From: an uncultured bacterium
Lineage (GTDB): Bacteria; Patescibacteriota; Microgenomatia; UBA1400; PJMF01
Assembly: GCA_963544615.1 (NCBI GenBank)
Contig: CAUUGB010000001.1
Span: forward strand, 10,388-74,387
Direction of reading: 5' to 3'
Length of the DNA stretch: 64,000 nucleotides
Shown: positions 1 through 64,000 of the stretch, in pieces
How the letters are laid out: every line of letters begins with the position of its first letter
Position numbering within the stretch: the first letter of the stretch is position 1
Program-made: the position numbers and the translations under genes
The notes under the pieces: generated by a model
Told to the model about the DNA's origin: nothing
The model's input: only the letters and a program-made list of their open reading frames with translations
Database searches by the model: none

Positions 1-8
1 CTTTAAGT

Positions 9-566
9 GTGCTGGTGGCTTTGGTAATTTTGAGCGTTATTTTAGTAGTGGTGGTTCGTCCAGCTTGGGGTAAAATTACTGCTTTAAGTCAAGAAATCCA
101 ACAATTAGCAACTGATTTGCAAGCACTGGAGCGTAAAGAAGCACGAGTTAAACAAGCAGATACTGCTTATACCGGTATTGTGGCAGATTTACCAGTGATT
201 GATGCCGCTGTGCCTACTTATTCGCAGGTGCCAGCAGTCATGCGGGTGATGGAAAAAATTGCCAGTGAAATTATTGAAAGTGGTGGGGCTTTGGTAATTA
301 ACAAAATCACCATTGCCCAAATGCCCAATGATTTGCCCACTGCGAGTGAATCTGGAAGTAGTAATGCCAAATTGCTCCAGCGCACTCCGGTAGAAGTGAG
401 TCTGAGTTTGCATGGTACCTATGAATCAATCCGTGATTATATTAGTCAGTTGCGCTCCCAGCGTCATAATTACTCTTTAGAAAAAATTGTCTTTTTTTCT
501 TCGGGCAATCAAGAGACTCGTTTTTTGGATGCTAATTTAGTGCTGCGCTATTATTATTATGAATAA
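9..566 (+). CDS. Type IV pilus assembly protein PilO-like (PilN/PilO family), possibly 5'-truncated by the window edge. GTG is taken as the start.
   Basis: There is one N-terminal TM helix followed by a coiled-coil segment and a roughly 130-aa periplasmic-type core. This is the architecture typical of PilN/PilO. Prepilin genes occur elsewhere in the window. Assignment is by architecture only. Confidence 0.4.
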   Translation: MLVALVILSVILVVVVRPAWGKITALSQEIQQLATDLQALERKEARVKQADTAYTGIVADLPVIDAAVPTYSQVPAVMRVMEKIASEIIESGGALVINKITIAQMPNDLPTASESGSSNAKLLQRTPVEVSLSLHGTYESIRDYISQLRSQRHNYSLEKIVFFSSGNQETRFLDANLVLRYYYYE

Positions 567-571
567 TTATT

Positions 572-1006
572 ATGGATAGACACTTACTTAACAAATTAAT
601 TATTTTTGCGGTGCTGATTATTTTTGGCTTGGTGGGTTATTTGGTGGTAGTTAACTTACTCATTCCCCCAGAGGTACCAGTGAGTGCCAATGTGGCTCGG
701 GTATTGCAGGGTAATGTTGACCCCCAGCTTAATACTCAAGCTTTAGCACTGATGCGCTCTAGGAGTGATTATCAGCAAGCCAGCTTAGCTGCTTTTGAAA
801 TTTATCTAGAGGATATTATGAATACTGCCAACGATAACACCCAGGTGCTACATTTATTTTTTTTAGATCCCGTCACTCCTTTAGACAGGGATTATCCACG
901 AGTGCTCGAGCATTTGACTGTTGCTACCGCTAGTGGGGCTCCAAGTGAGTGGCAACTGGAGGCAAGTATGGCGGGTAGTTTAATACAGACAGGATTTAAT
1001 AATTGA
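572..1006 (+). CDS. Hypothetical membrane-anchored protein, possibly a pilus-assembly accessory.
   Basis: The ORF has a single N-terminal TM helix (LIIFAVLIIFGLVGYLVVVNLLI). It lies immediately downstream of the PilO-like gene with a 5-nt gap. No recognisable catalytic motif was found. Confidence 0.35.
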   Translation: MDRHLLNKLIIFAVLIIFGLVGYLVVVNLLIPPEVPVSANVARVLQGNVDPQLNTQALALMRSRSDYQQASLAAFEIYLEDIMNTANDNTQVLHLFFLDPVTPLDRDYPRVLEHLTVATASGAPSEWQLEASMAGSLIQTGFNN

Positions 1007-1059
1007 TTGATAGCAAGCTTTGGCTTGCAACAGTAGTAAAATATGATAGAATGATGAAT

Positions 1060-1395
1060 ATGCGTAAATCTGTTTTTATTTTTCTTTTAGCTTTTTTATT
1101 ATCGGCAACTAGTGCTGCCGCTCAGGGGGTGAGTGCTCCAGCGCGGAGTGTGGCTACACCTCCCGCTCGAGCAGTGGCCGCGGCTAATTCTTCCGCAGTG
1201 CCTTTAGCTCCTCCCTCAGTGGTGCCTACTACGCCTACTCCCACCCCAGTGGTAGTGGCGGCTACTCCTACTCCAGTAGCAACTCGTTCAGCTCAGCCAG
1301 TTACAGGAGTGGCTGATTACACTTACGCTTTAATGCTGGTTGGCTTACTGCTTTGTGCTGGAGTGGCTTACCGGGTGTATAGCAAAAATAATTAA
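1060..1395 (+). CDS. Small secreted Thr/Pro-rich surface protein with a C-terminal QPVTG + TM + basic-tail sorting-signal-like sequence.
   Basis: Signal peptide MRKSVFIFLLAFLLSATSAAAQG. Low-complexity linker PTTPTPTPVVVAATPTP. C-terminus QPVTGVADYTYALMLVGLLLCAGVAYRVYSKNN, i.e. an LPXTG-like pentapeptide followed by a hydrophobic span and a positive tail. The ORF track starts at 1003, but M20 (1060) gives a clean signal peptide. Confidence 0.5.
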   Translation: MRKSVFIFLLAFLLSATSAAAQGVSAPARSVATPPARAVAAANSSAVPLAPPSVVPTTPTPTPVVVAATPTPVATRSAQPVTGVADYTYALMLVGLLLCAGVAYRVYSKNN

Positions 1396-1418
1396 ACCAT
1401 TAAGGTGAAAATAAAAAT

Positions 1419-1760
1419 ATGACAAAAAAAATTCTTTTAGCTTTGTTGCTGTTGACTTTAAGCACTCAGGCAGTAGCAGCCCAGACTTCTATTACTCCTC
1501 GCAGTAATACCCAGTTTAGTGCCGCTGCTTCTCCCACTCCCGCCCCAGCGGTAGTCACTCCGGTGCCTACTCCTACTCCGGTGGCGGTAGCCACCACTAC
1601 CAAAGGTGGGGTGGTTACTAGTGCGGTTAATACTGCTAGCACCACCGCTACCACTAAGGGTGGCATGCCAGTGACTGGCACCATGCATCAGGCAGTGTTA
1701 TTAGCTTTTTTAGGTTTGTCACTAATGAGTTGGGCAGCCTACAAAGTGGCGCGCGTTTAA
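1419..1760 (+). CDS. Small secreted Thr/Pro/Ala-rich surface protein with a C-terminal MPVTG + TM + basic-tail sorting-signal-like sequence. It is a paralogue of the upstream gene.
   Basis: Signal peptide MTKKILLALLLLTLSTQAVAAQ. Linker PTPAPAVVTPVPTPTPVAVATTT. C-terminus GGMPVTGTMHQAVLLAFLGLSLMSWAAYKVARV. It has the same architecture as 1060-1395. Confidence 0.5.
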   Translation: MTKKILLALLLLTLSTQAVAAQTSITPRSNTQFSAAASPTPAPAVVTPVPTPTPVAVATTTKGGVVTSAVNTASTTATTKGGMPVTGTMHQAVLLAFLGLSLMSWAAYKVARV

Positions 1761-1919
1761 TCTCGTTTGACTTTTTGTCAGGGTTGATTTTATTAGTGTT
1801 TTTTGCTCGTCTTTATGGGAGTGAAAATTTGCGAGTAGCAGTGCTGGAGTTAAAATAACTTCACTCCTGCGGAAGCAGATTTTACTCTTAAAGAAATTCT
1901 CCAATTCAACCAAAGAAAA

Positions 1920-2453
1920 TTAGCCTTTTTCCATTTGCCACACTGCTTCTCCCCAGGTGTCCCAGCTGAGGCGATTTTCGTCTGGATTTTGGGGATCAAA
2001 TTGCTGGGTAACAGCATAAAACAAAGCCATGGGTCGCTGGTAAATATTAGCGCAGCCGTGAGCCACTCCCTCGGGAATGACCAAGAGTTGATTTTTACCG
2101 GCTCCTAAAACATAAGTAGCATGGTGGTCAAAAGTGGGGCTGTCTTGGCGCAAGTCGTGCAAATTAACTAGCAGTCTGTCATATGGGGGGCAGAACCAAA
2201 CATCTTTTTGGTGGAGATGATAGTGATAGGCTTTAATTGCCCCGGGCATCACATAAGACCAATTAAGTTGTCTAATTACCACCTCTTGTGCTACCCCAGC
2301 AATTTTACCCTCATCATAGCGCAAAATTTCCGCAAAATTACCATCAACGGTATTAAACCAATTATTAACTACAAGTTCCACTCCTTCAATAGTTTGTTTT
2401 TGACTGTAATTTTGTACTTGTGATTGTTGTCGATATTTTTTGTTAATGAACAT
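1920..2453 (-). CDS. rfbC: dTDP-4-dehydrorhamnose 3,5-epimerase
   Basis: The protein is 177 aa with cupin-type RmlC motifs (WFCPPY, IPEGVAHG). It is the last gene of a three-gene rml operon on the minus strand. Confidence 0.85.
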   Translation of the reverse strand: MFINKKYRQQSQVQNYSQKQTIEGVELVVNNWFNTVDGNFAEILRYDEGKIAGVAQEVVIRQLNWSYVMPGAIKAYHYHLHQKDVWFCPPYDRLLVNLHDLRQDSPTFDHHATYVLGAGKNQLLVIPEGVAHGCANIYQRPMALFYAVTQQFDPQNPDENRLSWDTWGEAVWQMEKG

Positions 2454-3333
2454 AGCTTTTTGCCTTTGCTACTGCTTGCTTAATTGTTAATAAAGGAAAA
2501 TCCAGTGCTGCCTTGAGTTTGCTGTTATCCATGGCAGTGTTTTTTTGATAGGGACGCTGGATAGTTTGCAAATATGCTTGCAGATCACCTTTAGTTACTG
2601 AAGCATTAATTTCAAGAGTATCGGCTACCATTTGGGCAAAAGCAAAATCTGACCACTGCTCTCCACTGCTAGCATGATAAATTCCTTGTGGTTGATGTTT
2701 GAGGCACCAAGAAAAAATTTTGACTAAATCATCAATATAAGTGGGACCAAAAAAATGATTGCTGAATTGGGGATAGAGAGTTCCTTGCTGCAAACCATTA
2801 ATCACCCGGTGCAAGGTGTCAGCTTTCTTAAAAGGTAAATGAGTAAAAGGCTGATCAATGCGTAAAATTACATTTTTACCTCCAGCATTAAGAATGGCTT
2901 CTTCGCTGGCTGCCTTGGTTTGTCCATACCATTCAATTGGGGCAGGAGCGTCAGCTTCGGTATATAAACCCTCTTTGTCGCCAGAAAACACAAAAGCGGT
3001 TGAAGTGTAGAGTAAATACCAACCACGTTTTTGGCAAGCCTTGGCAATATGTTGGCTGCCCACCACATTGGTTTGCCAAGCAGGAGCCAACTTATCTCCT
3101 TGCTGTTGCCAAGCAGCATTCACATCGGTAAAAGCTGCCAGGTGGATCATAGCGGTAGCCTGAGGGTATTGCTCCAAAGCGCTCTCTAGTGCCCTTTGGT
3201 CGGTAATATCCACCCGCCCATCGTCAGCGCTGCGCAAAGGAGTTAAAGTATAATCTGCCGCCAATAAAGATAAAGTTCGGCTGCCAATTAATCCACTTGC
3301 TCCGGTAATAATAATTTGTGGTTTACTGTTCAT
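2443..3333 (-). CDS. rfbD: dTDP-4-dehydrorhamnose reductase
   Basis: N-terminal Rossmann motif ITGASGLIGS. Length (296 aa) and position between RmlB and RmlC fit RmlD. It overlaps rfbC by 11 nt. Confidence 0.8.
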   Translation of the reverse strand: MNSKPQIIITGASGLIGSRTLSLLAADYTLTPLRSADDGRVDITDQRALESALEQYPQATAMIHLAAFTDVNAAWQQQGDKLAPAWQTNVVGSQHIAKACQKRGWYLLYTSTAFVFSGDKEGLYTEADAPAPIEWYGQTKAASEEAILNAGGKNVILRIDQPFTHLPFKKADTLHRVINGLQQGTLYPQFSNHFFGPTYIDDLVKIFSWCLKHQPQGIYHASSGEQWSDFAFAQMVADTLEINASVTKGDLQAYLQTIQRPYQKNTAMDNSKLKAALDFPLLTIKQAVAKAKSYVH

Positions 3334-3349
3334 AGATACTCTCTCTAAG

Positions 3350-4360
3350 TTACTGACTAGAAGTCTTAAAATTAGCGGCTCGCTTCAGGAGTGGCTGCCA
3401 CCAACTTTGATGATTTTTATACCAAGCAATAGTTTGGGCAATCCCAGTTTCTAAGCTAACTTGGGGTTGCCAGGAAAGAGTTTGGGCGGTTTGGCTCCAA
3501 TCCACACTGTAACGGCGATCATGACCGGGTCTGTCGGTAACATAGGTAATTTCTTCAGCTGGATTTTTCCCCATTTGGGTAATGATGATTTCTAGCACTT
3601 GGCGATTGGAAACATCTTTTTGCAGCCCTCCTACTAAAAAGGTTTTTCCCTTAACTCCGGCATTTAAGACCGCCTCAATGGCCAAAACGTGGTCTTGTAC
3701 AAACAGCCAATCGCGCACATTGAGTCCATCCCCATATAAAGGCACTTTTTTGCCTTGGAGAAGATTGGTAATTGCCAGGGCAAAAAGTTTTTCGGGGAAT
3801 TGATAAGGGCCATAATTATTAGAACAATTAGTAATGGTGTAACTTAAGCCATAAGTATCACCATAAGCGCGCACCAAGTGGTCGCTACCCGCTTTGCTGG
3901 CAGAATAAGGTGAGTGGGGGTCATAGGCAGAATTGAGGGTAAACTTTTGCTCGCCTTTAAGTGGTAGGGAACCAAAAACTTCATCAGTGCTAATGTGATG
4001 AAAATGACCCACCTTATTTTTAACTACTGCTTCCAGCAGTACCAGCGTTCCTAAAACATTAGTTTGTAAAAAAGCTGTGGGGTTAACAATGGAGCGATCC
4101 ACATGAGACTCTGCGGCAAAGTGAACAATTAAATCGATATTTTGACACAGCTGATTAACCAACTTTTCGTTGGTAATATCGCCATGCACAAAGTGGTATT
4201 GAGGTAGTTTTTCGCAGTCGCTTAAATTAGCTAGATTACCCGCATAGGTGAGAGCGTCTAAGTTAATAATTTGGTCGTGGGGATAAGTTTTTAAGTGATG
4301 GCGAATAAAATTGCTGCCAATAAAACCCGCTCCCCCGGTAACTAAAATTTTTCGCTGCAT
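3350..4360 (-). CDS. rfbB: dTDP-glucose 4,6-dehydratase
   Basis: KILVTGGAGFIGSNF NAD-binding motif. A YxxxK-containing SDR catalytic region is present (YSASKAGSDHLVRAY). The length is 336 aa. Confidence 0.9.
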   Translation of the reverse strand: MQRKILVTGGAGFIGSNFIRHHLKTYPHDQIINLDALTYAGNLANLSDCEKLPQYHFVHGDITNEKLVNQLCQNIDLIVHFAAESHVDRSIVNPTAFLQTNVLGTLVLLEAVVKNKVGHFHHISTDEVFGSLPLKGEQKFTLNSAYDPHSPYSASKAGSDHLVRAYGDTYGLSYTITNCSNNYGPYQFPEKLFALAITNLLQGKKVPLYGDGLNVRDWLFVQDHVLAIEAVLNAGVKGKTFLVGGLQKDVSNRQVLEIIITQMGKNPAEEITYVTDRPGHDRRYSVDWSQTAQTLSWQPQVSLETGIAQTIAWYKNHQSWWQPLLKRAANFKTSSQ

Positions 4361-4569
4361 AGATTTTCTTTCAAAGTTAACTGCTGTTGTAGGACATCAA
4401 TTTTTTCTTGCGCCTTTTCCAGCTTGACTGCTAAATAGCTACTGGTAAAAGCTAAAATCACCAGCCCCATCACGCTCAATCTCCAACACCACCGTCGCCA
4501 TTGTTTGACTTGGGGGTCGTTGGCAGCAGAGTCAATTTGCACTTGTAACACCCCACTATTATATACCAC
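4342..4569 (-). CDS. Small hypothetical membrane protein upstream of and overlapping the rfbB start.
   Basis: The 75-aa ORF has one TM helix (LSVMGLVILAFTSSYLAV). It overlaps the rfbB start by 19 nt. It may be spurious. Confidence 0.25.
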   Translation of the reverse strand: MVYNSGVLQVQIDSAANDPQVKQWRRWCWRLSVMGLVILAFTSSYLAVKLEKAQEKIDVLQQQLTLKENLCSEKF

Positions 4570-4680
4570 CGCGCTGGCAGAGCTAACTTAAATTCCCGCT
4601 ATCATGTTCACTCGAATATTTAACTACCAGTATGGTTTTAGCTTTCCTAGCACTTCAAATTTGCTGTTATAATTTCCCTT

Positions 4681-4899
4681 ATGTCCACTCAAAAAAATTT
4701 ATTGAGACAAATTTTATTGGCCGCTGTAGATAGCGGTGAGTTATTGGCAATTTATAATCAGATAGATAATCTGGATACTTTTTGGGTGGGCAAAGTGATT
4801 AAGTTTGATGAATTAGCAGATACAGTTTTATTTGCAGCATACAATGATGTCGGTTTACGTAGCGGTTGGCGAGTATTGCCATTTGAGCAGATTTGGTAA
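4681..4899 (+). CDS. Hypothetical protein
   Basis: 72-aa ORF preceded by an AT-rich promoter-like region. No recognisable motifs. Confidence 0.3.
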   Translation: MSTQKNLLRQILLAAVDSGELLAIYNQIDNLDTFWVGKVIKFDELADTVLFAAYNDVGLRSGWRVLPFEQIW

Positions 4900-4929
4900 A
4901 TTAATCGCTACGATGATTATGTAAAGGCT

Positions 4930-5292
4930 TTGCAAACTAGTATCACTTTAATTGATAAGGGAGCATTAAATGGATTAATTCAAATGCCTCACCCTCATTT
5001 GCCACCTTTATTGGCACTTAAGTCATTAACTTTGTCGGCAATTTTGCAACTTTGTCAGCAACAGCAGTGGTTTACCGGTATGACCTTAAATTTTAGCGGC
5101 GACCCAGAAATTTATGGCTATCTTAAAGCTGTTTCTCATGATAGTTTTGTCTTGACTGCTTATTCATTGCTGGGAGAATTAGAGGGTGAACAAACTCTTT
5201 TTATCAAAGATATTCAATCACTGGTGTGGCAAAATTATCAGTCTTTAGTGCGCGAGCGTCTGGTTTTGGCTCGCAAACAGTCTGCGGTTTAA
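4930..5292 (+). CDS. Hypothetical protein (TTG start)
   Basis: 120-aa ORF with normal-looking composition. No recognisable motifs. Confidence 0.3.
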   Translation: MQTSITLIDKGALNGLIQMPHPHLPPLLALKSLTLSAILQLCQQQQWFTGMTLNFSGDPEIYGYLKAVSHDSFVLTAYSLLGELEGEQTLFIKDIQSLVWQNYQSLVRERLVLARKQSAV

Positions 5293-5320
5293 ATTCCCGC
5301 TATAGTGAGGGTGATGGCTT

Positions 5321-5746
5321 TTAATTTTTAGGTTGAGTGTCTTTGATTTGATGATAAAATTCTAACAAAGTGCGCCAAACGTTAACAACTTTATCTCTGG
5401 AGGAATTTTTTTGATAAAAAATTAAGTCAGCAGCAAGTAAACACATGGCACCCACATCACTAAAGTCTTTATCCATAAATAAAAATGATAGCTGCGAATT
5501 CAAATTCACATAAGCACTCAGTGATAAATCATTGAGCAAATACGCTTCTAAGAGAAAACAAAAAAGACTTTCTGCTTGTTTTTCATTAATTAATTCTAGC
5601 TGCTTAATTTGGAGAGTTTTTAGGTAAGTGGTGAGTTTTGCTGCTGCTGATTTTGAGACATATTGGTGTGTAACTGGTAGATATTTATTTGGTGGCATAG
5701 TTTGTTTGACATCACCAACACCTCTATTTTGGTAGTTGTGAAGCAT
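5321..5746 (-). CDS. Hypothetical protein
   Basis: 141-aa ORF, convergent with the upstream plus-strand genes. No recognisable motifs. Confidence 0.35.
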   Translation of the reverse strand: MLHNYQNRGVGDVKQTMPPNKYLPVTHQYVSKSAAAKLTTYLKTLQIKQLELINEKQAESLFCFLLEAYLLNDLSLSAYVNLNSQLSFLFMDKDFSDVGAMCLLAADLIFYQKNSSRDKVVNVWRTLLEFYHQIKDTQPKN

Positions 5747-5902
5747 TCCGATTATAGTATATGTTTTAAATTATTAAGGCAATTACTTTATCTTAAGTGA
5801 GTGGAGAGAAAAATTTGCTCAATAATGCGTGTGAGCTAAAACTACCTACTGGTAGCATTGAGCCGGAGTTATGATGAGAGTGTGATATACTCTCTTACAT
5901 CC

Positions 5903-7312
5903 ATGGCAAAAAAACAACCTAATTTACTCCGTCAATATTTATGGATTTTATTGCTAACCGTGGGGTGTTTTTTGCTGGCTTTACCCAGCCGTTTTACTCT
6001 TTGGGGAGTAAATTTTGACAAAAGCCGTCTCCACTTAAAAGTTGGGGAAAAAGATTGGCATTTGGCAGTGCCACTACAATTGGGTTTAGATTTAGCTGGG
6101 GGCGTGCAATTAACTCTCAAAGCAGATATGTCACGCATTGCGCCAGCAGACCGCTTAGCTGCTTTAGAGTCGGCAGTGGAGGTAGTGCGCTCGCGGGTAG
6201 ACGCTTATGGTTTGGCAAGCCCTAATATTCAAACTGCCGTTTATGGCGATGATTATCGGGTGCTAGTGGAGCTGCCAGGATTAAGCGATGTTTCCCAAGC
6301 ATTATCTTTAATTGGCACCACTGCCCGCATGGATTTTCGTCTGCAAAATGCTTCTGCTGCTGCCGCTTTAGCAGCTAGTCCGCCAGCGAGTGGGGCTGCT
6401 GAGCGCTTACAATATTACTTGGATTTTTTGGGTTCTTTTACTCCCACCCCTTTACAGGGCGCCATGCTCAAGCGCGCTACCGCCGGCTTTGACCCCCAAA
6501 CCCATCAGTCGATTATTTCTTTAGAATTTACTCCAGAGGGCAAAGAAATTTTTGCGCAATTAACCAAAGAGCATACGGGAGAAGTGATGGGGATTTTTAT
6601 TGATGGCGTGCCCGTGACCGCGCCCACCATTAATACTCCCATTGTTGATGGTCATGCCATGATCACCGGTAATTTTAGTGTGGCAGAAACTAAACGTTTA
6701 GCGGTGCAACTTAATTCTGGAGCCCTACCCGTTCCTTTAGAAGTGCTCTCTCAATCGCAAGTGGGAGCCAGTTTGGGTGATGACTCCATTCGCCAATCAG
6801 TTTTTGCTGGCTTGGTTGGTTTGGGTTTGGTGGGTCTTTTTATGGTGCTTAATTATGGACGAGCGGGACTGCTGGCAACAGCGGGCTTGCTGATTTATGC
6901 TGCCATTATTATTGCTGTTTACAAGCTCTTTCGCGTTACCCTCACTTTGCCTGCTATTGCCGCTTTAATGATTTCAATTGGGATGGCAGTGGATGCTAAT
7001 ATTTTAATTTTTTCGCGACTGAAAGAAGAGCTGGCTTTAGGTAAAGCTTGGCAGTTAGCTAGAGAAGCGAGCTTTGGTCGAGCATGGGAGAGTATTCGTG
7101 ACGCTAATGTGATTACGATGATGACCGCTTTAATTTTAATTAACCCGGGAGATTTTTCTTTTTTAAATACTTCTGGTACTATCAGAGGTTTTGGGATTAC
7201 TTTGCTTTTGGGGGTAGGAGTGGGACTTTTTACCAGTGTGGTGGTGACGCGAACTTTAATGAGATTGTTTTTACAGGCACCCGCCACCCCTAAATTGGAG
7301 ACCAAGCGATGA
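5903..7312 (+). CDS. secD: Protein translocase subunit SecD
   Basis: N-terminal TM helix, a large periplasmic domain, then a C-terminal six-TM bundle with the SecD/SecF family signature region (GASLGDDSIRQS...LNYGRAGLLA). It is followed directly by secF. The ORF track starts at 5858, but MAKKQPN at 5903 is the more likely start. Confidence 0.85.
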   Translation: MAKKQPNLLRQYLWILLLTVGCFLLALPSRFTLWGVNFDKSRLHLKVGEKDWHLAVPLQLGLDLAGGVQLTLKADMSRIAPADRLAALESAVEVVRSRVDAYGLASPNIQTAVYGDDYRVLVELPGLSDVSQALSLIGTTARMDFRLQNASAAAALAASPPASGAAERLQYYLDFLGSFTPTPLQGAMLKRATAGFDPQTHQSIISLEFTPEGKEIFAQLTKEHTGEVMGIFIDGVPVTAPTINTPIVDGHAMITGNFSVAETKRLAVQLNSGALPVPLEVLSQSQVGASLGDDSIRQSVFAGLVGLGLVGLFMVLNYGRAGLLATAGLLIYAAIIIAVYKLFRVTLTLPAIAALMISIGMAVDANILIFSRLKEELALGKAWQLAREASFGRAWESIRDANVITMMTALILINPGDFSFLNTSGTIRGFGITLLLGVGVGLFTSVVVTRTLMRLFLQAPATPKLETKR

Positions 7313-8238
7313 AATTTTATCGTCACTACTGGATTTATTTTTTGTTTTCGGCGGTCTTTCTTTTGCCAGGATTGGTGGCTTTAGGATATTTTCGTTTGCG
7401 CCCGGGAATTGATTTTACTGGGGGGTCACTCCTAACTATTGCTGCCCTGCCGGCAGCCAGTAATAGTGCCCAGTTATCATCACCTCCAGTTTTAAGTGAA
7501 ACACTGGTACGGGAGAGTTTGGGTAGTGAGGTTTATTTATCCAGTGTGCAGCAAAATAGTCGCGGCGAGTTGATTTTGCGTTTGCCGCCTATTAGCGATG
7601 AGCAAAGGCAGGCAATTTTAGCTTCGGTAAGTGCCCAATTGCCGGTGGAACAAGTTAGTTTTGCGGCCGTGGGAGCGATGATGGGTAAAGAATTAATTAG
7701 TAAAACCTTAATCGCTTTACTGGTGGCTTCCATATTATTAATTATTTACTTAAGGCTGCGTTTCCAAGAAATTTCTTTTGGAGTAGCAGCTTTTACTGGC
7801 GTAGTGCACGATGTGCTAATTATTTGTGGCATTTTTAGTATTTTGGGGGCGTGGTTAGGAGTGGAGGTGGACGTGCTTTTTGTCACGGCTCTTTTAACCA
7901 CTATTTCTTTTTCGGTGCACGATACGGTGGTGATTTACGATCGCATTAGAGAATTAAAAAAGAAATTTCCCACTGCTAATTTAAGGCAGTTAGCAGAAGC
8001 TGCCGTCACTGCCACCATTTCGCGCTCTTTTAATAATTCACTCACGGTAGTTTTTATGTTGGCTGCTTTGCTGCTGTTGGGTGGAGCAAGTTTGCATTAT
8101 TTTGCCCTTGCTTTGCTTTTGGGCGTGATTTTTGGCACCTATTCTTCGCCTTTTCATTCGGTGCCCATGATTTTATTTTTAGCTGATTGCAAGGCGTATT
8201 ATCATCAAAAACGTTTGGCGAGGAAAAAATTATCATGA
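7309..8238 (+). CDS. secF: Protein translocase subunit SecF
   Basis: The 309-aa protein has SecF topology and conserved C-terminal TM bundle. It overlaps the secD stop by 4 nt. Confidence 0.85.
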   Translation: MKFYRHYWIYFLFSAVFLLPGLVALGYFRLRPGIDFTGGSLLTIAALPAASNSAQLSSPPVLSETLVRESLGSEVYLSSVQQNSRGELILRLPPISDEQRQAILASVSAQLPVEQVSFAAVGAMMGKELISKTLIALLVASILLIIYLRLRFQEISFGVAAFTGVVHDVLIICGIFSILGAWLGVEVDVLFVTALLTTISFSVHDTVVIYDRIRELKKKFPTANLRQLAEAAVTATISRSFNNSLTVVFMLAALLLLGGASLHYFALALLLGVIFGTYSSPFHSVPMILFLADCKAYYHQKRLARKKLS

Positions 8239-8465
8239 CTACTCCTTTAAGTAACCGTGAGCGTTTAATTTTACCATTGGCTAACACTGTGGCTGTTTTG
8301 GTGGTTTTGCTTTATTTATATTTAATTTCTTCGGCGGCACCTTTTTGGCAAACTGCGCCGTCATTACCACTGGAGCCCAATTTGCTTGCTAGTGAGAGCG
8401 CTACTTTAAGCTCCTCAGGTTCTTCTCACACTTTGCCAGCTTTAGATAACAGTTCCCAGCAATAA
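8235..8465 (+). CDS. Small membrane protein translationally coupled to secF.
   Basis: Its ATG overlaps the secF TGA stop (ATGA). The 77-aa product has one TM helix (VAVLVVLLYLYLISSAAPF) and a Ser-rich tail. Confidence 0.3.
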   Translation: MTTPLSNRERLILPLANTVAVLVVLLYLYLISSAAPFWQTAPSLPLEPNLLASESATLSSSGSSHTLPALDNSSQQ

Positions 8466-8660
8466 AGTTTTTGGCAGATTTTAGGTACCATGAGCGGCAG
8501 GAGTAGCTGTACTTCTTGATGACGCCACTCCTTTTTGCCACTAGTTTTTGGTGGCAGCCACTTGGAGTTTTTTATCAGTTTAAGAGGGTAATAATTTGGT
8601 GCAGATAAGTTTTTATATCACATTCATACTTTGATGTCTGCTTTATGTTAAAATAATCAT

Positions 8661-10850
8661 ATGGCAAAAAGAAGACGCTCGCGTCATCAACAGTCTTTTA
8701 ATAATGCAGTTTGGGCTTCGGTGGGGGGAGTGTTTTTTTTGGTGACGGCTATTTTAATTATGGCTTCTTTTTCTCGTCAGGGAGTTTTTTTACTGTGGGT
8801 AAATAATTTATTAACTCTTAACTTTGGCACTGGGGCACTGGTGCTGCCTTTTTTGTGTTTGCAACTGGCTCTAATTTGTTTTCAAAGCCGCTGGATTTGG
8901 TCGCGCCCGGCTATGTTGGTGGGAGGAGGACTTTTTTTTGTGGGTGTTACTGGTATTACCCGTGGTGGGGGGATTGGCTCAAGTGCCTTTACTCTTTTAT
9001 CGGCAATGCTCACTGTACCTGGAGCGTGGTTGCTTTTTTTGGGGGTGATTGTGGCAGGCATGTTGATTTTATGGCAAGTATCTTTTAAAGATATGCTCGC
9101 TTGGTGGCACCAATTTACTACTGAGCGGCGCGTGCAGCAAGAAATGGCTAATTTTACCAAAGAGGATGAAGTAGCTTTTGTGCGTCAAGAATTAACCCCC
9201 GTGGATGAATCATCAGGTGAAACTAACCATGATAATGGTAATGACACTACCGACTATCAGCAAGTAGCTGAGTCTCCTGCTGTCGATGAGTCCGCGGCTC
9301 AAGAGGTTGCTTCTCCACCGAGTAACCAATTTGTCAAAATTGATTTACTTGATGAAGAGGTGATGAAAAAACCCGCTGCTAGTCCTACTCCCGAAGTGCC
9401 AGCTGATGGTAAACCCCCGTGGCAGTACCCCACTTTAAGTTTACTAGACGCAGTGGATGGTGGTGAAGCTGACCGAGGTGATATTAATGCCAATGCCCAA
9501 ATTATTGAAAACACTCTTGATTCTTTTGGCATTCGTGCCCGGGTGGTAGAAATTAATCGCGGTCCTTCGGTTACTCAATATGCGCTAGAGATTGCCATGG
9601 GTACCAAGTTATCTAAAATTACTGCTTTAGCTGGCGATTTAGCTCTGGCTTTAGCTGCGCCCACGGGACAAATTAGAATTGAAGCCCCCATTGCTGGCAA
9701 ATCTTTGGTAGGTGTAGAAGTGCCCAATCGTCGGGCGGCTTATGTCACTTTGCGCAAGATGCTGGGTAATAATCAACTCAAAGATCATCCTTCTAAATTA
9801 GCAGTGGCCTTAGGTATTGATGTTAACGGTAAACAGATTGTGGGTGATATTGCCAAAATGCCCCACATTTTAATTGCTGGTGCCACTGGTTCGGGTAAAT
9901 CGGTGGGGATTAATAGTTTTTTATGTTCGCTGTTATTTCGTTGTTCTCCAGAGGAATTGCGCTTAATTTTAGTTGATCCCAAAAGAGTGGAACTTACCAT
10001 GTATCAAGATATTCCTCATTTGCTGACTCCGGTGATTGTGGATGCCGGCAAGGTGGTAGCAGCCCTTAAATGGGCGTGTAGTGAAATGGACAGACGCTAT
10101 AAAGTGTTAGCTCAACATCGAGTACGGAATTTAGCGGCTTACAATGCCCAAGCGGGAGTGGCCAAATTGCCCCAAATTGTGGTGGTGATTGATGAGTTTG
10201 CCGATGTGATGATGTTCTCACCCAGTGATACCGAAGAAGCGGTCACACGGATTGCACAAATGGCGCGGGCAGTGGGAATTCATTTAATTTTAGCTACCCA
10301 ACGCCCCTCAGTAAATGTGATTACTGGTTTAATTAAAGCCAATGTGCCTACCCGGATTGCTTTTAATGTGGCTTCAGCTATGGATTCGCGGGTGATTTTA
10401 GATACCACTGGAGCAGAGAAATTACTCGGTAATGGCGATATGCTCTATGTTCCCCCTGATCAAGCCAAACCAATTAGAATTCAGGGTACTTTTGTCTCCG
10501 ATGCTGATGCTAATAAATTAACCGATTTTCTCAAATCACAGCAGTGGGGAACAGATTATGTTGAAGAAGTGGTTTCCCAGTTTCGCACCACCGGTGGCAA
10601 ACACGCGGCTGTTGATGAAGCTAGTACCAAACGTGATGAGCGTTTTATGGAAGCAGCCCAATTGCTCACGCAGTATGACCAAGCTTCTTCTTCGATGTTG
10701 CAGCGGCGGATGAATTTAGGTTATGCGCGGGCAGCACGACTTTTAGATCAATTGCACGAAGCTGGTTTTGTGGGGCCGGCACGAGGGAGTAAACCACGAG
10801 AAATCAATACTACTGCCTTAAATAATTTTCTCGCTGCGCCCAACTCTTAA
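8661..10850 (+). CDS. ftsK: DNA translocase FtsK/SpoIIIE
   Basis: N-terminal polytopic membrane domain, a Pro/acidic linker, a motor domain with Walker A GATGSGKSVGIN and a Walker B VVVIDEFAD. There is a C-terminal gamma winged-helix (LLDQLHEAGFVGPARGSKPREI). Confidence 0.9.
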   Translation: MAKRRRSRHQQSFNNAVWASVGGVFFLVTAILIMASFSRQGVFLLWVNNLLTLNFGTGALVLPFLCLQLALICFQSRWIWSRPAMLVGGGLFFVGVTGITRGGGIGSSAFTLLSAMLTVPGAWLLFLGVIVAGMLILWQVSFKDMLAWWHQFTTERRVQQEMANFTKEDEVAFVRQELTPVDESSGETNHDNGNDTTDYQQVAESPAVDESAAQEVASPPSNQFVKIDLLDEEVMKKPAASPTPEVPADGKPPWQYPTLSLLDAVDGGEADRGDINANAQIIENTLDSFGIRARVVEINRGPSVTQYALEIAMGTKLSKITALAGDLALALAAPTGQIRIEAPIAGKSLVGVEVPNRRAAYVTLRKMLGNNQLKDHPSKLAVALGIDVNGKQIVGDIAKMPHILIAGATGSGKSVGINSFLCSLLFRCSPEELRLILVDPKRVELTMYQDIPHLLTPVIVDAGKVVAALKWACSEMDRRYKVLAQHRVRNLAAYNAQAGVAKLPQIVVVIDEFADVMMFSPSDTEEAVTRIAQMARAVGIHLILATQRPSVNVITGLIKANVPTRIAFNVASAMDSRVILDTTGAEKLLGNGDMLYVPPDQAKPIRIQGTFVSDADANKLTDFLKSQQWGTDYVEEVVSQFRTTGGKHAAVDEASTKRDERFMEAAQLLTQYDQASSSMLQRRMNLGYARAARLLDQLHEAGFVGPARGSKPREINTTALNNFLAAPNS

Positions 10851-10894
10851 AAGGCAATGATATAATCGGTTAAGTTTAATTAGAAAGGGTCGCG

Positions 10895-11182
10895 ATGACT
10901 CAAGTTTCAATTCAGACAACGGGCTTTGAACTCACCCAGGCTCTCAGTAATACTTGTCAGCAAGCAGCTGCTAAATTGGCACTCAGTGAGGCACAGGGAG
11001 AAAAGTTGGAGATTTTTTTGTCTTTAGAAGGTAAGGGTGATGCTAAACAAACTAGTGCTAAAATTAAAATTACCACTCCAGAGCAAGAAATTTTTGTCGT
11101 CGAAAAAGGTAATGATTTGTATCAAGCCATTCGCGAGGGGTGTAAAAAGGCTCGCCAGCAATATCATGAAAGGCAAAAATAA
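10895..11182 (+). CDS. hpf: Ribosome hibernation promoting factor (short HPF/RaiA, S30AE family)
   Basis: The 95-aa protein shows the pattern I-x-I-T-G-x-x-x-E-x-T-x-A-L...IKI...LYxAI..xxxKxxxQ. This aligns with the HPF/YfiA fold. Confidence 0.7.
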   Translation: MTQVSIQTTGFELTQALSNTCQQAAAKLALSEAQGEKLEIFLSLEGKGDAKQTSAKIKITTPEQEIFVVEKGNDLYQAIREGCKKARQQYHERQK

Positions 11183-11831
11183 TTTTTATCGTGTGGCGGC
11201 AGATTGTCTTTGTCCTAGTTTTTGTCTGCGCTGTGGTGGCTTTGGAGCCACTTTGTGTGCTGCCTGTCAACAACATTTGCCTTTTTTGCCCCAGAGTGAT
11301 TTAAGTAGCGCCCTGTACTCTAGTTGGCAGCAGCACTCCCAACATTGGTGGGTGGACAGCACTCAAGCGCTTTTTTACTACCACAGTTTAATTGCCCGCT
11401 TGATGAAGCGCTGGAAATATCAGGGGGAGCGCGATTGTGCCCGAGTTTTTGCTTTTTATTTGTGGCAGTATTTGTGGTTGCCAGCGGTTGATGTGGTTAC
11501 CTTTACGCCCATGCATTGGCGCCGCCAAAGGGAACGAGGCTACAATCAAGCCGAAGATTTAGCTCACTTTTTAGCTAACTATTTGCAAGTGCCCTGTGTT
11601 GCCTTGCTACAAAAATTCACTCCCACCCCACATCAAGCAGCCTTGGGACGTCAAGAGCGGATGCGCTTAATGCACCAAAAGCTTAAAGTAATTGGCAACT
11701 GTGCTCGCCAGCGCGTTTTGTTATTAGATGATGTAATTACTACTGGGGCTACCATTAACCAAGCTGCCCGTAGTCTTAAATTAGCTGGAGCCCGGCAAGT
11801 AGCAGCATTGGCGGTGGCTTATCGTGAATAA
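11166..11831 (+). CDS. comFC: ComF family protein (ComFC-like phosphoribosyltransferase)
   Basis: N-terminal zinc-ribbon C-x2-C...C-x2-C (CPSFCLRCGG...CAACQQ). C-terminal PRTase motif VLLLDDVITTGATI. The ORF track begins at 11037 and overlaps hpf. The internal ATG at 11166 is preferred. Confidence 0.7.
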   Translation: MKGKNNFYRVAADCLCPSFCLRCGGFGATLCAACQQHLPFLPQSDLSSALYSSWQQHSQHWWVDSTQALFYYHSLIARLMKRWKYQGERDCARVFAFYLWQYLWLPAVDVVTFTPMHWRRQRERGYNQAEDLAHFLANYLQVPCVALLQKFTPTPHQAALGRQERMRLMHQKLKVIGNCARQRVLLLDDVITTGATINQAARSLKLAGARQVAALAVAYRE

Positions 11832-11833
11832 TT

Positions 11834-13630
11834 ATGAGTGATGTGGGCGAGATTAAAGACAGATTGGCTCTTTCCCTAGTGGTAGGAGAAGTGGTTAAAC
11901 TTACTCCTGCCGGTTCCTATTTGCGTGGGCTTTGTCCTTTTCATCACGAAAAAAGCCCTAGTTTTTTTGTTAATGACACCATGGGGTATTACAAATGTTT
12001 TGGTTGTGGGGAGCATGGAGATATTTTCAGTTTCGTGCAAAAATATGAGCACCTAACTTTTCGGGAAGCTTTAGAATATTTGGCCAAGAAAGCGGGGATA
12101 ACTTTAAGCAGCAAAAATTATGACCCGCAAGAAAAACTGCGCCGTGAAGTATTGGCAGCCTTGCAAGAAGCAGCGGAATTTTATCGTGAGTATTTAGCTA
12201 CTCCCGCTGGTGCTCCATTTAGAAAATATTTAACCAAGCGTCACCTTCCTTTGCGGACGCAAAAACTCTTTGGTTTGGGAGCCATTGGCAGTGGCTGGCA
12301 TGATTTGGTGGATTATTTGCGCGCTAAAGGTTATCGTCATGAGGTGATGTTAGCCAGCGGTTTGGCAGGCGAGAGTAAAACAGGTCGCCTGTTTGATCGT
12401 TTTCGCTCGCGGCTGATGTTTCCACTCAAAAACCATCGCGCTCAAGTGGTGGGTTTTTCGGGACGACTGCTGGAGGAAAATCCCCATGAAGGCAAATATA
12501 TTAATACCCAAGAGACCATGGTTTATCACAAAGGCAGCATGCTCTACGGGCTTTCAGAGCTAGCCCGGGAAATTAAAAAAGCTCCTTTTCTTTTAGTTGT
12601 AGAAGGTGAGTTTGATGTGCTCTCGAGTTTAACTGCTAATGTAGCTAATGTGGTGGCGATTAAAGGGAGTGCTTTAACTAGCGAGCAAGCTAAGCTGGCG
12701 AGTCGTTATACGCAAAAAATTGTTTTGGCTTTGGACGCCGATGCTGCCGGCATTAAAGCAACCAAAAAAGCTATTGAAGTACTGCGCCCGCAAGGAGTGG
12801 AGATTGAAGTGTTGCCTTTGCCAGTGGGCAGCGACCCCGATAATTTAGCCAGCAGTAACCCCGCAGCTTGGCGTGAGTTACTGAAAAAAACCATTAATGT
12901 TTATGAGTTTTTTTTGCAAACTACCATTAGCCAACATGATTTAAGTAAAATTAGTGAACAAAAAAAGGTGGTGCAGGAGTGTGCTGGTTTTTTTAAGCTA
13001 ATTGACAATCGCTTAGAATATGAATTTTTTTTGAAAAAACTCTCTGGCTTACTTAAACAGGATCCCGAGATTATTCGTCAAGATTTACTCAGTTGGGGCA
13101 AGCTCTCGCCAGCTGCTTCTAGCAGTGCTACTCAAGTGAAACCCAAAGTAGGGCGCAAATTAAGCAAGTTGCAACGGCTTGAGGCTTATGTGTGGTTTTT
13201 GTTTTTGCACTGCCTGCAACAAGAAACTTTAATTCAAACAGCCAGCTGGTATATAGAAAACACTAAGTGGTCCAATGATTTTTTGCAACACTTGGCTACT
13301 TTTTATCACCAGTATTATCAAAAACATCCCCAGCCTAGTTTGAGTTCTTGGCAAAAAACTCTCCCTGGTGATTATCAAGAAAAAATTGCCCTTTTATTAC
13401 TTCATCCCTCTTTTGTGAAAATTTTTGCTAAAGCTAATTTGGCGACTGAGTGGCAAACGCAAAGTCAACTCCACGAGCGCTTGAGCAAACAAAAACAGGT
13501 GAGCGAATTATCTGCGCAACTGCAAGAGTTAGAAAAAATTGCTGACCCCACTTTAGAGCAAGAGCAAACCAAACAGCAAATTTTGCAGCAAATTCTAGAC
13601 TTGCAAAAATCTCGCTGTGATTATAAATAA
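11834..13630 (+). CDS. dnaG: DNA primase DnaG
   Basis: Zinc-binding domain CPFHHEKSPSF...CFGCGEHGD. A TOPRIM region (LLVVEGEFDVLS, LALDADAAG) is present. The length is 598 aa. Confidence 0.9.
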   Translation: MSDVGEIKDRLALSLVVGEVVKLTPAGSYLRGLCPFHHEKSPSFFVNDTMGYYKCFGCGEHGDIFSFVQKYEHLTFREALEYLAKKAGITLSSKNYDPQEKLRREVLAALQEAAEFYREYLATPAGAPFRKYLTKRHLPLRTQKLFGLGAIGSGWHDLVDYLRAKGYRHEVMLASGLAGESKTGRLFDRFRSRLMFPLKNHRAQVVGFSGRLLEENPHEGKYINTQETMVYHKGSMLYGLSELAREIKKAPFLLVVEGEFDVLSSLTANVANVVAIKGSALTSEQAKLASRYTQKIVLALDADAAGIKATKKAIEVLRPQGVEIEVLPLPVGSDPDNLASSNPAAWRELLKKTINVYEFFLQTTISQHDLSKISEQKKVVQECAGFFKLIDNRLEYEFFLKKLSGLLKQDPEIIRQDLLSWGKLSPAASSSATQVKPKVGRKLSKLQRLEAYVWFLFLHCLQQETLIQTASWYIENTKWSNDFLQHLATFYHQYYQKHPQPSLSSWQKTLPGDYQEKIALLLLHPSFVKIFAKANLATEWQTQSQLHERLSKQKQVSELSAQLQELEKIADPTLEQEQTKQQILQQILDLQKSRCDYK

Positions 13631-14694
13631 ATTGGTTTAGAGAGTACTTGTAGCCACGGGTAAGCTTGAGCGGCATCATTTAGGGCTGGAATACCGTAGA
13701 TAATGGCTAAAACAGCCAGGACAAAAACCAACATAATGTGGCGCAAAAAACTATCTTCCAGCAGCACTCTGGCAGGAGATTCACCTTGATTATGCTCATA
13801 GATTAATTGTAAGTAGCGCATCACCCCTAAAATAGCTAGGGGAATGGTAAACATTAAAAGCTTTTCAGGGCGAATAATTTGGGGTAAATTGTGATAAAGC
13901 AGGGAGAGATTTTGGTCGGGGTGGGTATATTGATACTGAAAGGTAAAAAAGGCGTAAGACATCCAAGTGCTAGTGGCAAAAATACTGGTGTATTGGTCTA
14001 AAAGTCGCTGACTGTAATGGCGCAGGGTGGAGCGGGTTTTACCTAAATTGACGCTAAGATCGGCAATCAGGGTACGCTCACTTTGTCTTTTGCCCACCGC
14101 AATAAATAAAGCTGCCGAAATTACAGTGAGCAAAAACCAAGAGTTAAGCCGCAAATAGCACACGGTGGCACCAGCATAAACTCTAATAATAAAAGCCGAA
14201 GCAATGGTGAAGACATCAATAATGGGGATATGTTTGAGTTTGCTGGTGTAGCTGATTTGTAAAATGACGTAGCAGGCAATCAGCACTTTAAAGAAGTAGC
14301 CTAAGGGCAAGCTTAAAATAGCCACTAAAATAATTCCCACCACACTAATGGTTAATGCTAGTTTGACACTTACCTGACCACTGGCAATGGGACGCTTTTT
14401 TTTGAAAGGATGAGCGGCGTCGGCATTTTTATCTACCACATCGTTAAATAAATAAATGCTCGAAGATAACAGACAAAAAATTACAAAGGCGTAAAGCACG
14501 CTGACAATGTAAGGCAAACCATTATGGGGAGAAATAGAAAACAGCAAACCAGAAATCAGTAGTGGGGCGAACAACACCACGTTTTTTAGCCATTGAGCTG
14601 GGCGAATTGATTTAATAATCGCCAGCAGCAGATGAGTTTGCATGAGTGGATTATTATAGCATTGTTTCTCACTTGCTTTTTGGCGGGGTGTCAT
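13621..14694 (-). CDS. UbiA-family polyprenyl-phosphate transferase, decaprenyl-phosphate phosphoribosyltransferase-like.
   Basis: Polytopic membrane protein with IRPAQWLKN near the N-terminus and the Asp-rich motif NDVVDKNAD (NDxxDxxxD). An alternative start is at 14643. Confidence 0.65.
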   Translation of the reverse strand: MTPRQKASEKQCYNNPLMQTHLLLAIIKSIRPAQWLKNVVLFAPLLISGLLFSISPHNGLPYIVSVLYAFVIFCLLSSSIYLFNDVVDKNADAAHPFKKKRPIASGQVSVKLALTISVVGIILVAILSLPLGYFFKVLIACYVILQISYTSKLKHIPIIDVFTIASAFIIRVYAGATVCYLRLNSWFLLTVISAALFIAVGKRQSERTLIADLSVNLGKTRSTLRHYSQRLLDQYTSIFATSTWMSYAFFTFQYQYTHPDQNLSLLYHNLPQIIRPEKLLMFTIPLAILGVMRYLQLIYEHNQGESPARVLLEDSFLRHIMLVFVLAVLAIIYGIPALNDAAQAYPWLQVLSKPIYL

Positions 14695-14706
14695 TAAAAT
14701 AGCCGC

Positions 14707-15456
14707 ATGCAGTTGCCAGCTAGCGAGGTGAATTACTTTTTACAAAAAATTGCTCGGTGTACTAACCACAGCCCCACTATGCTAGCTTGGGCCAATGAGT
14801 TGGTCTCGGAGCTCACCAGCTTTGCTGGTTTACCTCATTATCGCCAAGTGCGCTTGGGTTTGGCTAACAGCAGTGATCAAGAAAAATTAGCTAAATTAAT
14901 TAAGCTGGCTTTCGCTTGGCGCTATGGTGGCGATGGGCAGCAAGTAGCAGAGAAATTTGCCGCTTTAAGTTTTCAGCCTCATTGTCAAACTTTGGTAGCC
15001 AAGCTTTATGCTCCGCATGCTCGCCAAGTGCTACTTTTAGCTACTTGTCGCCTCACGCGAGCACACCAGCTGCATGATTTAGAGTTAGTCACTTATTACC
15101 GTTTTAGTGATGGCAACAGTTGGCAGCGCTATTTGGCTGATAAAGTTGCCTATGAATTAAGTCACTTGGCTTTTCACCCTTTGTTTGAGCTCGGGCGCTA
15201 CCGCGCGTTGCAATTTAAGCTGACCAGAGAATTGCTGCATCTATGTTTGGGGTTAGCCAGTGAGCCTCAAGCTTGGGTGGGTTTAACCGCTAGACATAAT
15301 GTGGCTAAGTTTTTAACCAAAGCTTCTTGCCAACTTGCCCCCATTGCTAATTTAACCCTACAACCTCAAGTAGCCAAAAGCACTTTAGCCACACTTTTAC
15401 CTCGCTATTTAATTGATTTTTATGCTTATCAATTGCTATCAGCAGCCAAGCCTTAA
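14707..15456 (+). CDS. Hypothetical protein
   Basis: 249-aa soluble ORF, divergent from the UbiA-family gene. No recognisable motifs. Confidence 0.35.
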   Translation: MQLPASEVNYFLQKIARCTNHSPTMLAWANELVSELTSFAGLPHYRQVRLGLANSSDQEKLAKLIKLAFAWRYGGDGQQVAEKFAALSFQPHCQTLVAKLYAPHARQVLLLATCRLTRAHQLHDLELVTYYRFSDGNSWQRYLADKVAYELSHLAFHPLFELGRYRALQFKLTRELLHLCLGLASEPQAWVGLTARHNVAKFLTKASCQLAPIANLTLQPQVAKSTLATLLPRYLIDFYAYQLLSAAKP

Positions 15457-15561
15457 TTTTGTCACTCCTTTGCCCAACTGCCAACATAGGGAAAATTTTA
15501 GTTATCGGCAACCACATGGGGAATTTTTGGCAAAAGCAGGGAAATTATTTATAATGCAGCT

Positions 15562-16896
15562 ATGTGGTTATGGTTAGCGGTAACTTTTACCAGTGTACTT
15601 GCTTTAGCCAGTTTGCTGTGGTGGCAGCTGGCAATTTTTTATCAGCGCCAAAAGTTTGCGGCGCAACTGAAAATTTTTTTAGCCTCAGCTTATCGGCAGT
15701 TAGATTTTAAGCAGTTATTAGCTCAAGTGGTGGCTTTTGTAAAACAATCTTTTGGCAGTGGAAGCTGTGTGTTAATAGGTAACTTTTTAGACGAAGCTAC
15801 TTTTAGTAGTAGTGAATGTGCTTTAAGCAAAAAAGAGCTTCAAGCTTGCTGGCAAACTTTAGCTAAGCATTGGCAGCGTTGTTCTCAGGCGGAAATAATT
15901 TCTTTAGCTGCTTTATATAAGCAACAGCAAAAACAATTAGGACGAGTTTTAGCACAGCAAGAGTTAATTTTGGCTGTGCCGATAGTAATTTTTCAGCAAC
16001 TATCTGGTGCCTTGCTGCTGGGTTGCAAATGTAATCGGCGGGAGTATCAACCCTCTCAATTGGCAGCTCTTCAAGATTTACTTACCCAAGTTGCCCCACT
16101 TTTAAGTCGTGCTGCCATTTATTATCAATCACAAAATTTTGCTAGTTTGCTGCAACGGCGAGTTGATAGAGCCACTGCCAAGTTGCGAGCGCTTAATCAA
16201 CAACTAATTCAAGCTGACCAAATGAAAGATGAATTTGTGTCTATTGCCAGCCACGAGTTGCGCACTCCCATGACAGCGATAAAAAATTATTTGTGGCTGA
16301 TTGCTAAAAATAATCGGGCGGGCAAATACCAAGAAAATCGCCAATATTTGCAAATTGTGAGCAATTCTACCGAGCGCCTAATTGATTTGGTTAACGATAT
16401 GCTCACTATCTCGCGGCTTGATTATGGTAGTTTTACCCTCAATTTAGCCCGCACTAATTTAACCACTTTGGTAGAAACCGCCATTGCTGATTTGGTGCCG
16501 CTAGCTCAAGAGAAAAAAATTAGTCTCGCTCACACTTTACCAAAGGCGGTGATTTTATCATTAGATGAAAAGAAAATTTTGGAAGTTTTGCATAATGTGC
16601 TGGGTAATGCCATTAAGTTTACCAAAAAGGGTGGGGTGAGCATTGCCTTAGAGCGTGACAGTGTCGAGGTGCGTTTGCAAATTATTGATACTGGCAGTGG
16701 CATTGACCCTGCCGACCAAAAATTGCTGTTTCGCAAATTTGCTCGATTGGAGAAATCTTATGTCAAGTTGGCAGAAACTGGTACTGGCTTGGGACTTTAT
16801 ATCTCGCGTGAAATTATGAAAAAGCATGGTGGGGAAATTACTTTTAGTTCTCAGTTGGGAGTGGGTTCAGTGTTTACCCTCCATTTTCCGCGCTAA
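15562..16896 (+). CDS. Sensor histidine kinase (orphan, no adjacent response regulator)
   Basis: N-terminal TM helix. H-box FVSIASHELRTPMTAI. HATPase_c N/G boxes (HNVLGNAIKFT, IIDTGSGI, GTGLGLYISREIM). Confidence 0.8.
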   Translation: MWLWLAVTFTSVLALASLLWWQLAIFYQRQKFAAQLKIFLASAYRQLDFKQLLAQVVAFVKQSFGSGSCVLIGNFLDEATFSSSECALSKKELQACWQTLAKHWQRCSQAEIISLAALYKQQQKQLGRVLAQQELILAVPIVIFQQLSGALLLGCKCNRREYQPSQLAALQDLLTQVAPLLSRAAIYYQSQNFASLLQRRVDRATAKLRALNQQLIQADQMKDEFVSIASHELRTPMTAIKNYLWLIAKNNRAGKYQENRQYLQIVSNSTERLIDLVNDMLTISRLDYGSFTLNLARTNLTTLVETAIADLVPLAQEKKISLAHTLPKAVILSLDEKKILEVLHNVLGNAIKFTKKGGVSIALERDSVEVRLQIIDTGSGIDPADQKLLFRKFARLEKSYVKLAETGTGLGLYISREIMKKHGGEITFSSQLGVGSVFTLHFPR

Positions 16897-16906
16897 AAGT
16901 ACTTGA

Positions 16907-18634
16907 TTATTTTTTATGCTCCACATTAAAATGAGCAAAAGAGTTTTGGGGAATGCGCAAATACCCGGGAGCGCGCAAATTAAAAATTTGCTTAAATTCA
17001 CTCCCACTTAAAACTATTTCCCCCCGATTGGTTTGAAATTTAACTTGAGCAGTTTGCCCTTTGTCAGTATGACTGGTGATAACTTCGCTAATGCTTTCTA
17101 CCGCGCCTCCAGAATGGTTAGCTTTTTCTTTTAATTCTGGCATGGAGTAAGGGTTGCCGCTATTGCCACCCACGCGGCATTTATTAATCGTGATGGGAAT
17201 AATGCGCTCTACTTGGGCGTCTTGAGGGTTGCGGCGGACAATCCAAGCATTGAGTAAATCGGCCATTTCTTCTTGCGAGAGCCAAGGATGATCGCGACCG
17301 CAAGCATCACCACTGGCAGTGTAACCCAAGCGATACCAAGCTTTATAAAACCAGGGTGAGCTAGCTTTAGCTTCCCAGGCTCTATCAGTCCAGCTGCCAC
17401 TGCCATTTTTGTCAGTGGTGTCCCAGCCGCTAGTATTGCTGTAACCGCCGTGGGTAGAAGCATATTGGGTGGAAACTGGTTTATCGCTGTCATCCACCAA
17501 CACCCAGCCGCGGGTTTCAGTGACCGCTTTTTCCCAATCACCGCCCTTTTTACCATTTTTGTAAACTTGGCAAGCCTCACTGGTACAAATAGATTTTTCC
17601 CCATTGTTGGTGTAGCGAATGGCATAAGTGCGGGCGGCAATGGCTTGAGCTTTCAGCACTTCTAAAGGCCAAGAAGCAGGGACTTCGTAAATGCTTTGTA
17701 AATAAGTATCCTCAAAAGACATTTTGCCATGACCTTGGACATTAATTTCTCCCATCACTGGATAATCTTTTTTCAGTTTGGCTTGAGGATAATAGGCTTT
17801 AAGAATTTCTTCGGCACTCTGCCCTGCTTGTGCTCTGGCTTTGGCGCCATATTGACTCATACCATTGCGGTGAGTATAGCCGCCAAAAGAAAACACGGCA
17901 AAAGAATTACTGGGAGCATTAGCCTTCCAAGTAATCGAAGCTTTTGGGTCATCGGTGGTGGGTACTTCTCCCACACTGGTAATTGAACTGCCGGAGCGCT
18001 CATTAATAATGGCTTGTTGTTGTGCTGATAAAGCAGCAATCTGCCCACTTAAATCAGCTTGATATTTTTTGGCAGCGGCAATTTCTTTTTTGAAAAACTC
18101 TGCTTGCTTGGCTAATTGTTTTTCTAAGGCTGCTAGTTTTTGTTCGGTGATTTCCAAAGCCGCTTTATCATCGTTTAATTGTTTAATTTGGGCGACTAAA
18201 TTTTGAATTTGTTGCTGGCTTTGGCTTTGGGCCAGTTGATAATTGGCGGCAGCAATCACCCCATGATAGTTTTGCTGGGGAGCTAAAAGTAGTAGCAGTG
18301 GTGAGCTGGTGCGTGCTGCCTGATAAGATTTTACCACCACTTGATAGAGCAATTGGGTTTGCTCTGCTTGCTCACCCTCGCGCTGTTGGATATTGGCTGC
18401 CAACTCTGCCGCTTGAGCCTTAGCATTTTTAATGCCTACTTGAGCATTGGTAATTTTGCTGGCTAAACTGCGCACTTCTTTTTCTAAAGGTTTGGTGGCG
18501 TCCTGAGATTGTTGGCGCATTTTTTCTAGTTCATCAATTTGTTGTTGCAGCTGTTCCACCGGATCAATGGCAGCACTCAGGTGAGGACTAAAGCATAGCC
18601 AGCCAAAAGTCACTAGCAACAAAATAATTTTCAT
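16907..18634 (-). CDS. Secreted coiled-coil protein with a C-terminal SpoIID/LytB-type domain (peptidoglycan amidase enhancer / lytic transglycosylase family).
   Basis: Signal peptide, then about 200 aa of Gln/Ala/Lys-rich heptad-like coiled coil. The C-terminal domain carries GYTHRNGMSQYGA, AQAIAARTYAI and ICTSEACQVY motifs characteristic of SpoIID/LytB. Confidence 0.7.
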   Translation of the reverse strand: MKIILLLVTFGWLCFSPHLSAAIDPVEQLQQQIDELEKMRQQSQDATKPLEKEVRSLASKITNAQVGIKNAKAQAAELAANIQQREGEQAEQTQLLYQVVVKSYQAARTSSPLLLLLAPQQNYHGVIAAANYQLAQSQSQQQIQNLVAQIKQLNDDKAALEITEQKLAALEKQLAKQAEFFKKEIAAAKKYQADLSGQIAALSAQQQAIINERSGSSITSVGEVPTTDDPKASITWKANAPSNSFAVFSFGGYTHRNGMSQYGAKARAQAGQSAEEILKAYYPQAKLKKDYPVMGEINVQGHGKMSFEDTYLQSIYEVPASWPLEVLKAQAIAARTYAIRYTNNGEKSICTSEACQVYKNGKKGGDWEKAVTETRGWVLVDDSDKPVSTQYASTHGGYSNTSGWDTTDKNGSGSWTDRAWEAKASSPWFYKAWYRLGYTASGDACGRDHPWLSQEEMADLLNAWIVRRNPQDAQVERIIPITINKCRVGGNSGNPYSMPELKEKANHSGGAVESISEVITSHTDKGQTAQVKFQTNRGEIVLSGSEFKQIFNLRAPGYLRIPQNSFAHFNVEHKK

Positions 18635-18695
18635 GCCTTTAGTTTAACATAATCGTCTGGAAAAGAAAAAATTGCCTTAATTTAGAGTAAGCGAT

Positions 18696-18722
18696 AAAAA
18701 AGCCCCCGGCAAAGCCGGGGGC
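18696..18722 (-). terminator. Rho-independent terminator of the high-GC gene
   Basis: On the minus strand this reads GCCCCCGGC-UUU-GCCGGGGGC followed by U6. It lies 23 nt downstream of the stop at 18745. Confidence 0.7.
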
Positions 18723-18744
18723 GAGTTGACAAACTACTTTGGGG

Positions 18745-19659
18745 TTAGCTTTGAGCTAGCACCCCAGTTGCTACAATTCCTACCACCTCCTCCTTGGTGA
18801 GCGCTGAGCTTCTGCCTTGGGGGGAGCCAATGATATTCATCTGCCCACCCCAGGTGAGTCCGTCGTCACAACGCGCCGTTTCCAGCGCGTTGAGCTCGTC
18901 CCTAATTGTTGTCAAATTAATAGGGACAAACTCATTATAGCGGCATACCGTAAACTTCCGGTACGTCCCTTTGCTGGGGTCACGAAAGTCCACCAGCATG
19001 TGGGGGTTATACGCCACCACAATTTGCGCTTTTTGATAGCCAATCTCGGTGGCATACCGGTGAGTGGATTCCACCACCGCTACCTTGCCACCAGCTACCA
19101 TTTCCACAGCACTGCACTGCAGTGCCTTGGCAAATTCCTCTTCGCGCTCACGATTGAGTGCGACGACTTCTTCGCTGTGGGACGCGCTGTCCCCAGCAAG
19201 CAGGTCGGCCACCCAGGCCACCCGCTCCTTGAGCGGAATTTTTGCCATGGCCGCTTTTCTGGCAATGGCAATGGTGAGAGGACGCAGGTCCTCAAAACCT
19301 GTAGCCAAGGGACCGCGCTTGTCCACGGCGGCAATTGCCGCCACCAAGCGCTCATCGCAGCGCCGGTTAGCGCCGCGATTAGCCAATACTGCCATTGCCC
19401 CCACACTGTCAGCGTCGGGGCGCACAGTGGCAATCACTGCCCCATCAACAGGCAGCTCACAAGTGAGCGCCTGCTCTATGGCCGCCGGAGTGGCCATAGT
19501 TGCTCCCTGACCATGATGGTCGAGGTTGGCTACTCCAGCGGGGAGCAGTCGGGGCACCGTTACCTCTATCCCGAGGTTAAACTCGGGATTGCTTGCCCCT
19601 GGACGGGGGTCAAGCTGGACGAAGGAAAACCTGCGGGCGCTGACTGTGCTGGTGTTCAT
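18745..19659 (-). CDS. Hypothetical protein encoded in a high-GC island, of likely foreign origin.
   Basis: The 304-aa ORF has clearly protein-like composition (Ala/Arg/Val/Glu-rich). Its local GC is far above the flanking sequence. The opposite-strand ORF 18817-19857 is His/Cys/Arg/Gly-rich nonsense. DHH-like and PDAD-like tripeptides are present but in non-canonical order, so no family is assigned. Confidence 0.55.
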   Translation of the reverse strand: MNTSTVSARRFSFVQLDPRPGASNPEFNLGIEVTVPRLLPAGVANLDHHGQGATMATPAAIEQALTCELPVDGAVIATVRPDADSVGAMAVLANRGANRRCDERLVAAIAAVDKRGPLATGFEDLRPLTIAIARKAAMAKIPLKERVAWVADLLAGDSASHSEEVVALNREREEEFAKALQCSAVEMVAGGKVAVVESTHRYATEIGYQKAQIVVAYNPHMLVDFRDPSKGTYRKFTVCRYNEFVPINLTTIRDELNALETARCDDGLTWGGQMNIIGSPQGRSSALTKEEVVGIVATGVLAQS

Positions 19660-20027
19660 GATTGCCTCCTTGGGGGATTACCCCATATCACCAGAGTCTT
19701 TTGCTCTGGATGTAGGTTGGCGACTTTTGCGCCGACCCTTTTGGGGGCAGAATTTACCGCCAAAAGGCACGGCACAAAAGTAATCAGTAGTGAACTTAGT
19801 AGTGTTTGTCAAAGAACGTTTTTTGCCGGCAGTAGCTGTGCCCAGCACAGTTGCTAGCTAAAACAGCCTCATATTATATCATATAGGATAATATAGTCAA
19901 GTGGTAAATTGTGAATACCTAGTTATCAGGAAACGCTAGCTTTATGGTATTATTAATGATACATTAAAGGTGATGCCATGGGTAAATAAAGCGCAACATA
20001 TCAAGCAAATATTAAGAAAGGATGGTC

Positions 20028-20342
20028 ATGACTGAAAAAATTACTACAAGACAATTTGATATGGCTAACTATTTGCACAGTGAAGAAGATATCGCGGCTT
20101 ATCTTAAATTTGCTTTTGAATCTGGTGATAATAAAAAAATTAGTCACGCTCTAGCAACTGCGCTCAAAGCTAAAGGGATGTTAGCCACTGCCAAAAAAAC
20201 TAGTCTTAATCGCTCCAGTCTTTATAAAACTCTAATTAGCCATGAGGGTATGCCTAATATAGTTACTGTTAATAAGTTAGTACGTTCCTTTGGCTGTTAT
20301 TTGTCAGTGGTTACCGCCAGACAAAGGCAGCTGAGTGAGTAA
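20028..20342 (+). CDS. Addiction-module antidote protein (HigA/CC2985-like HTH antitoxin), apparently without a partner toxin.
   Basis: The roughly 105-aa protein matches the pattern of the 'probable addiction module antidote' family: ...IAAYLxxAFE.GD...ALxxxAKAKGMxxxAKxTxLxRxSLYKxLSxxGNPxxxTVxKVLxALG. The RBS AAGGA lies upstream. There is no RelE/ParE-like ORF in the 370 nt upstream. Confidence 0.65.
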   Translation: MTEKITTRQFDMANYLHSEEDIAAYLKFAFESGDNKKISHALATALKAKGMLATAKKTSLNRSSLYKTLISHEGMPNIVTVNKLVRSFGCYLSVVTARQRQLSE

Positions 20343-20464
20343 TTTCTTTTTTATCTAGCAATTAAATTGGGTGAATAAAAAACGACTAGTGATTGTTGTT
20401 GTTTGCTTTGTCTAAATCTCTCTTGTTTTCTAGCGGATAAAATCACTCTCACCAAGATTACCAA

Positions 20465-20926
20465 TTAGCTTTTTAATAGAGCCTTAATCCTTTCTCTTAA
20501 TCTCTTGGTCATTTCTTTTAGTTCTTTTGGTTTTGCCAAAGTCTGTTGATTACATCTGATTTCCTTGCTAATATACCAGATTGGTTTATTGGGACAAGGA
20601 TCATCAATGTAGCGAGGATAAAGGTGCCAATGCAAGTGGGCATCCTTATTTCCTAGACATTCATAATTTAGTTTTATTGGCTGAAAACATTCCATAACTG
20701 CCTGAGCAACCAAAGACATTTCCATTAAAAACTTTTGCCGAAAGTTGGGTTCAAGATGATGAAGTTCACTAACATGTCTTTTACAAAGAAATAAACTGTA
20801 TCCTTTATAATACTGATAGTCACCAATAACCACATAACCAGTTGCTAATTCTGTGACAAAATACGGATTTACCCCATTCTTAATTTGGGTAATTCTCCTA
20901 CAGATAAAACAATCTTGACTTTTCAT
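20465..20926 (-). CDS. HIT-family (histidine triad) nucleotide hydrolase/transferase
   Basis: HLHWHLYP His-x-His-x-His-xx triad motif. There is an N-terminal Cys pair (CFICRR). The length is 153 aa. Confidence 0.75.
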   Translation of the reverse strand: MKSQDCFICRRITQIKNGVNPYFVTELATGYVVIGDYQYYKGYSLFLCKRHVSELHHLEPNFRQKFLMEMSLVAQAVMECFQPIKLNYECLGNKDAHLHWHLYPRYIDDPCPNKPIWYISKEIRCNQQTLAKPKELKEMTKRLRERIKALLKS

Positions 20927-21009
20927 TTCAGATTTTTTTCAACTACTTTACCACTTTCATCAGAAAAATAAGCGATTAGAAAGAAGATGGTGATACGCGC
21001 CTGAAACAA

Positions 21010-21085
21010 GGTGCACTCGGCGGGAATTGAACCCACAACCTACGGCTCCGCAAGCCGGCGCTCTATCCAATTGAGCTACGAGTGC
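21010..21085 (-). tRNA. tRNA-Arg (anticodon read as GCG). The 3' CC is encoded; the terminal A is not.
   Basis: Manual cloverleaf. Acceptor stem GCACTCG/CGAGTGC (7 bp). D-stem GCTC/GAGC. Anticodon stem CCGGC/GCCGT with loop TTGCGGA (U33, G37). Variable loop AGGTT. T-stem GTGGG/CCCGC with T-loop TTCAATT. Discriminator A. It resembles bacterial tRNA-Arg overall. Confidence 0.8.
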
Positions 21086-21173
21086 TTGGCAGTTATTATA
21101 CCATTGCCACGGTTCTTTGAGAGCGCTGGCGATGTTTTAGTAAAGACTTAAAAGTGGTTTTTCGAGCCAGATA

Positions 21174-21202
21174 TTGCATATATGTAACTTACAGGTTATA
21201 AT
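21174..21202 (+). promoter_or_regulatory. Sigma-70-type promoter for the LPXTG metalloprotease gene
   Basis: -35 TTGCAT, 17-nt spacer, -10 TATAAT. The RBS AAGGAGG lies 8 nt before the ATG at 21355. Confidence 0.5.
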
Positions 21203-21354
21203 TTGCTCGTTTCTGATAGTTTTGGGCTAACACTTTTGTTGCTTTAATTATTAGAAAGGAGGGGGTTCTCTAACATTTTTTTGCTAAAAATAAGTTAAAC
21301 AAGCGCACGGGGTTTTTGGGAAAAATTTTAATCTAAATAAGGAGGATAATTGTC

Positions 21355-22824
21355 ATGAAAAAATTTGCCCTGGCTTTAGTGAGTGTATTGTGGTTGGCAG
21401 GAGTGAGTGCGGCAGCAGTGCCGGAATGGCATTTGCTCAATGCAGTGGCGACTCAAATGGATGTCACTGTTGACGGACAGCATTATCACACAGAGGTTGC
21501 TGATTCCGAGGTGGCGCTGGTAAATGACTTGATGGTGCAAGTGAGTGATTTTTTACACACTCACACTGCTGGTAGGGTGAAGTTTAGTTTTACTAACTGC
21601 AACACTAGTGAGCCCATTACCAGCCTGTCTGAAGTAGATTACGGGAATTTTGATGTACTCCCACATCCCGCTGATAAGAATTATTATCCTAAAATTAAGA
21701 ACTTACCTGAGGTTATTCGGCGGCAAATGGTTAGCCACGATGTCATGATAGCAACAGTCAGAATGCCGGAAAAGCTGGCGAGTAATTGGCGAGGGTTGGG
21801 ATCTACGGGATATGCAGTCATTAGACTGTTTGATTTTTCGCAGTATCAAAGTGTTGGTTTTGAGCAACTTCATCTGCAATTTTATTTACACGAACTCATG
21901 CATGGTTTTTTGAACTATTTTGCCACGATTGGGTATCAAATTCCCAATATTCATCGTCCCGCTGATTATGGTTATGCCAGTGAGATGGAACTATTTGCTG
22001 CCATTCTCTCTGGGGAAATGCGTGATCCGGCGACAGGGCACAATTTGGGGATTACTGCAGCCATGTGGGCTAAATCTCCTTTATCTCAAATAATTGTGCC
22101 ACCCACTATCGAGTTGGATCTCTCTGATTTACATTTAGTGGAGGGCAAACTAGTATTGCAAGTGGGACAAGAAGTGCATGCTCAGTTGAAAGCTGTAGTT
22201 AGTCCCGACAATGCTGGTTTAGAGGTGACCTATTTTGATGATCACCAATTGCCCCCCGGTCTGACTTTGAGTGAGCAGGGGCTGTTATCAGGCAGACCCA
22301 CTACAGTGGGTAGGCGTTATGTGAGCGTTACTGCCCAAGCTGGCAATGCAATTGATAGTGCCAGTTTTATTATTGAGGTGCTGCCAGCAACGCCTCATCC
22401 TACCCCCACTCCCACTCCTAGCTTAAAGTTGGATGTGGCTGCTTTAGGGGTAGTCAATGGTCAGCTCACGCTGCAGCCAGGACAGAGAGTGCAAGCACAA
22501 GTGCGTACCAATGCCCCTGCTAGCACGGCGGTTACTTTTACCAGTAGCGGCTGGCCCACGGGATTGGCTTTAAGCTCCACTGGCTGGTTGACTGGCTCTA
22601 GCAGGGCGGTAGGGCAGTGGCCAGTTACCATTATTGCCAGAGCTGCAGGGCAACAAGATACCGCCAGCTTCCAGCTGGTGATTGCAGCAAACAATTCTCC
22701 GGCATTGCCTGACCCTCAGTTGCCTGGTACTGGCGGTGATGAGGGTGGCGGTGGTTGTCAGGTGGCAGGCTTAACTTATTTGCTGCTGCCATTGTGGTGG
22801 TTGAGGCGGCAAAAAAAGTGTTAA
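21355..22824 (+). CDS. Cell-wall-anchored (LPGTG) zinc-metalloprotease-like protein with two Ig-like (He_PIG-type) repeats.
   Basis: Signal peptide. HELMHGF (HExxH) motif. Two roughly 95-aa repeats (PPGLTLSEQGLLSGRPTTVGRRYVSVTA... / PTGLALSSTGWLTGSSRAVGQWPVTI...) resembling putative Ig domains. C-terminal LPGTG + hydrophobic span + RRQKK sorting signal. Confidence 0.7.
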   Translation: MKKFALALVSVLWLAGVSAAAVPEWHLLNAVATQMDVTVDGQHYHTEVADSEVALVNDLMVQVSDFLHTHTAGRVKFSFTNCNTSEPITSLSEVDYGNFDVLPHPADKNYYPKIKNLPEVIRRQMVSHDVMIATVRMPEKLASNWRGLGSTGYAVIRLFDFSQYQSVGFEQLHLQFYLHELMHGFLNYFATIGYQIPNIHRPADYGYASEMELFAAILSGEMRDPATGHNLGITAAMWAKSPLSQIIVPPTIELDLSDLHLVEGKLVLQVGQEVHAQLKAVVSPDNAGLEVTYFDDHQLPPGLTLSEQGLLSGRPTTVGRRYVSVTAQAGNAIDSASFIIEVLPATPHPTPTPTPSLKLDVAALGVVNGQLTLQPGQRVQAQVRTNAPASTAVTFTSSGWPTGLALSSTGWLTGSSRAVGQWPVTIIARAAGQQDTASFQLVIAANNSPALPDPQLPGTGGDEGGGGCQVAGLTYLLLPLWWLRRQKKC

Positions 22825-22839
22825 AGAATTATATTTTGA

Positions 22840-22863
22840 CCCCGGGTGACCCCGGGGTTTTTT
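22840..22863 (+). terminator. Rho-independent terminator
   Basis: CCCCGGG-tgac-CCCGGGG followed by T6, 16 nt after the stop. Confidence 0.8.
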
Positions 22864-23044
22864 GTGGTGCTAGCAGATAAACTACTAGCAAGTAATTTTC
22901 CGTTTTCTCCAGTGATGAGATGTGACTCGGTGCTTTGGCAAAATGCTACTTGATTTTCTCGGGAGAAGTGTTTATAGTTAAAGCAACCTTAAAATTGGTT
23001 AGTTTAGTATTTTACTCGCCAACAGTTGAGGTTAAAGTAAATTA

Positions 23045-24493
23045 ATGGCAAGCATGTCTCAAGTACCAATTAAGTCACAGCTGTCAGCTTTTTGGCAGCG
23101 GTTAACCGCCAGTCCGCAAAAACAACGCCGACTATTGGGGGCGGGGTTGCTGCTGGTTTTTTTTGTTTTGGGTTTTTGGGCTTGGTGGTTATGGCGTCAT
23201 CCCGCGAGTGTTTACACCAAACCTCCCAAAAAAGTTGCTACCGAGCGTTTGGCGCAAGTTTTACCTGCTCCCAGTCCGGTGCCAGCCGATAATCAGGCGC
23301 TGCAAGCTGCCGCTTTAATTTTGGCGCATTTTAATCCTCAAGCTGGCAACCCAGGAGTGGTAGACCAGCGTGGTTTTTATGGTGATGAGCGCTATTGCCA
23401 TAATCAGTTTAGTCGCCAAGGTCAACCGGTTTGTAAAGCGGTGTTACATGACATCATGGGTGATTACGAGAGTATGGCCAGTTTTCGCTCTACAGTGCAA
23501 CTGCTTTGGGCACGCTACCGTTATTATTTAGCCAGCAATAATCGCCAGCAGTTGACTCAGCTTCTTTTAGATGTGGATAATTTAGTGAGTAATGTGCTCG
23601 ACTCACCCTCTTATGTACTACAAAATCAAGACTTTAATTGTTTGTTGATGAGAGAGCTATATTTTTCTCCGGTTTTAGATGCTGAAACTAAAGAAAAAGC
23701 TCGCCGTCTTTGCCAAGAATCTCACCCCGAAATGCATCCGGAAAGTTTGTGGGAATATGACCAATATCATCATCCACTTTACTATATTGACGATTTTCTC
23801 CAAGTGGCTATGGTTGACTCCACTCGTCATATTCCAGATTCAGAGAGGGTTACTTACCGTGCTGCCAGTTTGCAGCAAGAGCTTAATCAGGATTTGCTAC
23901 TAATTGCTAACGGGGGAGTGCTACCAGCCACCACTTATGCTCGGATTAGCAGTGAAGATAAATTAATGTTTTTACGCCTAGAAGCTAATGCGGCGCTTGA
24001 TTATTTAGCCCAGAGCGAAATTAATCAAGCTGACGAGTTGCGCTATGAGCAAAGTATGGTGGAGTATTTGCTCACCAGCAAAGAAACACTCAATTGGTTG
24101 CTGACTACCCCCAATGCTTGGTATAGTGATGGCGCTTGTTTGGTGGGAGTGAATATTCGCGCTTACTTAGAGCGCTTTGCTCCTAATTTGCTTAGTGAAA
24201 CTCAATTAGCCGTGCTGCGGAGTAAATTGCCTTTTGTTGATGAAGCCAGCGAGCTGGATTGTGTTTTAGCTGGGAGCATTCTTTTCCCCCAAGATCCTAA
24301 TGTTACCTATCAATTGCACAAGCGTCTTAAATCACTCGCCGCCAGTTATCAGCCAGGTTTACCTTTAGGAGATTTTTTACATCAAAGTGCTGGTGATAAA
24401 CAGCCCAGTTATTATTACCCCACGGTACGTAATGCTTATTACGCCGGTTTATTAAGTGAATATGCCCAACAACAAAATTATGCCCAAAAATAA
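23045..24493 (+). CDS. Membrane-anchored hypothetical protein (N-terminal TM helix, large extracytoplasmic alpha-helical domain).
   Basis: TM helix LLGAGLLLVFFVLGFWAWWLW. It overlaps the start of the giant Cys-rich protein gene, suggesting co-transcription. Confidence 0.5.
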   Translation: MASMSQVPIKSQLSAFWQRLTASPQKQRRLLGAGLLLVFFVLGFWAWWLWRHPASVYTKPPKKVATERLAQVLPAPSPVPADNQALQAAALILAHFNPQAGNPGVVDQRGFYGDERYCHNQFSRQGQPVCKAVLHDIMGDYESMASFRSTVQLLWARYRYYLASNNRQQLTQLLLDVDNLVSNVLDSPSYVLQNQDFNCLLMRELYFSPVLDAETKEKARRLCQESHPEMHPESLWEYDQYHHPLYYIDDFLQVAMVDSTRHIPDSERVTYRAASLQQELNQDLLLIANGGVLPATTYARISSEDKLMFLRLEANAALDYLAQSEINQADELRYEQSMVEYLLTSKETLNWLLTTPNAWYSDGACLVGVNIRAYLERFAPNLLSETQLAVLRSKLPFVDEASELDCVLAGSILFPQDPNVTYQLHKRLKSLAASYQPGLPLGDFLHQSAGDKQPSYYYPTVRNAYYAGLLSEYAQQQNYAQK

Positions 24494-27400
24494 ATTCTTC
24501 TTCACAGTTTTATTAACTCTTACTTTAATTTTGGGGGGAATGGTACTAACTGTTAAGGCTCAACCAACTCCTACCCCTACTGACAAAACTCCATTGCAAA
24601 TTATCAGCAGTGAACAATTTCTCCGACGATTAGAAGAAAATTTGCCAAAAGATACTAAACCGGTTTATGTTTTTTCTGGTGCATATCAGCGGTTGTTTTA
24701 TCGACCCGCAAATAAAAATTGGAGTGGTAACTTGCTGACTATTCCCACTGATGTCCCGGCTCCTTATAAAGGTGGTCAAGATGTGCGTTCAGGAGTAATT
24801 TTGCCTTTAATTCAAAATTTAATCGACAATATTGACCCTGCCACTGATATTGGTGCTAATACTAATGTGTCTTTGCCGGCCTCAGTCACTATCCCTATTA
24901 TTAAAGGTTTAAAAAATGTGTGCGACCAGCAATGCGATGACAGTCGCTATAATAGCAATTTCCAGCTTTGTTTTCTACCTCGATGCACTGGTGGTGGTAA
25001 AGATGAGCCTCCTAAAAAATGTACTTGTGCCAGTAATTTAAGATGGAAAAAAGCTACCGATGTTTGTTACAATCAAACCATGCCCGGTGGCACTGATGGC
25101 TTGTGTGTTTTTAAAGATGAGGAATTAAAAGAGCGCTGTCGTGAATATGAATGTAGTGTTACCGAAGAATGCCCTACTGATGAAAATGGCAATAAAATTG
25201 TGGGTGATGATTGTGATCTCATGCCATATAATAAGAATTTTTCTAGTGAATCATTTAATGAAAATAATGCTTTTATGAATAAATATCGGTCATATAGCTG
25301 GATTAAAGATGCCTATGAGAATTGCTATACAGACAATTTTGTTCCTAGTAATTATCAGCCTACCTGGTGTGATGATAGTGTGTCTGTTTCAGATCCACCC
25401 GAGAATGGAGCTACTGATCCACCTGAAAATAGTGATGATTACAAAAAAGATTTTGCTTGCAATAACGATGATCGGCGTATGATGTGTGTTCATGATAATA
25501 AGGCGATGCCAGCTTTAACTAAAGCGACAGTTGATTGTTTGGCTGCTTTGAAAACCATGTTTTATGATATTGGTTCGCTTGGTGATTTATATAAAGCAAT
25601 TCTTGACATTATGAATGAAATGCTTGATGAATTAGAAAACTATATTTTACCGCCGGTGGTGATTGGTGGCGGGTATAAATGGAGCAAAACTCCAGAAGAA
25701 ACTAACATAATTGATGAGCCGGGCTTTTGTTTGAATAAGAATGTGAGTACTTGTTCTTGTGGACATATTTTACCTTTTAATGGTAGCACCATTACCAATT
25801 TGGGTTTGCGCCGTAAACTTTTGTCTTATGGAGTGGCGGATGCGAATAAATACTGTGTTAATACCGAAGGCGACCCGGCTTGTACCTATAGTTATAGTTG
25901 GGATACCGAAGAGGTGGAGGATAAACCGGTCAGCCGTAATACCAAAGTAGGGATGAGAAACATTTATGCCAGTCGGGCTTCTTATCCGGGTTGGGTAACT
26001 CATAAGGGTGGCTATGTGCATGGAGCCACTTGTGCTAAAAGACCCAAGGGCTCTTCGATTGGTGGTAGTGAATCCGGGAGTAAAACTCGCACTTTTGAGG
26101 TAACTGATAAAGAATTTTTCTTTTTACAAGCGCGCTATTTTGCCGATAAAATTGCCAGAGGAGAGAGCGACGAGCTCTCTTATGGTGGTTGTGATGATCG
26201 CTCTAATATTTTATACAATCATGCCACCGCCGCTCATTGCCAGCGCAAGGGTAAGCGAGGTATTAAATGTCGTTCGGGGTCTCGGCGGCGCTTTAGTAGT
26301 TATGCTTGCGATATTAATGGGGGAGTAATTAATCAGTGCAAAAATGGCAGAGTGGATGGCGGGCGTAACACTATTTGTCAGGTTTGTGGGCCTATTTATT
26401 GTGGTGAGCATGGTCTTTATTCCGATACCAATACAGTGCGCAAAAATTTTAAACTTGGTAATAGTCCTACCAGGCATTATAAATTTTATCGTTATTATCA
26501 TCCTCAGGGTTCCACCAAATATGGTGGTGGTGATGAGGGTGGTGGGGGTACCATAGATGGCTCGGAGATTTTTTACAGCTATAGCAGTCAAATTTGTTTG
26601 GGGGAGCGCTGTAATAGTAGCTACAATGACGCTGTTTTTACTCCACGTGATTTACCAGCTAATTCTGGTCAGGTTTTTGATGACCGCACTTGTCCCGAAG
26701 GAGAGATTGTTGACCCTTGCAAGCAGAGAGCCATTGCTAATAATTGGGGTGGGCACCGGCTGTGTTATGAGAGCTGTTGTGTGAGTAGTGATGGCAGCAA
26801 ATGTGATCGTTTTCCCCATGATTGCCCTCCGGGTGAGTGTTGTGAAGATGACGATAATAGTTGTCGTCAGCCAGCTGATAATTATCATTATGGTGGCGAC
26901 TTATGTTCTATTGGGGATGACACGAGTAAAACAGTTTCCGGAGTAGCAATTCCGGCTGCAGATGCCGAAAAATATGCTAACTACCAGTGTAATGTGGCAG
27001 GTACTTATGACACTCATTATCCAAAAAGCGTGGCTGAAAGTTATACATTCCCACTAAAGGAAAAAAGTGCTTGCTATTTTTGTGGTTGCGCTCCCATAGA
27101 GGGTAATAGCGGCAAAAGCGGTTGGTGGCCCCGTAATGCCAAAATTAAACATGGTGACCAGTGTTTAACTCCTGAACAGAAATGTGCTGCTGAATTTAAT
27201 CAAGTAAAAAATAACAAGCTAGAAATTGGCTATGATGGTTTAGCCCAAGCTATGGATAGGTCTGATGTTGATAGTCCTGTAACTTTGTTAAAAGGCATTA
27301 CTGGTATGACTAATTTAAGATGTGTGCGGTGCCGCTGTGTTGCCGGAGATGGTATTTGTGATGGGTATTCTGGTGATCCTAACGGGGTTTGTAAGAATTA

Positions 27401-30026
27401 TCCTCAGGGGACACTCGATCCAGATTGTGATCCTTTACTTCCATCACCAGGCCCTGAGTCTTGTGGTCCAAGTAATTGCAAAACACCTGGTGCTTGCTCT
27501 TGTAAAGTAAAACCTGGTTATAACTTAACTGAGTATCCTTATGGTGATGATTATGGTAATCATCCTCAGTGTCGTATTTGCATTTACAAATCCAAACCAA
27601 CTGGTTGTGGTGATGGTATTTGCAGTGGTTTGGAAACTTGTGAAAATTGTTCCCAAGATTGTGGTAAGTGTCCGCAGATGAGTGAGTGTCCCGATGGTTA
27701 TAGTAAGCTGTGCACTGGGGAGGGGTATCCTGTTACTGGTCTTGGAGATTGTAAACGCTGCTATGACCCTAATCACCTTGAGCAGCCTCAACATGGTTGT
27801 CAGGACGATGGTTATTGTAATCCTCTCTGCGAAGAAAAAGATGCGGATTGTGAGCCCGAGACAGCTAAGTATTTAACTAATGACAATGGTTGTCCTTACG
27901 GTTATGGCAAAACAAAAGAGTGTGGTTATGGTGAACGTCATCCTCTTTTAAGTGGCTGCTATGCTTGTGGTTGCGAGAGGCGTAAAAAGAACTTTATAGA
28001 AACCAAAATTGATAATCCACAGCTTTGTGATAAAGATGACAATCATGAGGAGGATAACTGTGACATTCATATGAAAGAATTTAGTTGCAGTCCATATGAC
28101 AATCAAAATAATTCTGGTTTACATTGGAAAGTGGTTACCTTAGCGCAGCAGCAGCAAATTTATCGCGATTCCCTCTGTTATGGCTATCAATTTTTTACCA
28201 CTAAAGAAGATAGCAGTGTGGTTACAGTAGGTGTTGATGTCTCTTACTATGATTATCAACAACGTGACGCTTGGATGCTTGATAGTGACGGTAAAGGTTT
28301 TATTTATTCTGACGCTAAAGGTGGTTATCGGCGCTGTCGCCCCGTGCGTATGCCTTATCGCGGTGGTAGCCTTAGCAGTGGCAAAGCTGGTCTGTGCGAA
28401 TATCGCTGTATTCCCGCCATGCATCAAGCCATTGTTTTAAGCTGTAGCGAAATTGATGCTCGTTATCCTCATGAGTACCGGGGTAATCCCAGTGATGAGA
28501 TGGTTTTTATTCCCGATGTTGCCCGCTCGGCTGGTAATAAAGAAGTTTACCTTGGTGGCACTAGTGAGGGCTTGAGTGTGGTGCCGCGTAGTAATGACGC
28601 ACGCTGTGGTCGCTATTATCGCGTCTACCCCAAACATATCGATAAGTCTGAGACTAATGATATTAACGGTGATGGCAAGGTTGACTGGCAAGATGGTAAC
28701 GCTGCCGCCTCTTATTTATTTACTGATTGGTGGCAAGTGGGTGGTAATGCTTACGGTAACGCTGGTGTGAGCAATTACGGCGAAAAAACGGCTTTTGTGG
28801 CAGAGCCGGCAGAAGTAAAAAATCTCAATCCCGCTACTGCCAAACTAGTAGGGAAAATGAAATCTTATCAGTATGCACTAAATGATGGGAGCTGTATTAC
28901 CAGTGGTGGGGAAATTAAGACCGGTGATTGGCAGCCGCCAACTGCTTATAAGCCTTCATCAGGCGCTGGTTTGCAGGTAACAGGTAGTGGCAATCCCACC
29001 ACCCTCATTAATAAACGCACTTATCGTCCATCTAATCAAACTGGCTTGGCGGCTAAAGGTGGTTACCAGTTTAGCTATCAAAAGCAGCGTGCTTTAGACT
29101 TTGAGTATTACCGTACTCTACTTGATTATGAAAAAATACCTAAGAATGGTAGTAGTAGAGTTCAAGTGAAATTAGCCGATGGTAATATAGAGGAAACTTT
29201 TGTCTACCGTTTTTTTGGCAGAAATGTTAAATTCAATGATGATATTAAGCCCATTGTAGATAGTATTGGTGTAGATAAAAAAGTAGTTATCTTTGTAGAA
29301 AGTCAGGGTGCTGAAACAAGTAATGTCGGCGGTAACTTTATTCTCGATGCTAATATGGCAAGTTATGATCCCAATGGTTATTTAGCAGTGATTGCTCAAA
29401 AAGACTTTATTATTGAGCCTCAAGTTGGTTATCATTTAAATACCCAAAATGGCCAAGGTTGTGGTATTAATACTGTCACATTATGCACTCCCTCATTTAA
29501 TGGGGTAGTTATTGCGCGAGGTTTAGTGATGAAGCGCGAGGGTGACGGCAGCGATCCCAGCAGTAACCCTACGTTGGTGGATGGTCTTTTTAATCCCCAG
29601 CTTACTTGTGATAAACGCTTAGTGCTTAAAGGCGCTTATGCTTTTTGGGGCAAGCAACCGGTGGTCTTTACCCGGACTCTTTTGGGCTGTGGTTTGAAAA
29701 AAGGTCCTTTCTCCAATGACAAGGCGAGCTTAAATGTTCACAATGCTCGAGGTAATGCTCATGGAGATGACTTTGAGGGCAGGCGACCAGATGTAAAGCT
29801 TAATAACAAGAATGCCTATGATGATTATTGTCGCACTGGCACAGTTAGGCGCAATGGTAATGGCTACTATAACTATCACTTGAATTGGCCAGATAGTCAG
29901 GGTGGGATGTACAATAACTACAATCGCTTGATTTCTGCTACTCAGTTGGTGGTTAATCAACAGTTAATTAATTTAACTCCTGCTTGGATGAGACAAAACC
30001 TCACCACTCGTTTGGAGGTGCGCTAA
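24480..30026 (+). CDS. Giant secreted cysteine-rich protein (about 1850 aa), a putative surface/adhesion protein.
   Basis: Signal peptide MPKNKFFFTVLLTLTLILGGMVLTVKA. Alternative starts are GTG 24456 and ATG 24462. The N-terminal roughly 1150 aa are extremely Cys-rich with CGDGIC...E.C..C..DCG-type modules and Gly/Asp/Tyr-rich spacers. A dockerin/EF-hand-like loop DINGDGKVDWQD is present. The C-terminal roughly 650 aa are Cys-poor and Gly/Asn/Tyr-rich. Confidence 0.7.
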   Translation: MPKNKFFFTVLLTLTLILGGMVLTVKAQPTPTPTDKTPLQIISSEQFLRRLEENLPKDTKPVYVFSGAYQRLFYRPANKNWSGNLLTIPTDVPAPYKGGQDVRSGVILPLIQNLIDNIDPATDIGANTNVSLPASVTIPIIKGLKNVCDQQCDDSRYNSNFQLCFLPRCTGGGKDEPPKKCTCASNLRWKKATDVCYNQTMPGGTDGLCVFKDEELKERCREYECSVTEECPTDENGNKIVGDDCDLMPYNKNFSSESFNENNAFMNKYRSYSWIKDAYENCYTDNFVPSNYQPTWCDDSVSVSDPPENGATDPPENSDDYKKDFACNNDDRRMMCVHDNKAMPALTKATVDCLAALKTMFYDIGSLGDLYKAILDIMNEMLDELENYILPPVVIGGGYKWSKTPEETNIIDEPGFCLNKNVSTCSCGHILPFNGSTITNLGLRRKLLSYGVADANKYCVNTEGDPACTYSYSWDTEEVEDKPVSRNTKVGMRNIYASRASYPGWVTHKGGYVHGATCAKRPKGSSIGGSESGSKTRTFEVTDKEFFFLQARYFADKIARGESDELSYGGCDDRSNILYNHATAAHCQRKGKRGIKCRSGSRRRFSSYACDINGGVINQCKNGRVDGGRNTICQVCGPIYCGEHGLYSDTNTVRKNFKLGNSPTRHYKFYRYYHPQGSTKYGGGDEGGGGTIDGSEIFYSYSSQICLGERCNSSYNDAVFTPRDLPANSGQVFDDRTCPEGEIVDPCKQRAIANNWGGHRLCYESCCVSSDGSKCDRFPHDCPPGECCEDDDNSCRQPADNYHYGGDLCSIGDDTSKTVSGVAIPAADAEKYANYQCNVAGTYDTHYPKSVAESYTFPLKEKSACYFCGCAPIEGNSGKSGWWPRNAKIKHGDQCLTPEQKCAAEFNQVKNNKLEIGYDGLAQAMDRSDVDSPVTLLKGITGMTNLRCVRCRCVAGDGICDGYSGDPNGVCKNYPQGTLDPDCDPLLPSPGPESCGPSNCKTPGACSCKVKPGYNLTEYPYGDDYGNHPQCRICIYKSKPTGCGDGICSGLETCENCSQDCGKCPQMSECPDGYSKLCTGEGYPVTGLGDCKRCYDPNHLEQPQHGCQDDGYCNPLCEEKDADCEPETAKYLTNDNGCPYGYGKTKECGYGERHPLLSGCYACGCERRKKNFIETKIDNPQLCDKDDNHEEDNCDIHMKEFSCSPYDNQNNSGLHWKVVTLAQQQQIYRDSLCYGYQFFTTKEDSSVVTVGVDVSYYDYQQRDAWMLDSDGKGFIYSDAKGGYRRCRPVRMPYRGGSLSSGKAGLCEYRCIPAMHQAIVLSCSEIDARYPHEYRGNPSDEMVFIPDVARSAGNKEVYLGGTSEGLSVVPRSNDARCGRYYRVYPKHIDKSETNDINGDGKVDWQDGNAAASYLFTDWWQVGGNAYGNAGVSNYGEKTAFVAEPAEVKNLNPATAKLVGKMKSYQYALNDGSCITSGGEIKTGDWQPPTAYKPSSGAGLQVTGSGNPTTLINKRTYRPSNQTGLAAKGGYQFSYQKQRALDFEYYRTLLDYEKIPKNGSSRVQVKLADGNIEETFVYRFFGRNVKFNDDIKPIVDSIGVDKKVVIFVESQGAETSNVGGNFILDANMASYDPNGYLAVIAQKDFIIEPQVGYHLNTQNGQGCGINTVTLCTPSFNGVVIARGLVMKREGDGSDPSSNPTLVDGLFNPQLTCDKRLVLKGAYAFWGKQPVVFTRTLLGCGLKKGPFSNDKASLNVHNARGNAHGDDFEGRRPDVKLNNKNAYDDYCRTGTVRRNGNGYYNYHLNWPDSQGGMYNNYNRLISATQLVVNQQLINLTPAWMRQNLTTRLEVR

Positions 30027-30044
30027 ATTAAATTACCACTCATC

Positions 30045-31754
30045 TTGAGGCTTATGTCTATTAATGGTCGCTATCAGCAATTTTATTCGCCAAAGATGAA
30101 GCGCCTGGTCTTTCCTCAAGGCAATCTTTATGATTTATTGCAGCAAGCTAATCAGGGGAAAGAGAATGAGTATGCACTTGATTATTTTGGTCAGCGCCTA
30201 ACATATGGTTGGCTTTTTAGTGAAATTGAGCGCTGCACTAGTGCACTTTTAGCACTGGGAATTAAGCAAGGTGAGGTAGTGACTGTTTGCTCACTTTTAA
30301 CGCCGGAAACCCTGGCAGTTTTTTATGCGCTCAATCGCTTAGGTGCAATTAGCGATTGGCTCGATCCGCGCTCTAGCGAGCCAAAAATTATTAAAACCCT
30401 CAAACAAACTAAAAGTAAATTATTAATTATCCTCTCACCATTGGCAAAAGTTTTTGCTAAGGCTTTGTCTAAAAGCAGTTGTCGAGTGGTAATTTTATTA
30501 AATCCTCTCACTCAAGCTGGTCTGCCAAGCAAAGTTTTGGGTACCCTTAAAGGTTTATTTACTCCAGCACCAGCTTTTCCCTCCAAAATTCGCTTACTCA
30601 CTTATAAGCAATTGCTTTTATTAGCCCATAAGCAGCCTGCCCCCAATATTCGTCCACGCCTTCATCAGGGGGCGGCTATTGTACATACTGGTGGCACCAC
30701 TGGGCAGCCTAAAGCAGTTTTGCTCACTAATGAGAGTATTAATGCCGAGGTTACCCAAGTGGCTAATTTTCATTTGCGGTTTAAGCGCCAAGAGCGCTGG
30801 CTCTCTTATTTACCGCCTTTTGTGGTGGTTGGTTTAGTAAATGTGATTCACTTACCCTTAATCTTAGGGATGGAGCTTTGTTTAGTGCCCAACTTTCTTA
30901 CCATGACTTTAGCTCAACAGCTTAAAACTTATCGGCCACATCATATTCCCTGCATTTCGCTGCATTGGCGCGAAATTATCAGCGGTAAAAAGTTGCAAAA
31001 TTTTTCTCTTGATTTTGTTAAAAGTATTATTGTAGGAGGGGACGTTTTTTACCGGGGTATGGAAGAGCGCCTGATTGATTTTTTGCGCGCCCATAATTGC
31101 CATATTGCCCCCACCAAATGTTATGGCTCGAGTGAAAGCTCTTCAGTGGCAGTCGCCGGCTGTAATCATCAACCTTATAATAAATTAGGTAGTGTAGGTA
31201 TTCCTTTACCAGGTAATCAGGTTGCCATTTATGAGGTAGAGAAAAAGCAACTGACTGGTCGAGCTGGAGTGATTGGGGAAATTTGTTTAGCCGGACCGGT
31301 TTTAATGAAAGGCTATTATGCCGATGAAACCGCTAGTAAAAAAAGTCTGCGCACTCATGCGGGTAAGCTGTGGTTGCATACCGGAGACTTAGGTTATTTA
31401 GATGATGATGGAGTATTATTTTTAGCGGGACGCAGTAAGCGGATGATTATTAGACGGGGCTTTAAAATTTATTCTTTAATGATTGAACAATTACTTAATC
31501 AGCAAGAGGAGGTTAAAATTGCTGTGGTGGTCGGTAAACCAGATAAAGCTGATGATGAAGTGCCTTGTGCCCATTTAGTACTGCAAGAAGATTACAGTCA
31601 CCGCCCGGCTGAGGTGGAAAAGAAGCTACGCTTGCTTTGCCAACAGCATTTAAGTGATTATCAAGTGCCGGTGCAATGGTATTTTCACCAGTCTTTACCA
31701 CTAACTGCCAATGGTAAAATAGATTATCGTTTTTTAGAAAACTATCATGAATAA
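30045..31754 (+). CDS. Adenylate-forming enzyme (AMP-dependent synthetase/ligase, acyl-CoA/acyl-AMP ligase family).
   Basis: AMP-binding motif I HTGGTTGQPKAV. Core motifs YGSSESS and HTGDLGYLDDDGVLFLAGRSKRMI. No carrier-protein gene is adjacent. Confidence 0.8.
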   Translation: MRLMSINGRYQQFYSPKMKRLVFPQGNLYDLLQQANQGKENEYALDYFGQRLTYGWLFSEIERCTSALLALGIKQGEVVTVCSLLTPETLAVFYALNRLGAISDWLDPRSSEPKIIKTLKQTKSKLLIILSPLAKVFAKALSKSSCRVVILLNPLTQAGLPSKVLGTLKGLFTPAPAFPSKIRLLTYKQLLLLAHKQPAPNIRPRLHQGAAIVHTGGTTGQPKAVLLTNESINAEVTQVANFHLRFKRQERWLSYLPPFVVVGLVNVIHLPLILGMELCLVPNFLTMTLAQQLKTYRPHHIPCISLHWREIISGKKLQNFSLDFVKSIIVGGDVFYRGMEERLIDFLRAHNCHIAPTKCYGSSESSSVAVAGCNHQPYNKLGSVGIPLPGNQVAIYEVEKKQLTGRAGVIGEICLAGPVLMKGYYADETASKKSLRTHAGKLWLHTGDLGYLDDDGVLFLAGRSKRMIIRRGFKIYSLMIEQLLNQQEEVKIAVVVGKPDKADDEVPCAHLVLQEDYSHRPAEVEKKLRLLCQQHLSDYQVPVQWYFHQSLPLTANGKIDYRFLENYHE

Positions 31755-32982
31755 ACAGTCTCCTACCCCCACTACCACTCAGTCTGCAGGTTTATTGGCA
31801 ATCATGCAAGCTTACAGTTGGAGTGTTTACTTTTTTTGCCTGCTACTTTTAGCGGTGGTTTTTAGTAAAACTTTTTTGGGGGAATATCCTTTTGATGTTA
31901 GTGAAGTTTTAATTGCCATGCACGAATTTAGCGGGGGGTTGCTCAGCAATGGGATAGTTGCTGGGTTTTTGTTTTTAGTTTCTTTAGTACCGATAGCGAT
32001 TATGGCTGCCTTAATTCACTCTCAAGGCAAAAAAATTACCGCTGTCAAGCTTACTTCTGCCAACTGGCGAGTACGGCTTTTTTTAGCGCTCTTGTTAGGG
32101 GGTACTTTTTTACTTCATTTACTGCCCACTTTTTCTTGCGCTAATCCTATGTGTGATTATTTACCGGTGGTGGCCAGTTTTCCTGGTTTGCCTTTGGGGG
32201 TGGCTTTAGCCACCACTGTCGATGGTTGGGCTAGCGCTCAGGGTGGGGTGTGGGCACAGCTAGATTATCGCTTTTTAACTATTCTCCCGAATGCTTTGTT
32301 TTTGTTGGTTCTCTCTTTTTATTTTCTCACTCCTAAAGCCCAGTTGCCGCGCTTAATTCGCTCACGTTTGCTGCTTTGTTTGGGTTTGCTGATACTAGTT
32401 TTAGGTTTGCTGGTTTTTTATCTTTATTACTTGTCGCAAATAGTTTTTACTTTAAGTGATAATGATTTAGCCGATTTATTAAATCAGCACGCTCCAGCGC
32501 AAGTGGTAGAAGATTTTCATTTTCAAATTGGTGATGTCCTCATTCATCGTCCCAAAGAAATTGGTCAAGATTTAGTGACTAAATTAAGTGGTACCAATTT
32601 ATCGCATACCGATACTTATTGCGGTGAGAATGAGTTAATCAATGGCAATGGTGATAATTTTTTTCAAACTGGAGGAATTAATATTGATAAGCTTGAGTGG
32701 CAACAGCGTTATGTGCGTGGTTCATTGCCACTGACGGTAGTTTTACGCCATCCCGATCCGCAGGTAGGAGCACAGTTGTGTGCCAAGCTGCGTCGTGCGG
32801 TTAGTGATCCCAAAATTACTTTTGGGGTAGATTTGCTTAATAAGCGGCAAACTTTTAACTGTTCTAATATGGTGTATTATTATTTATATCCCCAAGCGCC
32901 CAATTTTAATTTAGTCACTCCCGATTTACTGTTTGTCACCATGCTCCAGCATGACTGGCGCTTAGTTAATTGGACTAACTAA
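31747..32982 (+). CDS. Polytopic membrane protein fused to a C-terminal permuted papain-fold (YaeF/YiiX, C92 / LRAT-like) domain.
   Basis: About six TM helices in the first 240 aa. The C-terminal domain carries GDVLIHRP, SHTDTYCG and FNCSNMVYYY. These match the Gly-Asp, His and Cys-Ser motifs in the order typical of YaeF/YiiX permuted NlpC/P60 proteins. It overlaps the adenylating-enzyme gene by 8 nt. Confidence 0.5.
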   Translation: MNKQSPTPTTTQSAGLLAIMQAYSWSVYFFCLLLLAVVFSKTFLGEYPFDVSEVLIAMHEFSGGLLSNGIVAGFLFLVSLVPIAIMAALIHSQGKKITAVKLTSANWRVRLFLALLLGGTFLLHLLPTFSCANPMCDYLPVVASFPGLPLGVALATTVDGWASAQGGVWAQLDYRFLTILPNALFLLVLSFYFLTPKAQLPRLIRSRLLLCLGLLILVLGLLVFYLYYLSQIVFTLSDNDLADLLNQHAPAQVVEDFHFQIGDVLIHRPKEIGQDLVTKLSGTNLSHTDTYCGENELINGNGDNFFQTGGINIDKLEWQQRYVRGSLPLTVVLRHPDPQVGAQLCAKLRRAVSDPKITFGVDLLNKRQTFNCSNMVYYYLYPQAPNFNLVTPDLLFVTMLQHDWRLVNWTN

Positions 32983-33018
32983 AATGATGATTATCAAATA
33001 GATATTAAGGAAAAATCA

Positions 33019-33906
33019 ATGAAAAAATCTGTATCATCACCGTCAACTAGTTCTGCCAGCGGTTCCTTGTTAGCGGGCAAAAAAAAAGTTAAAAAAGCAG
33101 CCAAAAAAAATCTTTCTAGTTCAACTACTAACACTGACAGCAAAAAAAATCTGCCCCCCAAAAAAAGTGGTCAGCTGTTTTTTTTAGTTTTAGCTTTAGC
33201 ACTTTTGTTTGCAGTGGCTTGGCGGTTGAAAGGGGGGCTAAATTTAACCAAACCCAGTCAACCCAGCACTCCCTCTGCCGATGAGATAGAAAGCTATGAT
33301 ATTTATGAGGTGGAGGCAGAAATCCTTGAGCAAGAGGCCACCCTTTACAATGATTATTTTGCCTTTAGCTACACACTGCCACCTAGTTACGCTGTTTATG
33401 AATGGTGGGAGCATAATTTAGCTAAAGAGCCGGGTGAAACTGGGCGCTTATCTCAGTTTGAGTTTACCAATGAGGATGGTGAGAGAGATAGTGAGAGTAG
33501 CCCCAATAGTGAGCAAAAATTTATTAGTTTTATTGCTTATGGTAATAAGCGCTACTCCCAGCTGGAGGATCATTTTGATGTCATAGTGGACGCAATTAAA
33601 ATTGCCGGCGCAGATAATCAGGAAACTTTTTTAGACCTTTACGAAAAGAATTTAATTTTTGGGCAAAAATTAGCCGAGGACTATTTGTTGGAGAAAAAAA
33701 CTCCCCTGCAGCTTGCTGGTAGAGATTGGGCGCAGCGCCTTTACCAGAGCGTGGGTGATGAGCGACCAATTTATTTGCTCCGTCTTGCCACACCACTTAA
33801 AAATGGTTATTTTTTGGTGATGCAATCTACTTATTGGGCCAACAATCCTCAGGCTTATGAGCAAGTATTAGCTCATTTTGCTCAAAGCATTAAGTTTAGT
33901 GAGTAA
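33019..33906 (+). CDS. Membrane-anchored hypothetical protein with a Lys/Ser-rich cytoplasmic N-terminus.
   Basis: Basic low-complexity N-terminus, one TM helix (LFFLVLALALLFAVAW), then an acidic soluble domain. It precedes the pilin cluster. Confidence 0.45.
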   Translation: MKKSVSSPSTSSASGSLLAGKKKVKKAAKKNLSSSTTNTDSKKNLPPKKSGQLFFLVLALALLFAVAWRLKGGLNLTKPSQPSTPSADEIESYDIYEVEAEILEQEATLYNDYFAFSYTLPPSYAVYEWWEHNLAKEPGETGRLSQFEFTNEDGERDSESSPNSEQKFISFIAYGNKRYSQLEDHFDVIVDAIKIAGADNQETFLDLYEKNLIFGQKLAEDYLLEKKTPLQLAGRDWAQRLYQSVGDERPIYLLRLATPLKNGYFLVMQSTYWANNPQAYEQVLAHFAQSIKFSE

Positions 33907-33952
33907 TTTGACTCCAGTAGTGTCAACAAGCTGTGGTAGAGGGGGAAAAAAT

Positions 33953-33981
33953 TTGACAAAGGGGTGAATTTTTTCTAAAAT
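33953..33981 (+). promoter_or_regulatory. Consensus-like sigma-70 promoter of the major pilin gene
   Basis: -35 TTGACA, 17-nt spacer, -10 TAAAAT. Confidence 0.6.
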
Positions 33982-34024
33982 TAATTAACTACAAATATCG
34001 GCAAAGTTATAAAAACAGAAAGGC

Positions 34025-34609
34025 ATGATTATGCTTAAAAGAAGCGCTGCATTTACACTAATTGAATTAATGGTGGTAGTGGCTATTATTGCTATTTTAT
34101 CTACTATGGGGGTAGCAAATTTTTCCACCGCCATTAAGCGCTCGCGTAATGCGGTGCGGCAGAATGATGTCTTGGCGGTAAGTAAAGGTTTGGAAGCTTG
34201 TTATGATGTAATGAGTGCGAGGTATTTAAATCCAGCAGGTGGTGCAGCCACTGATTGCCATAAACCATATGAAAGCACTATGACCGGCGGTGCTAATGGA
34301 GTGTTTAAAGCAGATAGTAAAGGTGATCAGTCTTGTCAAAATCGTTGTCTCAATCAGGATATAAAGCCCAATATGAATAATCATAATTATACGGCATTAG
34401 TAGGATTGGTTGATAGTGCAGAAAAGTTTGTTATTTGTGCCAAGTTAGAAAACGTTGGCAATGTGGAAAGCATTGGTAACTCTAAAACAGATTTAGCAGC
34501 ATTGCCTAATATTGAGACGGCAATCGAAACATTGTCAAATTCTACTAATAAGTGTGATGCTGGTGGCGGTACCGGTGGGTGCTTTTTCTGCGTTACTTCT
34601 TCACAATAA
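34025..34609 (+). CDS. Type IV pilin (prepilin-type N-terminal cleavage/methylation domain), a candidate major pilin.
   Basis: KRSAA|FTLIELMVVVAIIAIL class III signal with Glu at +5. The C-terminal region has Cys pairs. A strong promoter lies upstream and a strong terminator follows. Confidence 0.8.
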   Translation: MIMLKRSAAFTLIELMVVVAIIAILSTMGVANFSTAIKRSRNAVRQNDVLAVSKGLEACYDVMSARYLNPAGGAATDCHKPYESTMTGGANGVFKADSKGDQSCQNRCLNQDIKPNMNNHNYTALVGLVDSAEKFVICAKLENVGNVESIGNSKTDLAALPNIETAIETLSNSTNKCDAGGGTGGCFFCVTSSQ

Positions 34610-34635
34610 ATTAAATAAATTTAGCTAAAGCATTG

Positions 34636-34661
34636 CCCCCTCGCTAGCGAGGGGGTTTTTC
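34636..34661 (+). terminator. Rho-independent terminator after the first pilin gene
   Basis: CCCCCTCGC-ta-GCGAGGGGG followed by T5. Confidence 0.8.
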
Positions 34662-34691
34662 TTGACATACACCTGGAAATAATGCTAAAAT
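34662..34691 (+). promoter_or_regulatory. Promoter of the second pilin gene (extended -10)
   Basis: -35 TTGACA, 18-nt spacer, TGc-TAAAAT extended -10. The ATG at 34698 lies only about 6 nt past the -10, so the transcript is nearly leaderless. Confidence 0.55.
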
Positions 34692-34697
34692 GCTTTC

Positions 34698-35231
34698 ATG
34701 AAACACAAGCAAGCCTTCAGTTTAATTGAATTAATGGTGGTTATTAGTATTATTGCGGTTTTGGCAGCCATGGGGGTGGCTAATTTTGCCACTGCAATTA
34801 AAAAATCTCGCGACTCGGTGCGCAAAAGTGAACTGGCTGAATTAACTCAAGCGCTGATGATGTTTCGGGCAGATTGGGGTTCGTATCCATATCGCTATGG
34901 TATGGATGCAGTAAGGCTGACATCAACAGCCATTTTAAATTACGAAGAGCCAGCCAGTAATCCTGTTAAAACACATGAACTAGTTCCTGATTATATCCGC
35001 TCCATGCCTACCGATGAAGCACGTGTTAGTGAGAGTGAGCAATATACTTATAAGTGCATCACGCCAAAAGAGGTCATCATTGATGGTGTAACTTATTGGC
35101 GCTGTGTTGATTTTAGCGTTTGCGCTTATTTAGAAGTGCCGCAGGTGAGTGGGGCAAATGCTAAAGATGGGATAGGTACTCCTTGTCTCAATCCCAACGA
35201 TTGCAAATGGTTTTGTATGTATAGTCCGTAA
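34698..35231 (+). CDS. Type IV pilin (prepilin-type)
   Basis: KQA|FSLIELMVVISIIAVLAAMG N-terminal domain with Glu at +5. C-terminal Cys residues are present. Confidence 0.8.
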   Translation: MKHKQAFSLIELMVVISIIAVLAAMGVANFATAIKKSRDSVRKSELAELTQALMMFRADWGSYPYRYGMDAVRLTSTAILNYEEPASNPVKTHELVPDYIRSMPTDEARVSESEQYTYKCITPKEVIIDGVTYWRCVDFSVCAYLEVPQVSGANAKDGIGTPCLNPNDCKWFCMYSP

Positions 35232-35236
35232 AGTTC

Positions 35237-36178
35237 ATGCCTCAGTCATTTTGCCGCTATCCTCGCTCTGCTTTCACCTTAATTGAGATTTTAATTGTGG
35301 CAGTGATTTTTAGTATTCTTTCACTGGCAGTGGGGCGGTTTTTAATTACTTTCTTAAATTTAAAACTTAGTGCCGAGACAATTCAGCGCATCCGCCAAGA
35401 AGGCAATTATGCCCTCGACCAAATTGATTATTTACTCCGCAGTGGCTTAACCATGCCCGATGTGTGTGTAGGCAGAATTCGCCCGGCTAATCCTCCCTCC
35501 GGCTTTGATTTGCATCACGATCTTCAAGCAGTCAAAGATAATCCTGATCCTAACAACATCATGCCTGCGCCATGTGTTGAGGAGCCAAAAGATCCTGATC
35601 CTCTTAGTGTCATAACCAAAGAACCTATTCACTGTGAACTTAATCCCACTCCTCAGCCCGGCTTCAGCTACTCATCTTATCACTCCAAAATTTATGACAC
35701 TTGCCAAGAAAAATGTCATGTTTATGATCAACTGCGCACCAACACTCAGGGGTTAGATCAGGTTTATTTTGTGCGCAATTTAGTGGCATTAGCAAATTGT
35801 GATGGCAGTGGTGGTAGTAGTGGATGCCGGCAGCCGTCCTCACCTGATGAGGTATCCAGTTTATATTTATTTCGCAGTTTGGCGGCTGACCGGCGTCATG
35901 ACGATTTTGACGACTTTGCCCGTAGTCCTCAGGTGCAAAGAATTCCCTTAACTAATTGGCGCACTGGAGTTGGGGGTGAACCCTTTTCAGTAAATAATTT
36001 GCGCTTTTATTGTTTTTTTGATTATTTTGCCAACAGCTATGTGGTACACACTTCTTTTGACATCACTTATCAGCGCCAATCTTTAAGTGGTCGGTTGCAA
36101 CAAGTTGGCACCAAGCGAATTAATGAGCGCTTTGAGCGCTTGAGTGTGGTGCGCAATCCTTACCCTTTTGAATACTAA
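35237..36178 (+). CDS. Prepilin-type minor pilin / pseudopilin (313 aa)
   Basis: RSA|FTLIEILIVAVIFSIL N-terminal methylation-domain motif. It has a large divergent C-terminal domain. Confidence 0.65.
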   Translation: MPQSFCRYPRSAFTLIEILIVAVIFSILSLAVGRFLITFLNLKLSAETIQRIRQEGNYALDQIDYLLRSGLTMPDVCVGRIRPANPPSGFDLHHDLQAVKDNPDPNNIMPAPCVEEPKDPDPLSVITKEPIHCELNPTPQPGFSYSSYHSKIYDTCQEKCHVYDQLRTNTQGLDQVYFVRNLVALANCDGSGGSSGCRQPSSPDEVSSLYLFRSLAADRRHDDFDDFARSPQVQRIPLTNWRTGVGGEPFSVNNLRFYCFFDYFANSYVVHTSFDITYQRQSLSGRLQQVGTKRINERFERLSVVRNPYPFEY

Positions 36179-36253
36179 AGTTGGGGTTATTATTAACCAT
36201 TAAACTCCAGCTAAACTAACAGCTGGTAAATCTTTGTTAACAATTAATATTGT

Positions 36254-36934
36254 TTATGGAGAAGTCAGACAAGAGCCGTTATAAGGTAATTCATTGGTAA
36301 TGTCTTGGCTAAATTTTTGAGCCACCTGCACTTGTTTATTGTTGCCTTTATAATCTTGATATTGCACGGTTACCACCACGGTAACTTCTTGGGCAGTACC
36401 TGACCCTGACATAAATTTTAAGCGAACTTGGTATTGACCGTGATAACCCAGCTTAAAGTTAGGGTTATTGTCAACCTTGGGTTGACCGCAAATGGTGTCG
36501 TTAACATTACCCCTTGTCTGCCTGCTCCATTCGGTTGTATCAGTAAAAAAGTCTAGCACCGGTTTCTCTGCATACAGACCCGCTGGTCGATTAAGAATAT
36601 CGTAAGCGGGTAATTGATAGGGAAACTCACATTTAATTTCATCTGCCCATCCACTGTTAGGAGTAGTATACTCATTGCTTTTTCCGGCACATTGTTCCCA
36701 AAGCCGCTGGTAAAATTGCCACCACAACATCCCATCACGAGCGGTGCGCCAGCGCTCCAGGCAAGAATTGGCTTGGTCGACTGCCTTAGCCCGCAGCCGG
36801 GCGTCAATAATTACCCGCTGGGTATAAAAAATATTACTGGCTAAAGCTATGAGGACAAAAGAAATCAAGGTCACCGCCACTAGTATTTCAATCAGTGATA
36901 AAGCGCTTTGGTGTGAAGGAGTGGTTTTTAGCAT
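36254..36934 (-). CDS. Prepilin-type minor pilin (PilV/FimT-like)
   Basis: HQSA|LSLIEILVAVTLISFVL N-terminal motif with Glu at +5. Confidence 0.65.
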   Translation of the reverse strand: MLKTTPSHQSALSLIEILVAVTLISFVLIALASNIFYTQRVIIDARLRAKAVDQANSCLERWRTARDGMLWWQFYQRLWEQCAGKSNEYTTPNSGWADEIKCEFPYQLPAYDILNRPAGLYAEKPVLDFFTDTTEWSRQTRGNVNDTICGQPKVDNNPNFKLGYHGQYQVRLKFMSGSGTAQEVTVVVTVQYQDYKGNNKQVQVAQKFSQDITNELPYNGSCLTSP

Positions 36935-37593
36935 GTTTCTGTCTTACATCTCTCTATATTCTCACAAAAACAGCCGTGCGTAAAGGTGCCATTTTCTAGT
37001 AAAAATACATAATAGAGGTCGCCATCAGTTAAAATAAAACGAGCGTTAGCGTGTTTATGGTCAGTTTTCTCCTTTTCTGTGACGGGAGCAGATCCATTTT
37101 TCACATAAATTAAACCATATAAAGAATCAAAAACAAGCGTGTTGCCACCATTCTCATTGTGAATACTTAAGCCCACATCTTGAGGTAGGGTAAAATAGTG
37201 AGTTTTGTTAGTTTTCTCTTCATTAGCACCATCACGGTCTTTTTTACTGTAAAAATAAACTTTGGGTTCCAATTTACTACTCGTGTTACCGCTGTCAGTT
37301 GGAGGCAAGCCAGCAATCTGCCAATGACTCAATTTACACTCGCCTTTGGCGATAGTTGCTTCGTCGGCTGAACTGCAAGATTCTTCACCCCCACCACGAT
37401 TACCCAGACGAGCTTTTTGAGCCATACTGTTAAAATAAACAATTAATTCTCTGGCGGTATTTTCCAGTCGCTGGCGGTCGCGTACTTTTAGATAGTTAAC
37501 CAGTCCCACGGTGAGCAAAAAAACCACAATGGCAACTACGGCTAAAACTTCCACTAAGCTGTACCCTGCCTTCTTGCCCTGCATGAGCATCAT
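36928..37593 (-). CDS. Prepilin-type minor pilin
   Basis: KKAG|YSLVEVLAVVAIVVFLL N-terminal motif with Glu at +5. It overlaps the downstream pilin gene by 7 nt. Confidence 0.65.
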   Translation of the reverse strand: MMLMQGKKAGYSLVEVLAVVAIVVFLLTVGLVNYLKVRDRQRLENTARELIVYFNSMAQKARLGNRGGGEESCSSADEATIAKGECKLSHWQIAGLPPTDSGNTSSKLEPKVYFYSKKDRDGANEEKTNKTHYFTLPQDVGLSIHNENGGNTLVFDSLYGLIYVKNGSAPVTEKEKTDHKHANARFILTDGDLYYVFLLENGTFTHGCFCENIERCKTETC

Positions 37594-37706
37594 TCTAGCA
37601 TTCTCTCCCAGCGCTTGTCAAGCGATTACGCCTGGAAAACTCAGTTTCTCCAGATAATAAGTGCTCACTCATCTTGGTAACAATTTGATATAATACCCAA
37701 AGAGGG

Positions 37707-38750
37707 GTGGGGGTGGTGCAATTTTTTACTGCTGCCGCTAACAAGTTATTTAAGGGTGCTGTTATGTTAACTAAACACTTAGGGAAATTATTATTGTGTT
37801 TAATCACTACTCTGGGAGTGAGTTGGTGGTTTGGTGGCTACTCTCTGCTTGCTCAAGCTGCTCCTTTATCCGCTGGGGTGGCTGATTTGGCGCCAACTTT
37901 TAGAGCGCAAATAGAAGCTAGTGCCAGCACTCAAAGTAGTAATTTGGGTGCTAGTCACGCTGCTTTGGTGGTTAATCCCGACGCCACTCAAGTAATTTTA
38001 GAAAAGAAAAATCAAGATTTAACTGAGGTAACCAGTAGCAAAACGGTGGAGTTAGCCACCCAACTTTTAGAAAAACCAGAGTCAGATATCAAGTGGTATC
38101 ACTTTATGCAAAGCTGGATTAGGCGGGCAATTACCAATGGTTTGCCAAGCAATTTGCTCACTTTGCTCATTTTGTTTCCCATTGTGGCCACCATTATTGC
38201 CTTTTCACGTCACGTTTTGGGTTTGCGCGGTTTTGGCATTTACGCCCCAGCCACCCTAGCCATTGCTTTTCTTTCTACCACTATTACCATGGGAGTAATT
38301 ATGTTTGTGTTTATTGTTTTAGCCACAGTTATCTCTGGGCGAATTTTGCGCCATCTTAATTTGGCTCATTTGCCTAAATCTGCCTTAACCATTTGGTTAG
38401 TGTGTGTTCTAGTGATTGCTTTGCTTTTGGTGATGGCTAATTTACATGTAGAAGAATTTTATGCCCTCACCATTTTGCCTTTGCTGTTTTTGGTTTCTTT
38501 AGCAGAAAACTTTACCAGCACCCAGCTGATGTCCTCCACCAGAGAAGCAGTGCGCTTAACGGTGGAGACAATTTTTTTAGCGGTGATTTCTACTCTCATT
38601 ATTGGCTCCAATCCCATCAGAGTATTTGTCATCTTAAATCCGGAATTAAGTTTGCTGGCAGTGTTTGGGCTTAATTTGTTAATTGGCCGTTATACTGGTT
38701 TGCGCCTGACTGAATTGCTGCGCTTTAAGTTACTGGTAAAAAAGAAGTAA
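37707..38750 (+). CDS. Seven-TM membrane protein of the type commonly paired with RimK-like ATP-grasp ligases (7TM_transglut-like membrane module).
   Basis: An N-terminal roughly 140-aa extracytoplasmic segment is followed by seven hydrophobic helices. It lies 4 nt upstream of the ATP-grasp gene. The family assignment is by architecture and gene context only. Confidence 0.45.
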   Translation: MGVVQFFTAAANKLFKGAVMLTKHLGKLLLCLITTLGVSWWFGGYSLLAQAAPLSAGVADLAPTFRAQIEASASTQSSNLGASHAALVVNPDATQVILEKKNQDLTEVTSSKTVELATQLLEKPESDIKWYHFMQSWIRRAITNGLPSNLLTLLILFPIVATIIAFSRHVLGLRGFGIYAPATLAIAFLSTTITMGVIMFVFIVLATVISGRILRHLNLAHLPKSALTIWLVCVLVIALLLVMANLHVEEFYALTILPLLFLVSLAENFTSTQLMSSTREAVRLTVETIFLAVISTLIIGSNPIRVFVILNPELSLLAVFGLNLLIGRYTGLRLTELLRFKLLVKKK

Positions 38751-38754
38751 ATTT

Positions 38755-40050
38755 ATGGCTTGGCTGCAATTAAATACCCGCGAAATACTGGGAATGAATG
38801 CCAGAAATAGGCTTTATACCAGTAAAAACTCTAAGTTTGCTCGCAGCCTAGCTCATTCCAAATTTTTAACCAAGCAACTGATGAGTAAGCAAAATATTGG
38901 GGTGGCAAAAATTATTACAGTTTTAAAAAATCATGATGATGTTCATGATTTCAACTGGAATTGTTTGCAAGCTAACTTTGTGGTTAAGCCCAGTAATGGT
39001 TCTGGTGGTAAGGGGATTGTGGTTTTTAAGAAACAACTTGGCGATGGTGGTTTTGTGGATACCATTGGCAAAAAATGGACTCTAGAAGCCATTCAGTTTC
39101 ATTGTCTTGATATTTTGGAGGGTAAATTTAGTACTCATCCCGGAGTAGAGACGACAGTGATTTTAGAAGAGCGGGTAGAAGCGCACCCCTTACTGCAAAA
39201 ATATGCTTATAAAGGTACTCCCGATGTGCGGGTGATTGTTTACAACAGTGTTCCAGTGATGGCGATGTTGCGTTTGCCAACACGTGAAAGTGAGGGTCGG
39301 GCTAATTTACATCAAGGTGCCATTGGGGTGGGCATTGATTTAGACACCGGGTTAACTACTTATGCGATTACTGGGGCGGGGCGGGAGATTACCCATTTAC
39401 CTGAGAGTAAAAGAAAGCTTTCAGGAATTTTGGTGCCTTTTTGGGAACAGGCGCTGTTAACTGCCGTTAAAGCTGCCGGAGCTGCCAATCTCCTTTATGG
39501 GGGAGTTGATCTTTTTATTGATAAGCAAAAAGGTCCAATGGTGGTGGAGCTAAATACTAGCCCGGGACTTTCCATTCAATTAGCTAATCATCAGGGTCTT
39601 AAAAGAAGGCTAGAGCGTATTCACGATTTGCAGGTTTTAAGTCCGGAACATGGGGTGAGGATTTCTCGGGCGCTGTTTCGCTCTAATTTAACCGATTGCT
39701 TTATTGACCCTGCTTGTCGGGCAGAAATTTCGGTAGTTAATCCGGGGGAATTAATTTTGGGTAAAAGTAAAAAAGATCGCCTGCCAGTGAGTTTTTTTGT
39801 TAATACCCGGCGTTTTCGCTCCTCAATTTCTCAACAATTAGCTTTGGAGTTAGGGTGGCTGAAACCAGAGGATTTACTTTGGTATCAGCAAACCGAAACT
39901 GGCGAAAAAGCCCCAGTAATTGAGGTGAGCTTTGTGCTCAAGGGTAAAAAAATTAAAACTGAAATGTTGGTTTCCAAACAATTAGACAAAAGCAAAAATA
40001 AAGTTCATTTGGGCAGAAGAGATTTAGGTCAATTTTTGGTGAAAGCTTAA
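38755..40050 (+). CDS. RimK-like ATP-grasp ligase (alpha-L-glutamate ligase-related / 'sugar-transfer associated' ATP-grasp)
   Basis: Pre-ATP-grasp region KFLTKQLMSKQNIGVAKIITV. ATP-grasp motifs VVKPSNGSGGKGIVVF and VRVIVYN...MLRLP. There is an N-terminal extension of about 60 aa. Confidence 0.7.
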   Translation: MAWLQLNTREILGMNARNRLYTSKNSKFARSLAHSKFLTKQLMSKQNIGVAKIITVLKNHDDVHDFNWNCLQANFVVKPSNGSGGKGIVVFKKQLGDGGFVDTIGKKWTLEAIQFHCLDILEGKFSTHPGVETTVILEERVEAHPLLQKYAYKGTPDVRVIVYNSVPVMAMLRLPTRESEGRANLHQGAIGVGIDLDTGLTTYAITGAGREITHLPESKRKLSGILVPFWEQALLTAVKAAGAANLLYGGVDLFIDKQKGPMVVELNTSPGLSIQLANHQGLKRRLERIHDLQVLSPEHGVRISRALFRSNLTDCFIDPACRAEISVVNPGELILGKSKKDRLPVSFFVNTRRFRSSISQQLALELGWLKPEDLLWYQQTETGEKAPVIEVSFVLKGKKIKTEMLVSKQLDKSKNKVHLGRRDLGQFLVKA

Positions 40051-40895
40051 AGATTAGAGGGTTTTACTCGGGGAGCAGCCTTAAAAGTTAACAGGTGAAT
40101 TTTTGGTGGTGAGCCTAAGCGAAAATATGGCGGCACCGTGCCAATACCTGGTGACACTAACATCCGAGCTTGAGGAGTTTCAATCAGTCCCACGCGGTAT
40201 TCCCAGCGAGAAATTTTTTTGGGCAGCAAGGGAGTGTAACGGAACATATTTACTTGAGCGCCATGAGTGTGACCGGCCAAAACAAAATTAATGCCATCGG
40301 CACTGGTAATTTCATCAATAAAATTTGGCTGGTGTGCCAAGAGAATTTTGAAATCATTTTTTTTGGCTAACTTGTTGGCTTGTGCCAAATTAGGCTGACC
40401 ATACCAACTATCTGCCACCCCACTTAAAAAAATTCGCTCCTCACTGCGTCGCAATACTACTCCCTGATTATGGAGTACTTTAATGTGAGCTTGGGCAAAA
40501 GCCCGGATGACTTTGGGGGTGGGCAGACCATAATCGTGATTACCTAAAACTGCATAAATCCCTAAAGCTGGAGGTTGGAAGGCAGCTAAAATTGCCAAGA
40601 GTTGCTTTAAGTCTTTTTCTTGTTGGGTGAGACTGCGACGGAAGGTTTGTAAATAATCACCACCTAAAAGAATTAAATCGGGTTGAGTCTGATTAATTTT
40701 TTTCACCATTTTCTTCAGTCGCAGTTGCGAGGAAAAGCGACCATGATGAATGTCGCTAATAAAACAAACTTTCAGATTATTAAAACTTTTAGGCAACTTG
40801 GGGTCTTTAATAATTAATTGCTCTAGTGAGAGAGAAAAGGTTTCCCCAGCAATATATGAAGCCAGCATCCAGGTAGCAATGGTAGTGGGACTCAT
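40047..40895 (-). CDS. Calcineurin-like metallophosphoesterase
   Basis: Motifs ISDIHHG, GGDYL, LGNHDYG and GHTHGAQ (the D-x-H...GD...GNH[DE]...GH-x-H pattern). Confidence 0.8.
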   Translation of the reverse strand: MSPTTIATWMLASYIAGETFSLSLEQLIIKDPKLPKSFNNLKVCFISDIHHGRFSSQLRLKKMVKKINQTQPDLILLGGDYLQTFRRSLTQQEKDLKQLLAILAAFQPPALGIYAVLGNHDYGLPTPKVIRAFAQAHIKVLHNQGVVLRRSEERIFLSGVADSWYGQPNLAQANKLAKKNDFKILLAHQPNFIDEITSADGINFVLAGHTHGAQVNMFRYTPLLPKKISRWEYRVGLIETPQARMLVSPGIGTVPPYFRLGSPPKIHLLTFKAAPRVKPSNL

Positions 40896-41896
40896 AACTG
40901 ATTGGTTTGTTCAATAATTTTAATCACTTGATGAGCCATCACTTTTTCTTTGGCTAAAGCCGCCAAAAAAGCCAGTAAGGGGTAATTTTGCAGTGGGGCG
41001 ATTTGGGGTAAAACCTGCAAAGTATGAGCACTTTCGGCAGTTTTGCCTTGTTCTTTCATGGCAGCTACAGCAGCACTAAAGCGCTGCCCTTCACCTAAGA
41101 GAACGCCCAAATGATGGTTACGGGTGTCGCTGGTGGCAGACATCACCATATCATTGCCCCAACACTGTGAAGCAAAAGAGAAGGTTTGCTTTTGCGCCCC
41201 CAAACTTAAGGCAAGCTTTTCGCACTCACTGGCTAAAAGAGATAAACCATGAGTTTGCGTGCCGTAGGCAAAGCCCAAGCCCTTGAGGATGCCTACCAAT
41301 ACCGAAATGACATTTTTTAAGCTACTGGCATATTGTACGCCGACGACATCGCTAGAAAGTTGCACCCTCAAATAAGGGTTAGCAAAAATATTTTGCAACT
41401 TTTGCCCAATTTGCTGTTGCCCACAAGCAATGGTAGCCCCTAAATATTCTTCGCCAACCAAAGCGGCAGCAGTAGTGCCGCCAGCAAAAACTGCCGGTGT
41501 ATAGGGAAAATTACCTAGTACTTGTGCCATGGTGTCTGTGAGGGGTCTGCCGGTATTAACGCAGAGGGCTTTCATGGCCGAAAACAAGACCACTTGGGGG
41601 CGCAGGTGAGCTTGTAGTTGACTTAAAACTTCTTCTAGAGCAGTAGAGACCACTGCCAAAACGATAATTTGACAATTTTCTGCCAGCTGTTGGAGAGAAT
41701 TGGCAACTTGAAGATTAGCCGCCAAACTAATAGTGGGGAATAAACGGGGGTGGGTTTGGGTAGCTTGTAGCTGGGCGCGGACATCTGGATTGCGGTCATA
41801 TACCCACAATTGAACCTGATGGTTTTGTTGACGGCTTAAATGCGCTGCCAGTGCAAACCCAAAATTGCCCATACCCACAAAACCAACTTTAATCAT
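40892..41896 (-). CDS. gpsA: NAD(P)H-dependent glycerol-3-phosphate dehydrogenase
   Basis: KVGFVGMGNFGFALAAHL Rossmann motif. The 334-aa length and overall conservation fit GpsA. Confidence 0.8.
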   Translation of the reverse strand: MIKVGFVGMGNFGFALAAHLSRQQNHQVQLWVYDRNPDVRAQLQATQTHPRLFPTISLAANLQVANSLQQLAENCQIIVLAVVSTALEEVLSQLQAHLRPQVVLFSAMKALCVNTGRPLTDTMAQVLGNFPYTPAVFAGGTTAAALVGEEYLGATIACGQQQIGQKLQNIFANPYLRVQLSSDVVGVQYASSLKNVISVLVGILKGLGFAYGTQTHGLSLLASECEKLALSLGAQKQTFSFASQCWGNDMVMSATSDTRNHHLGVLLGEGQRFSAAVAAMKEQGKTAESAHTLQVLPQIAPLQNYPLLAFLAALAKEKVMAHQVIKIIEQTNQL

Positions 41897-42006
41897 GGTT
41901 TAATTATATCATTTTAAGTTGATTATCAATCATGCTAACGGATTTCGTACAGTGAATGAGATAGCAAAGTTATGTAATATTGATGTCATATTAGTGGAAA
42001 AAATTA

Positions 42007-42678
42007 TTAGAGATTTTTATATTTAAAAAAATCATTAACAGGCAGTGAAATGAGCTCACTTGCTTTCTTACCGCTGCTGTTGATTTTATTTTGCACTAGA
42101 TAAAGTCCTAACTGGTAGCCAGCCCAGCGAGGTAATTTCAGTTTTTCATTACCACTAACAAAATAAACTTTTCTTTTTTTTTGCCAAGAGAAATTGTCAA
42201 TAAATAATTCTTTATTAAAAACTGCTTTAATTTTTTCACTATTTCTGCTTGAGCGATTGCTAATAGTTCGGATAAAAAATGAGGGTTGATGGGGATTGAT
42301 TTGCTGTTCAAAGGCACAAGCTAAGCCTTCTAGGATTAATGAGCCAGCTAAGGTATTGTCAAATTTTGGTAGCAAAAACCATCTTTGAGCGTGATTAATT
42401 TCGTGAGCAATCATCGAAATTAAGTTTGCTTGAGTAATTTTATTAGAGTGTTTATTAAGATAAATAATAATTAAATCATCGCTAAGTGTCTCTCCGGAAA
42501 TACCCATCTCAGGAATGGTATTACTTTTTTGATTAGCAATAATGATATTGATAAAGCGGGAAATATTGAGTAGTTTTACAATTCGCTTTTCTGCAATAGC
42601 CACACTTTCTCTCACCATTTTTTCTAATTTTAGTGGTAGAGCGTTCACAAAAAAAGGCGATAAATATGGTTGGGTCAT
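42007..42678 (-). CDS. Putative zinc-dependent peptidase (HExxH; DUF2268-like)
   Basis: MIAHEINHAQRW HExxH motif in a 223-aa soluble protein. No signal peptide. Confidence 0.4.
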   Translation of the reverse strand: MTQPYLSPFFVNALPLKLEKMVRESVAIAEKRIVKLLNISRFINIIIANQKSNTIPEMGISGETLSDDLIIIYLNKHSNKITQANLISMIAHEINHAQRWFLLPKFDNTLAGSLILEGLACAFEQQINPHQPSFFIRTISNRSSRNSEKIKAVFNKELFIDNFSWQKKRKVYFVSGNEKLKLPRWAGYQLGLYLVQNKINSSGKKASELISLPVNDFFKYKNL

Positions 42679-42722
42679 AAAAAATTAGGGGGGAGTGACG
42701 GCATCAAACACTTCCCAATATT

Positions 42723-42836
42723 TTAGTGGCAACCTTTACCACTTCCTCCATTACACGTCCTACCTCCACAGTCGCACACCGTTTCTACAGAAGTGATTAC
42801 TACTTCCAAAATAGCCAAACCTTCATTGTTTTCCAT
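42723..42836 (-). CDS. Candidate small Cys-rich peptide (37 aa), not in the supplied ORF track.
   Basis: Manual translation of the minus strand gives MENNEGLAILEVVITSVETVCDCGGRTCNGGSGKGCH. It is preceded by GGAGAGAGGGTGAGAA (an SD-like GAGGG 6 nt upstream). It sits in a 330-bp intergenic region with strong strand skew. This is speculative. Confidence 0.2.
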   Translation of the reverse strand: MENNEGLAILEVVITSVETVCDCGGRTCNGGSGKGCH

Positions 42837-43007
42837 TTCTCACCCTCTCTCCTATTTTAAATGGATATTTCAATGTAAAGTGATGCCGTAAGAGCAGTCC
42901 TTATTATATCATCAACATAATTAAATATTTATAATAAATCTATCTGTGTATTCTCAAAAAGTATTAATGATAGGTTGTCCTCGTTATGCGGTTTATAATA
43001 TTTACTG

Positions 43008-43979
43008 ATGTCAGTTTTTCGTCGCTCCCAGCCATATTTGTGTTTGAGTCCCATGGATGGAGTGACTGATTCGCCCATGCGACAAATTTGCAAAAAGTAT
43101 GGTCGGGTGGATCTACTCACGAGTGAATTTGTTAATGTAGAGGGTTTGCATTTTGCCAGAGAGCGCTTGGCAAGTGAGTTGCAGTTTAGTCCCGGGGAAC
43201 AACCACTTTTACTGCAAATTTATGGTTTAAATCCAGAGTTTTTTGCTCAGGCAGCCACTCTGGGTTTACAACGCGGTTTTAGTGGTATTGATCTTAACTT
43301 TGGTTGTCCGGCTAAAAGTGTGGTGCATGCTGGAGCGGGAGCGGGCTTAATTGCCAATCCTCACTTGGCGCAAAAAATTTATCAAGCGGTGAGAGAAGCG
43401 GTAGACGCTTGGGCGGCTACTCACCCTGGAACCAAGCCGAGCTTAAGTATTAAAACTCGCTTGGGGGTAGATAAACCAGTGATTGACGAATGGTTTAGTT
43501 TACTGCTTTCTTGGCATCCCGATTTAATTACAGTTCATGGTCGCACTCTCAAGCAAGGTTACACGGGACAAGCCGACTGGCAGGCAATTGGGCAAGTGGT
43601 GGCTTTGCGCTCGCGTCTCTCGCCACAAACTGCCATTTTTGGCAATGGCGATGTTACTAGTCTTAAGCAAGCTTTAGCCCGGCAGCAGCAAACTGGTGTA
43701 GATGGAGTGGTGATTGGGAGAGCTGCTTTAGGTAATCCTTGGGTGTTTACCAGTCATCAGCCCACTTTATCAAAACGTCTTGAGGTGGCACTGGAGCATG
43801 CCCTGCTTTATGAGAAAACGTTTGCGCATCGGGCTAATTATCAATTTTACCCTATGAGAAAGCATTTAGCTGCTTATGCGCATGGTTTTCCTGGGGCTAG
43901 TTTGTTGCGACAGGAACTAGTTAATTGTGGCAACAGTCAACAGGTGGCGGCAGTTGTGAACCGATATCTGCTGTCTTAA
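43008..43979 (+). CDS. dusB: tRNA-dihydrouridine synthase
   Basis: Dus-family motifs LSPMDGVTDSPMRQICKKYG and DLNFGCPAKSV. TIM-barrel FMN-binding pattern. The length is 323 aa. Confidence 0.85.
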   Translation: MSVFRRSQPYLCLSPMDGVTDSPMRQICKKYGRVDLLTSEFVNVEGLHFARERLASELQFSPGEQPLLLQIYGLNPEFFAQAATLGLQRGFSGIDLNFGCPAKSVVHAGAGAGLIANPHLAQKIYQAVREAVDAWAATHPGTKPSLSIKTRLGVDKPVIDEWFSLLLSWHPDLITVHGRTLKQGYTGQADWQAIGQVVALRSRLSPQTAIFGNGDVTSLKQALARQQQTGVDGVVIGRAALGNPWVFTSHQPTLSKRLEVALEHALLYEKTFAHRANYQFYPMRKHLAAYAHGFPGASLLRQELVNCGNSQQVAAVVNRYLLS

Positions 43980-45478
43980 ATTTTTTTTGTTACTTTGTAT
44001 TCTAAATATTTGCCCATCATCAGTCGGGTGTGGGCGTCGAGTCCGGGCAAAGCGGTAAAGAAAAATCCGCAAATTGGCAACAGCACAAATTCCAGTGGTT
44101 GCATGATAATAGATAACCACTTGTGTTGGTGCGGTCGGGGAGGGCGATTAAGGGCGTCAATAATCATAATGGCAAAAAGAGAAATTAAAGCAATGGTGAG
44201 TAGAAAAGATGACACTTGAGGGAGAGTTTTGCCAATGGTGGTGCGATTGAATTCTTGATTTAGTAGTGGTGGCAGCAGAGCGGAAACGGTAATAGCAAAC
44301 CAGTTGACTGGCCAGAGAAAATGATCCTCAATCACTTTGATAATCCGCACAAACCTGTCACCAAAAGGAATGTCGTCGTTGATAATAAATTGTTTAATAA
44401 TGTAGGCATCATCAGAAACACCCCAAGCCCAGCGTTTTAATTGCTCGTATTGATTAATCATGGTACCCCAAAAAGTATCAGTTTCAGGCATATCGGCATA
44501 AATGGGTAAAAAAATTGGGTGCACCGAAAAATTCCCTTTTTTGGCAAAATAAGATTTGAAAAAAAAGCGGTAGTCTTCGGGAATTACATTGGTATCCCAA
44601 AAACCAATTTCATTCATGTGTTTCAGACTAGTAGAATAGGTAGAAAAATTAATTAAGCGATCGCGCCGCATTAAAATATACATTTGATTAACCGAAAAAG
44701 TTGCCCCCAAAACTCTAATCACTGCTGGCACTTTCCAAATATTGTTGTAAAAAACAATACATCCTTGCCAAGTAGCATGATAGCGATCACTGCTTTGTAA
44801 AAAATCAAAAGTTAAATTACTAAAATAGTGGTGATGAAAAATAGCATCGGCGTCTTCGGAAGTAATGGTGATATTTTCTATGGGAATACCGGCTTTATCT
44901 ACCAAAAGTTGTTTAGCTTTTTTACCCCCCCAAGCATTATTGCTTGATTTACCCTTAACTTCACCTTCAATGTCGGGGTGAAAAGTGGTCCACAAATGAC
45001 CAAAACAGTGGCGATAATTTTTTTTCAGCCAAGTGGCTTTTTTGACTGCCGCCTCACCTTCGCGCTGTTCAAAGCTAATCATAATGTGTAAGTTTTGGGT
45101 GGGAAAGGATTGCTGACTTAAATGTTTGAGAGTGCGCTCCAGGGTGCTTAAAGGTTCAGTGTAGGTGGGAATAATAATTAGGTGATGAATTAACTGATAT
45201 TTTTTGGGGAAATGTTTTTTAAGATCTTTGAGCCAATCATTACGACTGCTGGCTTGAAGGCGAAAATGAGCAAAAAAAGCTAAAAAGGCTAAAACAGCAG
45301 AGCGATATAACCAGTAAACCGTAAAGGCAATTACATAGTATGCCACCAGTTGTGGACACAAAAATGAACCCCAAACTGGAAAAGAAATTAAAAACCAAGC
45401 GAAACATCCGGGTAAAATTTCTAAAAATTTTTGCGTTCGCACGGGGTGGCGCAAAAAATAGTCTTTCACTAGTTTCAT
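43976..45478 (-). CDS. Membrane-embedded processive family-2 glycosyltransferase (cellulose/chitin/PNAG-synthase-like)
   Basis: N- and C-terminal TM bundles. GT2 motifs IIIPTYTEP and TSEDADAIF, and the processive Q-x-x-R-W motif (QYEQLKRWAWG). Confidence 0.7.
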   Translation of the reverse strand: MKLVKDYFLRHPVRTQKFLEILPGCFAWFLISFPVWGSFLCPQLVAYYVIAFTVYWLYRSAVLAFLAFFAHFRLQASSRNDWLKDLKKHFPKKYQLIHHLIIIPTYTEPLSTLERTLKHLSQQSFPTQNLHIMISFEQREGEAAVKKATWLKKNYRHCFGHLWTTFHPDIEGEVKGKSSNNAWGGKKAKQLLVDKAGIPIENITITSEDADAIFHHHYFSNLTFDFLQSSDRYHATWQGCIVFYNNIWKVPAVIRVLGATFSVNQMYILMRRDRLINFSTYSTSLKHMNEIGFWDTNVIPEDYRFFFKSYFAKKGNFSVHPIFLPIYADMPETDTFWGTMINQYEQLKRWAWGVSDDAYIIKQFIINDDIPFGDRFVRIIKVIEDHFLWPVNWFAITVSALLPPLLNQEFNRTTIGKTLPQVSSFLLTIALISLFAIMIIDALNRPPRPHQHKWLSIIMQPLEFVLLPICGFFFTALPGLDAHTRLMMGKYLEYKVTKKI

Positions 45479-45521
45479 CTCTGACGATATTGTAACATTG
45501 GCTGATGCGATATAATAGGGT

Positions 45522-45935
45522 ATGGCAAAAATTGCAATTCATCCGGGTTTAGATCTTAAACTCTCCGGCAAGAAAAAAAAGCTCCCCATTATTAGAGCTT
45601 ACTATCGCCCCTTTTTCTTTGCTGCCCTGCCAGCCAATATTTTGTCGCTGACTTTAGCGGTGGTTTTTTTTAAGTTTTTACCTCCGGTAATTCCCCTTTT
45701 AGGTAGTGTTTTAGATCGTCAAGAACGCTTGGTAGATAAAATTTGGATTTTTACTTTGCCGGTTATTGCCACCGTGATTAATTTGGTACATGCAGGGGTG
45801 ATTTATTTTGGTCGCAAGCACAAAGTTACTTTGCTGAGGATTTTTGGTTTAATCACGGTTTTTATTCAGCTGTTACTTTTGGCAGTGTTGCTGCGCTTAA
45901 TTTTGGTTTTGCTTCCCTTGGGAGGACTGCTGTGA
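45522..45935 (+). CDS. Small polytopic membrane protein (4 TM) upstream of the WecA/MraY-family gene.
   Basis: 137 aa. Overlaps the next gene by 4 nt. Confidence 0.4.
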   Translation: MAKIAIHPGLDLKLSGKKKKLPIIRAYYRPFFFAALPANILSLTLAVVFFKFLPPVIPLLGSVLDRQERLVDKIWIFTLPVIATVINLVHAGVIYFGRKHKVTLLRIFGLITVFIQLLLLAVLLRLILVLLPLGGLL

Positions 45936-47029
45936 TATTGGCAGCAGCTGGACAACCATACTTAATTATAGCCACTTTATTTTTAGCTTATGCGGCAGTG
46001 TGGTGGCTCACCCCTTTAGTGATTAAATTATATCGCTGCTGTGGTTGGGACAAACCTCATCAAGGTGAGCGGCAAAAAATTAAAGATACGCATGTGGGTA
46101 ATTTACCGCGAGGTGGTGGTTTAGCCATTGGTGGGGGGTTATTTGCGGTGATTATTGCCGGGGCAATTATTGCCCCCGCATATTTTCTTTTTCCTTGGGT
46201 GGGAGAAGAGTTAGCCGCTACTCATGACGGTTTGCAGTTGGTGCTGAGTATTTACGCTGGAGCTTTAATTTTTATTTTTTTGGGTTGGGGCGATGATGTC
46301 CATGATTTAAGTCCCCTATTTCGTTTAGGGGTGAATGTAGTGGTGGCGCTACTGTTGTGGCGGGCTGGTTTAAGCATTGATTTTGTTACCAATCCCCTGG
46401 GTAGTGGGGTGTGGCATCTTAATCAGGTACCTTTTTTAGCCGCTTTGCTGACGGTAATTTATTTTGTGGCCATGGTTAATATTACCAATTGGGCTAAAGG
46501 AGTTGATGGACAACTGCCGGGAGTGGTGGTGATTGCGGCAATTTTTATTAGTGTGGTGTCATTTCGTTTAACTGGTAAACTCAATTACAATTTGCTTTTG
46601 GGAGCGCTGGTGGCGGGTGGTTATGCAGGTTTTTTGCATTGGAATTTTTTCCCCCAAAAAATTTTACCTGGGTTTGGAGCTGGGGCTTTGGCGGGATATT
46701 TTTTAGCCGTGCTGTCTATTTTAGTGGGGGCGAAGTTAGCTACTTTGTTTATGGTTTTAGCTTTGCCAATTGCTGACGCCATCTTTACAATTTTGCGTCG
46801 CATTCATGCTGGTAAATCAATTTTTTTAGGAGATAGAGGGCATTTACACCACAAGCTTTTAGATAAGTTGGGTTGGAGTCGGCGGCAGATTGCTTTATTT
46901 TACTATGCGGTAACTTTAATTATGGGGGTGCTGGCACTGCTGCTGCCTACTGGGGGTAAAATTATCGCTTTTGCTTTAGTGTTGCTATTGGTTTTTTACT
47001 TTTTAATTTGGGTAAAATTGCACCCTTAG
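45932..47029 (+). CDS. Polyprenyl-phosphate N-acetylhexosamine-1-phosphate transferase (WecA/MraY family, GT4-like)
   Basis: Motifs LGWGDDVHDL (DDxxD), NITNWAKGVDGQLPG and HLHHKLL in a 10-11-TM protein. Confidence 0.75.
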   Translation: MILAAAGQPYLIIATLFLAYAAVWWLTPLVIKLYRCCGWDKPHQGERQKIKDTHVGNLPRGGGLAIGGGLFAVIIAGAIIAPAYFLFPWVGEELAATHDGLQLVLSIYAGALIFIFLGWGDDVHDLSPLFRLGVNVVVALLLWRAGLSIDFVTNPLGSGVWHLNQVPFLAALLTVIYFVAMVNITNWAKGVDGQLPGVVVIAAIFISVVSFRLTGKLNYNLLLGALVAGGYAGFLHWNFFPQKILPGFGAGALAGYFLAVLSILVGAKLATLFMVLALPIADAIFTILRRIHAGKSIFLGDRGHLHHKLLDKLGWSRRQIALFYYAVTLIMGVLALLLPTGGKIIAFALVLLLVFYFLIWVKLHP

Positions 47030-47069
47030 GGCAACTGCTGCTACAGCTTGGGAACCTGAGGCAAATGGT

Positions 47070-47099
47070 TTGACAAGTTTACTTAAGGCTTGCTATAAT
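47070..47099 (+). promoter_or_regulatory. Sigma-70-type promoter
   Basis: -35 TTGACA, 18-nt spacer, -10 TATAAT, located 33 nt upstream of the ATG at 47132. Confidence 0.55.
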
Positions 47100-47131
47100 C
47101 GCTTACTGGGTGATGGAAGTATATTTTCCCT

Positions 47132-47737
47132 ATGTTTAATGCTCATAATTCTGCCGATAGTCAGCAAGCTGCCAGTGATGAGGTAGCCAATGAATTTGAC
47201 CAGCTGGCGGCACAAATGCCTTTAGCTGACTACGAAGACGTGCCTCCCATGGCAGAAGAAGCGCTTTATACTTGGGTCGCCCCAGAGCGAATTTTTCGCC
47301 CTCGCTTGTCAATGGATTTTAAGCGTAATTTAATTTTGCTTTTAGCCTTGATTGTGTTGTTGTTAATTTTTTTAAGCAATCTCTCTCTTTTGATTGTGGT
47401 GTTGTCGCTGATTTTTTTTATGTTTGTGGTAATGAATGTGCCTCCCTTAAAAATTCGCCACACCTTAACCAATTACGGTATTTATGTGGGTGATCACAAA
47501 TTTTATTCATGGAAAGATCGGGGCGCACGCTTTTGGTGGGAGCAAAGTCATGGACAAAATTATGTGGTGGTAGAAACCCGGGTGTTTCCTTATAAGATTG
47601 TGATGCTGGAGGGTTTAGAGGGTAATAAGCAAATTATTAGCAACATTTTAGGCGCTTATTTACTGGAGCAAAAACCACCGCAAACTGAGGCTGATAAATT
47701 GATTAAGTGGCTTCGCGAAACTTTTCCTTTGGAGTAG
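47132..47737 (+). CDS. Hypothetical membrane protein
   Basis: 201 aa. Acidic N-terminus, two adjacent TM helices, and a C-terminal soluble domain. Confidence 0.45.
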   Translation: MFNAHNSADSQQAASDEVANEFDQLAAQMPLADYEDVPPMAEEALYTWVAPERIFRPRLSMDFKRNLILLLALIVLLLIFLSNLSLLIVVLSLIFFMFVVMNVPPLKIRHTLTNYGIYVGDHKFYSWKDRGARFWWEQSHGQNYVVVETRVFPYKIVMLEGLEGNKQIISNILGAYLLEQKPPQTEADKLIKWLRETFPLE

Positions 47738-47739
47738 TG

Positions 47740-48172
47740 GGACAGCGGTGGTGACTGTTTTCCTCTTGACGAGATGGTCAACCGATTATACAATGTCCCC
47801 TCGGTTGCCGTTTGCGTTTGGCAAAAGTGGCGACAAATTTGGCAGGAGGTGGTTGTTTTGTGGTGCCGTTGGAGTAATGAACAGGACAGGAGTACATCGG
47901 AGAAGTTGCGGAGTCTTTTCTTTTGGAAGAGACATTTTTTTGACTCGGACGAGAAAAAACGTGCTTTTGTGTTTTTTTTAGTCTGTCGCTGCTGCAGTAG
48001 TCAGGAGGTAGCTAAATTAACTCCCTCAAAACTGCAGCGAAAAATGTATCGTGACTTTGTGAAAACTTGGGCAAGTAGTCAAGGTTTACTCGCTCAAGTT
48101 TTCGCTCAGCCGACGGTGGCAGTCAACAACATTGCCAAATAATTTTTGCCCCCTTAACTGGGGGCTTTTTAT
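47740..48172 (+). ncRNA. Candidate structured non-coding RNA or decayed gene, roughly 430 nt and terminator-capped, of unknown class.
   Basis: The only ORFs here are two overlapping plus-strand frames with W/R/C-rich, non-protein-like composition. There are no minus-strand ORFs. Several internal hairpins are visible (TTGAC-gagatg-GTCAA; GGGACAG...CAATGTCCCC long-range; CTGCAG...CTGCAG). It ends in an intrinsic terminator. No RNase P, tmRNA or SRP signature motifs were found. Confidence 0.25.
48148..48172 (+). terminator. Rho-independent terminator
   Basis: GCCCCC-ttaact-GGGGGC followed by T5 and ATTATTTTT. Confidence 0.75.
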
Positions 48173-48215
48173 TATTTTTCTTGACTTCATTAAATTTTCT
48201 GTTAATAATTGGGGT

Positions 48216-50150
48216 ATGAATAGGGAAATTAATTCTTTACCTCAAACTGAGGTAGCTCAAGCAACTACTGATATTGTCGCTGTGGGAGCAGAACAGCCAG
48301 AAGTTGAGTCGCCAGAATTAGCTGCAGCCGAGAGAGAAGCTAATTTGCTACCACCAATGCCTCAAACTGAGGAAGCCCCGCCAACAACGAGTGCCGAGTT
48401 AGAGACAGCCAGCAATGAGGACACTCAGCCACCAAACTTGGAGTTAGTTGGGGCAGTTGAGGGAGCAGTTAGTTCACCAGAGCAGTTGCCTCAAGATGAA
48501 GTGGTTCAAGCAACCGCTGAGCTTGCCTCTGCCCCAGCAAGTGAGAGAGAAGCTACTTCATCAGAATTAGCTGCAGCTGAGGAAGAAGTTAATTTATCAC
48601 CACTAGTGTCTCAAACTGAGGTAGCCCCGCCAACATCGAGTCCTAAGTTAGAGACAGCCAGCAATGAGCACACTCAGCCACCAAACTTGGAGTCAGTTGG
48701 GACAGCTGAGAGAGCAGCGAGTTTGCTAGAGCAACAAATTGCTAAGTTGCAAAAAGATATTGCCAATCTTAAAGAAATTTTGGGACGCGAGCATTTTGTG
48801 GCAGCGCAAAATGAATATGACAACTTACAGCAGCAACTCGCTGATATCGAACAATTCAAATGTCTTTTTACTGCTGCTACTTATGCGAGTGAAAGAATTG
48901 ATGCTGATAGAATTGCTATGAACAAAGAAACTTTTGCTAATTATGACCAACTGATGATGCAAAAAGATAATTTAGAAGTAGAAAGAAAACTTTTAGAAAT
49001 TAAGCGCAATTTATTACAAGACTACTTTTTACGTCCTCAGCACCAAGGACAGCAGGAGGCTATAAGAGCCAGCAAAAATCAAGTCAAAATGGAAATTTTG
49101 CGCAAAAAAGCCGCTGATATTTTTGAGTTTTTAACTTACCATGTGATTGAACATGATGATGTTTTTGCTGACAACTTAAACCATGAAGGTCAACCGATTG
49201 AGGATACTGCCGCAGGCAAATTAGAACAAGCTGCTGCTGTGCCCAGCGCTTTGTATGACGATCTTTTCAATGGCGTAGACTGTGTGTTTAAGGCTGGTGG
49301 TCCGGCTTCTTTAAGCAAAGTAGCCGCCTTTGCCATTGACGCGACTACTGGTACTTCTAGTTTTAATTTAGCTAAAAAAGATTTTCATTTAGACAATTTA
49401 GAAAAATCTGGAGAATTATCACAAATTAAATATTTATCTTTAGGCGAAAATTTTCCCTATGTGGGCGAGCTGAAAAATGTTCCTCGCTACACTGTGAGTG
49501 TCGGTGATAATGTAGTGCTATATTTAAGCCAGCACTATCTTGTTCCTGGTTTGGTGGAGCAAAATGAAGCGGCAGTGTCGCGGCAGGCGCACCTCCAAAT
49601 GGAAAACTTAGCCGCCCACATTTTAGTGCAGCTGTGTGTGGAGTCGGCGGTGACTTATTTGTTGAGCAATCACTTGCTTCATCAACATCTTAACGCTCAA
49701 GATTTGTCTGCCGATGAGTTGCAAAAGTATCGTCAGGCAAATTTATGCAGTAAAAATATGTGGCATTATTTTAGTCGGGGTTTAACCAAAAAAATTAATC
49801 AGGCTAATTTAGCTCGCCGTGCCGCCCAGCCAACTGATAGTGACAGTGGGGCAGATGGGGGTATGGCAGGAGTTAGCGCTTACATTAAAAATCTCTCTCT
49901 TGATGTTGCCAGTGCTAAGTTAATTAAACACTATGTGGGTAAAATTTATAATATGGCTGGCAAAGGCATCGCCGACGAGCGCCATCCTTATCGCGGTATT
50001 CGCTTGGTTGATGATAGTCCACAGGAGCAGCAGTATGCTGCTGCCAAAATTGATAATCAATTAATTGAGTTAGTCCTCACCGCTGGCAGAGAGTATGCCT
50101 TGCATACTTTAGATGCTCAAGCTGCTTATTTACGCCAGCACCGCTCTTAG
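48216..50150 (+). CDS. Hypothetical protein with an acidic tandem-repeat N-terminal region, a coiled-coil segment and a roughly 400-aa C-terminal domain.
   Basis: The ORF track begins at 48132, but that stretch spans the upstream terminator. The first ATG after the promoter (-35 TTGACT at 48181, -10 TAATAA at 48203) is 48216, so the transcript is probably leaderless. The N-terminus contains four roughly 41-aa repeat units of type xPQTEVAQ...ELAAAE.E.NL. No signal peptide. Confidence 0.55.
   Translation: MNREINSLPQTEVAQATTDIVAVGAEQPEVESPELAAAEREANLLPPMPQTEEAPPTTSAELETASNEDTQPPNLELVGAVEGAVSSPEQLPQDEVVQATAELASAPASEREATSSELAAAEEEVNLSPLVSQTEVAPPTSSPKLETASNEHTQPPNLESVGTAERAASLLEQQIAKLQKDIANLKEILGREHFVAAQNEYDNLQQQLADIEQFKCLFTAATYASERIDADRIAMNKETFANYDQLMMQKDNLEVERKLLEIKRNLLQDYFLRPQHQGQQEAIRASKNQVKMEILRKKAADIFEFLTYHVIEHDDVFADNLNHEGQPIEDTAAGKLEQAAAVPSALYDDLFNGVDCVFKAGGPASLSKVAAFAIDATTGTSSFNLAKKDFHLDNLEKSGELSQIKYLSLGENFPYVGELKNVPRYTVSVGDNVVLYLSQHYLVPGLVEQNEAAVSRQAHLQMENLAAHILVQLCVESAVTYLLSNHLLHQHLNAQDLSADELQKYRQANLCSKNMWHYFSRGLTKKINQANLARRAAQPTDSDSGADGGMAGVSAYIKNLSLDVASAKLIKHYVGKIYNMAGKGIADERHPYRGIRLVDDSPQEQQYAAAKIDNQLIELVLTAGREYALHTLDAQAAYLRQHRS
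48236..48725 (+). repeat. Tandem coding repeat: about 249-bp period in 2 copies, each made of two related 124-bp half-units.
   Basis: CCTCAAACTGAGGTAGC... recurs at about 48240, 48360, 48489 and 48610. GAATTAGCTGCAGC(C/T)GAG recurs at 48315 and 48564. There is near-identity over about 155 nt between the copies. Confidence 0.75.
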
Positions 50151-50210
50151 TTTCTGGAGGCTGATTATCTGATGTAGTTTGCTCCTTGCTGAGGAAGAAA
50201 AAATCTCCAC

Positions 50211-50239
50211 TTGAATAATATCCTATATTATGTTATAAT
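50211..50239 (+). promoter_or_regulatory. Sigma-70-type promoter with extended -10
   Basis: -35 TTGAAT, 17-nt spacer, TGt-TATAAT. The RBS AAAGGAGGTG lies before the ATG at 50277. Confidence 0.55.
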
Positions 50240-50276
50240 GTGGCACTGCTTGTTCAGCTTAATTTAATTAAAGGAG

Positions 50277-50588
50277 GTGAAGCTAATGACAAGCACTCCA
50301 GCGGCGCCGGTTAATTCCGTCGAGCGATATCAAGGTCTTTATTTCTTGTATCGTCTGGGGAAATTGGGCGGATTGGGGTTTTGTGGCCGAGTGGCCAGCA
50401 ACCTCGTGAAGTTGGTTTGCTGTGAGCCAGATGTCTTCTGGGAGGAGACTGATTATGCCTTAATGGAGAACATTTGGCAGCAGGTGAACCATCGATTGCG
50501 GGTGTGGGGTCAGCCCCCCATTGACCCGATAGACCGCGATGATTTGGTGCGCTGCTGTACCCAGCTGATGAGAATTTATTTTAATTAG
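50277..50588 (+). CDS. Hypothetical small protein (103 aa) with locally elevated GC.
   Basis: It has a strong SD and promoter. It is Cys-containing (CC, CC pairs) and ends at a strong terminator. Confidence 0.4.
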   Translation: MKLMTSTPAAPVNSVERYQGLYFLYRLGKLGGLGFCGRVASNLVKLVCCEPDVFWEETDYALMENIWQQVNHRLRVWGQPPIDPIDRDDLVRCCTQLMRIYFN

Positions 50589-50601
50589 CTCATCAGCTTT
50601 T

Positions 50602-50634
50602 CCCCACCAGAAAAATTTGGTGGGGATTTTTTTT
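50602..50634 (+). terminator. Rho-independent terminator between convergent genes
   Basis: CCCCACCA-gaaaaatt-TGGTGGGG followed by aT8. Confidence 0.8.
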
Positions 50635-51490
50635 AGAGTATTTGAATTTGATAAGCAAATTCAAAAGTAACTGCTGGCGGGAGAACAATGGTGCCCTCTC
50701 TTTGGCTAAAGTCTCCTTGGTAATTGGCAAAGTCTCCATGTCCATGCCAGGGTTCCAGACATAAAAAAGGATCACCGGGTTTAGTCCAGACTCCAAACCA
50801 GGGCACATGAGAAAAACTAAATTTCAAACCACAATGCGGTCCTTGCAAACTGATATAGCGAGAGCGTAAGTTCTCCCACACTAAAGCGTCCTCAGCAAAT
50901 AAATCATAATTAAGTGGCAGGGTTTTTCGCCGGCCGTAAGCTTGACGCTCGGGTATAAAACTACTATCAGCGGGGTTCATTTTCAGCCGCCGCAATTCTT
51001 CTTCTTGAGCAAAAATTAAGCGGTAATCACTAAATTTTTCGCCGGGCAGCAAAGGACAGCGAAAAGCAGGATGTGCCCCCACGCTAAAAAGCAAGTCACT
51101 TTTGCCAGGATTAAAAACTTGAGTAGTAACTTCCAAGCTCGCTTCATTTAATTGATAAGTATTGGTGAGCCGAAAAGCAAAAGGGTAATTAGCGCGAGTT
51201 TGGTTGTTATCTGTTAATCTTAAAGAGAGACTTTGTTGTGTTTGGCTAACTAGGGTAAAGTCGGCATAGCGAGCAAAACCATGATTGCCTAAATGATAGG
51301 TTTTGCCTTGATAAAGATAACTTTCATTTTTAAGTTTCCCCACCACGGGAAAAAGGGTGGGATTGCGACCGCCCCAAGAAGCGTCAGCTTGATAAGCATA
51401 TTCAATTTGTCTTTTTTTATCGTATAAACTAGTCCATTCACTCCCAGCGAGCTTAAAATTAACTCGTAAAAATTCATTTTCCAAGCGCAT
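50633..51490 (-). CDS. Aldose 1-epimerase family protein (galactose mutarotase-like)
   Basis: The 285-aa protein has motifs typical of the YihR/LacX-type aldose epimerase fold (NPTLFPVVGKL, HGFAR, and a GHGDF-containing C-terminus). Confidence 0.7.
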   Translation of the reverse strand: MRLENEFLRVNFKLAGSEWTSLYDKKRQIEYAYQADASWGGRNPTLFPVVGKLKNESYLYQGKTYHLGNHGFARYADFTLVSQTQQSLSLRLTDNNQTRANYPFAFRLTNTYQLNEASLEVTTQVFNPGKSDLLFSVGAHPAFRCPLLPGEKFSDYRLIFAQEEELRRLKMNPADSSFIPERQAYGRRKTLPLNYDLFAEDALVWENLRSRYISLQGPHCGLKFSFSHVPWFGVWTKPGDPFLCLEPWHGHGDFANYQGDFSQREGTIVLPPAVTFEFAYQIQIL

Positions 51491-52056
51491 TAGTTTCCTT
51501 TCTCACCAGGTAGGGCGAATTTTTTCTGCCAAAGGGTGAAAACTTCTACTTGTTGTTTGCCAAAAGCAGCCAATTCTTTTTTAATTGCTGCTGGACTTTC
51601 TTCTATCCACAAAGTGGCGGCTCTTTTAGAAAAAAAACAGTCAGCATAGGTAATAATTTGCTCGCTGAGGCTTTGGGGAGTAAAGTCTTTAGCTGGCAGG
51701 GGTAATTGGCGGCGGCTGATTTCTTCCTTAGTTAGTCCCACTCCCACGTGGCGAGAGGCCACCAGGGCATGTGCCTCTAAACCATGTTGGCGCAAAATTT
51801 TTTCTCCGGCTACACCGTGAGCAATATAAGGCAGCGTTCCACTGCAAGCCATTTTGGCGCTTTTTACTTGGCAAACGCCAATGTCATGCAGCATGGCTGC
51901 TTCTTCAATAAAGGTAAGCTCGTCATCACTTAGGTGCAAGTGTCTGCCAATTTGCAAAGCTTTATTAGTTACCAACACCGCGTGAATGGTAAAAATTCTA
52001 TAAGTGAGAGTACCTGGCTGATAATACTCATTAATGAGGGAAAAATAATCTATCAT
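51490..52056 (-). CDS. HD-domain phosphohydrolase
   Basis: MLHDIGV and the downstream His/Asp residues of the HD motif. The length is 188 aa. Confidence 0.7.
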   Translation of the reverse strand: MIDYFSLINEYYQPGTLTYRIFTIHAVLVTNKALQIGRHLHLSDDELTFIEEAAMLHDIGVCQVKSAKMACSGTLPYIAHGVAGEKILRQHGLEAHALVASRHVGVGLTKEEISRRQLPLPAKDFTPQSLSEQIITYADCFFSKRAATLWIEESPAAIKKELAAFGKQQVEVFTLWQKKFALPGEKGN

Positions 52057-52091
52057 CCCCTCATTATATCACTGGTTAAAAACCCACCAAC

Positions 52092-52535
52092 TTAGCTTAG
52101 CTGATTAAATTTGCGCCACTGTGAACTCAGGTAGCGCCTCACTTTAGAGAGATTATCATCGTCATATTTTTGGGTGAATTGCAATTTTTCTATGACCGAA
52201 TCTACCATATCTTGATAACCAGCTTTATCAATTTTTTTCATTGACTTTTTGAAGGCGCTCACTTGAGCGTCCCAAAAGCGCTGCACATCACGATACAAAG
52301 CAGTAGTTAAAGTATTAACTTCACCAAAAATTTCGGTGATTTTTTCTTCCATGGCGGCGCGTTCTTCTTCAACATACTGATTAAATTCGTTTAACTTTTG
52401 TTTTACCAAAGCACGATTTTGCTTGCCAGAGCGAGGAGACAAAAAATACATTGCTCCAGCACCCAGTAAGCCACCCAAAACTCCAGCAGTAAAAACTGCT
52501 AATCCACTAACTGACCTGTCTTGACTCATAATCAT
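52092..52535 (-). CDS. YtxH-like (DUF948) small membrane-anchored coiled-coil protein
   Basis: N-terminal GxxxG-rich TM helix (GLAVFTAGVLGGLLGAGAMYF) followed by a charged helical region. Confidence 0.5.
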   Translation of the reverse strand: MIMSQDRSVSGLAVFTAGVLGGLLGAGAMYFLSPRSGKQNRALVKQKLNEFNQYVEEERAAMEEKITEIFGEVNTLTTALYRDVQRFWDAQVSAFKKSMKKIDKAGYQDMVDSVIEKLQFTQKYDDDNLSKVRRYLSSQWRKFNQLS

Positions 52536-52613
52536 CTTTCTATCAAGTATTTTACTTGCGCTTTATTATTGGCTATGTTATCATTATGATACTTTATCTG
52601 ATGAAAGTCAAGG

Positions 52614-54740
52614 ATGTTTGCTAACTTTTTCAAACCCAAGCAAGCTATTGTTTGCGGGAGCACAGAGCGTTTTTTTTCGGTGGCAATTAGTGAAACCAAT
52701 GTTCAGGCTGCTTTGTGGCAAGTAGATCAAAATGTTAAAGTTTTAGCTAAATCTAATTTGAAGTCATACGAGAGTGAGCGTGATTTGCTAGTGCAACTGG
52801 ATGGTTGTTTGCAAGAATTGGGTGAAGAGGGTGAGGCGGTACACCAAACTCTTTTTCATTTAGATAGTGCTTTTGTTTCTGGGCAGGAGTTAAGCAAACA
52901 GCAAACTGAGTTTTTTACCCGGATTACCACGGCACTGCAATTAGAGTCACTGGGTTTTGTCACCAATACCGAAGCGGTAATTAATGCCCGCTTAGCGCTT
53001 AATCCTGAGTTTGGCAAACAGTTGGTGGTGGAGTTTACCAAAAGTAAAGTAGTGTTTTCTTTGTATGAACAAAAACGTCTCCTAGAAAGTTTAGCACAGG
53101 ACTTACAAACCGATTTTGCCGGTCAGCTTAAAGCCGCCCTAGTACAGTTGGCGGGACATTTGGGTGCTGATTATGCGAGTTGTTTTCAGCCGCCCCAAGA
53201 ACTCTCCCCAGAGGCAGATGAACCAGCGGCTTTATTTATTAATTACATTTCGCTGTCTTTAAGTAGTGAGGAATTGGGTAAAATTATTGCGCAATTACCC
53301 GAAGCCCTGCCAGCACGCAATGAAATTTTAGGCAGTGAGATTTTACTCAATTATATTTTATTGCCTTCAGCAACTATTATTTCTCGCTCTTTAGGTTTGC
53401 TGCCTAAAGATGAGGAAGAATTGGCTCCTGCCAGCGAGCCACCACTGGAGCGAGTGGAAACTCCAGAGGAACCCCCCTTAGTGCTGTCGCGGCAAAAGCT
53501 TGCTCAGGCTAATCAAGCAGTGGCACATGCAGGCGAAAATATGACTGCCAATGAGCCAGCTGCTGTTACTTTGGAGCCAGCTTTAGTCAAAAAAATCGCT
53601 ATTCTTGGGGTAATTTTGGGTGTGACTGTGGCAACTTTGCTAGGTTTTTATCTGTATTTACGTCGAGCTCGGGTGCAAGTAATTTTGGCACCCAAAACTT
53701 CGGTGTTGTCTAAGAGTTTAGAGGTGATAATTGACCCTAAGGCGAGTAAAGCCGATTATGAGAATTTTGTTTTGCCGGGGGAACTTAAAGAAGTTAGTGT
53801 CACTCACACGGTAGAATTAGCCACCACAGGTAAAAAAGATTTAGGTGATCCGGCTAAAGGTAAGGTAGAAATTATCAATACCAAAACAGAACAAGTGCAT
53901 TTGAAAAAGGGTTTAGAAATTGAAAATGGGGTCTTATCTTTTGCGCTAGATGAAGATGTTACTTTGGAGCCAGCTAAAAGAAAAGATGATAACAGTGGGA
54001 TTGATTTTAGCAAAAAAACTGTGGGGGTGACTGCTAACACCAAGGGCAAAGCTGGCAATAATATTAAAAAGGGCGCCTCATTGCGGGTGGGCTCTTATGC
54101 TAAAGAAGTTATTGAAGCGGTGGCCGTGGAAGATTTTTCTGGTGGAGTGGAAAAACTAGTGAGTGTTTATAGTAGCGATGATGAGAAAAAAGCTTTAGCT
54201 ACTTTAAACGAAGAGCTCCCTGCTCAAGTGAGTAAACAAATTAATCCCCGTGAAGGCAACAGCTATGTCACCCCGCAATTGGGTAAGATTAAAATTACCA
54301 AAACTAGTGCTTCTTTGAAAGTGGGTGATGAGGGTGAGACGGTCAAAGTAGAAGCGGTGGCAAAAGTACCGGTGATTGTTTATCAGTTGAGTGAATTAGA
54401 GCCCTTAGCCACTGCTTTTTTGGATAAAGAATTACAACCAGGCTGGGAATTTAATCAAAGTACTCCAGAAATTCTTTCGGGAGAAAACGCGGCTAAAACG
54501 GCTCAAGCTGAGGGAAAAATTTATTTAGATGTGGATTTGTCTCGTGGTGTAGTGCGGCAAATAGATAAAGATTTAATTTTGCACGAAATTTTGGGACAAA
54601 AATTAACCAAGGTCAATAATTACCTGCAAGCTAATGATGCTTTAAAAAGTTACCAGTTGATTTGGAGTAGTCAGTTAGCGGCTAAATTGTTAGGCAAGCT
54701 GCCAAACAGTGTTAATCAAGTGCAGCTTGACACACCATAA
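52614..54740 (+). CDS. Hypothetical bitopic membrane protein (708 aa) with a cytoplasmic N-domain, a central TM helix and a large extracytoplasmic C-domain.
   Basis: TM helix IAILGVILGVTVATLLGFYLYL near residue 325. No recognisable catalytic motifs. It lies upstream of the sortase gene. Confidence 0.5.
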   Translation: MFANFFKPKQAIVCGSTERFFSVAISETNVQAALWQVDQNVKVLAKSNLKSYESERDLLVQLDGCLQELGEEGEAVHQTLFHLDSAFVSGQELSKQQTEFFTRITTALQLESLGFVTNTEAVINARLALNPEFGKQLVVEFTKSKVVFSLYEQKRLLESLAQDLQTDFAGQLKAALVQLAGHLGADYASCFQPPQELSPEADEPAALFINYISLSLSSEELGKIIAQLPEALPARNEILGSEILLNYILLPSATIISRSLGLLPKDEEELAPASEPPLERVETPEEPPLVLSRQKLAQANQAVAHAGENMTANEPAAVTLEPALVKKIAILGVILGVTVATLLGFYLYLRRARVQVILAPKTSVLSKSLEVIIDPKASKADYENFVLPGELKEVSVTHTVELATTGKKDLGDPAKGKVEIINTKTEQVHLKKGLEIENGVLSFALDEDVTLEPAKRKDDNSGIDFSKKTVGVTANTKGKAGNNIKKGASLRVGSYAKEVIEAVAVEDFSGGVEKLVSVYSSDDEKKALATLNEELPAQVSKQINPREGNSYVTPQLGKIKITKTSASLKVGDEGETVKVEAVAKVPVIVYQLSELEPLATAFLDKELQPGWEFNQSTPEILSGENAAKTAQAEGKIYLDVDLSRGVVRQIDKDLILHEILGQKLTKVNNYLQANDALKSYQLIWSSQLAAKLLGKLPNSVNQVQLDTP

Positions 54741-54750
54741 ATTAGGGGGC

Positions 54751-55461
54751 ATGAAAATAGCGAGTTGGTTTTATGGGGGAGTGTTTTTATTAGGTTTAGT
54801 CATGATTGCGATTGGTAGCGCCCCTTTTGTGTGTGGCTGGTGGCATAATGCTTTTGAGGCAGGAGGTAGGGTTGTTTATCCACTTGATCTTAATGCCTAT
54901 TTACAAAAGTTAGCTAATACTCCCCAAATTATTGCTGATTTCTCCAGTGTCCAATTTTATCGTGAGCAATTGGTAGATTATGATAAAATTGAAAATTGGT
55001 TTGGTCATAAAGCAGTCACAGTCGCCAACAGTAGTGAAGAAAGTTATCTGTTAAATATTCCCAAATTAGAAATTGCTAATGCTTTAGTGCAAGTGGGTGG
55101 GGGTGATATTAATCACCATTTATTGCACTTTAATCCTGAAGTGAAAATCGGCGGTTTAGGGGCAGCGGTAATTTTTGGTCACTCGACTCTAAGACAGTTC
55201 TACAATCCTAAAGAATCAAATAAAAATCGCTATAAATCAATATTTTCTACTATTATGACTTTGCAAAATGGCGATGAAATTCGCCTCAACTTGGGAGAGA
55301 TTGTTTATGTTTATACTGTGGTGGGTAAAAAAGAAGTTCAGCCTGATGATGATGAAATTCTCTCTCAAGATTTAAGTAAGCGGCAAATTAAATTAATTAC
55401 TTGCGTACCTGAGGGTACTTTTTTACGTCGGGGGATTGTGACCGCAGAGCTCAAGCTATGA
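54751..55461 (+). CDS. Sortase (cysteine transpeptidase)
   Basis: N-terminal TM anchor. Conserved His (VIFGHSTL), active-site TLxTC-like IKLITCVPEG, and a downstream Arg (FLRRGIV). The RBS AGGGGG lies upstream. The ORF track starts at 54709 within the upstream gene; the ATG at 54751 is preferred. Confidence 0.7.
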   Translation: MKIASWFYGGVFLLGLVMIAIGSAPFVCGWWHNAFEAGGRVVYPLDLNAYLQKLANTPQIIADFSSVQFYREQLVDYDKIENWFGHKAVTVANSSEESYLLNIPKLEIANALVQVGGGDINHHLLHFNPEVKIGGLGAAVIFGHSTLRQFYNPKESNKNRYKSIFSTIMTLQNGDEIRLNLGEIVYVYTVVGKKEVQPDDDEILSQDLSKRQIKLITCVPEGTFLRRGIVTAELKL

Positions 55462-55835
55462 AAATTTTAGGTATTGATTACGGTCGCAAAAGAGTGGGGG
55501 TGGCAGTTTCTTGCGCTTGTTTAGCTGAGCCCTTACTAATTTTAGAAAACAATCCAGAGCTTTTTGCTCATTTGCAAGAAATTATTACCGCTCATCGGGT
55601 GCAAGAGCTAGTGGTGGGCATCAGCGAGGGGGAAATGGCGCAGGTTTCTTTAGAGTTTGCCACTAAATTGCAGCAGCAAACTGGCTTGAGAGTCCATTTG
55701 GTTGATGAAACTCTCAGCACCCACCAAGTGCGTGAATACTTGAGGCAATTGCCGGCAAAAAAAAGGCGCGGACGCATTGACCACTATGCTGCGGCGGTAA
55801 TTTTACAAAACTATTTGGACGATTTATTCATTTGA
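55458..55835 (+). CDS. ruvX: Putative pre-16S rRNA nuclease / Holliday junction resolvase-like YqgF
   Basis: MKILGIDYGRKRVGVAVS N-terminal motif with RNase H-like fold residues. The length is 125 aa. Confidence 0.8.
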   Translation: MKILGIDYGRKRVGVAVSCACLAEPLLILENNPELFAHLQEIITAHRVQELVVGISEGEMAQVSLEFATKLQQQTGLRVHLVDETLSTHQVREYLRQLPAKKRRGRIDHYAAAVILQNYLDDLFI

Positions 55836-56185
55836 ATGGCTTTGCCCACGCGTATCATTCCCAGAGTCACTAAAGTCCAACCGCTTAAATACAGTAGCAG
55901 TGGTAATAAGTGATAAAAGCCTACCTTTACCAACCACTGCGTGCGGTAGTAACTCCCAGTAGTAAAAAGCACATCGGCGGTTTGTTCGGCTAAATTGTCT
56001 ACAATGTGTTTTTGATATTCAAAATGTAAAATTAACAACAAAAAGCCAACGAAAAAAAACACCATGGTGCGACTAGGTTTTTTGATTAAAAAAACCAAGC
56101 TAACTGCTGTCATCACACTAAAGCCCAGCACTTGGTAGTTATGTAAAAAAGTAAAATATAGCAGTTTGGCAAAATTAACTATCAT
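55811..56185 (-). CDS. Small polytopic membrane protein, hypothetical
   Basis: 124 aa with 3-4 TM helices. Confidence 0.4.
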   Translation of the reverse strand: MIVNFAKLLYFTFLHNYQVLGFSVMTAVSLVFLIKKPSRTMVFFFVGFLLLILHFEYQKHIVDNLAEQTADVLFTTGSYYRTQWLVKVGFYHLLPLLLYLSGWTLVTLGMIRVGKAIQMNKSSK

Positions 56186-56996
56186 GATATTTTTTTCTTT
56201 TGCCTCTTTTGCCGTAAGGTTGCTGTTTGAATTTAATTAAAATTGCGGTCAAAATGATGCCAGCAGCCAACATGAGAGGCAAATATTTTAGTTCTCCACC
56301 AGTTATAGTAGTCGCGGGAGGAGCATTGCCACTCACCACCTCGCCTGCTAAAACTAATTCCCCAGTATTACTATTATACCTTGAGAGTTGCGGCAGGGAA
56401 CTTTGATGAGTGTGAGGTTGGGCATAAAAGCAGACAATCAGCACTATGGGTTGTTTCCCAATCATCCCCTCCACCACACCTACTCCTAATTGCGAAAAAT
56501 TACCGTTGAGAATATTAGCGCGGTGAGTGGGGCTAGCCATCCAGGCTGCCACTAAATCTTTTTCGTTAGTAAAATCACGAGCCAAATTTTCTCCGGCAGA
56601 GAGATAAAAATAATTCTGTTGCTGAATAAATTGCCAAGGTTCCACCCCATCGGGAGAAACATGCGCCCAGTAATTATGTTCCAGCATAAACTTACCTTTA
56701 TCAAGTGCAGCTTGAGTCAGTTGTTCTTGAGGAGTGAGAGCCCCTAAAGCATGTTTGGCGCGCTCAAGGTTGAGCAAATTGACAATAGTGTTAGTATCCA
56801 GATGAGTGGTGGTGGTAATTCCCAAAACTTGTGGTGGGGTGAGCGTTTGCCACCATTTACCAGCAGAATAACCAGAGATAAGTAAAACTAACATTGCTAA
56901 AATAATTTTGCCGCCAATACTGGCACTGCAAAACATTTTATTATTTTTGCCAGAGCTAATAATTTGCCACCAATGATTTTCCGACGCTATCACCAC
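56175..56996 (-). CDS. Secreted/membrane-tethered CAP-domain protein (SCP/PR-1/YkwD-like) with a C-terminal TM helix and basic tail.
   Basis: CAP-domain motifs (HNYWAHVSPDG, GENLA, ASPTHRANIL). N-terminal signal/TM (the start may be the internal ATG at 56936). C-terminal LPLMLAAGIILTAILI + KRGKRKK. Confidence 0.65.
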   Translation of the reverse strand: MVIASENHWWQIISSGKNNKMFCSASIGGKIILAMLVLLISGYSAGKWWQTLTPPQVLGITTTTHLDTNTIVNLLNLERAKHALGALTPQEQLTQAALDKGKFMLEHNYWAHVSPDGVEPWQFIQQQNYFYLSAGENLARDFTNEKDLVAAWMASPTHRANILNGNFSQLGVGVVEGMIGKQPIVLIVCFYAQPHTHQSSLPQLSRYNSNTGELVLAGEVVSGNAPPATTITGGELKYLPLMLAAGIILTAILIKFKQQPYGKRGKRKKYHDS

Positions 56997-57147
56997 CTCA
57001 TTAAAACACCCCCCAGTGCAAAAGTCAATTATTTGCAGGGTGTTGGAGTTGACTGAGTGCTAAAGCTGTGGGTGATAAGCTAATGGTTTAAGTGACTTAA
57101 TTCACTGGGTTTTTTGGGTAACCATAGCTTTTTTAGCCTGGTAGCGC

Positions 57148-57176
57148 TTGACAAAAATGTTAGCTGTAACTATAAT
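57148..57176 (+). promoter_or_regulatory. Consensus sigma-70 promoter upstream of rny
   Basis: -35 TTGACA, 17-nt spacer, -10 TATAAT. This would give a roughly 150-nt leader. Confidence 0.55.
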
Positions 57177-57302
57177 AAATCCCATTAGAGAAGTTACTGT
57201 CTTATTAATTAATTATGAAATTTTCACCTCAGTTACCATTTTGCTCTTTTAGCAAATGGGGAAATTTTTTTCTCCTGAAATAATTTGTGGGGCAAGTAGC
57301 TT

Positions 57303-57330
57303 CTCTTTCTATAATTTAGTATAGAAAGAG
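57303..57330 (+). promoter_or_regulatory. Perfect 11-bp inverted repeat overlapping the rny ribosome-binding site
   Basis: CTCTTTCTATA-atttag-TATAGAAAGAG ends 3 nt before the ATG. The right arm contains the SD-like GAAAGAG. Confidence 0.5.
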
Positions 57331-57333
57331 TAT

Positions 57334-58920
57334 ATGGCATTTTTTAATAATCTCTCTTCGCTTTTTAATGCTAAAGCGCGACAACAGCGCGGTGGCAAGG
57401 CTGCTATTGGCAGTAAAGCACCCGCCAATTTACCTCCTAGTAAATTAGTTAAGCAGCGCCAAGTTGCCACTCCATCAACTAAACAGGTGGCAACTCATTC
57501 AGGAGCTAATTTTGACAATCTTAAGCGAGTGGCTCAAGCACAAGCTAAAGAAATTGTGGTAGAAGCCAAAGCTCAAGCCCTTAATATTCGCACTCAAGCA
57601 GAAGCTCATGCTAGTCAGGTTTTAAAACAAGCTGAAGAGCAACAGCGCCTGATTGCCCAAAAACTTGATCGAATTGATTTGCGCCTGGAGCAAATGGATC
57701 AAAAAGAAGCTAATTTGGAGCGAGAAAAAAATCATTTGCAAGATTTGCAAGTGCAAGTAGAGCAAACTAAACAAAAAGTTCTAGCCCGGTTAGAAGAATT
57801 GGCAGGTATGACTAAAGATGAAGCACGCGAGTATTTACTGGAGCAAACCAAGCGTCGAGCCATCAAAGATATGGCACAGATTGTGCGACAAAAAACTGAG
57901 GAGATGAAAGCTGAGGCGGATAGTCAAGCTAAAGAAATTTTAATTGAAGCGATGAAATATGGGGCCACCGACTATGTGGCAGAGTACACCATGTCGACAG
58001 TCACTTTGCCCAGTGAAGATGCTAAAGGCAAAATTATTGGCAAAAGTGGCCGCAACATTCATGCCTTTGAAAAGATTACCGGGGTAGATGTAGATTTAGA
58101 TGTTTCCCCCACGGAAGTTAAGCTGTCTTGTTTTGATCCAGTGCGGCGCGAAATTGCCAAAATTTCTTTAGAGCGTTTAATTAAAGACGGCAGAGTGCAA
58201 CCAGCTAAAATTGAAGAAATTGTGGCTAAAACTAAAACTGAATTAGACAAAGTGATGTTTGAAGAAGGCAAAAACTTATGTCATGCAGTGGGTGTTTATA
58301 ATTTGCCTAATGAGTTAATGCAACTTTTAGGCAGATTTAAGTATCGCTTTTCTTATGGACAAAATTTAATTATGCACACTTTAGAAGAAACTCGCATTGG
58401 GATTAAAATTGCTCACGAGTTAGGACTAAATGTGAATGTGGTGAAGTTGGGGTGTTTATTGCACGATATTGGCAAAGTGAGTGATGAAGTTGACGGTTCT
58501 CACGTGGAGTTGGGGGTAAAAATTGCCAAAAAATATAATTTACCTCAGCCAGTTATTGACGCGATTGCCCAACACCATGAAGATGAACCATTTACCGGTC
58601 CGGAACAAGTAGCAGTTTTTATTGCTGACGCTATTTCTGGAGCCAGACCTGGAGCGCGTTATGAAAACTATGATGAATATGTACAGCGGTTGCAAAAGTT
58701 AGAAAAAATTGCTACCTCTCACGGCGAAGTTGCTAAAGCATATGCAGTGGCAGCTGGTCGTGAAGTGCGGGTAATTTTAGAACCAGCATCATCTAAAGAC
58801 GATGACGTTTTGGTGTTAGCTGAGCGAATTCGCGATGAAATTAAAGAGCAATTAACCTATCCCGGTACAGTGACCGTGACAGTGATTAGAGAAACTCGCT
58901 CTCAAGCAGTAGCTAAATAA
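57334..58920 (+). CDS. rny: Ribonuclease Y
   Basis: Coiled-coil N-region. KH domain (IIGKSGRNIHAFEKITGVDV). HD domain (LLHDIGK...HHE). There is no N-terminal TM helix in the called ORF. Confidence 0.85.
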   Translation: MAFFNNLSSLFNAKARQQRGGKAAIGSKAPANLPPSKLVKQRQVATPSTKQVATHSGANFDNLKRVAQAQAKEIVVEAKAQALNIRTQAEAHASQVLKQAEEQQRLIAQKLDRIDLRLEQMDQKEANLEREKNHLQDLQVQVEQTKQKVLARLEELAGMTKDEAREYLLEQTKRRAIKDMAQIVRQKTEEMKAEADSQAKEILIEAMKYGATDYVAEYTMSTVTLPSEDAKGKIIGKSGRNIHAFEKITGVDVDLDVSPTEVKLSCFDPVRREIAKISLERLIKDGRVQPAKIEEIVAKTKTELDKVMFEEGKNLCHAVGVYNLPNELMQLLGRFKYRFSYGQNLIMHTLEETRIGIKIAHELGLNVNVVKLGCLLHDIGKVSDEVDGSHVELGVKIAKKYNLPQPVIDAIAQHHEDEPFTGPEQVAVFIADAISGARPGARYENYDEYVQRLQKLEKIATSHGEVAKAYAVAAGREVRVILEPASSKDDDVLVLAERIRDEIKEQLTYPGTVTVTVIRETRSQAVAK

Positions 58921-58981
58921 ACTCAGTTGCTTGGTCTTTTAAATTGTGGGGGAGTGTTTGGTGCGCTTATTGATGAGTGGT

Positions 58982-60241
58982 TTACTTGGTAAACAGGCGC
59001 ATGGAATTAATCATGCCTAGCGAGTAACGAGAGCTAAAGTCCAAATCAGCCCCATACCAAGGGTCATGCATTTTATAGTGGCCATCCTCGCCACTAATAA
59101 TGACTACAAAGTGACCACCATAGCCATTTTTAACCGATACATGCACAATTACTGGTCTACCCTCACGGAGCTCTTTGTCTAGGGTGTCTTTGTTAAAGTA
59201 GTCTTGTCTTTTATAGGTATAACCACTGGGAGAGGGGGGCGTGAGCATAAAAGCGGTGTTAGCAAAAAAGTGGCTGCGATTTTTGGCAAAACTACTGGGA
59301 TCCATGCTGGAGCCATATTTTTTATGCACCATGGTGACTGCAGAAATATAACAGCCCACTTTACCAATGGTCATATTGGAACCACCAATATATTGCTTAC
59401 ACCAGCGCGGATCACGTTGGGAAAAAAACCACCCATTTTCCCCATTACCCGGAGAACTATCTAGGCATGAACCGCCACCGGCAGTGGCAGCAAAGCGCAA
59501 AAATGAATCGGCTTCTTTTTTAGCTTCTTCAATTAATCTTTGAAACTCTTTTTCTTTATTTTGTGTCTGCTTGAGCAGAAGAGCTTTTTGCTCTTTTTGC
59601 TGTTCTAAATCTGTTTGCTGTTTTTTGAGTTGTTGGGTTTTTTTCTCTAGTTCTTCTTGTTGTTTTTCCCTTTGTTTTTTTTGATCATCATAATTTTGTT
59701 TGTCTTGAGCAGCTTTGAAAAGTAGTTTGGAGGTTTGCAGACTTACTACTTCTTCGCGTTGTTTCTGATGCATGCCAGAGGTAAAACTCTCGCTTTGCAA
59801 AAACATTTCCAAATCAGAAAGATGTTGGGTTTTGTAGGAAGAAACTACTAATTGAGTTAATAGTTCTGCCAAGTGTTGCATTGATTTATCTAGATTTTCA
59901 ATGCGACTACTTAAAATTTCTGCTTCTTTGCTCGCCCGCACAATTTCTAAGCGGGTTTTTTCAATTTGTGCTTCGTGGTAGGCAATGCGATTATCAATAA
60001 TTTTCAGTTCGCTGGAGAGAGTCTTTTTTTCCTCTCCTTTTTCTGCTAGCTTAGCTTCTAAGCAAGCCACTTTTTTATTGACACATTCTAGTCGCTCGCC
60101 ATCATCTTTAATACTCGCGCAAGCAAATTCTTGGCAGTCTTGAGCATAAATAGTTACTGGTAGCCAACATAAAAAACACCCGCCCAAAACCAAGAGCCAA
60201 ACTACTTTAAGCTTACCAAGGGAGCAAAAGTCATTAAGCAT
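58982..60241 (-). CDS. Secreted coiled-coil protein with a C-terminal C39-like/CHAP-like cysteine peptidase domain (a PcsB-like candidate effector of FtsEX).
   Basis: Signal peptide, about 230 aa of coiled coil, then a domain with DPRWCKQY, catalytic-type Cys (GKVGCYISAV) and His (GYGGHFVVI). It lies directly downstream of ftsE-ftsX on the same strand. Confidence 0.6.
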   Translation of the reverse strand: MLNDFCSLGKLKVVWLLVLGGCFLCWLPVTIYAQDCQEFACASIKDDGERLECVNKKVACLEAKLAEKGEEKKTLSSELKIIDNRIAYHEAQIEKTRLEIVRASKEAEILSSRIENLDKSMQHLAELLTQLVVSSYKTQHLSDLEMFLQSESFTSGMHQKQREEVVSLQTSKLLFKAAQDKQNYDDQKKQREKQQEELEKKTQQLKKQQTDLEQQKEQKALLLKQTQNKEKEFQRLIEEAKKEADSFLRFAATAGGGSCLDSSPGNGENGWFFSQRDPRWCKQYIGGSNMTIGKVGCYISAVTMVHKKYGSSMDPSSFAKNRSHFFANTAFMLTPPSPSGYTYKRQDYFNKDTLDKELREGRPVIVHVSVKNGYGGHFVVIISGEDGHYKMHDPWYGADLDFSSRYSLGMINSMRLFTK

Positions 60242-60249
60242 GATTAAGT

Positions 60250-61119
60250 TTATTTTTTAATTAATCTCGATACTGCCACCCAAGCAGAAAAAGAAGCTAA
60301 ACAAGCAGCAGTAAGAATTCCCACCCCAGCTTGAATAAGTAAAAATTCTCCCGAAAGTGGCAAGACTTTAATCTCTCCCAAGAAACTATTAATTTGGGGT
60401 TGAAAATAATAAAGTCCGCCATGGACAATGGCAAAAGAGAGTAAACTGCCAAAACAGCCCAGCCACATGCTTTCTCTAATAAATACTCCCCTAATAGTGC
60501 TTCTGGGAGTTCCCAGCAAACTCATAATGTTAATGTTGCGTCTTCTGTTGGCAACTTTCATGCTGGTAATCACCATAATCACTAGGACAAATTGTCCCGT
60601 GAATAAACCACACACCAACAAGCCGGCATTGCGAATCATTGCTGTCCAATGTAGAAAAGCACTCACCGCGTCTTCACGATAATCAATTTTATCAATATCA
60701 GCAATTTTATTTAATTGCTCGCGAATTTTTTCTAACCCTTGCGGCGAGGTAGCAGTAATACTTAAACTGGCGGGGAAAAGTTCGGCAGTGAGTAATTCCA
60801 GCAGTAATGGCTCGTCTTTGTTTTCACTTTTGTAAATCTCAAAAGCTTCATTTTTAGTAGTGACTACCACCTCATCTACATAAGCTAGCTGTTTAATTGT
60901 GGCCGCGGCACTCGCTGCTTGTTCATCGCTAACTTTGGTGGCAAAAAAAACCAAAATGGGTGGGCGAGTTTCAAAATAAGTAATTACTTGGTGACCTACA
61001 TAAACTAAAGTAGAAAATAAATAAATAACTAAAAAAGTAGTAATCACCACTAACAGGGCGGTAAAGCTCTGGTATGGGGTACGGCGCAAATTAGTCCAGC
61101 TAGAAAAAACATTATTCAT
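60250..61119 (-). CDS. ftsX: Cell division ABC-transporter permease-like protein FtsX
   Basis: Topology is TM1, a large extracellular loop, then three C-terminal TM helices. It is adjacent to ftsE. Confidence 0.8.
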   Translation of the reverse strand: MNNVFSSWTNLRRTPYQSFTALLVVITTFLVIYLFSTLVYVGHQVITYFETRPPILVFFATKVSDEQAASAAATIKQLAYVDEVVVTTKNEAFEIYKSENKDEPLLLELLTAELFPASLSITATSPQGLEKIREQLNKIADIDKIDYREDAVSAFLHWTAMIRNAGLLVCGLFTGQFVLVIMVITSMKVANRRRNINIMSLLGTPRSTIRGVFIRESMWLGCFGSLLSFAIVHGGLYYFQPQINSFLGEIKVLPLSGEFLLIQAGVGILTAACLASFSAWVAVSRLIKK

Positions 61120-61933
61120 GATGACTTTCTTGATTATCTCTCGCTGACTTGGGGGTTGATTTCTTTTTGTTATCTACTGGTTTGGAATTGGCAGCGGTTT
61201 TTCTGTTTTCAGCGCCAGACTCGCTTTTGATGTTTTTGTTTTTAGGTGGAGTTTTTTTGCTGGGGGCTTGATCGGCAATGAGCTCACCTTGTTCTAAAAC
61301 TAAATGACGGGCATTAGCTACTAGAGGAATTATCTCTAAATTATGAGTAGCGACAATCACAGTTGTCCCATAGTGATTAATGTTGCCGAGTAAAGAAATA
61401 ATTGTTTGGCTGTTTTCGGCATCTAAATTACCAGTGGGTTCGTCGGCAAAAATTACTTTGGGGGCAATTGCTAAGGCACGGGAGAGCCCCACCCTTTGCG
61501 CTTCACCACCAGAAAGTTGGGCGGGAAATTTATTTTCCAAGCCTGCCAATTTGAGGAGTTTCACTAGCTCGTTAATACGTTTGCTAATTTCACTTTTAGG
61601 CAGCTTAGCAATTTGCATGGGTAAGGCAATGTTTTCCCAGACAGTTAAATCATCAAGTAGTTGATAATCTTGAAATACTACCCCTACTTTTTGGCGGTGC
61701 TTGGCTACTTTTCGTGGTGAAAGCAAACTTAAATTATCTCCCAAAAACTCCACCGTGCCCACTGTGGGCAGCAGTTCCCGCAACAGTAAACGCAGTAAAG
61801 TAGTTTTACCACAGCCAGAGTGACCGGTAATAAAAACAAATTCCCCCTCATCAATGGTTAAAGAAATGTTTTTTAAGGCTGGTTTATTGGTGCAACCAAA
61901 GTGGTGAGAAACATTGTTAAACCTAATCATCAA
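61112..61933 (-). CDS. ftsE: Cell division ATP-binding protein FtsE with a roughly 50-aa basic low-complexity C-terminal extension
   Basis: Walker A GHSGCGKTT, ABC signature LSGGEAQRV, Walker B VIFADEPTGNLD. The C-terminal Lys/Pro/Ser-rich tail is atypical. Confidence 0.85.
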   Translation of the reverse strand: MMIRFNNVSHHFGCTNKPALKNISLTIDEGEFVFITGHSGCGKTTLLRLLLRELLPTVGTVEFLGDNLSLLSPRKVAKHRQKVGVVFQDYQLLDDLTVWENIALPMQIAKLPKSEISKRINELVKLLKLAGLENKFPAQLSGGEAQRVGLSRALAIAPKVIFADEPTGNLDAENSQTIISLLGNINHYGTTVIVATHNLEIIPLVANARHLVLEQGELIADQAPSKKTPPKNKNIKSESGAENRKTAANSKPVDNKKKSTPKSARDNQESHHE

Positions 61934-61968
61934 TCATAAGTTTACGCAAAAAAATATCGCTTGTCAAG

Positions 61969-62640
61969 ATGAGACGCCCTGTATATAATAGCCTTATGTC
62001 GGAAAAACAATTTGGAGATAATTTGCAGTATCAAAATATTACCATTTCTGGTTTACCAGGATGTGGTTCCACCACTTTGCTTAATGGTTTGCGTCAATTG
62101 CTATCTCCCTATGGTTGGCGAGGTTTTTCTGGGGGTGAGTTTATGCGCGCTTATGCTCAAGAAAAAGGTTTGTGGGATAAAAAAAATGCCGCTCATCATG
62201 ACGCTAATGTTTACAGTGATGAATTTGACCGGGAGGTAGATTTTGGTATTAGAGAAAAATTACAGCAGCAAAAGCAGTGGATTATAGAATCTTGGTTGTC
62301 AGGATTTATGGCACAACAATTACCGGGAGTGCTTAAAGTGTTACTAGTTTGTCACAGTGATGATGTGCGTATTGACAGGGTGATGAACCGTGATCAAGTT
62401 AGTGCTGAGACAGCTAAAGAAAACACTCTTTATCGTTATCAAACTAATTTAGACAAATTCTCTCGTCTTTATGCGGCACAGTGGCAAGAATGGTTGGTGG
62501 ATACTGGTAAATTAAGTGCCAGTGAGGCAATTGATTTTTGGCGCCATGAACTTTATGATGTGGTGATTGATACCTACTATTTGTCTAAAGAAGAAAGTGT
62601 GGCTAAAGTATTAGCTGCTCTTAGGGGAGAAGAGACTTGA
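61969..62640 (+). CDS. Cytidylate-kinase-like P-loop nucleotide kinase
   Basis: P-loop ITISGLPGCGSTT. The length is 223 aa. The family call is tentative. Confidence 0.5.
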   Translation: MRRPVYNSLMSEKQFGDNLQYQNITISGLPGCGSTTLLNGLRQLLSPYGWRGFSGGEFMRAYAQEKGLWDKKNAAHHDANVYSDEFDREVDFGIREKLQQQKQWIIESWLSGFMAQQLPGVLKVLLVCHSDDVRIDRVMNRDQVSAETAKENTLYRYQTNLDKFSRLYAAQWQEWLVDTGKLSASEAIDFWRHELYDVVIDTYYLSKEESVAKVLAALRGEET

Positions 62641-63317
62641 AATATTTAATTGCTAATTGGAAAGCTAACTTAAACAGTGATCAAGTGGCCACTTTTTGTC
62701 GCAGTTGGCAAGATTTACTGCAAACTCAGCCCTTAGCTTTAGATAAACAAGCCATTGTTTTGCCCAGTAGTATTTTTTACCAATCTCTTTGCGCGGCAAA
62801 GCGGCAATTTGCCGTGGGTTTGCAAGACATTAGCTGTTTTGATGGTGGCGCACACACTGGTGAAGTGACCATTACTAATTTAGTAAATTTGGTTCCAAAG
62901 TATGTCCTCATTGGTCATTCGGAGCGGCGTCGTGATTATGGGGAAACCAATCAGCAAGTTGTGCGTAAAGCCAAACTGTTGTGGCAGTTGGGGAGTATCC
63001 CGATGATTTGTTTTGATTTACCCGAACTCCCTGAGCTGGCTCAATTAATGCAGCCTTTTTTGTCACACCCGGCTATCATGGCATATGAACCAGTGAGTGC
63101 AATTTCTACTTCTGGTGGAGCCGGGAATTTACCTCCAGAGCAGCTTCGAGAAATTATTGCTCAAGTACGGCCTCATTTCGCCGATTATCCTTTAATTTAT
63201 GGTGGCAGTGTGAAAGCAGCCAATGCTTCTTTGTATAGTCAAATTGTCGACGGTTTATTGGTGGGGAGTGCTTCACTTCAGGCAGAGAGCTTTTATCACA
63301 TTGCTCAAGCTTTTTAA
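62637..63317 (+). CDS. tpiA: Triosephosphate isomerase (TTG start overlapping the upstream stop)
   Basis: LIANWKAN, IGHSERR and AYEPVSAISTSGG motifs. Confidence 0.85.
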   Translation: MKYLIANWKANLNSDQVATFCRSWQDLLQTQPLALDKQAIVLPSSIFYQSLCAAKRQFAVGLQDISCFDGGAHTGEVTITNLVNLVPKYVLIGHSERRRDYGETNQQVVRKAKLLWQLGSIPMICFDLPELPELAQLMQPFLSHPAIMAYEPVSAISTSGGAGNLPPEQLREIIAQVRPHFADYPLIYGGSVKAANASLYSQIVDGLLVGSASLQAESFYHIAQAF

Positions 63318-63325
63318 GCTTTAAG

Positions 63326-64000
63326 TTAGAGTAGCTCTCGTCCCACAATCATACTTAAGTATAGCAGATAAGTACTAAGTAAAATAATTCCTTGATAATG
63401 AGTTAACTTTGGCTTTTTTTGACCGCGCACCATTAGCAGTACCAAACTAAAGGTGAGCAAATTAATCCACAAATCAAAGTGTAATTCACTATTTATTTTA
63501 ATGGGGGCAATCATGCCGGCTACACCTAAAATTAACAAAGTGTTTAAAATACCACTGCCGACAATATTACCCACAGCCAAATCGGCTTCTTTTCTTAAAG
63601 CGCAGATAATGCTAGTAACTAATTCTGGTAAACTGGTGCCTACGGCCACAATAGTTAAACCAATCAAAACTTGAGAAATCCCCAGTTGGGTGGCAATGAT
63701 TTTTGCTCCTTCTACTGTGATAGTGCCGCCAAAAATTAAAACTACTAGTCCCACCACAATTAAATAAACATCACGTCCCAGCCAGCCAATTTTGAGTTTG
63801 GGGTGAGATTTACTGGTGGGGCACTTTTTATTGGTTGATGGCGCCTTAGTTTTGCCAGCATAAATAGTATAAGCTAAATAGCTAGCGGCGCCAAAAAGCA
63901 GAATGACAGCGGGGATAGTGCCAATTTGCCCTAAATGATAAAAAAGTAGCAGTAGTAAAGAGGCAGCTATGGCCACTGGTGTGTCAACCATTACGGTGGA
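63326..64000 (-). CDS. Ca2+/Na+ antiporter (CaCA family, YrbG-like), C-terminal portion. The N-terminus lies beyond the window end.
   Basis: Alpha-repeat motif GTSLPELVTSI and multiple TM helices. The ORF runs to the window edge. Confidence 0.7.
   Translation of the reverse strand, partial: STVMVDTPVAIAASLLLLLFYHLGQIGTIPAVILLFGAASYLAYTIYAGKTKAPSTNKKCPTSKSHPKLKIGWLGRDVYLIVVGLVVLIFGGTITVEGAKIIATQLGISQVLIGLTIVAVGTSLPELVTSIICALRKEADLAVGNIVGSGILNTLLILGVAGMIAPIKINSELHFDLWINLLTFSLVLLMVRGQKKPKLTHYQGIILLSTYLLYLSMIVGRELL

Follow-up and report, generated by a model that had tools for sequence, protein, structure and literature searches.

The window that we analyzed is a 64-kb stretch of DNA from an uncultured, ultrasmall bacterium of the Patescibacteria (CPR). 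It opens with the 3' part of a PilO/GspM-like gene and three more genes, which we call X, A, and B:

1..566, + strand: 3' part of the PilO/GspM-like gene (ORF 9-566), which encodes a bitopic membrane protein and is cut by the window start
572..1006, + strand: gene X, the third gene of the cassette (144 aa; a single transmembrane helix at the N-terminus, with ~100 aa outside the cytoplasm)
1051..1395, + strand: gene A (signal peptide, head ANSSAVPLAPPSVVP, PT-rich linker, sorting-signal-like tail)
1294..1308, + strand: pentapeptide QPVTG of A (CAG CCA GTT ACA GGA)
1309..1392, + strand: post-motif tail of A (VADYT spacer, hydrophobic span at 1327-1371, end RVYSKNN)
1419..1760, + strand: gene B (signal peptide, conserved head QTSITPRSNTQF, linker rich in Pro and Thr, TTKGG in two copies, sorting-signal-like tail)
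1650..1664, + strand: the TTKGG element of B that abuts the B motif (the other copy is at 1596-1610)
1665..1679, + strand: pentapeptide MPVTG of B (ATG CCA GTG ACT GGC)
1680..1757, + strand: post-motif tail of B (TMHQ spacer, hydrophobic span at 1695-1739, end YKVARV)

Both A and B are present on the + strand where the original prediction had placed them. The ORF of A is open from a TTG at 1003, which overlaps the upstream stop codon (1004-1006), and its likely start is an ATG at 1051, 1054, or 1060 (MMNMRKS...). Because the orthologs and some gene calls start at these ATGs, we take the product to be 112-114 aa, not 130; the 113-aa members of its cluster point to alternative start calls. B encodes 113 aa, and a Shine-Dalgarno-like AAGGTGA lies 7 nt 5' of its ATG. 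A scan for promoters and terminators gave 8 consensus matches, versus 4.2 +/- 1.8 in shuffles, which is no clear excess.

Each product was thought to combine a signal peptide, a PT-rich linker, an xPVTG motif, a hydrophobic span, and a basic tail, and all of these are there except that the basic tail is weak. The N-terminal hydrophobic cores reach Kyte-Doolittle maxima (over 15 residues) of 2.36 in A and 2.21 in B. By eye, we read predicted AxA-type signal peptidase I sites from the sequences (SAAA/Q in A and AVAA/Q in B). The Sec signal peptide is also kept in the relatives. The linkers contain no acidic residues and are ~80-90% proline, threonine, valine, alanine, or serine. The pentapeptides lie 26-28 residues from the C-terminus; about 5 polar residues separate them from a hydrophobic span of 15-18 residues (15-residue maxima of 2.34 in A and 2.03 in B). 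The ends of A and B have two basic residues each, which are not consecutive, while some relatives end in KRQ, RKRK, RR, or KK. A and B are not significantly similar by direct BLASTP (E = 0.28), and it is because of the tail profile that they share that we consider them paralogs. We rejected the idea that they are type IV pilins or VirB2-like pilins: they have no N-methylation motif, and they have one C-terminal helix, not two.

A conserved cassette with PilN-like and PilO-like genes

The gene just upstream had been described as PilO-like. Its place in the cassette is conserved in seven lineages, and this position ahead of A and B is the most robust contextual fact about them, while its likeness to PilO or GspM remains sub-threshold. 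The fragment in the window matches T2SSM with E = 9e-4 and PilO with E = 0.06; a T2SSM score of 23.4 bits compares to a gathering cutoff of 27.8. The full product, from locus L001, is 234 aa. All four orthologs hit T2SSM (best E = 2.3e-5) and three of the four hit PilO (best E = 5.4e-5), with every score below or near the cutoffs, and in PDB sequences the PilO-like profile found the PilO structure 3jc8 only at E = 0.88. In loci L001, L007, L017, and L020, the PilO-like gene is preceded by a PilN-like gene. All four PilN-like proteins match PilN (best E = 3.1e-5), and the one from L001 scores 20.8 bits against a cutoff of 22.8.

Gene X has no match in Pfam or NCBIfam. Its orthologs from the seven lineages are bitopic proteins of 125-155 aa in which PP, M, F, and P.D do not vary. 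All three of the upstream proteins (PilN-like, PilO-like, and X) are single-pass membrane proteins. All seven lineages keep the gene order PilN-like, PilO-like, X, A, B, and the A/B pair always comes last. PilM, an ATPase, or a platform gene was not found next to the cassette in any locus examined. Elsewhere in the window there are five pilin-like genes. Rfam and tRNA scans of the window found one tRNA-Arg and no rRNA.

The orthologs of A comprise P0005-P0007 and the A-like genes of L016-L020; the relatives of B comprise P0001-P0004 and P0129-P0136. We discarded P0131, which is an unrelated low-complexity repeat protein, from the B family. Protein family searches with A and with B returned 4 relatives each, and a profile of the B family, run against 1.84 billion representatives, found only 10 proteins with an E of 1e-3 or less. 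Profile searches of genome contigs and metagenome contigs, using the PilO-like and B-family alignments, gave no relatives. From these searches, both families appear to be rare and narrow.

Conservation of the tail motif

The tails of 19 relatives, from seven lineages, share the consensus [Q/M/T/L]-P-[V/I]-[T/S]-[G/A]. The proline is invariant (19/19), the third position is valine in 18/19, the fourth is always threonine or serine (19/19), and the fifth is always glycine or alanine (19/19). The first position is glutamine in 9 tails, methionine in 6, threonine in 2, and leucine in 2. The motif is QPVTG, QPVSG, TPVSG, TPVTG, or MPVTA in orthologs of A and MPVTG, MPVTA, MPVSG, QPVSG, LPISG, or LPVTG in relatives of B. 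The two variants with leucine (LPISG in P0129 and LPVTG in P0134) link xPVTG to LPXTG as a continuum. These tails are built like a cell-wall sorting signal, as had been suggested, and they are not membrane anchors that lack a conserved pentapeptide, which was the result that the original prediction had named as speaking against it. The motif is followed by 27-31 residues in orthologs of A and by 25-31 in relatives of B; a published substrate screen accepted pentapeptides 17-45 residues from the C-terminus (PMC4155245), and all 19 tails lie in that range.

The codons of the motif are synonymously saturated and differ in almost every lineage: proline is encoded by CCA, CCG, CCT, or CCC; valine by GTT, GTA, GTG, or GTC; and the fourth residue by TCN, AGC, or ACN. 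This synonymous turnover shows purifying selection on the peptide. When each of the two proteins is shuffled with its composition preserved, only ~2% of the shuffles have P[VI][TS][GA] in the 13 residues ahead of the hydrophobic span. As a control, we considered a C-terminally anchored CAP-domain protein from the same window (56175-56996), and no pentapeptide is kept in it between the window and a relative. The A/B pentapeptide is a conserved and selected element and not an accident.

Other parts of the proteins are conserved as well. A cysteine inside the hydrophobic span is conserved among orthologs of A, and G...GA(Y/F)K is conserved in the tail of B. TKGG is invariant in nine aligned members of the B family (columns T79, K80, G81, and G82), and in most of them the lysine of TTKGG is the only lysine of the predicted mature peptide; A has no conserved lysine.

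These patterns bear on whether A and B are genes at all, or chance reading frames in low-complexity DNA with a skewed GC content. PT-rich DNA does give rise to spurious ORFs of some length on the other strand (here, the minus strand, at 1458-1688 and 1466-1684), and in locus L018 the gene caller picked the wrong strand. But orthologs at 39-72% identity retain the signal peptide, the head peptide, the motif, and the tail; the substitutions in the + frame are synonymous in pattern; and the gene order is kept in seven lineages. The conservation pattern refutes the chance-ORF explanation, to which we give practically no weight.

A lack of other proteins with the PVTG tail was the other result that the original prediction had named as speaking against it. 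We found none outside the orthologs of A and B in 265 kb of sequence (the window and related loci), and thus no unrelated protein that carries this signal independently. The tail is a family-specific C-terminal domain, and a genome-wide class of motifs is not demonstrated.

A candidate processing enzyme and the fate of the tails

Three other features of the window bear on how the tails might be processed:

21355..22824, + strand: secreted protein with a HELMH motif; its end is LPGTG-GDEGGGGC-hydrophobic-RRQKKC
52614..54740, + strand: 708-aa bitopic protein directly 5' of the sortase gene (listed only as context)
54751..55461, + strand: sortase, with an N-terminal membrane helix and a sortase beta-barrel; the candidate processing enzyme

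The window was said to encode a single sortase, and this is correct: when we compared a profile of 40 sortases to all six-frame ORFs, the ORF at 54751-55461 was the only match. It matches PF04203 with E = 1.9e-15 (57.1 bits versus a cutoff of 26.6), and the catalytic triad of His144, Cys218, and Arg226 is the same in all of 40 homologs. The 488 homologs that we found have Patescibacteria names. The original prediction had also called for the sortase to be classified by HMM, and no cutoff for classes A-F was reached. The scores and cutoffs, in bits, are 32.9 versus 160 for class C, 26.7 versus 160 for class E, 23.0 versus 165 for class D, and 17.3 versus 166 for class F; for TIGR01076, they are 37.8 versus 39.35. 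An AlphaFold2 model of the sortase (pLDDT 84.6) is similar to sortases of classes C, D, and A according to Foldseek (TM 0.45-0.5, probability 1.00). By fold and by PDB sequence searches, it is about as close to class A as it is to classes C and D. The sortase belongs to a large Patescibacteria clade that falls below every NCBIfam cutoff for classes A-F.

The sortase gene is ~53 kb from the cassette. The two occur together in sample SRR33696108 (L009 and L013), and in a more distant lineage they are probably on one contig of 271,983 bp (P0135 and P0028). The gene for the 708-aa protein stays next to the sortase gene in L011-L015, where the sortases are 50-67% identical. The 708-aa protein has no match in Pfam or NCBIfam and none in PDB sequences (by phmmer). 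An AlphaFold2 model of its N-terminal 308 residues, from a single sequence, had a pLDDT of 38.8, which is too low to judge if the fold is like that of PilM or GspL.

Models of known families say little about A and B, and what they say points to sortases. Pfam has no match to either protein at E = 0.1. TIGR01167 (LPXTG_anchor) matches one of nine B-family members, and only at E = 0.85. NF053819, which describes small sortase-dependent surface proteins, has weak matches to five of the nine; the best is to B from the window (19.4 bits, E = 1.1e-3, with a cutoff of 47 bits). The NCBIfam model for LPXTA reaches E = 0.27, which is below its threshold. Among the C-terminal sorting domains in NCBIfam, sortase-type models are the only ones that the A/B family touches, and all of these matches are sub-threshold. 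PEP-CTERM, GlyGly-CTERM, PGF-CTERM, MYXO-CTERM, and Synerg-CTERM have no match with an E of 1 or less to A, to B, or to the nine members of the B family. As there is no model match, we rejected a PEP-CTERM- or GlyGly-CTERM-like signal for A and B.

These results make it very unlikely that the tails are processed by something other than a sortase that is encoded elsewhere in the genome, such as an exosortase, archaeosortase, rhombosortase, myxosortase-like, or undescribed enzyme. The A/B tail does form a tight profile of its own, which is distinct from the end of the LPGTG protein, and many such tripartite C-terminal signals exist (10.1101/2023.06.07.544157). But besides the lack of matches to such sorting domains, no such enzyme is found among the window's proteins that we scanned, and the P-x-T/S-G/A chemistry is that of a sortase. 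Systems of the exosortase, archaeosortase, or rhombosortase type typically belong to diderm bacteria or to archaea, which also counts against this explanation.

The LPGTG protein was the basis for proposing that two classes of motif coexist and that there is a second sortase specificity. It does have the LPGTG end and a HELMH motif; the claim that it is a protease finds no family model that matches. It is the only canonical LPXTG protein in the window, with an atypical tail that has a weak match to Synerg-CTERM (E = 0.03), and it lies outside the A/B tail profile. The scenario would be that the sortase of the window acts on LPXTG while an unseen paralog acts on xPV(T/S)G. The window does contain both types of tail, which a single profile does not fit, and dedicated pairs of sortase and substrate are common in Firmicutes (PMC11231552). 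Still, the window has one sortase ORF, and the genomes in this group are small, with a single family of sortases reported (PMC6744442, PMC7143001). Also, a separate specificity is not required, as the first position of the motif drifts, even inside the A and B families, between Q, M, T, and L; one tolerant enzyme could handle both xPVTG and LPXTG. We consider a second specificity to be improbable, and it would be a refinement of processing by sortase and not an alternative to it.

Overall, we think it somewhat likely (roughly 60%) that a sortase processes A and B by means of a lineage-specific signal and that the two probably work with a PilN/PilO platform. A and B would be paralogous, Sec-exported, intrinsically disordered peptides that are rich in proline, threonine, valine, and alanine, with ~60-65 residues once processed, and the last 31-33 residues of the precursors would be a sortase-type cell-wall sorting signal. 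Bacteria of this group are ultrasmall episymbionts with a single membrane. After Sec export, signal peptidase I would cut after AxA, and the hydrophobic span and the basic end would retain the precursor in the membrane. We infer that the membrane-anchored sortase of the Patescibacteria type (54751-55461) then cuts between T/S and G/A, which is the pattern expected at the scissile bond of a sortase, and moves the peptide onto an amine nucleophile, which would most likely be the peptidoglycan precursor. The result would be two short, extended stalks that are fixed to the wall. Each stalk would present the conserved head at its N-terminus, which reads NSSxxP(V/L/I)(P/A)PP in A and QTSITPRSNTQ in B. 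Since A and B close the cassette in every case, they most likely act with the PilN/PilO-type membrane platform. For instance, they might tie the platform to the wall or line its passage through the wall.

Some features of the tails do not fit a standard sorting signal. The canonical leucine at position 1 is absent from A (Q) and B (M) of the window. The valine at position 3 is nearly invariant, while position 3 of LPXTG is free. Some screens for substrates require two consecutive basic residues at the end (PMC4155245). And a disposable retention signal would not need the conserved residues within the hydrophobic span, which fit a functional membrane anchor.

Indeed, A and B might not be cleaved at all. 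They could be bitopic proteins of the PilN/PilO/X platform that are anchored by their C-termini, with P-V-(T/S)-G as a structural element, hinge, or glycosylation element next to the membrane. The three upstream proteins are single-pass, so five interacting membrane proteins are plausible. The conserved residues of the span, along with the conserved A(Y/F)(K/R) boundary, fit such an anchor, as do the weak basic end, the lack of matches to LPXTG-anchor models, the restriction of the tail to the A and B families, and the location of the sortase gene, which is distant from the cassette, next to a conserved neighbor of its own. On the other hand, T/S followed by G/A, the invariant proline, the variants with leucine, and the fixed distances are all sortase-like, and a hinge would not need them. 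Also, the sole similarity to a known family, although weak, is to small sortase-dependent proteins, and the C-terminal anchor that we used as a control, from the same genome, does not conserve a motif. We view an uncleaved anchor as unlikely, but it is the main alternative.

If A and B are sortase substrates, then peptidoglycan need not be the acceptor, or not the only one. The sortase might join A and B, via the lysine of TTKGG, the heads, or an amine of PilN, PilO, or X, into a Pro/Thr-rich fiber or collar without domains on the PilN/PilO platform. This is speculative, and we doubt it.

Comparison to known systems and implications

The tails share with the LPXTG signal (TIGR01167/PF00746) the proline at position 2, T/S at position 4, G/A at position 5, the polar spacer, the hydrophobic span, and the basic residues. 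Like LPXTG substrates, A and B also have a Sec signal and a Pro/Thr-rich region before the motif, and there is a sortase in the genome. In contrast to LPXTG, the first residue is Q, M, or T and rarely L, the third position is fixed as valine, and serine is as common as threonine; the basic end is weak, the anchor models are effectively unmatched, and there is no folded passenger domain. Proven signals do vary at the first position: SrtB of C. difficile cleaves (S/P)PXTG (PMC4155245), and QVPTGV (from S. pyogenes), LAXTG, and NPQTN are other known sortase signals (PMC11231552). In the SrtB and QVPTGV systems, the sortases are co-adapted to their motifs, but they are class B or C enzymes from Firmicutes, whereas this sortase is from a Patescibacteria clade and the other residues of the motif differ.

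The EF2685/EF0750 family (NF053819) has a similar architecture to B: ~105 aa, with a signal peptide, a short low-complexity region, and a sorting signal. These proteins are enterococcal and have LPXTG, and homology to B is not demonstrated. Sortase-assembled pilins of Gram-positive bacteria are another point of comparison, as class C polymerases are among the nearest structural neighbors of the sortase and the invariant lysine of TTKGG could in principle act as a nucleophile. However, A and B lack Ig-like or CnaB domains, the YPKN pilin motif, the E-box, and an adjacent sortase.

The first two genes of the cassette resemble PilM-PilN-PilO(-PilP) or GspL-GspM, given their consistent sub-threshold matches and bitopic architecture. 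We know of no pilus alignment operon that ends with sortase-signal peptides. PilN, PilO, and type IV pilins are enriched in CPR genomes, and sortases are reported to be nearly ubiquitous in Microgenomates and to occur in over half of the CPR genomes (PMC6744442). In the literature that we searched, no substrate or sorting motif is named for a CPR sortase.

If the tails are plain membrane anchors, then what remains is a conserved cassette of five envelope genes from an uncultured lineage, a result of modest interest. If A and B form a fiber or collar, then it would be a new sortase-built structure of the envelope that couples a machine like a type IV pilus or a type II secretion system to the wall, and it would explain why sortase is near-universal in Microgenomates. 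As putative substrates, A and B are the first concrete candidates for the sortase of this group. They provide peptides that can be synthesized for testing, such as …TTKGG-MPVTG-TMH and …SAQPVTG-VADY, and A/B-type peptides for probing the sortase include TTKGGMPVTGTMH, RSAQPVTGVADY, TTKGGMPVTGTMHQ, and TRSAQPVTGVADYT. Together with the defined enzyme, such peptides make it possible to test directly what a clade of sortases outside of classes A-F is specific for. Also, the position of A and B behind PilN-like and PilO-like genes gives a handle on how pilus-type or secretion-type machines may connect to the wall or cross it.

Genes A and B and their cassette

Two ORFs lie on the forward strand between 1003 and 1760. 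The original prediction described their products correctly: we confirmed the ORFs, an AxA|Q site behind an N-terminal hydrophobic stretch, the linker, a pentapeptide, and a C-terminal hydrophobic span. The frame of gene A is open from a TTG at 1003 that shares bases with the upstream gene's stop codon. Because its orthologues start at about the ATGs at 1051-1060 (MMNMRKS...), and because the product is 113 aa long in some database gene calls, we take A to begin there.

1051/1060-1395, +, gene A as taken here, 112-114 aa
1294-1308, +, pentapeptide of A, QPVTG
1327-1371, +, hydrophobic span of A
1419-1760, +, gene B, 113 aa, with a Shine-Dalgarno-like AAGGTGA upstream
1665-1679, +, pentapeptide of B, MPVTG
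1695-1739, +, hydrophobic span of B

Both linkers are 80-90% P/T/V/A/S and contain no acidic residues. Four to five polar residues separate pentapeptide and span, and each protein ends with two non-adjacent basic residues. When each protein is shuffled with its composition preserved, ~2% of trials have P[VI][TS][GA] within the 13 residues ahead of the span.

Directly behind the signal peptide, each family conserves a short head peptide: [N/Y]SSxxP[V/L/I][P/A]PP in the A family and a QTSITPRSNTQ-like sequence in the B family. TTKGG is invariant in the B family, and most members have no lysine in the predicted mature peptide other than the one in this element. The TTKGG element of the window's B is internally duplicated (1596-1664, TTTKGGVVTSAVNTASTTATTKGG). 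Two close relatives (P0002 and P0003) have 11 residues between TTKGG and the motif, with a second lysine before MPVTG.

At 1020-1060, directly up to the clustered ATGs of gene A, sigma-70-like hexamers form two overlapping pairs (TTGCAA-16-TAGAAT with TG). They may mark an internal promoter that would give A-B a very short leader; overall, the scan did not rise clearly above shuffles. Long Gly/Val-rich ORFs (1458-1688 and 1466-1684, -) are opened opposite the Pro/Thr-rich coding DNA. At one related locus (L018), the public gene call is on the wrong strand (955-1350, -) and the A-like gene (962-1384, +) was missed.

In every lineage examined, A and B are the last two genes of the same cassette:

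Gene 1, PilN-like protein, 194-231 aa
Gene 2, PilO/GspM-like protein, 200-258 aa
Gene 3, X, a bitopic protein, 124-155 aa
Genes 4 and 5, A, then B

Matches of gene 1 to the PilN model (4 of 4 orthologues, best E = 3.1e-5) and of gene 2 to T2SSM (4/4) and PilO (3/4) are sub-threshold but consistent. A search of PDB sequences with the PilO-like profile was uninformative. The flanks of the cassette vary by lineage (rml genes in the window; IF-2/NusA and ribosomal genes in L017 and L020), and no PilM, ATPase, or platform gene lies beside it in the loci examined. This argues that the five genes form a functional unit.

Elsewhere in the window, prepilin N-methylation motifs mark a cluster of five type IV pilin-like genes (34025-37593; three on +, two on -). 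Next come genes for a membrane protein of the 7TM_transglut type (37707-38750) and an ATP-grasp enzyme associated with sugar transfer (38755-40050). Near the cassette, there are weak matches to PF18895 (VirB2-like T4SS pilin) at L001 (3414-4337 and 4465-5346, shortly before the window begins), L017 (11360-11818), and L020 (13518-13973). The L001 pair, ~300 aa each, differ in their Cys-rich N-terminal halves and are identical in their ~110-aa pilin-like C-terminal regions. A giant protein (>1100 or 1727 aa) comes after a 151-aa pilin-like gene in both L017 and L020. GC skew is positive in 16/16 4-kb blocks of 1-64000, AT skew is negative in most, and the + strand carries most of the genes, consistent with one replichore under strong strand bias.

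The C-terminal tail

A word-indexed search found four relatives each of A and of B. An exhaustive search of 1.84 billion representatives with a family B profile added seven more distant members, and A-like partners were obtained from the loci around B-family relatives. The tail set comprises 19 tails from seven lineages.

Residues of the pentapeptide in the 19 tails
Position 1: Q 9, M 6, T 2, L 2
Position 2: P 19/19
Position 3: V 18, I 1
Position 4: T 10, S 9
Position 5: G 17, A 2

The two members with leucine are P0129 (LPISG) and P0134 (LPVTG). S-rich, acidic, and Thr positions follow the pentapeptide, then the hydrophobic span, and the C-terminus lies 25-31 residues from the pentapeptide in 19/19 tails. 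Synonymous changes have saturated the codons of the motif: Pro is encoded by four different codons, Val likewise by four, and position 4 by TCN, AGC, or ACN. This implies that the pentapeptide itself is under selection. A single tail profile gives 51-66 bits for all A and B tails and at most 4.4 bits for the rest of the 265 kb (window and loci). Thus, A and B share one common C-terminal domain, restricted to these two families within the 265 kb. A relaxed regular expression agrees, the one exception being LPLSG, a chance match within a polytopic FtsX-like protein. Between strains with 96-98% identity in A, the tail differs only in the residue directly after QPVTG (1309-1311), which is V in the window, M in L001-L003, L005, and L006, and A in L004 and P0005.

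From these sequences, we propose, with a probability of roughly 0.6, that A and B are processed by a sortase via a lineage-specific signal, [Q/M/T/L]-P-V-[T/S]-[G/A]. Four features are predicted by a sortase signal and not by a generic membrane anchor: the tripartite build; the constant distance at which the motif precedes both hydrophobic span and C-terminus; an invariant Pro at position 2 combined with only T/S at position 4 and only G/A at position 5; and Leu among the variants at position 1. This reading is also supported by a control, the C-terminally anchored CAP/YkwD-domain protein (56175-56996, -), in which the window copy and its orthologue have no pentapeptide in common. Proven signals of other sortases include (S/P)PXTG, with a non-Leu position 1, for SrtB of C. 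difficile (PMC4155245), as well as QVPTGV, LAXTG, and NPQTN (PMC11231552). Among known sorting-domain models, the A and B tails touch the sortase type alone, always below threshold.

The sortase reading has weak points: anchor models do not match A or B, their basic ends are weak, Val is fixed at position 3, residues within the hydrophobic span are conserved, and no unrelated protein in the 265 kb carries the same tail. We therefore retain the alternative that A and B are uncleaved membrane anchors, which we consider rather unlikely.

The CAP/YkwD-domain protein is encoded two genes downstream of the sortase and has a strongly basic end (KRGKRKK); in place of a conserved pentapeptide, it has TTITGG in the window and LPKTQ in L011.

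The sortase and the LPGTG protein

54751-55461, +, sortase (PF04203, E = 1.9e-15)
52614-54740, +, 708-aa bitopic protein
21355-22824, +, secreted LPGTG protein with a zinc-protease-like HELMH motif and two repeated domains

The sortase has an N-terminal membrane helix, and H144, C218, and R226 are invariant across 40 homologues. Its AF2 model (pLDDT 84.6) matches many sortases with a Foldseek probability of 1.00. It reaches no cutoff of the NCBIfam class models and is about equally distant from class C, D, and A structures (TM 0.45-0.5, 17-27% identity). The names of the 488 detected homologues are those of Patescibacteria (Pacebacteria, Woesebacteria, and Chisholmbacteria). As originally predicted, the 64 kb contain no other sortase-like ORF.

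The sortase and the upstream 708-aa protein form a conserved pair. A bitopic protein of 708-720 aa is always directly upstream of the sortase (window and L011-L015), down to 50% sortase identity, and the usual gene order is YtxH-like, 708-aa protein, sortase, RuvX. The 708-aa protein comprises a cytoplasmic region of ~330 aa, one TM, and ~350 aa outside. It has no match in Pfam, NCBIfam, or PDB sequences; possible identities are a partner of the sortase and a GspL/PilM-like protein. The window and sample SRR33696108 (L009 and L013) each contain both cassette and sortase; the two are probably also together on one 271,983-bp contig of a more distant lineage.

From the LPGTG protein alongside A and B, the original prediction inferred a possible second sortase specificity. 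This is not required, since L occurs at position 1 within the same motif family. The LPGTG protein's end (LPGTG-GDEGGGGC-LTYLLLPLWWL-RRQKKC) is itself unusual: GGGGC lies between motif and span, and the span is short and contains proline. The tail gives a weak match to Synerg-CTERM (E = 0.03) and seems to combine an LPXTG signal with a C-terminal signal of the Gly/Cys type. The protease family models searched gave no match to this protein. Another secreted protein, of 1856 aa (24456-30026, +), has no Pfam match; 3' of it are an AMP-binding enzyme (30045-31754) and more unannotated membrane or secreted proteins.

Novelty and implications

Pfam, NCBIfam, and PDB contain no entry for A, B, or X, and no paper in the literature searched ties sortases of CPR bacteria (Patescibacteria) to a motif or substrate. 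Sortase signals as a type of system are already known. What is new is the motif variant, the domain-less proposed substrates, a sortase clade outside classes A-F, and the fixed association with PilN/PilO-like genes. The sortase reading is open to a clear and inexpensive biochemical test. If it is correct, the likely outcome would be two short Pro/Thr-rich stalks anchored in the wall beside a PilN/PilO-type platform.

Follow-up and report, generated by a model that had tools for sequence, protein, structure and literature searches.

Genome-wide selection for an unusually high degree of mRNA folding in coding sequences was reportedly described by Katz and Burge in 2003. Selection for high structure in the coding sequences of mRNAs has been reported to be a statistically widespread phenomenon (Gebert et al. 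2019; PMC6544989). Among CPR bacteria, a Gracilibacterium carries a gene that is hypervariable, also at synonymous positions, and for which RNA stems are predicted (Sieber et al. 2019; PMC6851277). Here we compare with these systems a GC-rich island in a 64-kb window (the whole stretch of DNA analysed), which the original prediction had read as a classic signature of horizontal acquisition, and whose composition we think is more probably connected with the folding of its transcript.

Composition and gene content of the island

In 300-nt windows, GC rose from 0.44 to 0.54-0.62 across positions ~18650-19850 and dropped to 0.32-0.41 beyond, so that the island predicted at ~18640-19860 is real. 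The CDS within it has a GC of 0.580, against a mean of 0.424 in the 64-kb window. Far from lying within the range of the other genes, it is the most extreme 915-nt stretch of the 64 kb (z = 5.75; maximum elsewhere 0.515). GC at the first, second and third codon positions is 0.65, 0.47 and 0.62, respectively, as compared with a GC3 of ~0.37 in the window, which agrees with the compositional deviation originally claimed. GC3 was mostly 0.30-0.45 in the other 59 long ORFs of the window, the sole other ORF with GC3 > 0.5 being one of 103 aa at 50277-50588 (GC3 0.61). The 304-aa product contains 14.5% Ala, 9.9% Val and 7.2% Arg.

Two overlapping ORFs are present, one of 304 aa on the minus strand and one of 346 aa on the plus strand. 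The stop-free run of the plus-strand ORF spans only 180, 197 and 65 codons in the relatives L001, L064 and L003, respectively, in keeping with its earlier dismissal as antisense noise. The minus-strand frame shows dN/dS of 0.11-0.14, indicating purifying selection, and both the coordinates and the coding strand assigned to the 304-aa protein proved correct. An overlapping antisense gene was rejected as the cause of the high GC, since the ORF is broken in relatives and the synonymous sites evolve fast. Translational selection for GC-ending codons was also rejected, as the bias is seen in no other gene of the window. A paralogue in the window was likewise rejected, the lone tblastn match (47187-47330) being in another frame than the local ORF and lost in BLASTP.

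As read from the sequence, the island most likely constitutes one self-contained transcription unit, consisting of a promoter, leader, Shine-Dalgarno site, ORF and terminator (Table 1). The predicted promoter agrees with the consensus at 11 of 12 positions and has an extended -10 element; it is kept in L001 and L002, and the equivalent site in L003 has its own TTGACA-17-TATAAT. For the leader, the predicted MFE is -80 kcal/mol (z = -5.0 versus dinucleotide shuffles), and both L003 and L060 retain its 3' 140 nt, with compensatory substitutions. A search of the leader against Rfam gave no match at E ≤ 5, and a leader element common to the whole family was rejected, as the covariance model R1 matches only the window, L001-L003 and L060. 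The GGAGG core of the Shine-Dalgarno site is found in six of the seven alleles examined, L064 having GGAGA. The terminator that had been predicted to follow the gene as a GC hairpin and U6 was recovered by a terminator scan; it comprises a stem of 9 bp made up of G and C only, a 3-nt loop and T6 (18722→18696), with the stem identical in all seven alleles and the loop changed to AAA in L001. Over the window, the tRNA alone reached an Rfam gathering score. Sub-threshold matches (E ≤ 5) in 18600-20050 fell on the terminator, except for one inside the CDS (Scr6925, 19323-19440, 23 bits versus a gathering score of 50), and none fell in the leader. A 5'-3' panhandle formed by UUGACAAAC (19812-19804 with 18734-18726) was also rejected (p ~0.08; not recurrent at other loci).

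Table 1. Features of the island and its surroundings, in positions of the 64-kb window.
Feature	Position	Strand	Basis and remarks
SpoIID-domain protein	16907-18634	-	Pfam SpoIID; downstream synteny anchor, outside the island
Intrinsic terminator	18696-18722	-	Terminator scan; GCCCCCGGC-UUU-GCCGGGGGC then U6
CDS, 304 aa, unannotated, DHH/DHHA1-fold phosphoesterase-like	18745-19659	-	GC-rich, predicted to be hairpin-packed, hypervariable between strains
Shine-Dalgarno site	19665-19671	-	Read from the sequence; AAGGAGG, 5 nt upstream of the ATG at 19659-19657
Structured 5' leader, ~205 nt	19660-19866	-	Predicted hairpins up to the Shine-Dalgarno site
Promoter, sigma-70-like	19873-19900	-	Predicted; TTGACT, 16-nt spacer with TG, TATAAT
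HigA-like 'dnstrm_HI1420' antidote	20022-20342	+	Pfam
HIT protein	20465-20926	-	Pfam
Antidote and HIT pair, between island and tRNA-Arg	20022-20926	both	Low GC, 0.34-0.37
tRNA-Arg(GCG)	21010-21085	-	ARAGORN and Rfam; 1.15 kb from the island edge

The 304-aa protein has the two-domain DHH plus DHHA1 fold. Among 64 sequences, D81 and D83 (DxD) are invariant and D46, H47 and H48 are kept in 90% or more, giving putative metal-binding DxD and DHH motifs, and a Gly-Gly motif is found in the C-terminal domain. Canonical DHH proteins have the motifs in the order DxD (I), D (II), DHH (III) and D (IV). The order here is non-canonical, with DHH at 46-48, ~35 residues before DxD at 81-83. The protein matched no Pfam family at E ≤ 0.1, including DHH (PF01368) and DHHA1 (PF02272), no NCBIfam, PHROG or PADLOC model, and no DHH protein at E ≤ 10 in a sequence-profile search of the PDB; with PADLOC and PHROG giving no match, assignment to a defence system or a phage family was rejected. 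Viral DHH phosphohydrolases match the protein about as well as the DHH/DHHA1 phosphoesterases do. Taken together, the product is most likely a DHH/DHHA1 phosphoesterase-like protein with a putative phosphoesterase or nuclease activity that would depend on Mn2+/Mg2+. The family comprises ~1100 clusters at 50% identity and is nearly confined to Patescibacteria, and all named homologues are called 'hypothetical protein'; the named homologues bear out the earlier guess that the genome is of the CPR/Patescibacteria. In viral collections, two weak family matches were found in IMG/VR and none in INPHARED. A copy 61% identical to the window gene lies in a phage contig (L059), between terminase, portal, capsid and other phage genes; its GC is 0.50 and its GC3 0.48, and it nests near the window clade in the gene tree.

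Conservation at the locus and divergence between alleles

The neighbours named in the original prediction (a cell-wall hydrolase gene, an antitoxin and a tRNA-Arg ~1.1 kb away) were confirmed by Pfam and ARAGORN/Rfam. The gene adjoins the SpoIID gene, whose product is 99% identical between strains, in seven strains (the window, L001, L002 and L064-L067) as well as in L003, a relative that belongs to another species. Orthologues with the same synteny in low-GC relatives, which the original prediction itself took as evidence against acquisition, thus exist in six further strains and in L003. All of these genomes have a GC of ~0.43, yet the gene is GC-rich in every one, the seven alleles having a GC3 of 0.62-0.70 and the L003 orthologue one of 0.57-0.58. 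The L003 orthologue shows 61% amino acid identity, and its synonymous sites are saturated with respect to the window (pS 0.68-0.76). As judged from these comparisons, the gene most likely already occupied this locus before the lineage of L003 split off. In another clade of the family, a TrmB-like neighbour is kept at 12 loci and a GNAT-containing neighbour at eight, and there too the GC spike is limited to the single family gene. The tRNA-Arg(GCG) is close to the gene in all relatives examined and was found in L001-L003. The antidote/HIT pair is absent from L003, which has a 315-aa ORF in its place, and the antidote gene is truncated in L064; the part next to the tRNA that varies between relatives is therefore the low-GC HIT/antitoxin pair.

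The reading of the island as a classic signature of horizontal acquisition found no support in these same-locus orthologues or in marks of mobility. A search for direct repeats of the tRNA-Arg 3' end flanking 18640-21010 had been proposed, and none were found: the 20-nt and 13-nt 3'-end patterns match the tRNA alone in the window, even with 2-3 mismatches, and a repeat search of the window detected no tRNA-derived family. A 15-nt imperfect repeat bracketing the region (18688-18702 and 20969-20983, 87%) was regarded as a chance occurrence. No integrase domain is encoded by the three ORFs that separate the tRNA from SpoIID (HIT, HigA-like antidote and DHH-like). A tRNA island is expected to be missing at the same locus in relatives, whereas this gene is present in L001-L003 and L064-L067. 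An actinobacterial or other high-GC donor fared no better, as the homologues are Patescibacteria-wide and those in Actinobacteria are only two short fragments (L053 and L058). These data suggest that the gene is most likely a long-resident one, with no recent import from a high-GC donor. What survives of the idea of horizontal transfer is that the family does move, as seen from the copy in the phage contig, the mixed taxon labels in the gene tree and the recombination of alleles at the locus.

The alleles differ by 12-22% in nucleotides between flanks that are 94-99% identical, and the divergence is limited to the CDS. The dS of the gene is 0.63-0.80 between alleles, as compared with 0.01-0.17 in SpoIID, HisK and DnaG. 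The alleles are mosaics, 57% of site pairs failing the four-gamete test, and metagenome contigs frequently end at the locus. Clock-like hypermutation was rejected, since no pair is closer in the flanks than L001 and L002 (HisK dS 0.01), yet none is more diverged in the gene (dS 0.80), and since in the comparison between species the dN of the gene (0.34-0.37) is inside the range of its neighbours (0.18-0.45). From these alignments, the locus is a hot spot of old, recombining alleles. Polarised synonymous singletons, which are small in number and leave out many sites as multiply hit, comprised 13 W→S changes per 31 sites and 33 S→W changes per 83 sites. The implied equilibrium GC3 is ~0.51 in the gene versus 0.22-0.28 in the flanking genes (binomial p 0.0013). 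Since 0.51 is below the current 0.62-0.70, some decay may be ongoing.

Predicted pairing of the transcript and explanations of the GC excess

The structures described below are all thermodynamic predictions. The CDS has an MFE of -456 kcal/mol, as compared with -360 ± 10 in dinucleotide shuffles (z = -9.7); the SpoIID gene gave z = -0.9 versus such shuffles. With synonymous-codon shuffles, z was -6.8 to -9.9 in four alleles and L003, and about -1 in control genes. The island CDS is the top outlier in excess structure among the 60 ORFs of the window. Across 46 family members, z tends to be lower the more the GC of the gene exceeds that of its host (Spearman rho -0.51, p 2.6e-4), the median z being -6.4 in islands versus -1.2 in non-islands (p 1.4e-4). 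In the CDS of one member (L031, z = -17), near-perfect hairpins are predicted to be chained end to end; exceptions are L012 and L009, which are GC islands with z of merely -2 and -1, respectively.

Among the seven alleles, 34 pairs were changed on both sides, as compared with 16.6 ± 2.8 in shuffles (reached in 0 of 500) and 2-9 in slid controls, the structure used for this count being derived from the same seven-allele alignment. In one example of compensation, GCG→GAG (Ala→Glu) is offset by a synonymous GCG→GCU on the opposite arm. The share of pairs in common with the window allele is 31% in L002, 7% in L003 and ~3% in distant members. One conserved RNA fold across the family was accordingly rejected, sharing having dropped to the control level beyond close alleles, and there is no single functional fold to point to. 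In L001, L003 and the window allele, unpaired third positions have a GC3 of 0.40-0.42, close to the background of the genome, as compared with 0.53-0.56 in alleles L002 and L064; the contrast in GC3 between paired and unpaired positions is largely reproduced by shuffles and is thus a bias of the folding algorithm.

We propose, with a probability of roughly 0.58, that the GC excess is a by-product of selection for dense pairing of the sense transcript in a long-resident DHH-like gene. Selection would act on local base pairing, so that the mRNA becomes a chain of short GC-rich hairpins along its full length, and in low-GC hosts such a chain could be built only by raising the GC of synonymous sites. 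The selected trait would be a generic one, in which single hairpins turn over by compensatory change and recombination and overall structuredness stays. Since the GC excess tracks the predicted pairing and is accompanied by a W→S bias, the composition looks maintained and not like a decaying relic. As to why pairing would be selected, we infer that the hairpins may make the mRNA resistant to single-strand-specific RNases, resulting in an unusually stable message; candidates for such RNases would be the RNase Y encoded in the window or the DHH-type product of the gene itself. A more specific version, to which we give rather low odds, is a phylum-wide 'armoured' message, in which an mRNA coding for a single-strand-specific DHH nuclease or phosphodiesterase would be selected for nearly full pairing and would thereby survive its own product or other single-strand RNases such as RNase Y. 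The product would emerge beside its own mRNA during translation, and the protein might digest nucleic acids for nucleotide salvage in auxotrophic symbionts. As the hairpins would be free to turn over, such a message would account for synonymous sites evolving fast, for the compensatory changes and for a GC spike in one gene of low-GC hosts.

One alternative, which generalises the original prediction, is that the gene is recurrently imported from a GC-rich mobile pool (phages or other CPR) and replaced too frequently for amelioration, the hairpins being incidental or a property of the pool. The phage-borne copy near the window clade, the taxon labels mixed within gene-tree clades, the diverged and mosaic alleles between nearly identical flanks, and the breakage of metagenome contigs at the locus would all be expected from such traffic. 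However, the seven alleles and the L003 orthologue reside at the same locus in low-GC genomes, and the exchanging pool is therefore itself hosted by low-GC genomes. In addition, the phage copy is less GC-rich than the window gene, viral collections contain few family members, the homologues include no credible donor from Actinobacteria or another high-GC lineage, and the 12 conserved-neighbour loci in the other clade argue for long vertical residence. Recurrent import also leaves unexplained the scaling of GC excess with excess pairing, and we consider it improbable.

GC-biased gene conversion, in which heteroduplexes between diverged alleles are repaired with a bias to GC in the polymorphic CDS only, would suit the most recombinant and polymorphic locus of the region, with divergence confined to the CDS and a W→S rate above that of the flanks. 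It seems to us quite unlikely as the source of the GC excess, as it predicts GC gain irrespective of pairing, and z of -8 to -17, compensatory pairs and a sense-strand G.U bias are not among its predictions. Other hypervariable genes in the vicinity show no GC enrichment, that for a 1856-aa protein (72-74% amino acid identity between strains) having a GC3 of 0.32, and the same single-gene spike occurs in other clades, in conserved neighbourhoods outside any known hot spot.

We then compared the two strands. Stems of at least 8 bp containing G.U numbered 119 in sense (expected 30) and 50 in antisense (expected 23; p 1.4e-4), and GNRA tetraloops made up 27 of 294 in sense and 9 of 213 in antisense. 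In these predictions, the excess pairing favours the sense strand, as concluded from the G.U stems and GNRA loops. The sense and antisense z-scores of the CDS are similar, and the bias of G.U versus A.C among alleles is modest (1074 versus 895), with which a DNA-level reading may be compatible. According to that reading, the hairpins act in DNA, for example by protecting the non-template strand of a highly transcribed gene while it is transiently single-stranded, or arise there by template-switch (quasi-palindrome) mutation, which would yield 'compensated' stems with no selection on RNA. The antisense excess structure is nearly as strong as that in sense, and the stems are mostly pure Watson-Crick, perfect ones of at least 8 bp numbering 26 versus 3.2 expected. 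Since the non-template strand has the sequence of the mRNA, a G.T bias in the sense strand is compatible with hairpins in DNA. For E. coli, it has been proposed that intrastrand DNA structure is selected as a guard against transcriptional mutagenesis (PMC1630709). However, the synonymous divergence of the gene is raised, not lowered; G.U stems and GNRA loops are sense-enriched beyond composition, as expected of RNA; and a mutational mechanism would be genome-wide, whereas this gene is the lone strong outlier among 60 ORFs. We therefore hold little expectation that DNA-level hairpins account for the island.

Finally, we very nearly dismiss the idea that the gene was acquired once and recently at the tRNA-Arg site, the donor being of high GC, for instance an actinobacterial host: a composition deviating at all codon positions, an Ala/Arg/Gly/Val-rich protein and a nearby tRNA would fit it, but every related low-GC genome examined, the species-level relative among them, carries the gene at this locus, the actinobacterial homologues are two short fragments, tRNA 3' repeats and an integrase are lacking, and the substitution pattern is unlike simple decay.

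Comparison with known systems

Our preferred reading, selection for dense pairing of the sense transcript, makes the island a likely counter-example to the composition-based detection of horizontal transfer, in which a single-gene excess of +0.16 GC and +0.25 GC3, close to a tRNA and with a terminator of its own, would mark an old resident with a composition tied to RNA pairing. Because the GC excess is tied to a hairpin-rich predicted mRNA, base composition alone would misclassify the gene as foreign. Selection on coding-sequence structure is seldom considered at such strength and phylogenetic breadth, hairpin tiling being predicted in dozens of lineages, and the question of why some mRNAs need double-strandedness becomes directly testable. 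The DHH-like family is uncharacterised, strain-hypervariable and occasionally phage-borne, and may be a candidate player in nucleotide scavenging or in phage/host conflict of Patescibacteria symbionts. In a search of the literature for a comparable hairpin-packed single-gene GC island, no description was found.

In common with tRNA-linked islands of horizontal transfer, the locus is a short compositional anomaly near a tRNA gene and has its own expression signals; it differs from them in the lack of an integrase, of a tRNA 3' repeat and of a donor lineage, and in its conserved position. The product shares D46, H47 and H48, D81/D83 and Gly-Gly with DHH/DHHA1 phosphoesterases (NrnA, PggH, GdpP, TM1595 phosphodiesterase, RecJ/RecJ2 and NrN), but these are only 8-17% identical to it and have the motifs in the reverse order.

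The gene of Sieber et al. resembles the island gene in its CPR origin, its assembly breaks, its high nucleotide variation with a conserved protein, and in that RNA structure was considered as the selected feature. That gene is an array of 9-mer PTD repeats for a predicted surface protein, whereas the island gene is a non-repetitive CDS with an enzyme fold, diverged and hairpin-rich over its whole length, in which no signal peptide was noticed.

With mRNAs of high coding-sequence structure, the island gene shares a predicted stability in excess of both shuffles that keep protein and codon usage and dinucleotide shuffles, with z of about -8 to -10 as compared with about -1 in neighbouring genes, as well as compensatory substitutions, these being counted on a structure from the same seven-allele alignment. 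As in the phenomenon described by Gebert et al., the arrangement of synonymous codons is predicted to fold far more stably than shuffles preserving protein and codon usage. It differs from that phenomenon in being extreme in one gene (z = -8 to -17; ~12 kcal/mol per 120 nt), in being a phylum-wide trait of a family while single hairpins turn over, and in producing a single-gene GC island of +0.10 to +0.27 that mimics horizontal transfer.

The island gene, its product and its transcription unit

In 300-nt windows, GC content rises to 0.54-0.62 over the island and falls to 0.32-0.41 on its right side. The 304-aa coding sequence (CDS) within it has a GC content of 0.580, as compared with 0.424 for the window (z = 5.75 relative to the remaining 915-nt windows, none of which exceeds 0.515). 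The excess extends to synonymous positions, GC at third codon positions (GC3) being 0.62 in this CDS and 0.30-0.45 in most other long ORFs. The layout of the original prediction was borne out: both the 304-aa minus-strand ORF and the 346-aa antisense ORF were found, the gene has its own terminator (a 9-bp all-GC stem followed by T6), its surroundings comprise genes for a SpoIID-domain protein, a HigA-like antidote and a HIT protein, and a tRNA-Arg lies nearby. The promoter, Shine-Dalgarno sequence and terminator around the ORF indicate a complete transcription unit whose leader spans ~205 nt.

The real gene is the minus-strand ORF. Its product has 304 homologues in a word-indexed search and 1101 50%-identity clusters in an exhaustive profile search, its AlphaFold model is very confident (pLDDT 96.6), and dN/dS between alleles is 0.11-0.14. 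The antisense ORF, correctly suspected to be noise, is broken in relatives (stop-free runs of 180, 197 and 65 codons). The protein had no match in Pfam, NCBIfam, PHROGs, PADLOC or a PDB sequence-profile search; the best Foldseek matches of the model were RecJ2, NrN, Rv2837c, GdpP and NrnA, and by fold it groups with DHH/DHHA1 phosphoesterases. Residues D46-H47-H48, D81-x-D83, H199 and G270-G271 are conserved across the family. Canonical DHH phosphoesterases carry a DxD motif before the DHH triad, whereas here the order is reversed. On the basis of fold and motifs, the protein is best described as DHH-like, a putative member of that superfamily.

The 3' 140 nt of the leader are conserved with compensatory changes (CCAGAG/CUCUGG vs CCAGGG/CCCUGG vs CGAG/CUCG) at the 61% orthologue in L003, a relative of a different species, and at a 58% homologue (L060) that has a different genomic context. 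A GGGG-UAAU-CCCC hairpin directly adjoins the Shine-Dalgarno site, and no Rfam family matched the leader. It could be a cis-regulatory element, or merely the place where hairpin tiling begins.

Positions of the features discussed, within the window unless another locus is named
Feature	Position	Strand	Remarks
GC-rich island	~18650-19850		
Island CDS	18745-19659	-	304 aa
5' leader	19660-19866	-	strongly structured, z = -5.0
Shine-Dalgarno	5 nt upstream of ATG	-	AAGGAGG
Promoter	19900->19873	-	near-consensus TTGACT-16-TATAAT with TG
HIT/antidote block	20022-20926		
tRNA-Arg(GCG)	21010-21085		
489-aa ORF	21355-22824	+	orthologues with He_PIG
1856-aa ORF	24456-30026	+	
AMP-binding enzyme gene	30045-31754	+	z ~-4
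103-aa ORF	50277-50588	+	z = -5.2
RNase Y gene	57334-58920	+	z = -3.0
Over-structured gene	58982-60241		z ~-4
Leader counterpart, L003	9873-10006		
Leader counterpart, L060	522-665		
AMP-binding counterpart, L003	1-1339		
Phage contig with family copy, L059	1-11328		

Predicted mRNA structure and the family-wide GC spike

All RNA structures described here are predictions. The island CDS has a minimum free energy of -456 kcal/mol, as compared with -360 +/- 10 for dinucleotide shuffles (z = -9.7); a SpoIID stretch of equal length gave z = -0.9. Against shuffles preserving protein and codon usage, z was -6.8 to -9.9 in four alleles and L003, with controls at about -1. The CDS is the top structure outlier among the window's 60 ORFs, and its fold is a local hairpin chain with 6-13-bp stems, 69% of nucleotides paired and a median pair span of 22 nt. 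The second-strongest outlier, a 103-aa ORF (GC 0.51, GC3 0.61), had no Pfam match and only sub-threshold Rfam matches on its terminator-like 3' end. Either a small structured RNA or a further hairpin-rich gene may be present here. The RNase Y gene and a few others, including two at z ~-4, are mildly over-structured, with effect sizes 3-5 times below that of the island gene.

At 38 of the 40 loci with enough flank, the family gene exceeds its surroundings in GC (by +0.094 on average), with a GC3 difference of up to +0.43 relative to flanks scored from crude ORF calls. Lineage after lineage, the spike is limited to this single gene. One clade (L008, L010, L018, L020, L028-L031, L035, L036, L041 and L042) has a TrmB-like HTH regulator at 12 loci and, at 8 loci, a ~800-aa protein that contains GNAT, in each case no more than 4 kb from the gene. 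Retention of these neighbours indicates that the family gene is an old resident there too, yet it forms a single-gene island; the surroundings may be a functional neighbourhood. Among 46 family members, GC excess over the host correlated with z (rho -0.51, p 2.6e-4), median z being -6.4 in GC islands and -1.2 in non-islands. In one member (L031), near-perfect hairpins are tiled end to end (z = -17). Three members from mid-/high-GC hosts (L029, L014 and L032) are equally structured without an island, as expected if selection acts on structure and AT-rich genomes pay for it in GC.

The best-supported account, to which we assign a probability of roughly 0.6, is that the GC of a resident gene is kept high because dense base pairing of its sense transcript is selected for. 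A strong promoter, Shine-Dalgarno sequence and terminator together with a long structured leader would fit a message that remains stable in the presence of single-strand-specific RNases. RNase Y is encoded in the window, and the fold class of the island product itself includes ssRNA and ssDNA exonucleases, which might give a paired transcript its purpose.

Allele hot spot, pairing and strand

Between strains, dS is 0.63-0.80 in the island gene and 0.01-0.17 in SpoIID, HisK and DnaG; identity falls from the ATG on and recovers shortly past the stop codon. The seven alleles (pairwise identity 78-88%) are mosaics: which allele is nearest depends on the position within the gene, and the four-gamete test fails for 57% of informative site pairs. 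The two strains with the most similar flanks have the most dissimilar copies of the gene, and dN at the species level is unremarkable; this points to exchange of old alleles rather than a faster clock. Three metagenome contigs (L064, L065 and L067) end 50-1700 nt upstream of the gene, which fits assembly breaks caused by allele diversity among strains.

Continual replacement of the gene from a GC-rich mobile pool seems unlikely, though the least so among the alternatives. A phage contig encoding SU10-type capsid and portal proteins and a small terminase carries a family member at 61% identity, but the family is rare in viral collections. The family gene tree was built by neighbour-joining only. 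The phage copy has ordinary composition (GC 0.50 vs 0.49) yet excess structure (z about -5.5 to -5.9).

Gene conversion with a GC bias, acting at a recombination hot spot, is less probable still, since the 1856-aa neighbour is equally variable but, unlike the island gene, low in GC3 (0.32). This product is 72-74% identical between strains and the 489-aa product 83-84%, as compared with 97-99.7% for housekeeping neighbours; both are probably surface proteins under diversification. The AMP-binding enzyme is 95.7% identical to its L003 counterpart, other shared neighbours being 48-81% identical, which suggests recent exchange of its gene between the two species.

Comparison of the alleles speaks for selection on pairing. 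Synonymous singletons, polarised by parsimony over seven saturating alleles, imply an equilibrium GC3 of ~0.51 for the island gene, as compared with 0.22-0.28 in SpoIID and HisK (p 0.0013). In the consensus structure of the seven-allele alignment, 94.6% of cells pair. Both-side changes occur at 34 pairs, as compared with 16.6 +/- 2.8 in shuffles (0/500 reached 34) and 2-9 with slid partners, the structure being derived from the same alignment as tested. Some compensated pairs combine an amino-acid change on one arm with a synonymous change on the other. GC3 at unpaired third positions is 0.40-0.42 in the window allele, L001 (a further strain) and L003, close to genome background, and 0.53-0.56 in the strains L002 and L064; shuffles also show much of the paired-unpaired contrast. 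Of the predicted pairs, 31% recur in an 82%-identical allele, 7% in L003 and ~3% in distant members; the conserved trait is structuredness and no particular fold.

Sense and antisense z-scores are alike, as might suit hairpins that act or arise in DNA, including a role for the non-template strand. However, uninterrupted stems of at least 8 bp needing 1-2 G.U pairs number 119 in the sense strand (30 expected) and 50 in the antisense (23 expected; p 1.4e-4), GNRA loops make up 9.2% and 4.2% of tetraloops, respectively (GAAA being commonest), and variants among alleles comprise 1074 G.U and 895 A.C. The G.U stems and GNRA loops favour sense RNA, and we read the signal as mRNA structure; the DNA alternative appears about as improbable as gene conversion.

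Residence at the locus and known systems

In L003 and in six additional strains, the island gene again adjoins the SpoIID gene and is GC-rich throughout (GC 0.54-0.60 vs ~0.43; GC3 0.57-0.70). Such an outcome had been named in advance as refuting the horizontal acquisition originally proposed. In L003, neighbouring proteins are 48-81% identical and synonymous sites are saturated. By standard amelioration reasoning, which reportedly goes back to Lawrence and Ochman, a GC3 excess is expected to drop to about one-tenth once each lineage has accumulated an average of one substitution per synonymous site. We infer that the excess of the island gene has not decayed accordingly. No integrase was found at the locus, and a search for direct repeats of the tRNA-Arg 3' end returned none. 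The true insertion/deletion-prone segment at the tRNA-Arg is the low-GC block (0.34-0.37) with the HIT gene and the antidote gene, which has no adjacent toxin partner; the block is missing in L003 (a 315-aa GC-rich ORF instead), and L064 has a truncated antidote gene.

Named homologues of the island protein are all from Patescibacteria (Uhrbacteria, Paceibacterota, a 'gcode 4' bacterium and others), as are those of the window's RNase Y, which assigns the window to a CPR organism. A scan of one genome per species gave 54 family loci, mostly Patescibacteria (Paceibacterota, Saccharibacteria, Falkow-, Taylor-, Nomura-, Kaiser- and Woesebacteria), with a few in MAGs labelled otherwise; labels come from MAG titles, some probably wrong. 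As Actinobacteria contributed two short fragments only, a high-GC actinobacterial donor is very improbable. Several loci labelled Gammaproteobacteria or Burkholderiales may be mislabelled, and the identical match statistics and gene composition of L019 (Flavobacteriaceae) and L020 ('bacterium') suggest a mis-binned contig. These two loci, L038 and L056 show 1-3 in-frame stops in their tblastn match regions, which could reflect pseudogenes, frameshifts or an alternative genetic code, a 'gcode 4' bacterium being among the sources of named homologues.

Targeted literature searches, which are weak evidence, brought up no published case in which the hairpin load of a protein family's mRNA makes a phylum-wide single-gene GC island. 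Extreme coding-sequence structure under selection is documented as a genome-wide statistical effect (PMC6544989), and synonymous hypervariation together with suspected RNA structure has already been described for one CPR gene (PMC6851277); unlike the island gene, it encodes a peptide-repeat surface protein.

Follow-up and report, generated by a model that had tools for sequence, protein, structure and literature searches.

Patescibacteria represent a large share of bacterial diversity, and orphan cysteine-rich surface proteins are common in their genomes. All cultivated members live attached to a host; epibiotic ones depend on type IV pili together with several adhesins, and few attachment proteins besides the pili are known (PMC10633639, PMC12206443). 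Saccharibacteria offer a precedent in PilX2, a candidate adhesin associated with the pilus. It is pilin-like, has a non-canonical signal peptide and carries at its C-terminus a beta-propeller of the RCC1 type (PMC12206443). The giant gene reported here, located at 24480..30026 (+) of the window (the whole 64-kb stretch of DNA that was analysed), encodes a protein of 1848 aa with 96 cysteines. With PilX2 and other Patescibacteria adhesins it shares the organism group, a presumed need for host attachment and a non-canonical (non-PilD) signal peptide. Unlike PilX2, it contains no pilin helix, and a match to a Pfam family, RCC1 included, was not detected. A literature search on giant cysteine-rich proteins of Patescibacteria revealed nothing specific.

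Another described system that comes close is that of the PilY1/PilC type IV pilus tip adhesins (Pfam PF05567; C-terminal domain of P. aeruginosa PilY1, PDB 3HX6). Like these proteins, the giant protein is large, has a Sec instead of a prepilin signal, a variable N-terminus and a conserved C-terminus with one short Asp/Asn-rich Ca2+-type loop, and is encoded with pilin genes nearby. In comparison, it displays no sequence similarity to PilY1, is far richer in cysteine and has a dedicated membrane partner, of which PilY1 has none; the pilin genes near it appear to be separate transcription units, and its relatives are not encoded beside pilins.

An intact gene of a Patescibacteria bacterium

A single unbroken open reading frame extends from 24456 to 30026 (+), and the ATG at 24480 is the start chosen by the gene callers and supported by the orthologues. 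Among 5.8 billion proteins, a collinear, full-length family of seven orthologues was found, the giant protein included; word-indexed searches with the single sequence and then with a full-length profile each returned only these seven, and a contig scan of the GTDB species-representative genomes revealed no relative. The six other members are intact, between 1757 and 1858 aa long and 48-82% identical. Values of Ka/Ks lay between 0.1 and 0.5 in all nine segments of the gene, which indicates purifying selection throughout. A frameshift fusion of several genes, which the preliminary description had named as a possible refutation, is ruled out by the collinear orthologues and these Ka/Ks values. 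The same description had dismissed the antisense reading frames as composition artefacts, and rightly so, because the gene has 12 antisense frames of at least 60 aa, compared to 13.8 +/- 2.6 after its codons are shuffled. The giant ORF is a real, intact and selectively maintained protein-coding gene. It comes from a bacterium of the Patescibacteria (CPR), whose FtsK shares 65% identity with a Patescibacteria MAG.

The giant protein matches no described family. It was unmatched in Pfam (E <= 1), including the cysteine-rich repeat families and dockerin for which a domain scan had been proposed, as well as in NCBIfam (E <= 0.1), PHROGs and a single-sequence search of the PDB (E <= 1). Prediction by AlphaFold2 with 7-sequence alignments yielded a mean pLDDT of 32.0 for aa 1-1195 and of 30.9 for aa 1196-1848, too low for the models to be of use.

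Export, cysteines and the N-terminal two-thirds

Read from the sequence by eye, a Sec-type signal peptide covers aa 1-28 (24480..24563, +), with MPKNKFFFTVLLTLTLILGGMVLTVKA followed by Q; it lacks the prepilin motif G/A-F-T-L-I-E, and an analogous Sec-type signal, likewise seen by eye, is present in all seven orthologues despite their divergence. This supports predicted Sec export and an extracellular location, as had been presumed. The signal peptide is followed by a variable region (24564..25679, +; aa 29-400), which has only 14-22% invariant columns, reveals mosaic Ks between strains and is free of cysteine over aa 29-147. The most conserved part is an orphan core (25680..26759, +; aa 401-760) with 46-72% invariant columns and no homologue beyond the seven orthologues. 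Taken as a whole, the N-terminal 1270-1300 aa or so are lineage-specific, non-repetitive and cysteine-dense, are confined to the seven orthologues and make up the most variable region of the protein; an HMM of aa 1-1195 showed no similarity to the N-terminal regions of the smaller relatives that share the C-terminal domain (CTD) described below.

Cysteine accounts for 5.2% of the giant protein. The remaining 47 ORFs of the window come to 1.18%, and the difference has a binomial P of about 3e-32. None is found in aa 1-147, 84 (8.0%) lie in aa 148-1203, and the proportion from residue 1204 on is 1.9%, the window background being 1.2%. The N-terminal density of more than 5% reported earlier was reproduced (78 cysteines, or 6.8%, in residues 1-1150), and both peptides quoted at that time were located, one at aa 1043-1065 and the other at aa 1031-1048. 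The last 650 aa, previously regarded as nearly cysteine-free, carry 13 cysteines (2.0%), which is the background level; every one of the 13 is kept in all orthologues, and three of them throughout the wider CTD family. A richness in G, N, Y and D is not special to the C-terminus either, as these residues amount to 9.9, 6.5, 5.8 and 8.4% of aa 148-1203 and to 10.4, 7.6, 6.4 and 6.5% of aa 1204-1848. The observation on composition is thereby confirmed in part.

The N-terminal part had furthermore been likened to disulfide-knotted extracellular repeats, on account of recurring CGDGIC, CxxC and CC spacings. CGDGIC is present once, however, and DG[IY]C three times; CxxC was counted 8 times with 6.6 expected, CxC 6 times with 6.5 expected, and CC is depleted (2 versus 6.7). 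CxxC and CxC occur at the level that the cysteine density gives by chance. No significant internal repeat was detected by protein self-comparison (best E 0.01), Tandem Repeats Finder or a direct-repeat search of the DNA, and no match to known cysteine-rich repeat families (EGF-like, TIGR02232 myxo_disulf_rpt and similar) was obtained in Pfam or NCBIfam. The densest stretch (27321..27974, +; aa 948-1165) contains three mini-modules built around (G)DG[IY]C, at aa 956-982, 1044-1072 and 1106-1144, which resemble each other loosely, their similarity in the self-search being weak (E 0.01-0.06).

Down to 48% identity, 86 of the 96 cysteines are invariant among the orthologues. Six gains or losses are paired (809 with 895, 995 with 1006, 1043 with 1057, 963 with 987, 1559 with 1576, and 1165 with 1183/1189), next to a single unpaired change at position 353. 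Both features support disulfides, and the giant protein is very probably disulfide-bonded. In line with this, the pilins of the window are enriched in cysteine too, with 2.2-4.1% compared to the window-wide ORF average of 1.2%. The extracellular location and the disulfides of the earlier picture thus stood, whereas the repeats did not, and its interpretation was right in part. The giant protein has an even total of cysteines; the orthologues have 94, 95, 91, 97, 95 and 97, an odd total in five cases out of six.

The C-terminal domain and its calcium-loop candidate

The CTD (28392..30023, +; aa 1305-1848, about 545 aa) was delimited by an exhaustive HMMER search, alignments and a local HMM check. 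That search revealed it in 13 smaller secreted cysteine-rich proteins with E-values from 1e-38 to 1e-4, all aligning to positions 214-564 of the C-terminal profile. Its motifs comprise C.EI..YP.E, F.PD, RCG.YY, WWQ..GN.Y, AGL, D..YY..L, VIFVE and GYLA.I, followed by FN...CD.RL.L.G.Y.FWG, F.R.L.GCG, Y.NYN and, at the exact C-terminus, P.WMRQ....RLE.x. The tail, ending in TPAWMRQNLTTRLEVR (29910..30023, +; aa 1811-1848), is conserved family-wide, and the giant protein was assigned to the family by its profile match together with the terminal P.WM[KR][QE]....R[LF]E.x. Judged by eye, the CTD-family proteins have an N-terminal Sec signal, seen in the full-length relatives as well, and a cysteine-rich region ahead of the CTD. 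Compared with the PDB, the family profile gave nothing at E <= 10; a tblastn search of the CTD against a phage collection gave no match that would point to a phage origin, and a metagenome profile scan for the family returned three short contigs, all duplicates of known contexts. As far as profile comparisons can tell, the CTD is an undescribed domain family. The C-terminal third, formerly suspected to be a lectin- or toxin-like beta-rich domain, found no support as such and is instead a conserved domain of smaller secreted proteins.

The 1848 aa contain a single loop of the form D-x-[DN]-x-[DN]-G-x-x-D, namely DINGDGKVDWQD (28659..28694, +; aa 1394-1405), a pattern match that makes it a candidate for a Ca2+ loop of the EF-hand, type I dockerin or FG-GAP/VCBS kind. 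Each of the seven orthologues carries either D or N at loop positions 1, 3, 5, 9 and 12. Its first part, DINGDGKVD (aa 1394-1402), also fits D-x-[DN]-x-D-x-x-x-D by pattern, the putative Ca2+ ligands being kept in 7/7 orthologues, and D-x-N-x-D-x-x-x-D is the pattern of the PilY1 Ca2+ site. RCGRYY and WWQ flank the clade-specific insertion in which the loop is located, and the wider CTD family has neither insertion nor loop.

The preliminary description had called it a single dockerin-like Ca2+ loop. It is single, and it agrees with the loop consensus of type I dockerins at 9 of 12 positions; the dockerin (PF00404) identity itself was rejected. A dockerin requires two tandem segments of the F-hand type, each of about 22 residues and with its own Ca2+ loop, and the giant protein has one. 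Neither Dockerin_1 nor FG-GAP nor VCBS matched it in Pfam at E <= 1, no cohesin was found among the scanned ORFs of the window, and the loop lies in an insertion.

The membrane partner and possible roles of the giant protein

Directly upstream, a gene at 23045..24493 (+) encodes a 482-aa single-pass membrane protein, with a transmembrane segment at about aa 33-52, conserved cysteines and most of its length predicted outside the cell. Its stop overlaps the start of the giant gene by 14 nt. Local HMM searches identified a homologue of this partner directly upstream in nine of nine CTD-family contexts with enough upstream DNA; it was seen in the window, in the six orthologue contigs and in contigs L010, L013 and L014. 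Even the remote relatives P0018, P0017 and P0009 are preceded by such a homologue (pairwise E of 3e-41, 9e-49 and 3e-24). Across the family, the two genes are joined by a start/stop overlap or separated by 0-12 nt. Searches of Pfam and the PDB with the partner gave only noise and no recognisable domain.

The transcription unit appears to be bounded upstream by a strong terminator-like hairpin (22838..22859, +). Downstream of the giant gene follow, after 18 nt, an AMP-binding enzyme identified by Pfam (30045-31754, +), with an 8-nt overlap a 411-aa membrane protein (31747-32982, +) and, after another 36 nt, a 295-aa orphan (33019-33906, +). These three genes (30045..33906) are probably co-transcribed with the giant gene, there being no convincing terminator in between; they are absent beside the remote CTD relatives. 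An impression by eye that the 411-aa protein might contain a permuted NlpC/P60-like domain was unsupported by Pfam at E <= 1 and was dropped.

The best model for the giant protein, with a rough probability of 0.45, is that of a surface-tethered adhesin-like protein whose CTD is docked on the membrane partner. After Sec export, it would fold extracellularly and form about 48 disulfides. Through the conserved CTD, whose extreme C-terminus is invariant, it would dock on the extracellular part of the partner and be tethered to the cell surface, which lacks an outer membrane. The variable, recombining N-terminal part would face away from the cell and serve in adhesion or host recognition. Ca2+ bound in the DINGDGKVD loop may stabilise the clade-specific insertion of the CTD. 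Against this model speaks that no known adhesin domain was detected in Pfam, NCBIfam or PHROGs; the odd cysteine totals of five orthologues and the partner's want of a recognisable domain were also counted on that side. The CTD being the conserved part, the roles could equally be reversed: it would then be the functional end, whether as an enzyme, a toxin or a binder of some ligand, and the N-terminal part its stalk.

A wider and more speculative proposal is that the partner and the CTD protein together form a system for surface display or attachment that has so far gone unrecognised in ultrasmall Patescibacteria and relies on neither sortases nor pilins, with the giant protein as its most expanded member and host-recognition determinant. 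If this is true, the N-terminal "business end", knitted together by disulfides, would evolve freely while a conserved docking domain at the C-terminus holds it on the cell. Strongly conserved, secreted and accompanied by an invariant membrane partner, the giant protein is a concrete candidate for the host-attachment interface, and the shared CTD offers a handle for tracing related proteins in other genomes. For the time being it is a useful annotation lead and no surprise, and no new mechanism has been revealed yet.

The main rival, a PilY1/PilC-like type IV pilus tip adhesin, is unlikely. It would make the giant protein a Sec-exported non-pilin that minor pilins load onto the pilus tip, and the Ca2+ loop of its C-terminal domain would control binding or the dynamics of the pilus. 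Besides the kind of signal peptide, the loop pattern and the precedent of PilX2, this reading draws on five prepilin-like genes 4-7.6 kb downstream (34025-34609, 34698-35231 and 35237-36178 on the + strand, 36254-36934 and 36928-37593 on the - strand), which show N_methyl matches, sub-threshold in the fifth. Yet these genes begin 4 kb 3' of the giant gene, beyond three unrelated genes, and have promoter- and terminator-like sites of their own, including a strong sigma-70-like promoter (11/12) at 33953..33981 (+) ahead of the first, which suggests that the pilins are transcribed apart from the giant gene. No pilin gene was found within about 3.5 kb downstream of the relatives P0018 and P0015. 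Since the conserved synteny around the orthologues also takes in the housekeeping genes DnaG, UbiA and SpoIID, it reflects genome collinearity, not functional linkage. PF05567 gave no match even at E <= 1, nor did the PDB with the single sequence or the family profile, and the loop belongs to a clade-specific insertion.

Somewhat less probable still is a secreted enzyme or effector, in which the CTD would act as a beta-helix-type catalytic or toxin domain on the host envelope, the cysteine-rich N-terminal part as a stabilising stalk, and the partner as an export, maturation or immunity factor. The CTD is indeed the conserved part, with N1705, D1711 and R1732 invariant and R1844 and E1846 nearly so. 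Among 15 family members, three matched DUF7305 (PF23981; best E 0.0029) and one matched Bactofilin (E 0.19) over a segment of beta-solenoid appearance (VVFVEGDL...GYLAFIV...IQGVYIA; for DUF7305, VFVEGD...GYLAFIV...QGVYIA). All these matches lie below the gathering score (for DUF7305, 18 bits at best, in P0009, compared to a cut-off of 27 bits), however, and the giant protein itself has none; on DUF7305, an uncharacterised domain, nothing specific was found in the literature. No catalytic family was detected in Pfam, NCBIfam, PHROGs or the PDB. Polymorphic toxins, moreover, usually vary at the C-terminus, whereas here it is the N-terminus that varies.

A structural envelope or S-layer-type component, in which the giant protein would build a surface layer jointly with its smaller paralogues, anchored by the partner, is improbable. 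It would be in line with a secreted, disulfide-stabilised protein that has a membrane partner, and with the paralogous relatives P0009 and P0017 in one genome (GCA_964466205.1), but the narrow orphan distribution and the fast-varying N-terminal region are atypical of a core structural layer, and the Pfam scan revealed no S-layer domain. Hardly tenable is the original model of disulfide-knotted repeats, a lectin- or toxin-like domain and dockerin-cohesin attachment, which the dense, conserved cysteines and the loop consensus favour, and which is largely refuted on repeats and dockerin by the chance-level spacings, the lack of repeats in protein and DNA, the solitary loop without PF00404 match or neighbouring cohesin, and the lack of any lectin or toxin family match in Pfam, NCBIfam or PHROGs.

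A secreted, cysteine-conserved protein of two parts

The 1848-aa cysteine-rich protein P0001 (24480-30026, forward strand), referred to here as the giant, lies in a single open frame at 24456-30026 (+). It starts at ATG 24480, giving a 14-nt overlap with the upstream gene at that gene's stop, and this start agrees with the database entry and with the gene calls in the contigs of its orthologues. A search of 5.8 billion proteins yielded a family of seven including the giant, all of them full-length proteins of 1757-1858 aa with 48-82% identity, to which a profile search made no additions; relatives were absent from the genome_contigs collection of GTDB species-representative genomes. With no match in Pfam (E <= 1), NCBIfam, PHROGs, PDB sequences or the phage collection, the giant belongs, as far as such comparisons reach, to no described family, and the Pfam scan was thus empty also for the known Cys-rich repeat and dockerin families. 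AlphaFold2 with seven-sequence alignments gave unusable models of both halves (mean pLDDT 32.0 and 30.9). Large secreted surface proteins rich in Cys are, as a kind, nothing new for an ultrasmall bacterium.

Ka/Ks ratios (Nei-Gojobori, five pairs) were between 0.1 and 0.5 in all nine segments, which means that every part of the giant is under purifying selection and that the reading frame is not the frameshift fusion considered in the preliminary description. The antisense ORFs of at least 60 aa had rightly been dismissed there, their number (12) comparing with 13.8 ± 2.6 expected from codon shuffling. Ks differed several-fold among segments, and did so pair-specifically (against contigs L007, L008 and L009): between P0001 and P0003 it was 1.12 in aa 148-400 and 0.28 in aa 761-947, between P0001 and P0002 0.27 and 0.74, respectively. 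This mosaic of synonymous divergence suggests recombination between strains.

The giant has 96 cysteines (5.2%), while the mean for the remaining 47 window ORFs of 150 aa or longer is 1.18% (binomial P ~3e-32). The cysteine density of the giant is uneven, with none in residues 1-147 (0%), 84 in residues 148-1203 (8.0%) and 12 in residues 1204-1848 (1.9%), so the contrast described earlier is real, but the C-terminal third is at background level and not nearly Cys-free. Other parts of that description did not hold: G/N/Y/D content is nearly equal in both parts of the protein, no significant internal repeat was detected at the protein or DNA level, and, as for spacings, CGDGIC occurs once (DG[IY]C three times), CxxC (8 against 6.6) and CxC (6 against 6.5) match shuffling expectation, and CC is depleted (2 against 6.7).

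Across the orthologues, 86 of the 96 cysteines are invariant and most changes are paired within the same sequences. Cys 809 and 895 are lost together in P0004, 995 and 1006 in P0002 and P0004, and 1043 and 1057 in P0006; 963 with 987 and 1559 with 1576 are gained, each as a pair, in P0005-P0007, and 1165 with 1183/1189 is present in P0001-P0004 only. A single change, at 353, is unpaired, and parity is not strictly maintained (94, 95, 91, 97, 95 and 97 cysteines in the orthologues). Invariance and paired change are good indirect evidence that the cysteines form disulfides. Every orthologue starts, judged by eye, with a Sec-type signal peptide (MPKNKFFFTVLLTLTLILGGMVLTVKA, followed by Q, in the giant), and none has a prepilin motif.

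The C-terminal domain and its membrane partner

When 1.84 billion representative proteins were searched exhaustively with HMMER, a profile of giant aa 1196-1848 recovered 13 further proteins (E 1e-38 to 1e-4, profile positions 214-564), a membership obtained before the search had converged. These relatives are 131-837 aa long; in complete ones, a signal peptide is followed by an N-terminal region that is rich in Cys and varies in length, and then by a C-terminal domain (CTD) aligning with giant aa ~1305-1848. The first 1195 aa of the giant resemble none of their N-terminal regions; this part of the giant is therefore an orphan restricted to the seven sequences, aa 401-760 being its most conserved stretch.

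The motifs of the CTD are, in order, C.EI..YP.E, F.PD, RCG.YY, WWQ..GN.Y and AGL, followed by VVFVEGDL, GYLAFIV and QGV.IA, then FN...CD.[KR]L.L.G...W and F.R.F.GCG; the last motif, Y.NYN...T.I.YRPD...P.WM[KR]Q....RLE.x, is the exact C-terminus. I1638, G1650, C1661, N1705, C1710, D1711, G1718, W1723, R1732 and C1737 are invariant in the family. No member has a Pfam match above cut-off; what matches there are fall below threshold and map to a solenoid-looking segment, namely DUF7305 in three of 15 members (at best 18 bits, E 0.0029, where the cut-off is 27 bits) and Bactofilin in one. The only Ca2+-type loop of the giant, DINGDGKVDWQD (aa 1394-1405, nt 28659-28694), has Asp or Asn at positions 1, 3, 5, 9 and 12 in all seven orthologues and belongs to an inserted segment, flanked by RCGRYY and WWQ, that most CTD relatives lack.

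Directly upstream of the giant, a gene at 23045-24493 (+) encodes a 482-aa membrane protein, the partner, with conserved cysteines and one TM helix (topology by eye). Homologues lie directly upstream of the giant in all orthologues and of the remote CTD relatives P0018, P0017 and P0009 (E 3e-41, 9e-49 and 3e-24). Indeed, the partner is present in every CTD context with enough upstream DNA, the two genes overlapping or being 0-12 nt apart. It had no match in Pfam or PDB, and CTD and partner are, by these searches, an undescribed gene pair. Contigs L013 and L014 of one genome (GCA_964466205.1) hold at least two paralogous pairs, with P0009 and P0017 as CTD proteins; the pair can therefore be multi-copy.

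Attachment and alternative roles

We favour, with a probability of about 0.45, a model in which the extracellular domain of the partner would hold the CTD, possibly through its invariant C-terminal tail, so that the lineage-specific, disulfide-stabilised N-terminal 1270 aa would be exposed at the surface of a cell that has no outer membrane, where they would attach it to a host or a substrate; the local insertion in the CTD would be stabilised by the Ca2+-type loop. Epibiotic growth of cultivated Patescibacteria requires pili and several adhesins (PMC10633639, PMC12206443), with which this attachment model would fit. By analogy, the giant may work most like the large non-pilin adhesins PilY1/PilC, although it fails the sequence tests of that family. 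That CTD and partner form a sortase- and pilin-independent display system specific to these bacteria is a tentative, somewhat doubtful proposal.

A PilY1-like protein at a pilus tip is possible but not favoured. Three genes follow the giant, encoding an AMP-binding enzyme, a membrane protein of 411 aa and an orphan of 295 aa, and after these come five prepilin-like genes, in identical order in all six orthologue contigs; since the order of flanking housekeeping genes is conserved likewise, this synteny is due to the collinearity of the genomes rather than to functional coupling. Against a tip role, the first pilin gene (34025-34609) has its own sigma-70-like promoter (33953-33981, 11/12) and strong terminator (34635-34656), no pilin gene lies within ~3.5 kb downstream of the relatives P0018 and P0015, on short contigs, and the giant lacks a PilY1 family match. 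All these promoters and terminators are consensus matches from a pattern scan, which also placed a strong terminator before the partner gene (22838-22859) and further strong promoter-like sites at other pilin units. From the partner gene (23045) to 33906 it found no convincing intergenic terminator, only weak matches inside genes, as in shuffled sequence; the AMP-binding enzyme and the 411-aa protein appear to be co-transcribed with the giant. For the first pilin gene, the putative promoter and terminator are as expected of a highly expressed major pilin.

It is somewhat less probable that the CTD serves as an enzyme or effector and the partner as a maturation or immunity factor, and less probable still that the giant is a structural component of a surface layer. 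The repeat, lectin and dockerin model of the preliminary description is very improbable: the single loop is present, but the giant fails the dockerin sequence tests.

Neighbouring genes

The window is ordinary bacterial chromosome (SecDF, FtsK, DnaG, RNase Y, FtsEX, TIM and others); its FtsK is closer to that of a 'Patescibacteria group bacterium' MAG (65% identity) than to that of a Peribacteria MAG (40%). At 30045-32982, an 8-nt overlap couples the translation of the AMP-binding enzyme, of the acyl/aminoacyl-adenylate forming kind, to that of the 411-aa protein, which combines a polytopic membrane part with a soluble C-terminal domain and matches nothing in Pfam; it is conceivable that the two modify a putative surface molecule. 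The five prepilin-like genes (34025-37593) are all Cys-enriched (2.2-4.1%), the fifth (36928-37593) with a sub-threshold N_methyl match only. Adjacent 7TM_transglut and ATP-grasp (ATPgrasp_ST/TupA-type) genes (37707-40050) stand beside the pilins in all longer orthologue contigs.

At 21355-22824, a 489-aa secreted protein contains a ~95-aa repeat twice in tandem and ends in a GGGC...LLLPLWWLRRQKKC tail resembling a C-terminal sorting signal (a match to Synerg-CTERM stays below cut-off at E 0.032). In the more distant L001 and L002, the genes at this position differ in length (315 and 277 aa) and in annotation, a Trypan_PARP match being present in one of them, and the position may be a variable slot for surface proteins. 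Within 52614-55461, a sortase gene (54709-55461) overlaps the end of a 708-aa ORF without Pfam match; these and a CAP/cysteine-rich secretory family protein (56175-56996) are further surface-protein machinery. The truncated ORF at the edge of the window (9-566) has a weak T2SSM/PilO-like match (E 9e-4, below cut-off); genes for pilus assembly may be located immediately before the window. The sole tRNA in the 64 kb is a tRNA-Arg (21010-21085, reverse strand) with anticodon GCG; in most bacteria, CGN codons are read via ACG (inosine).
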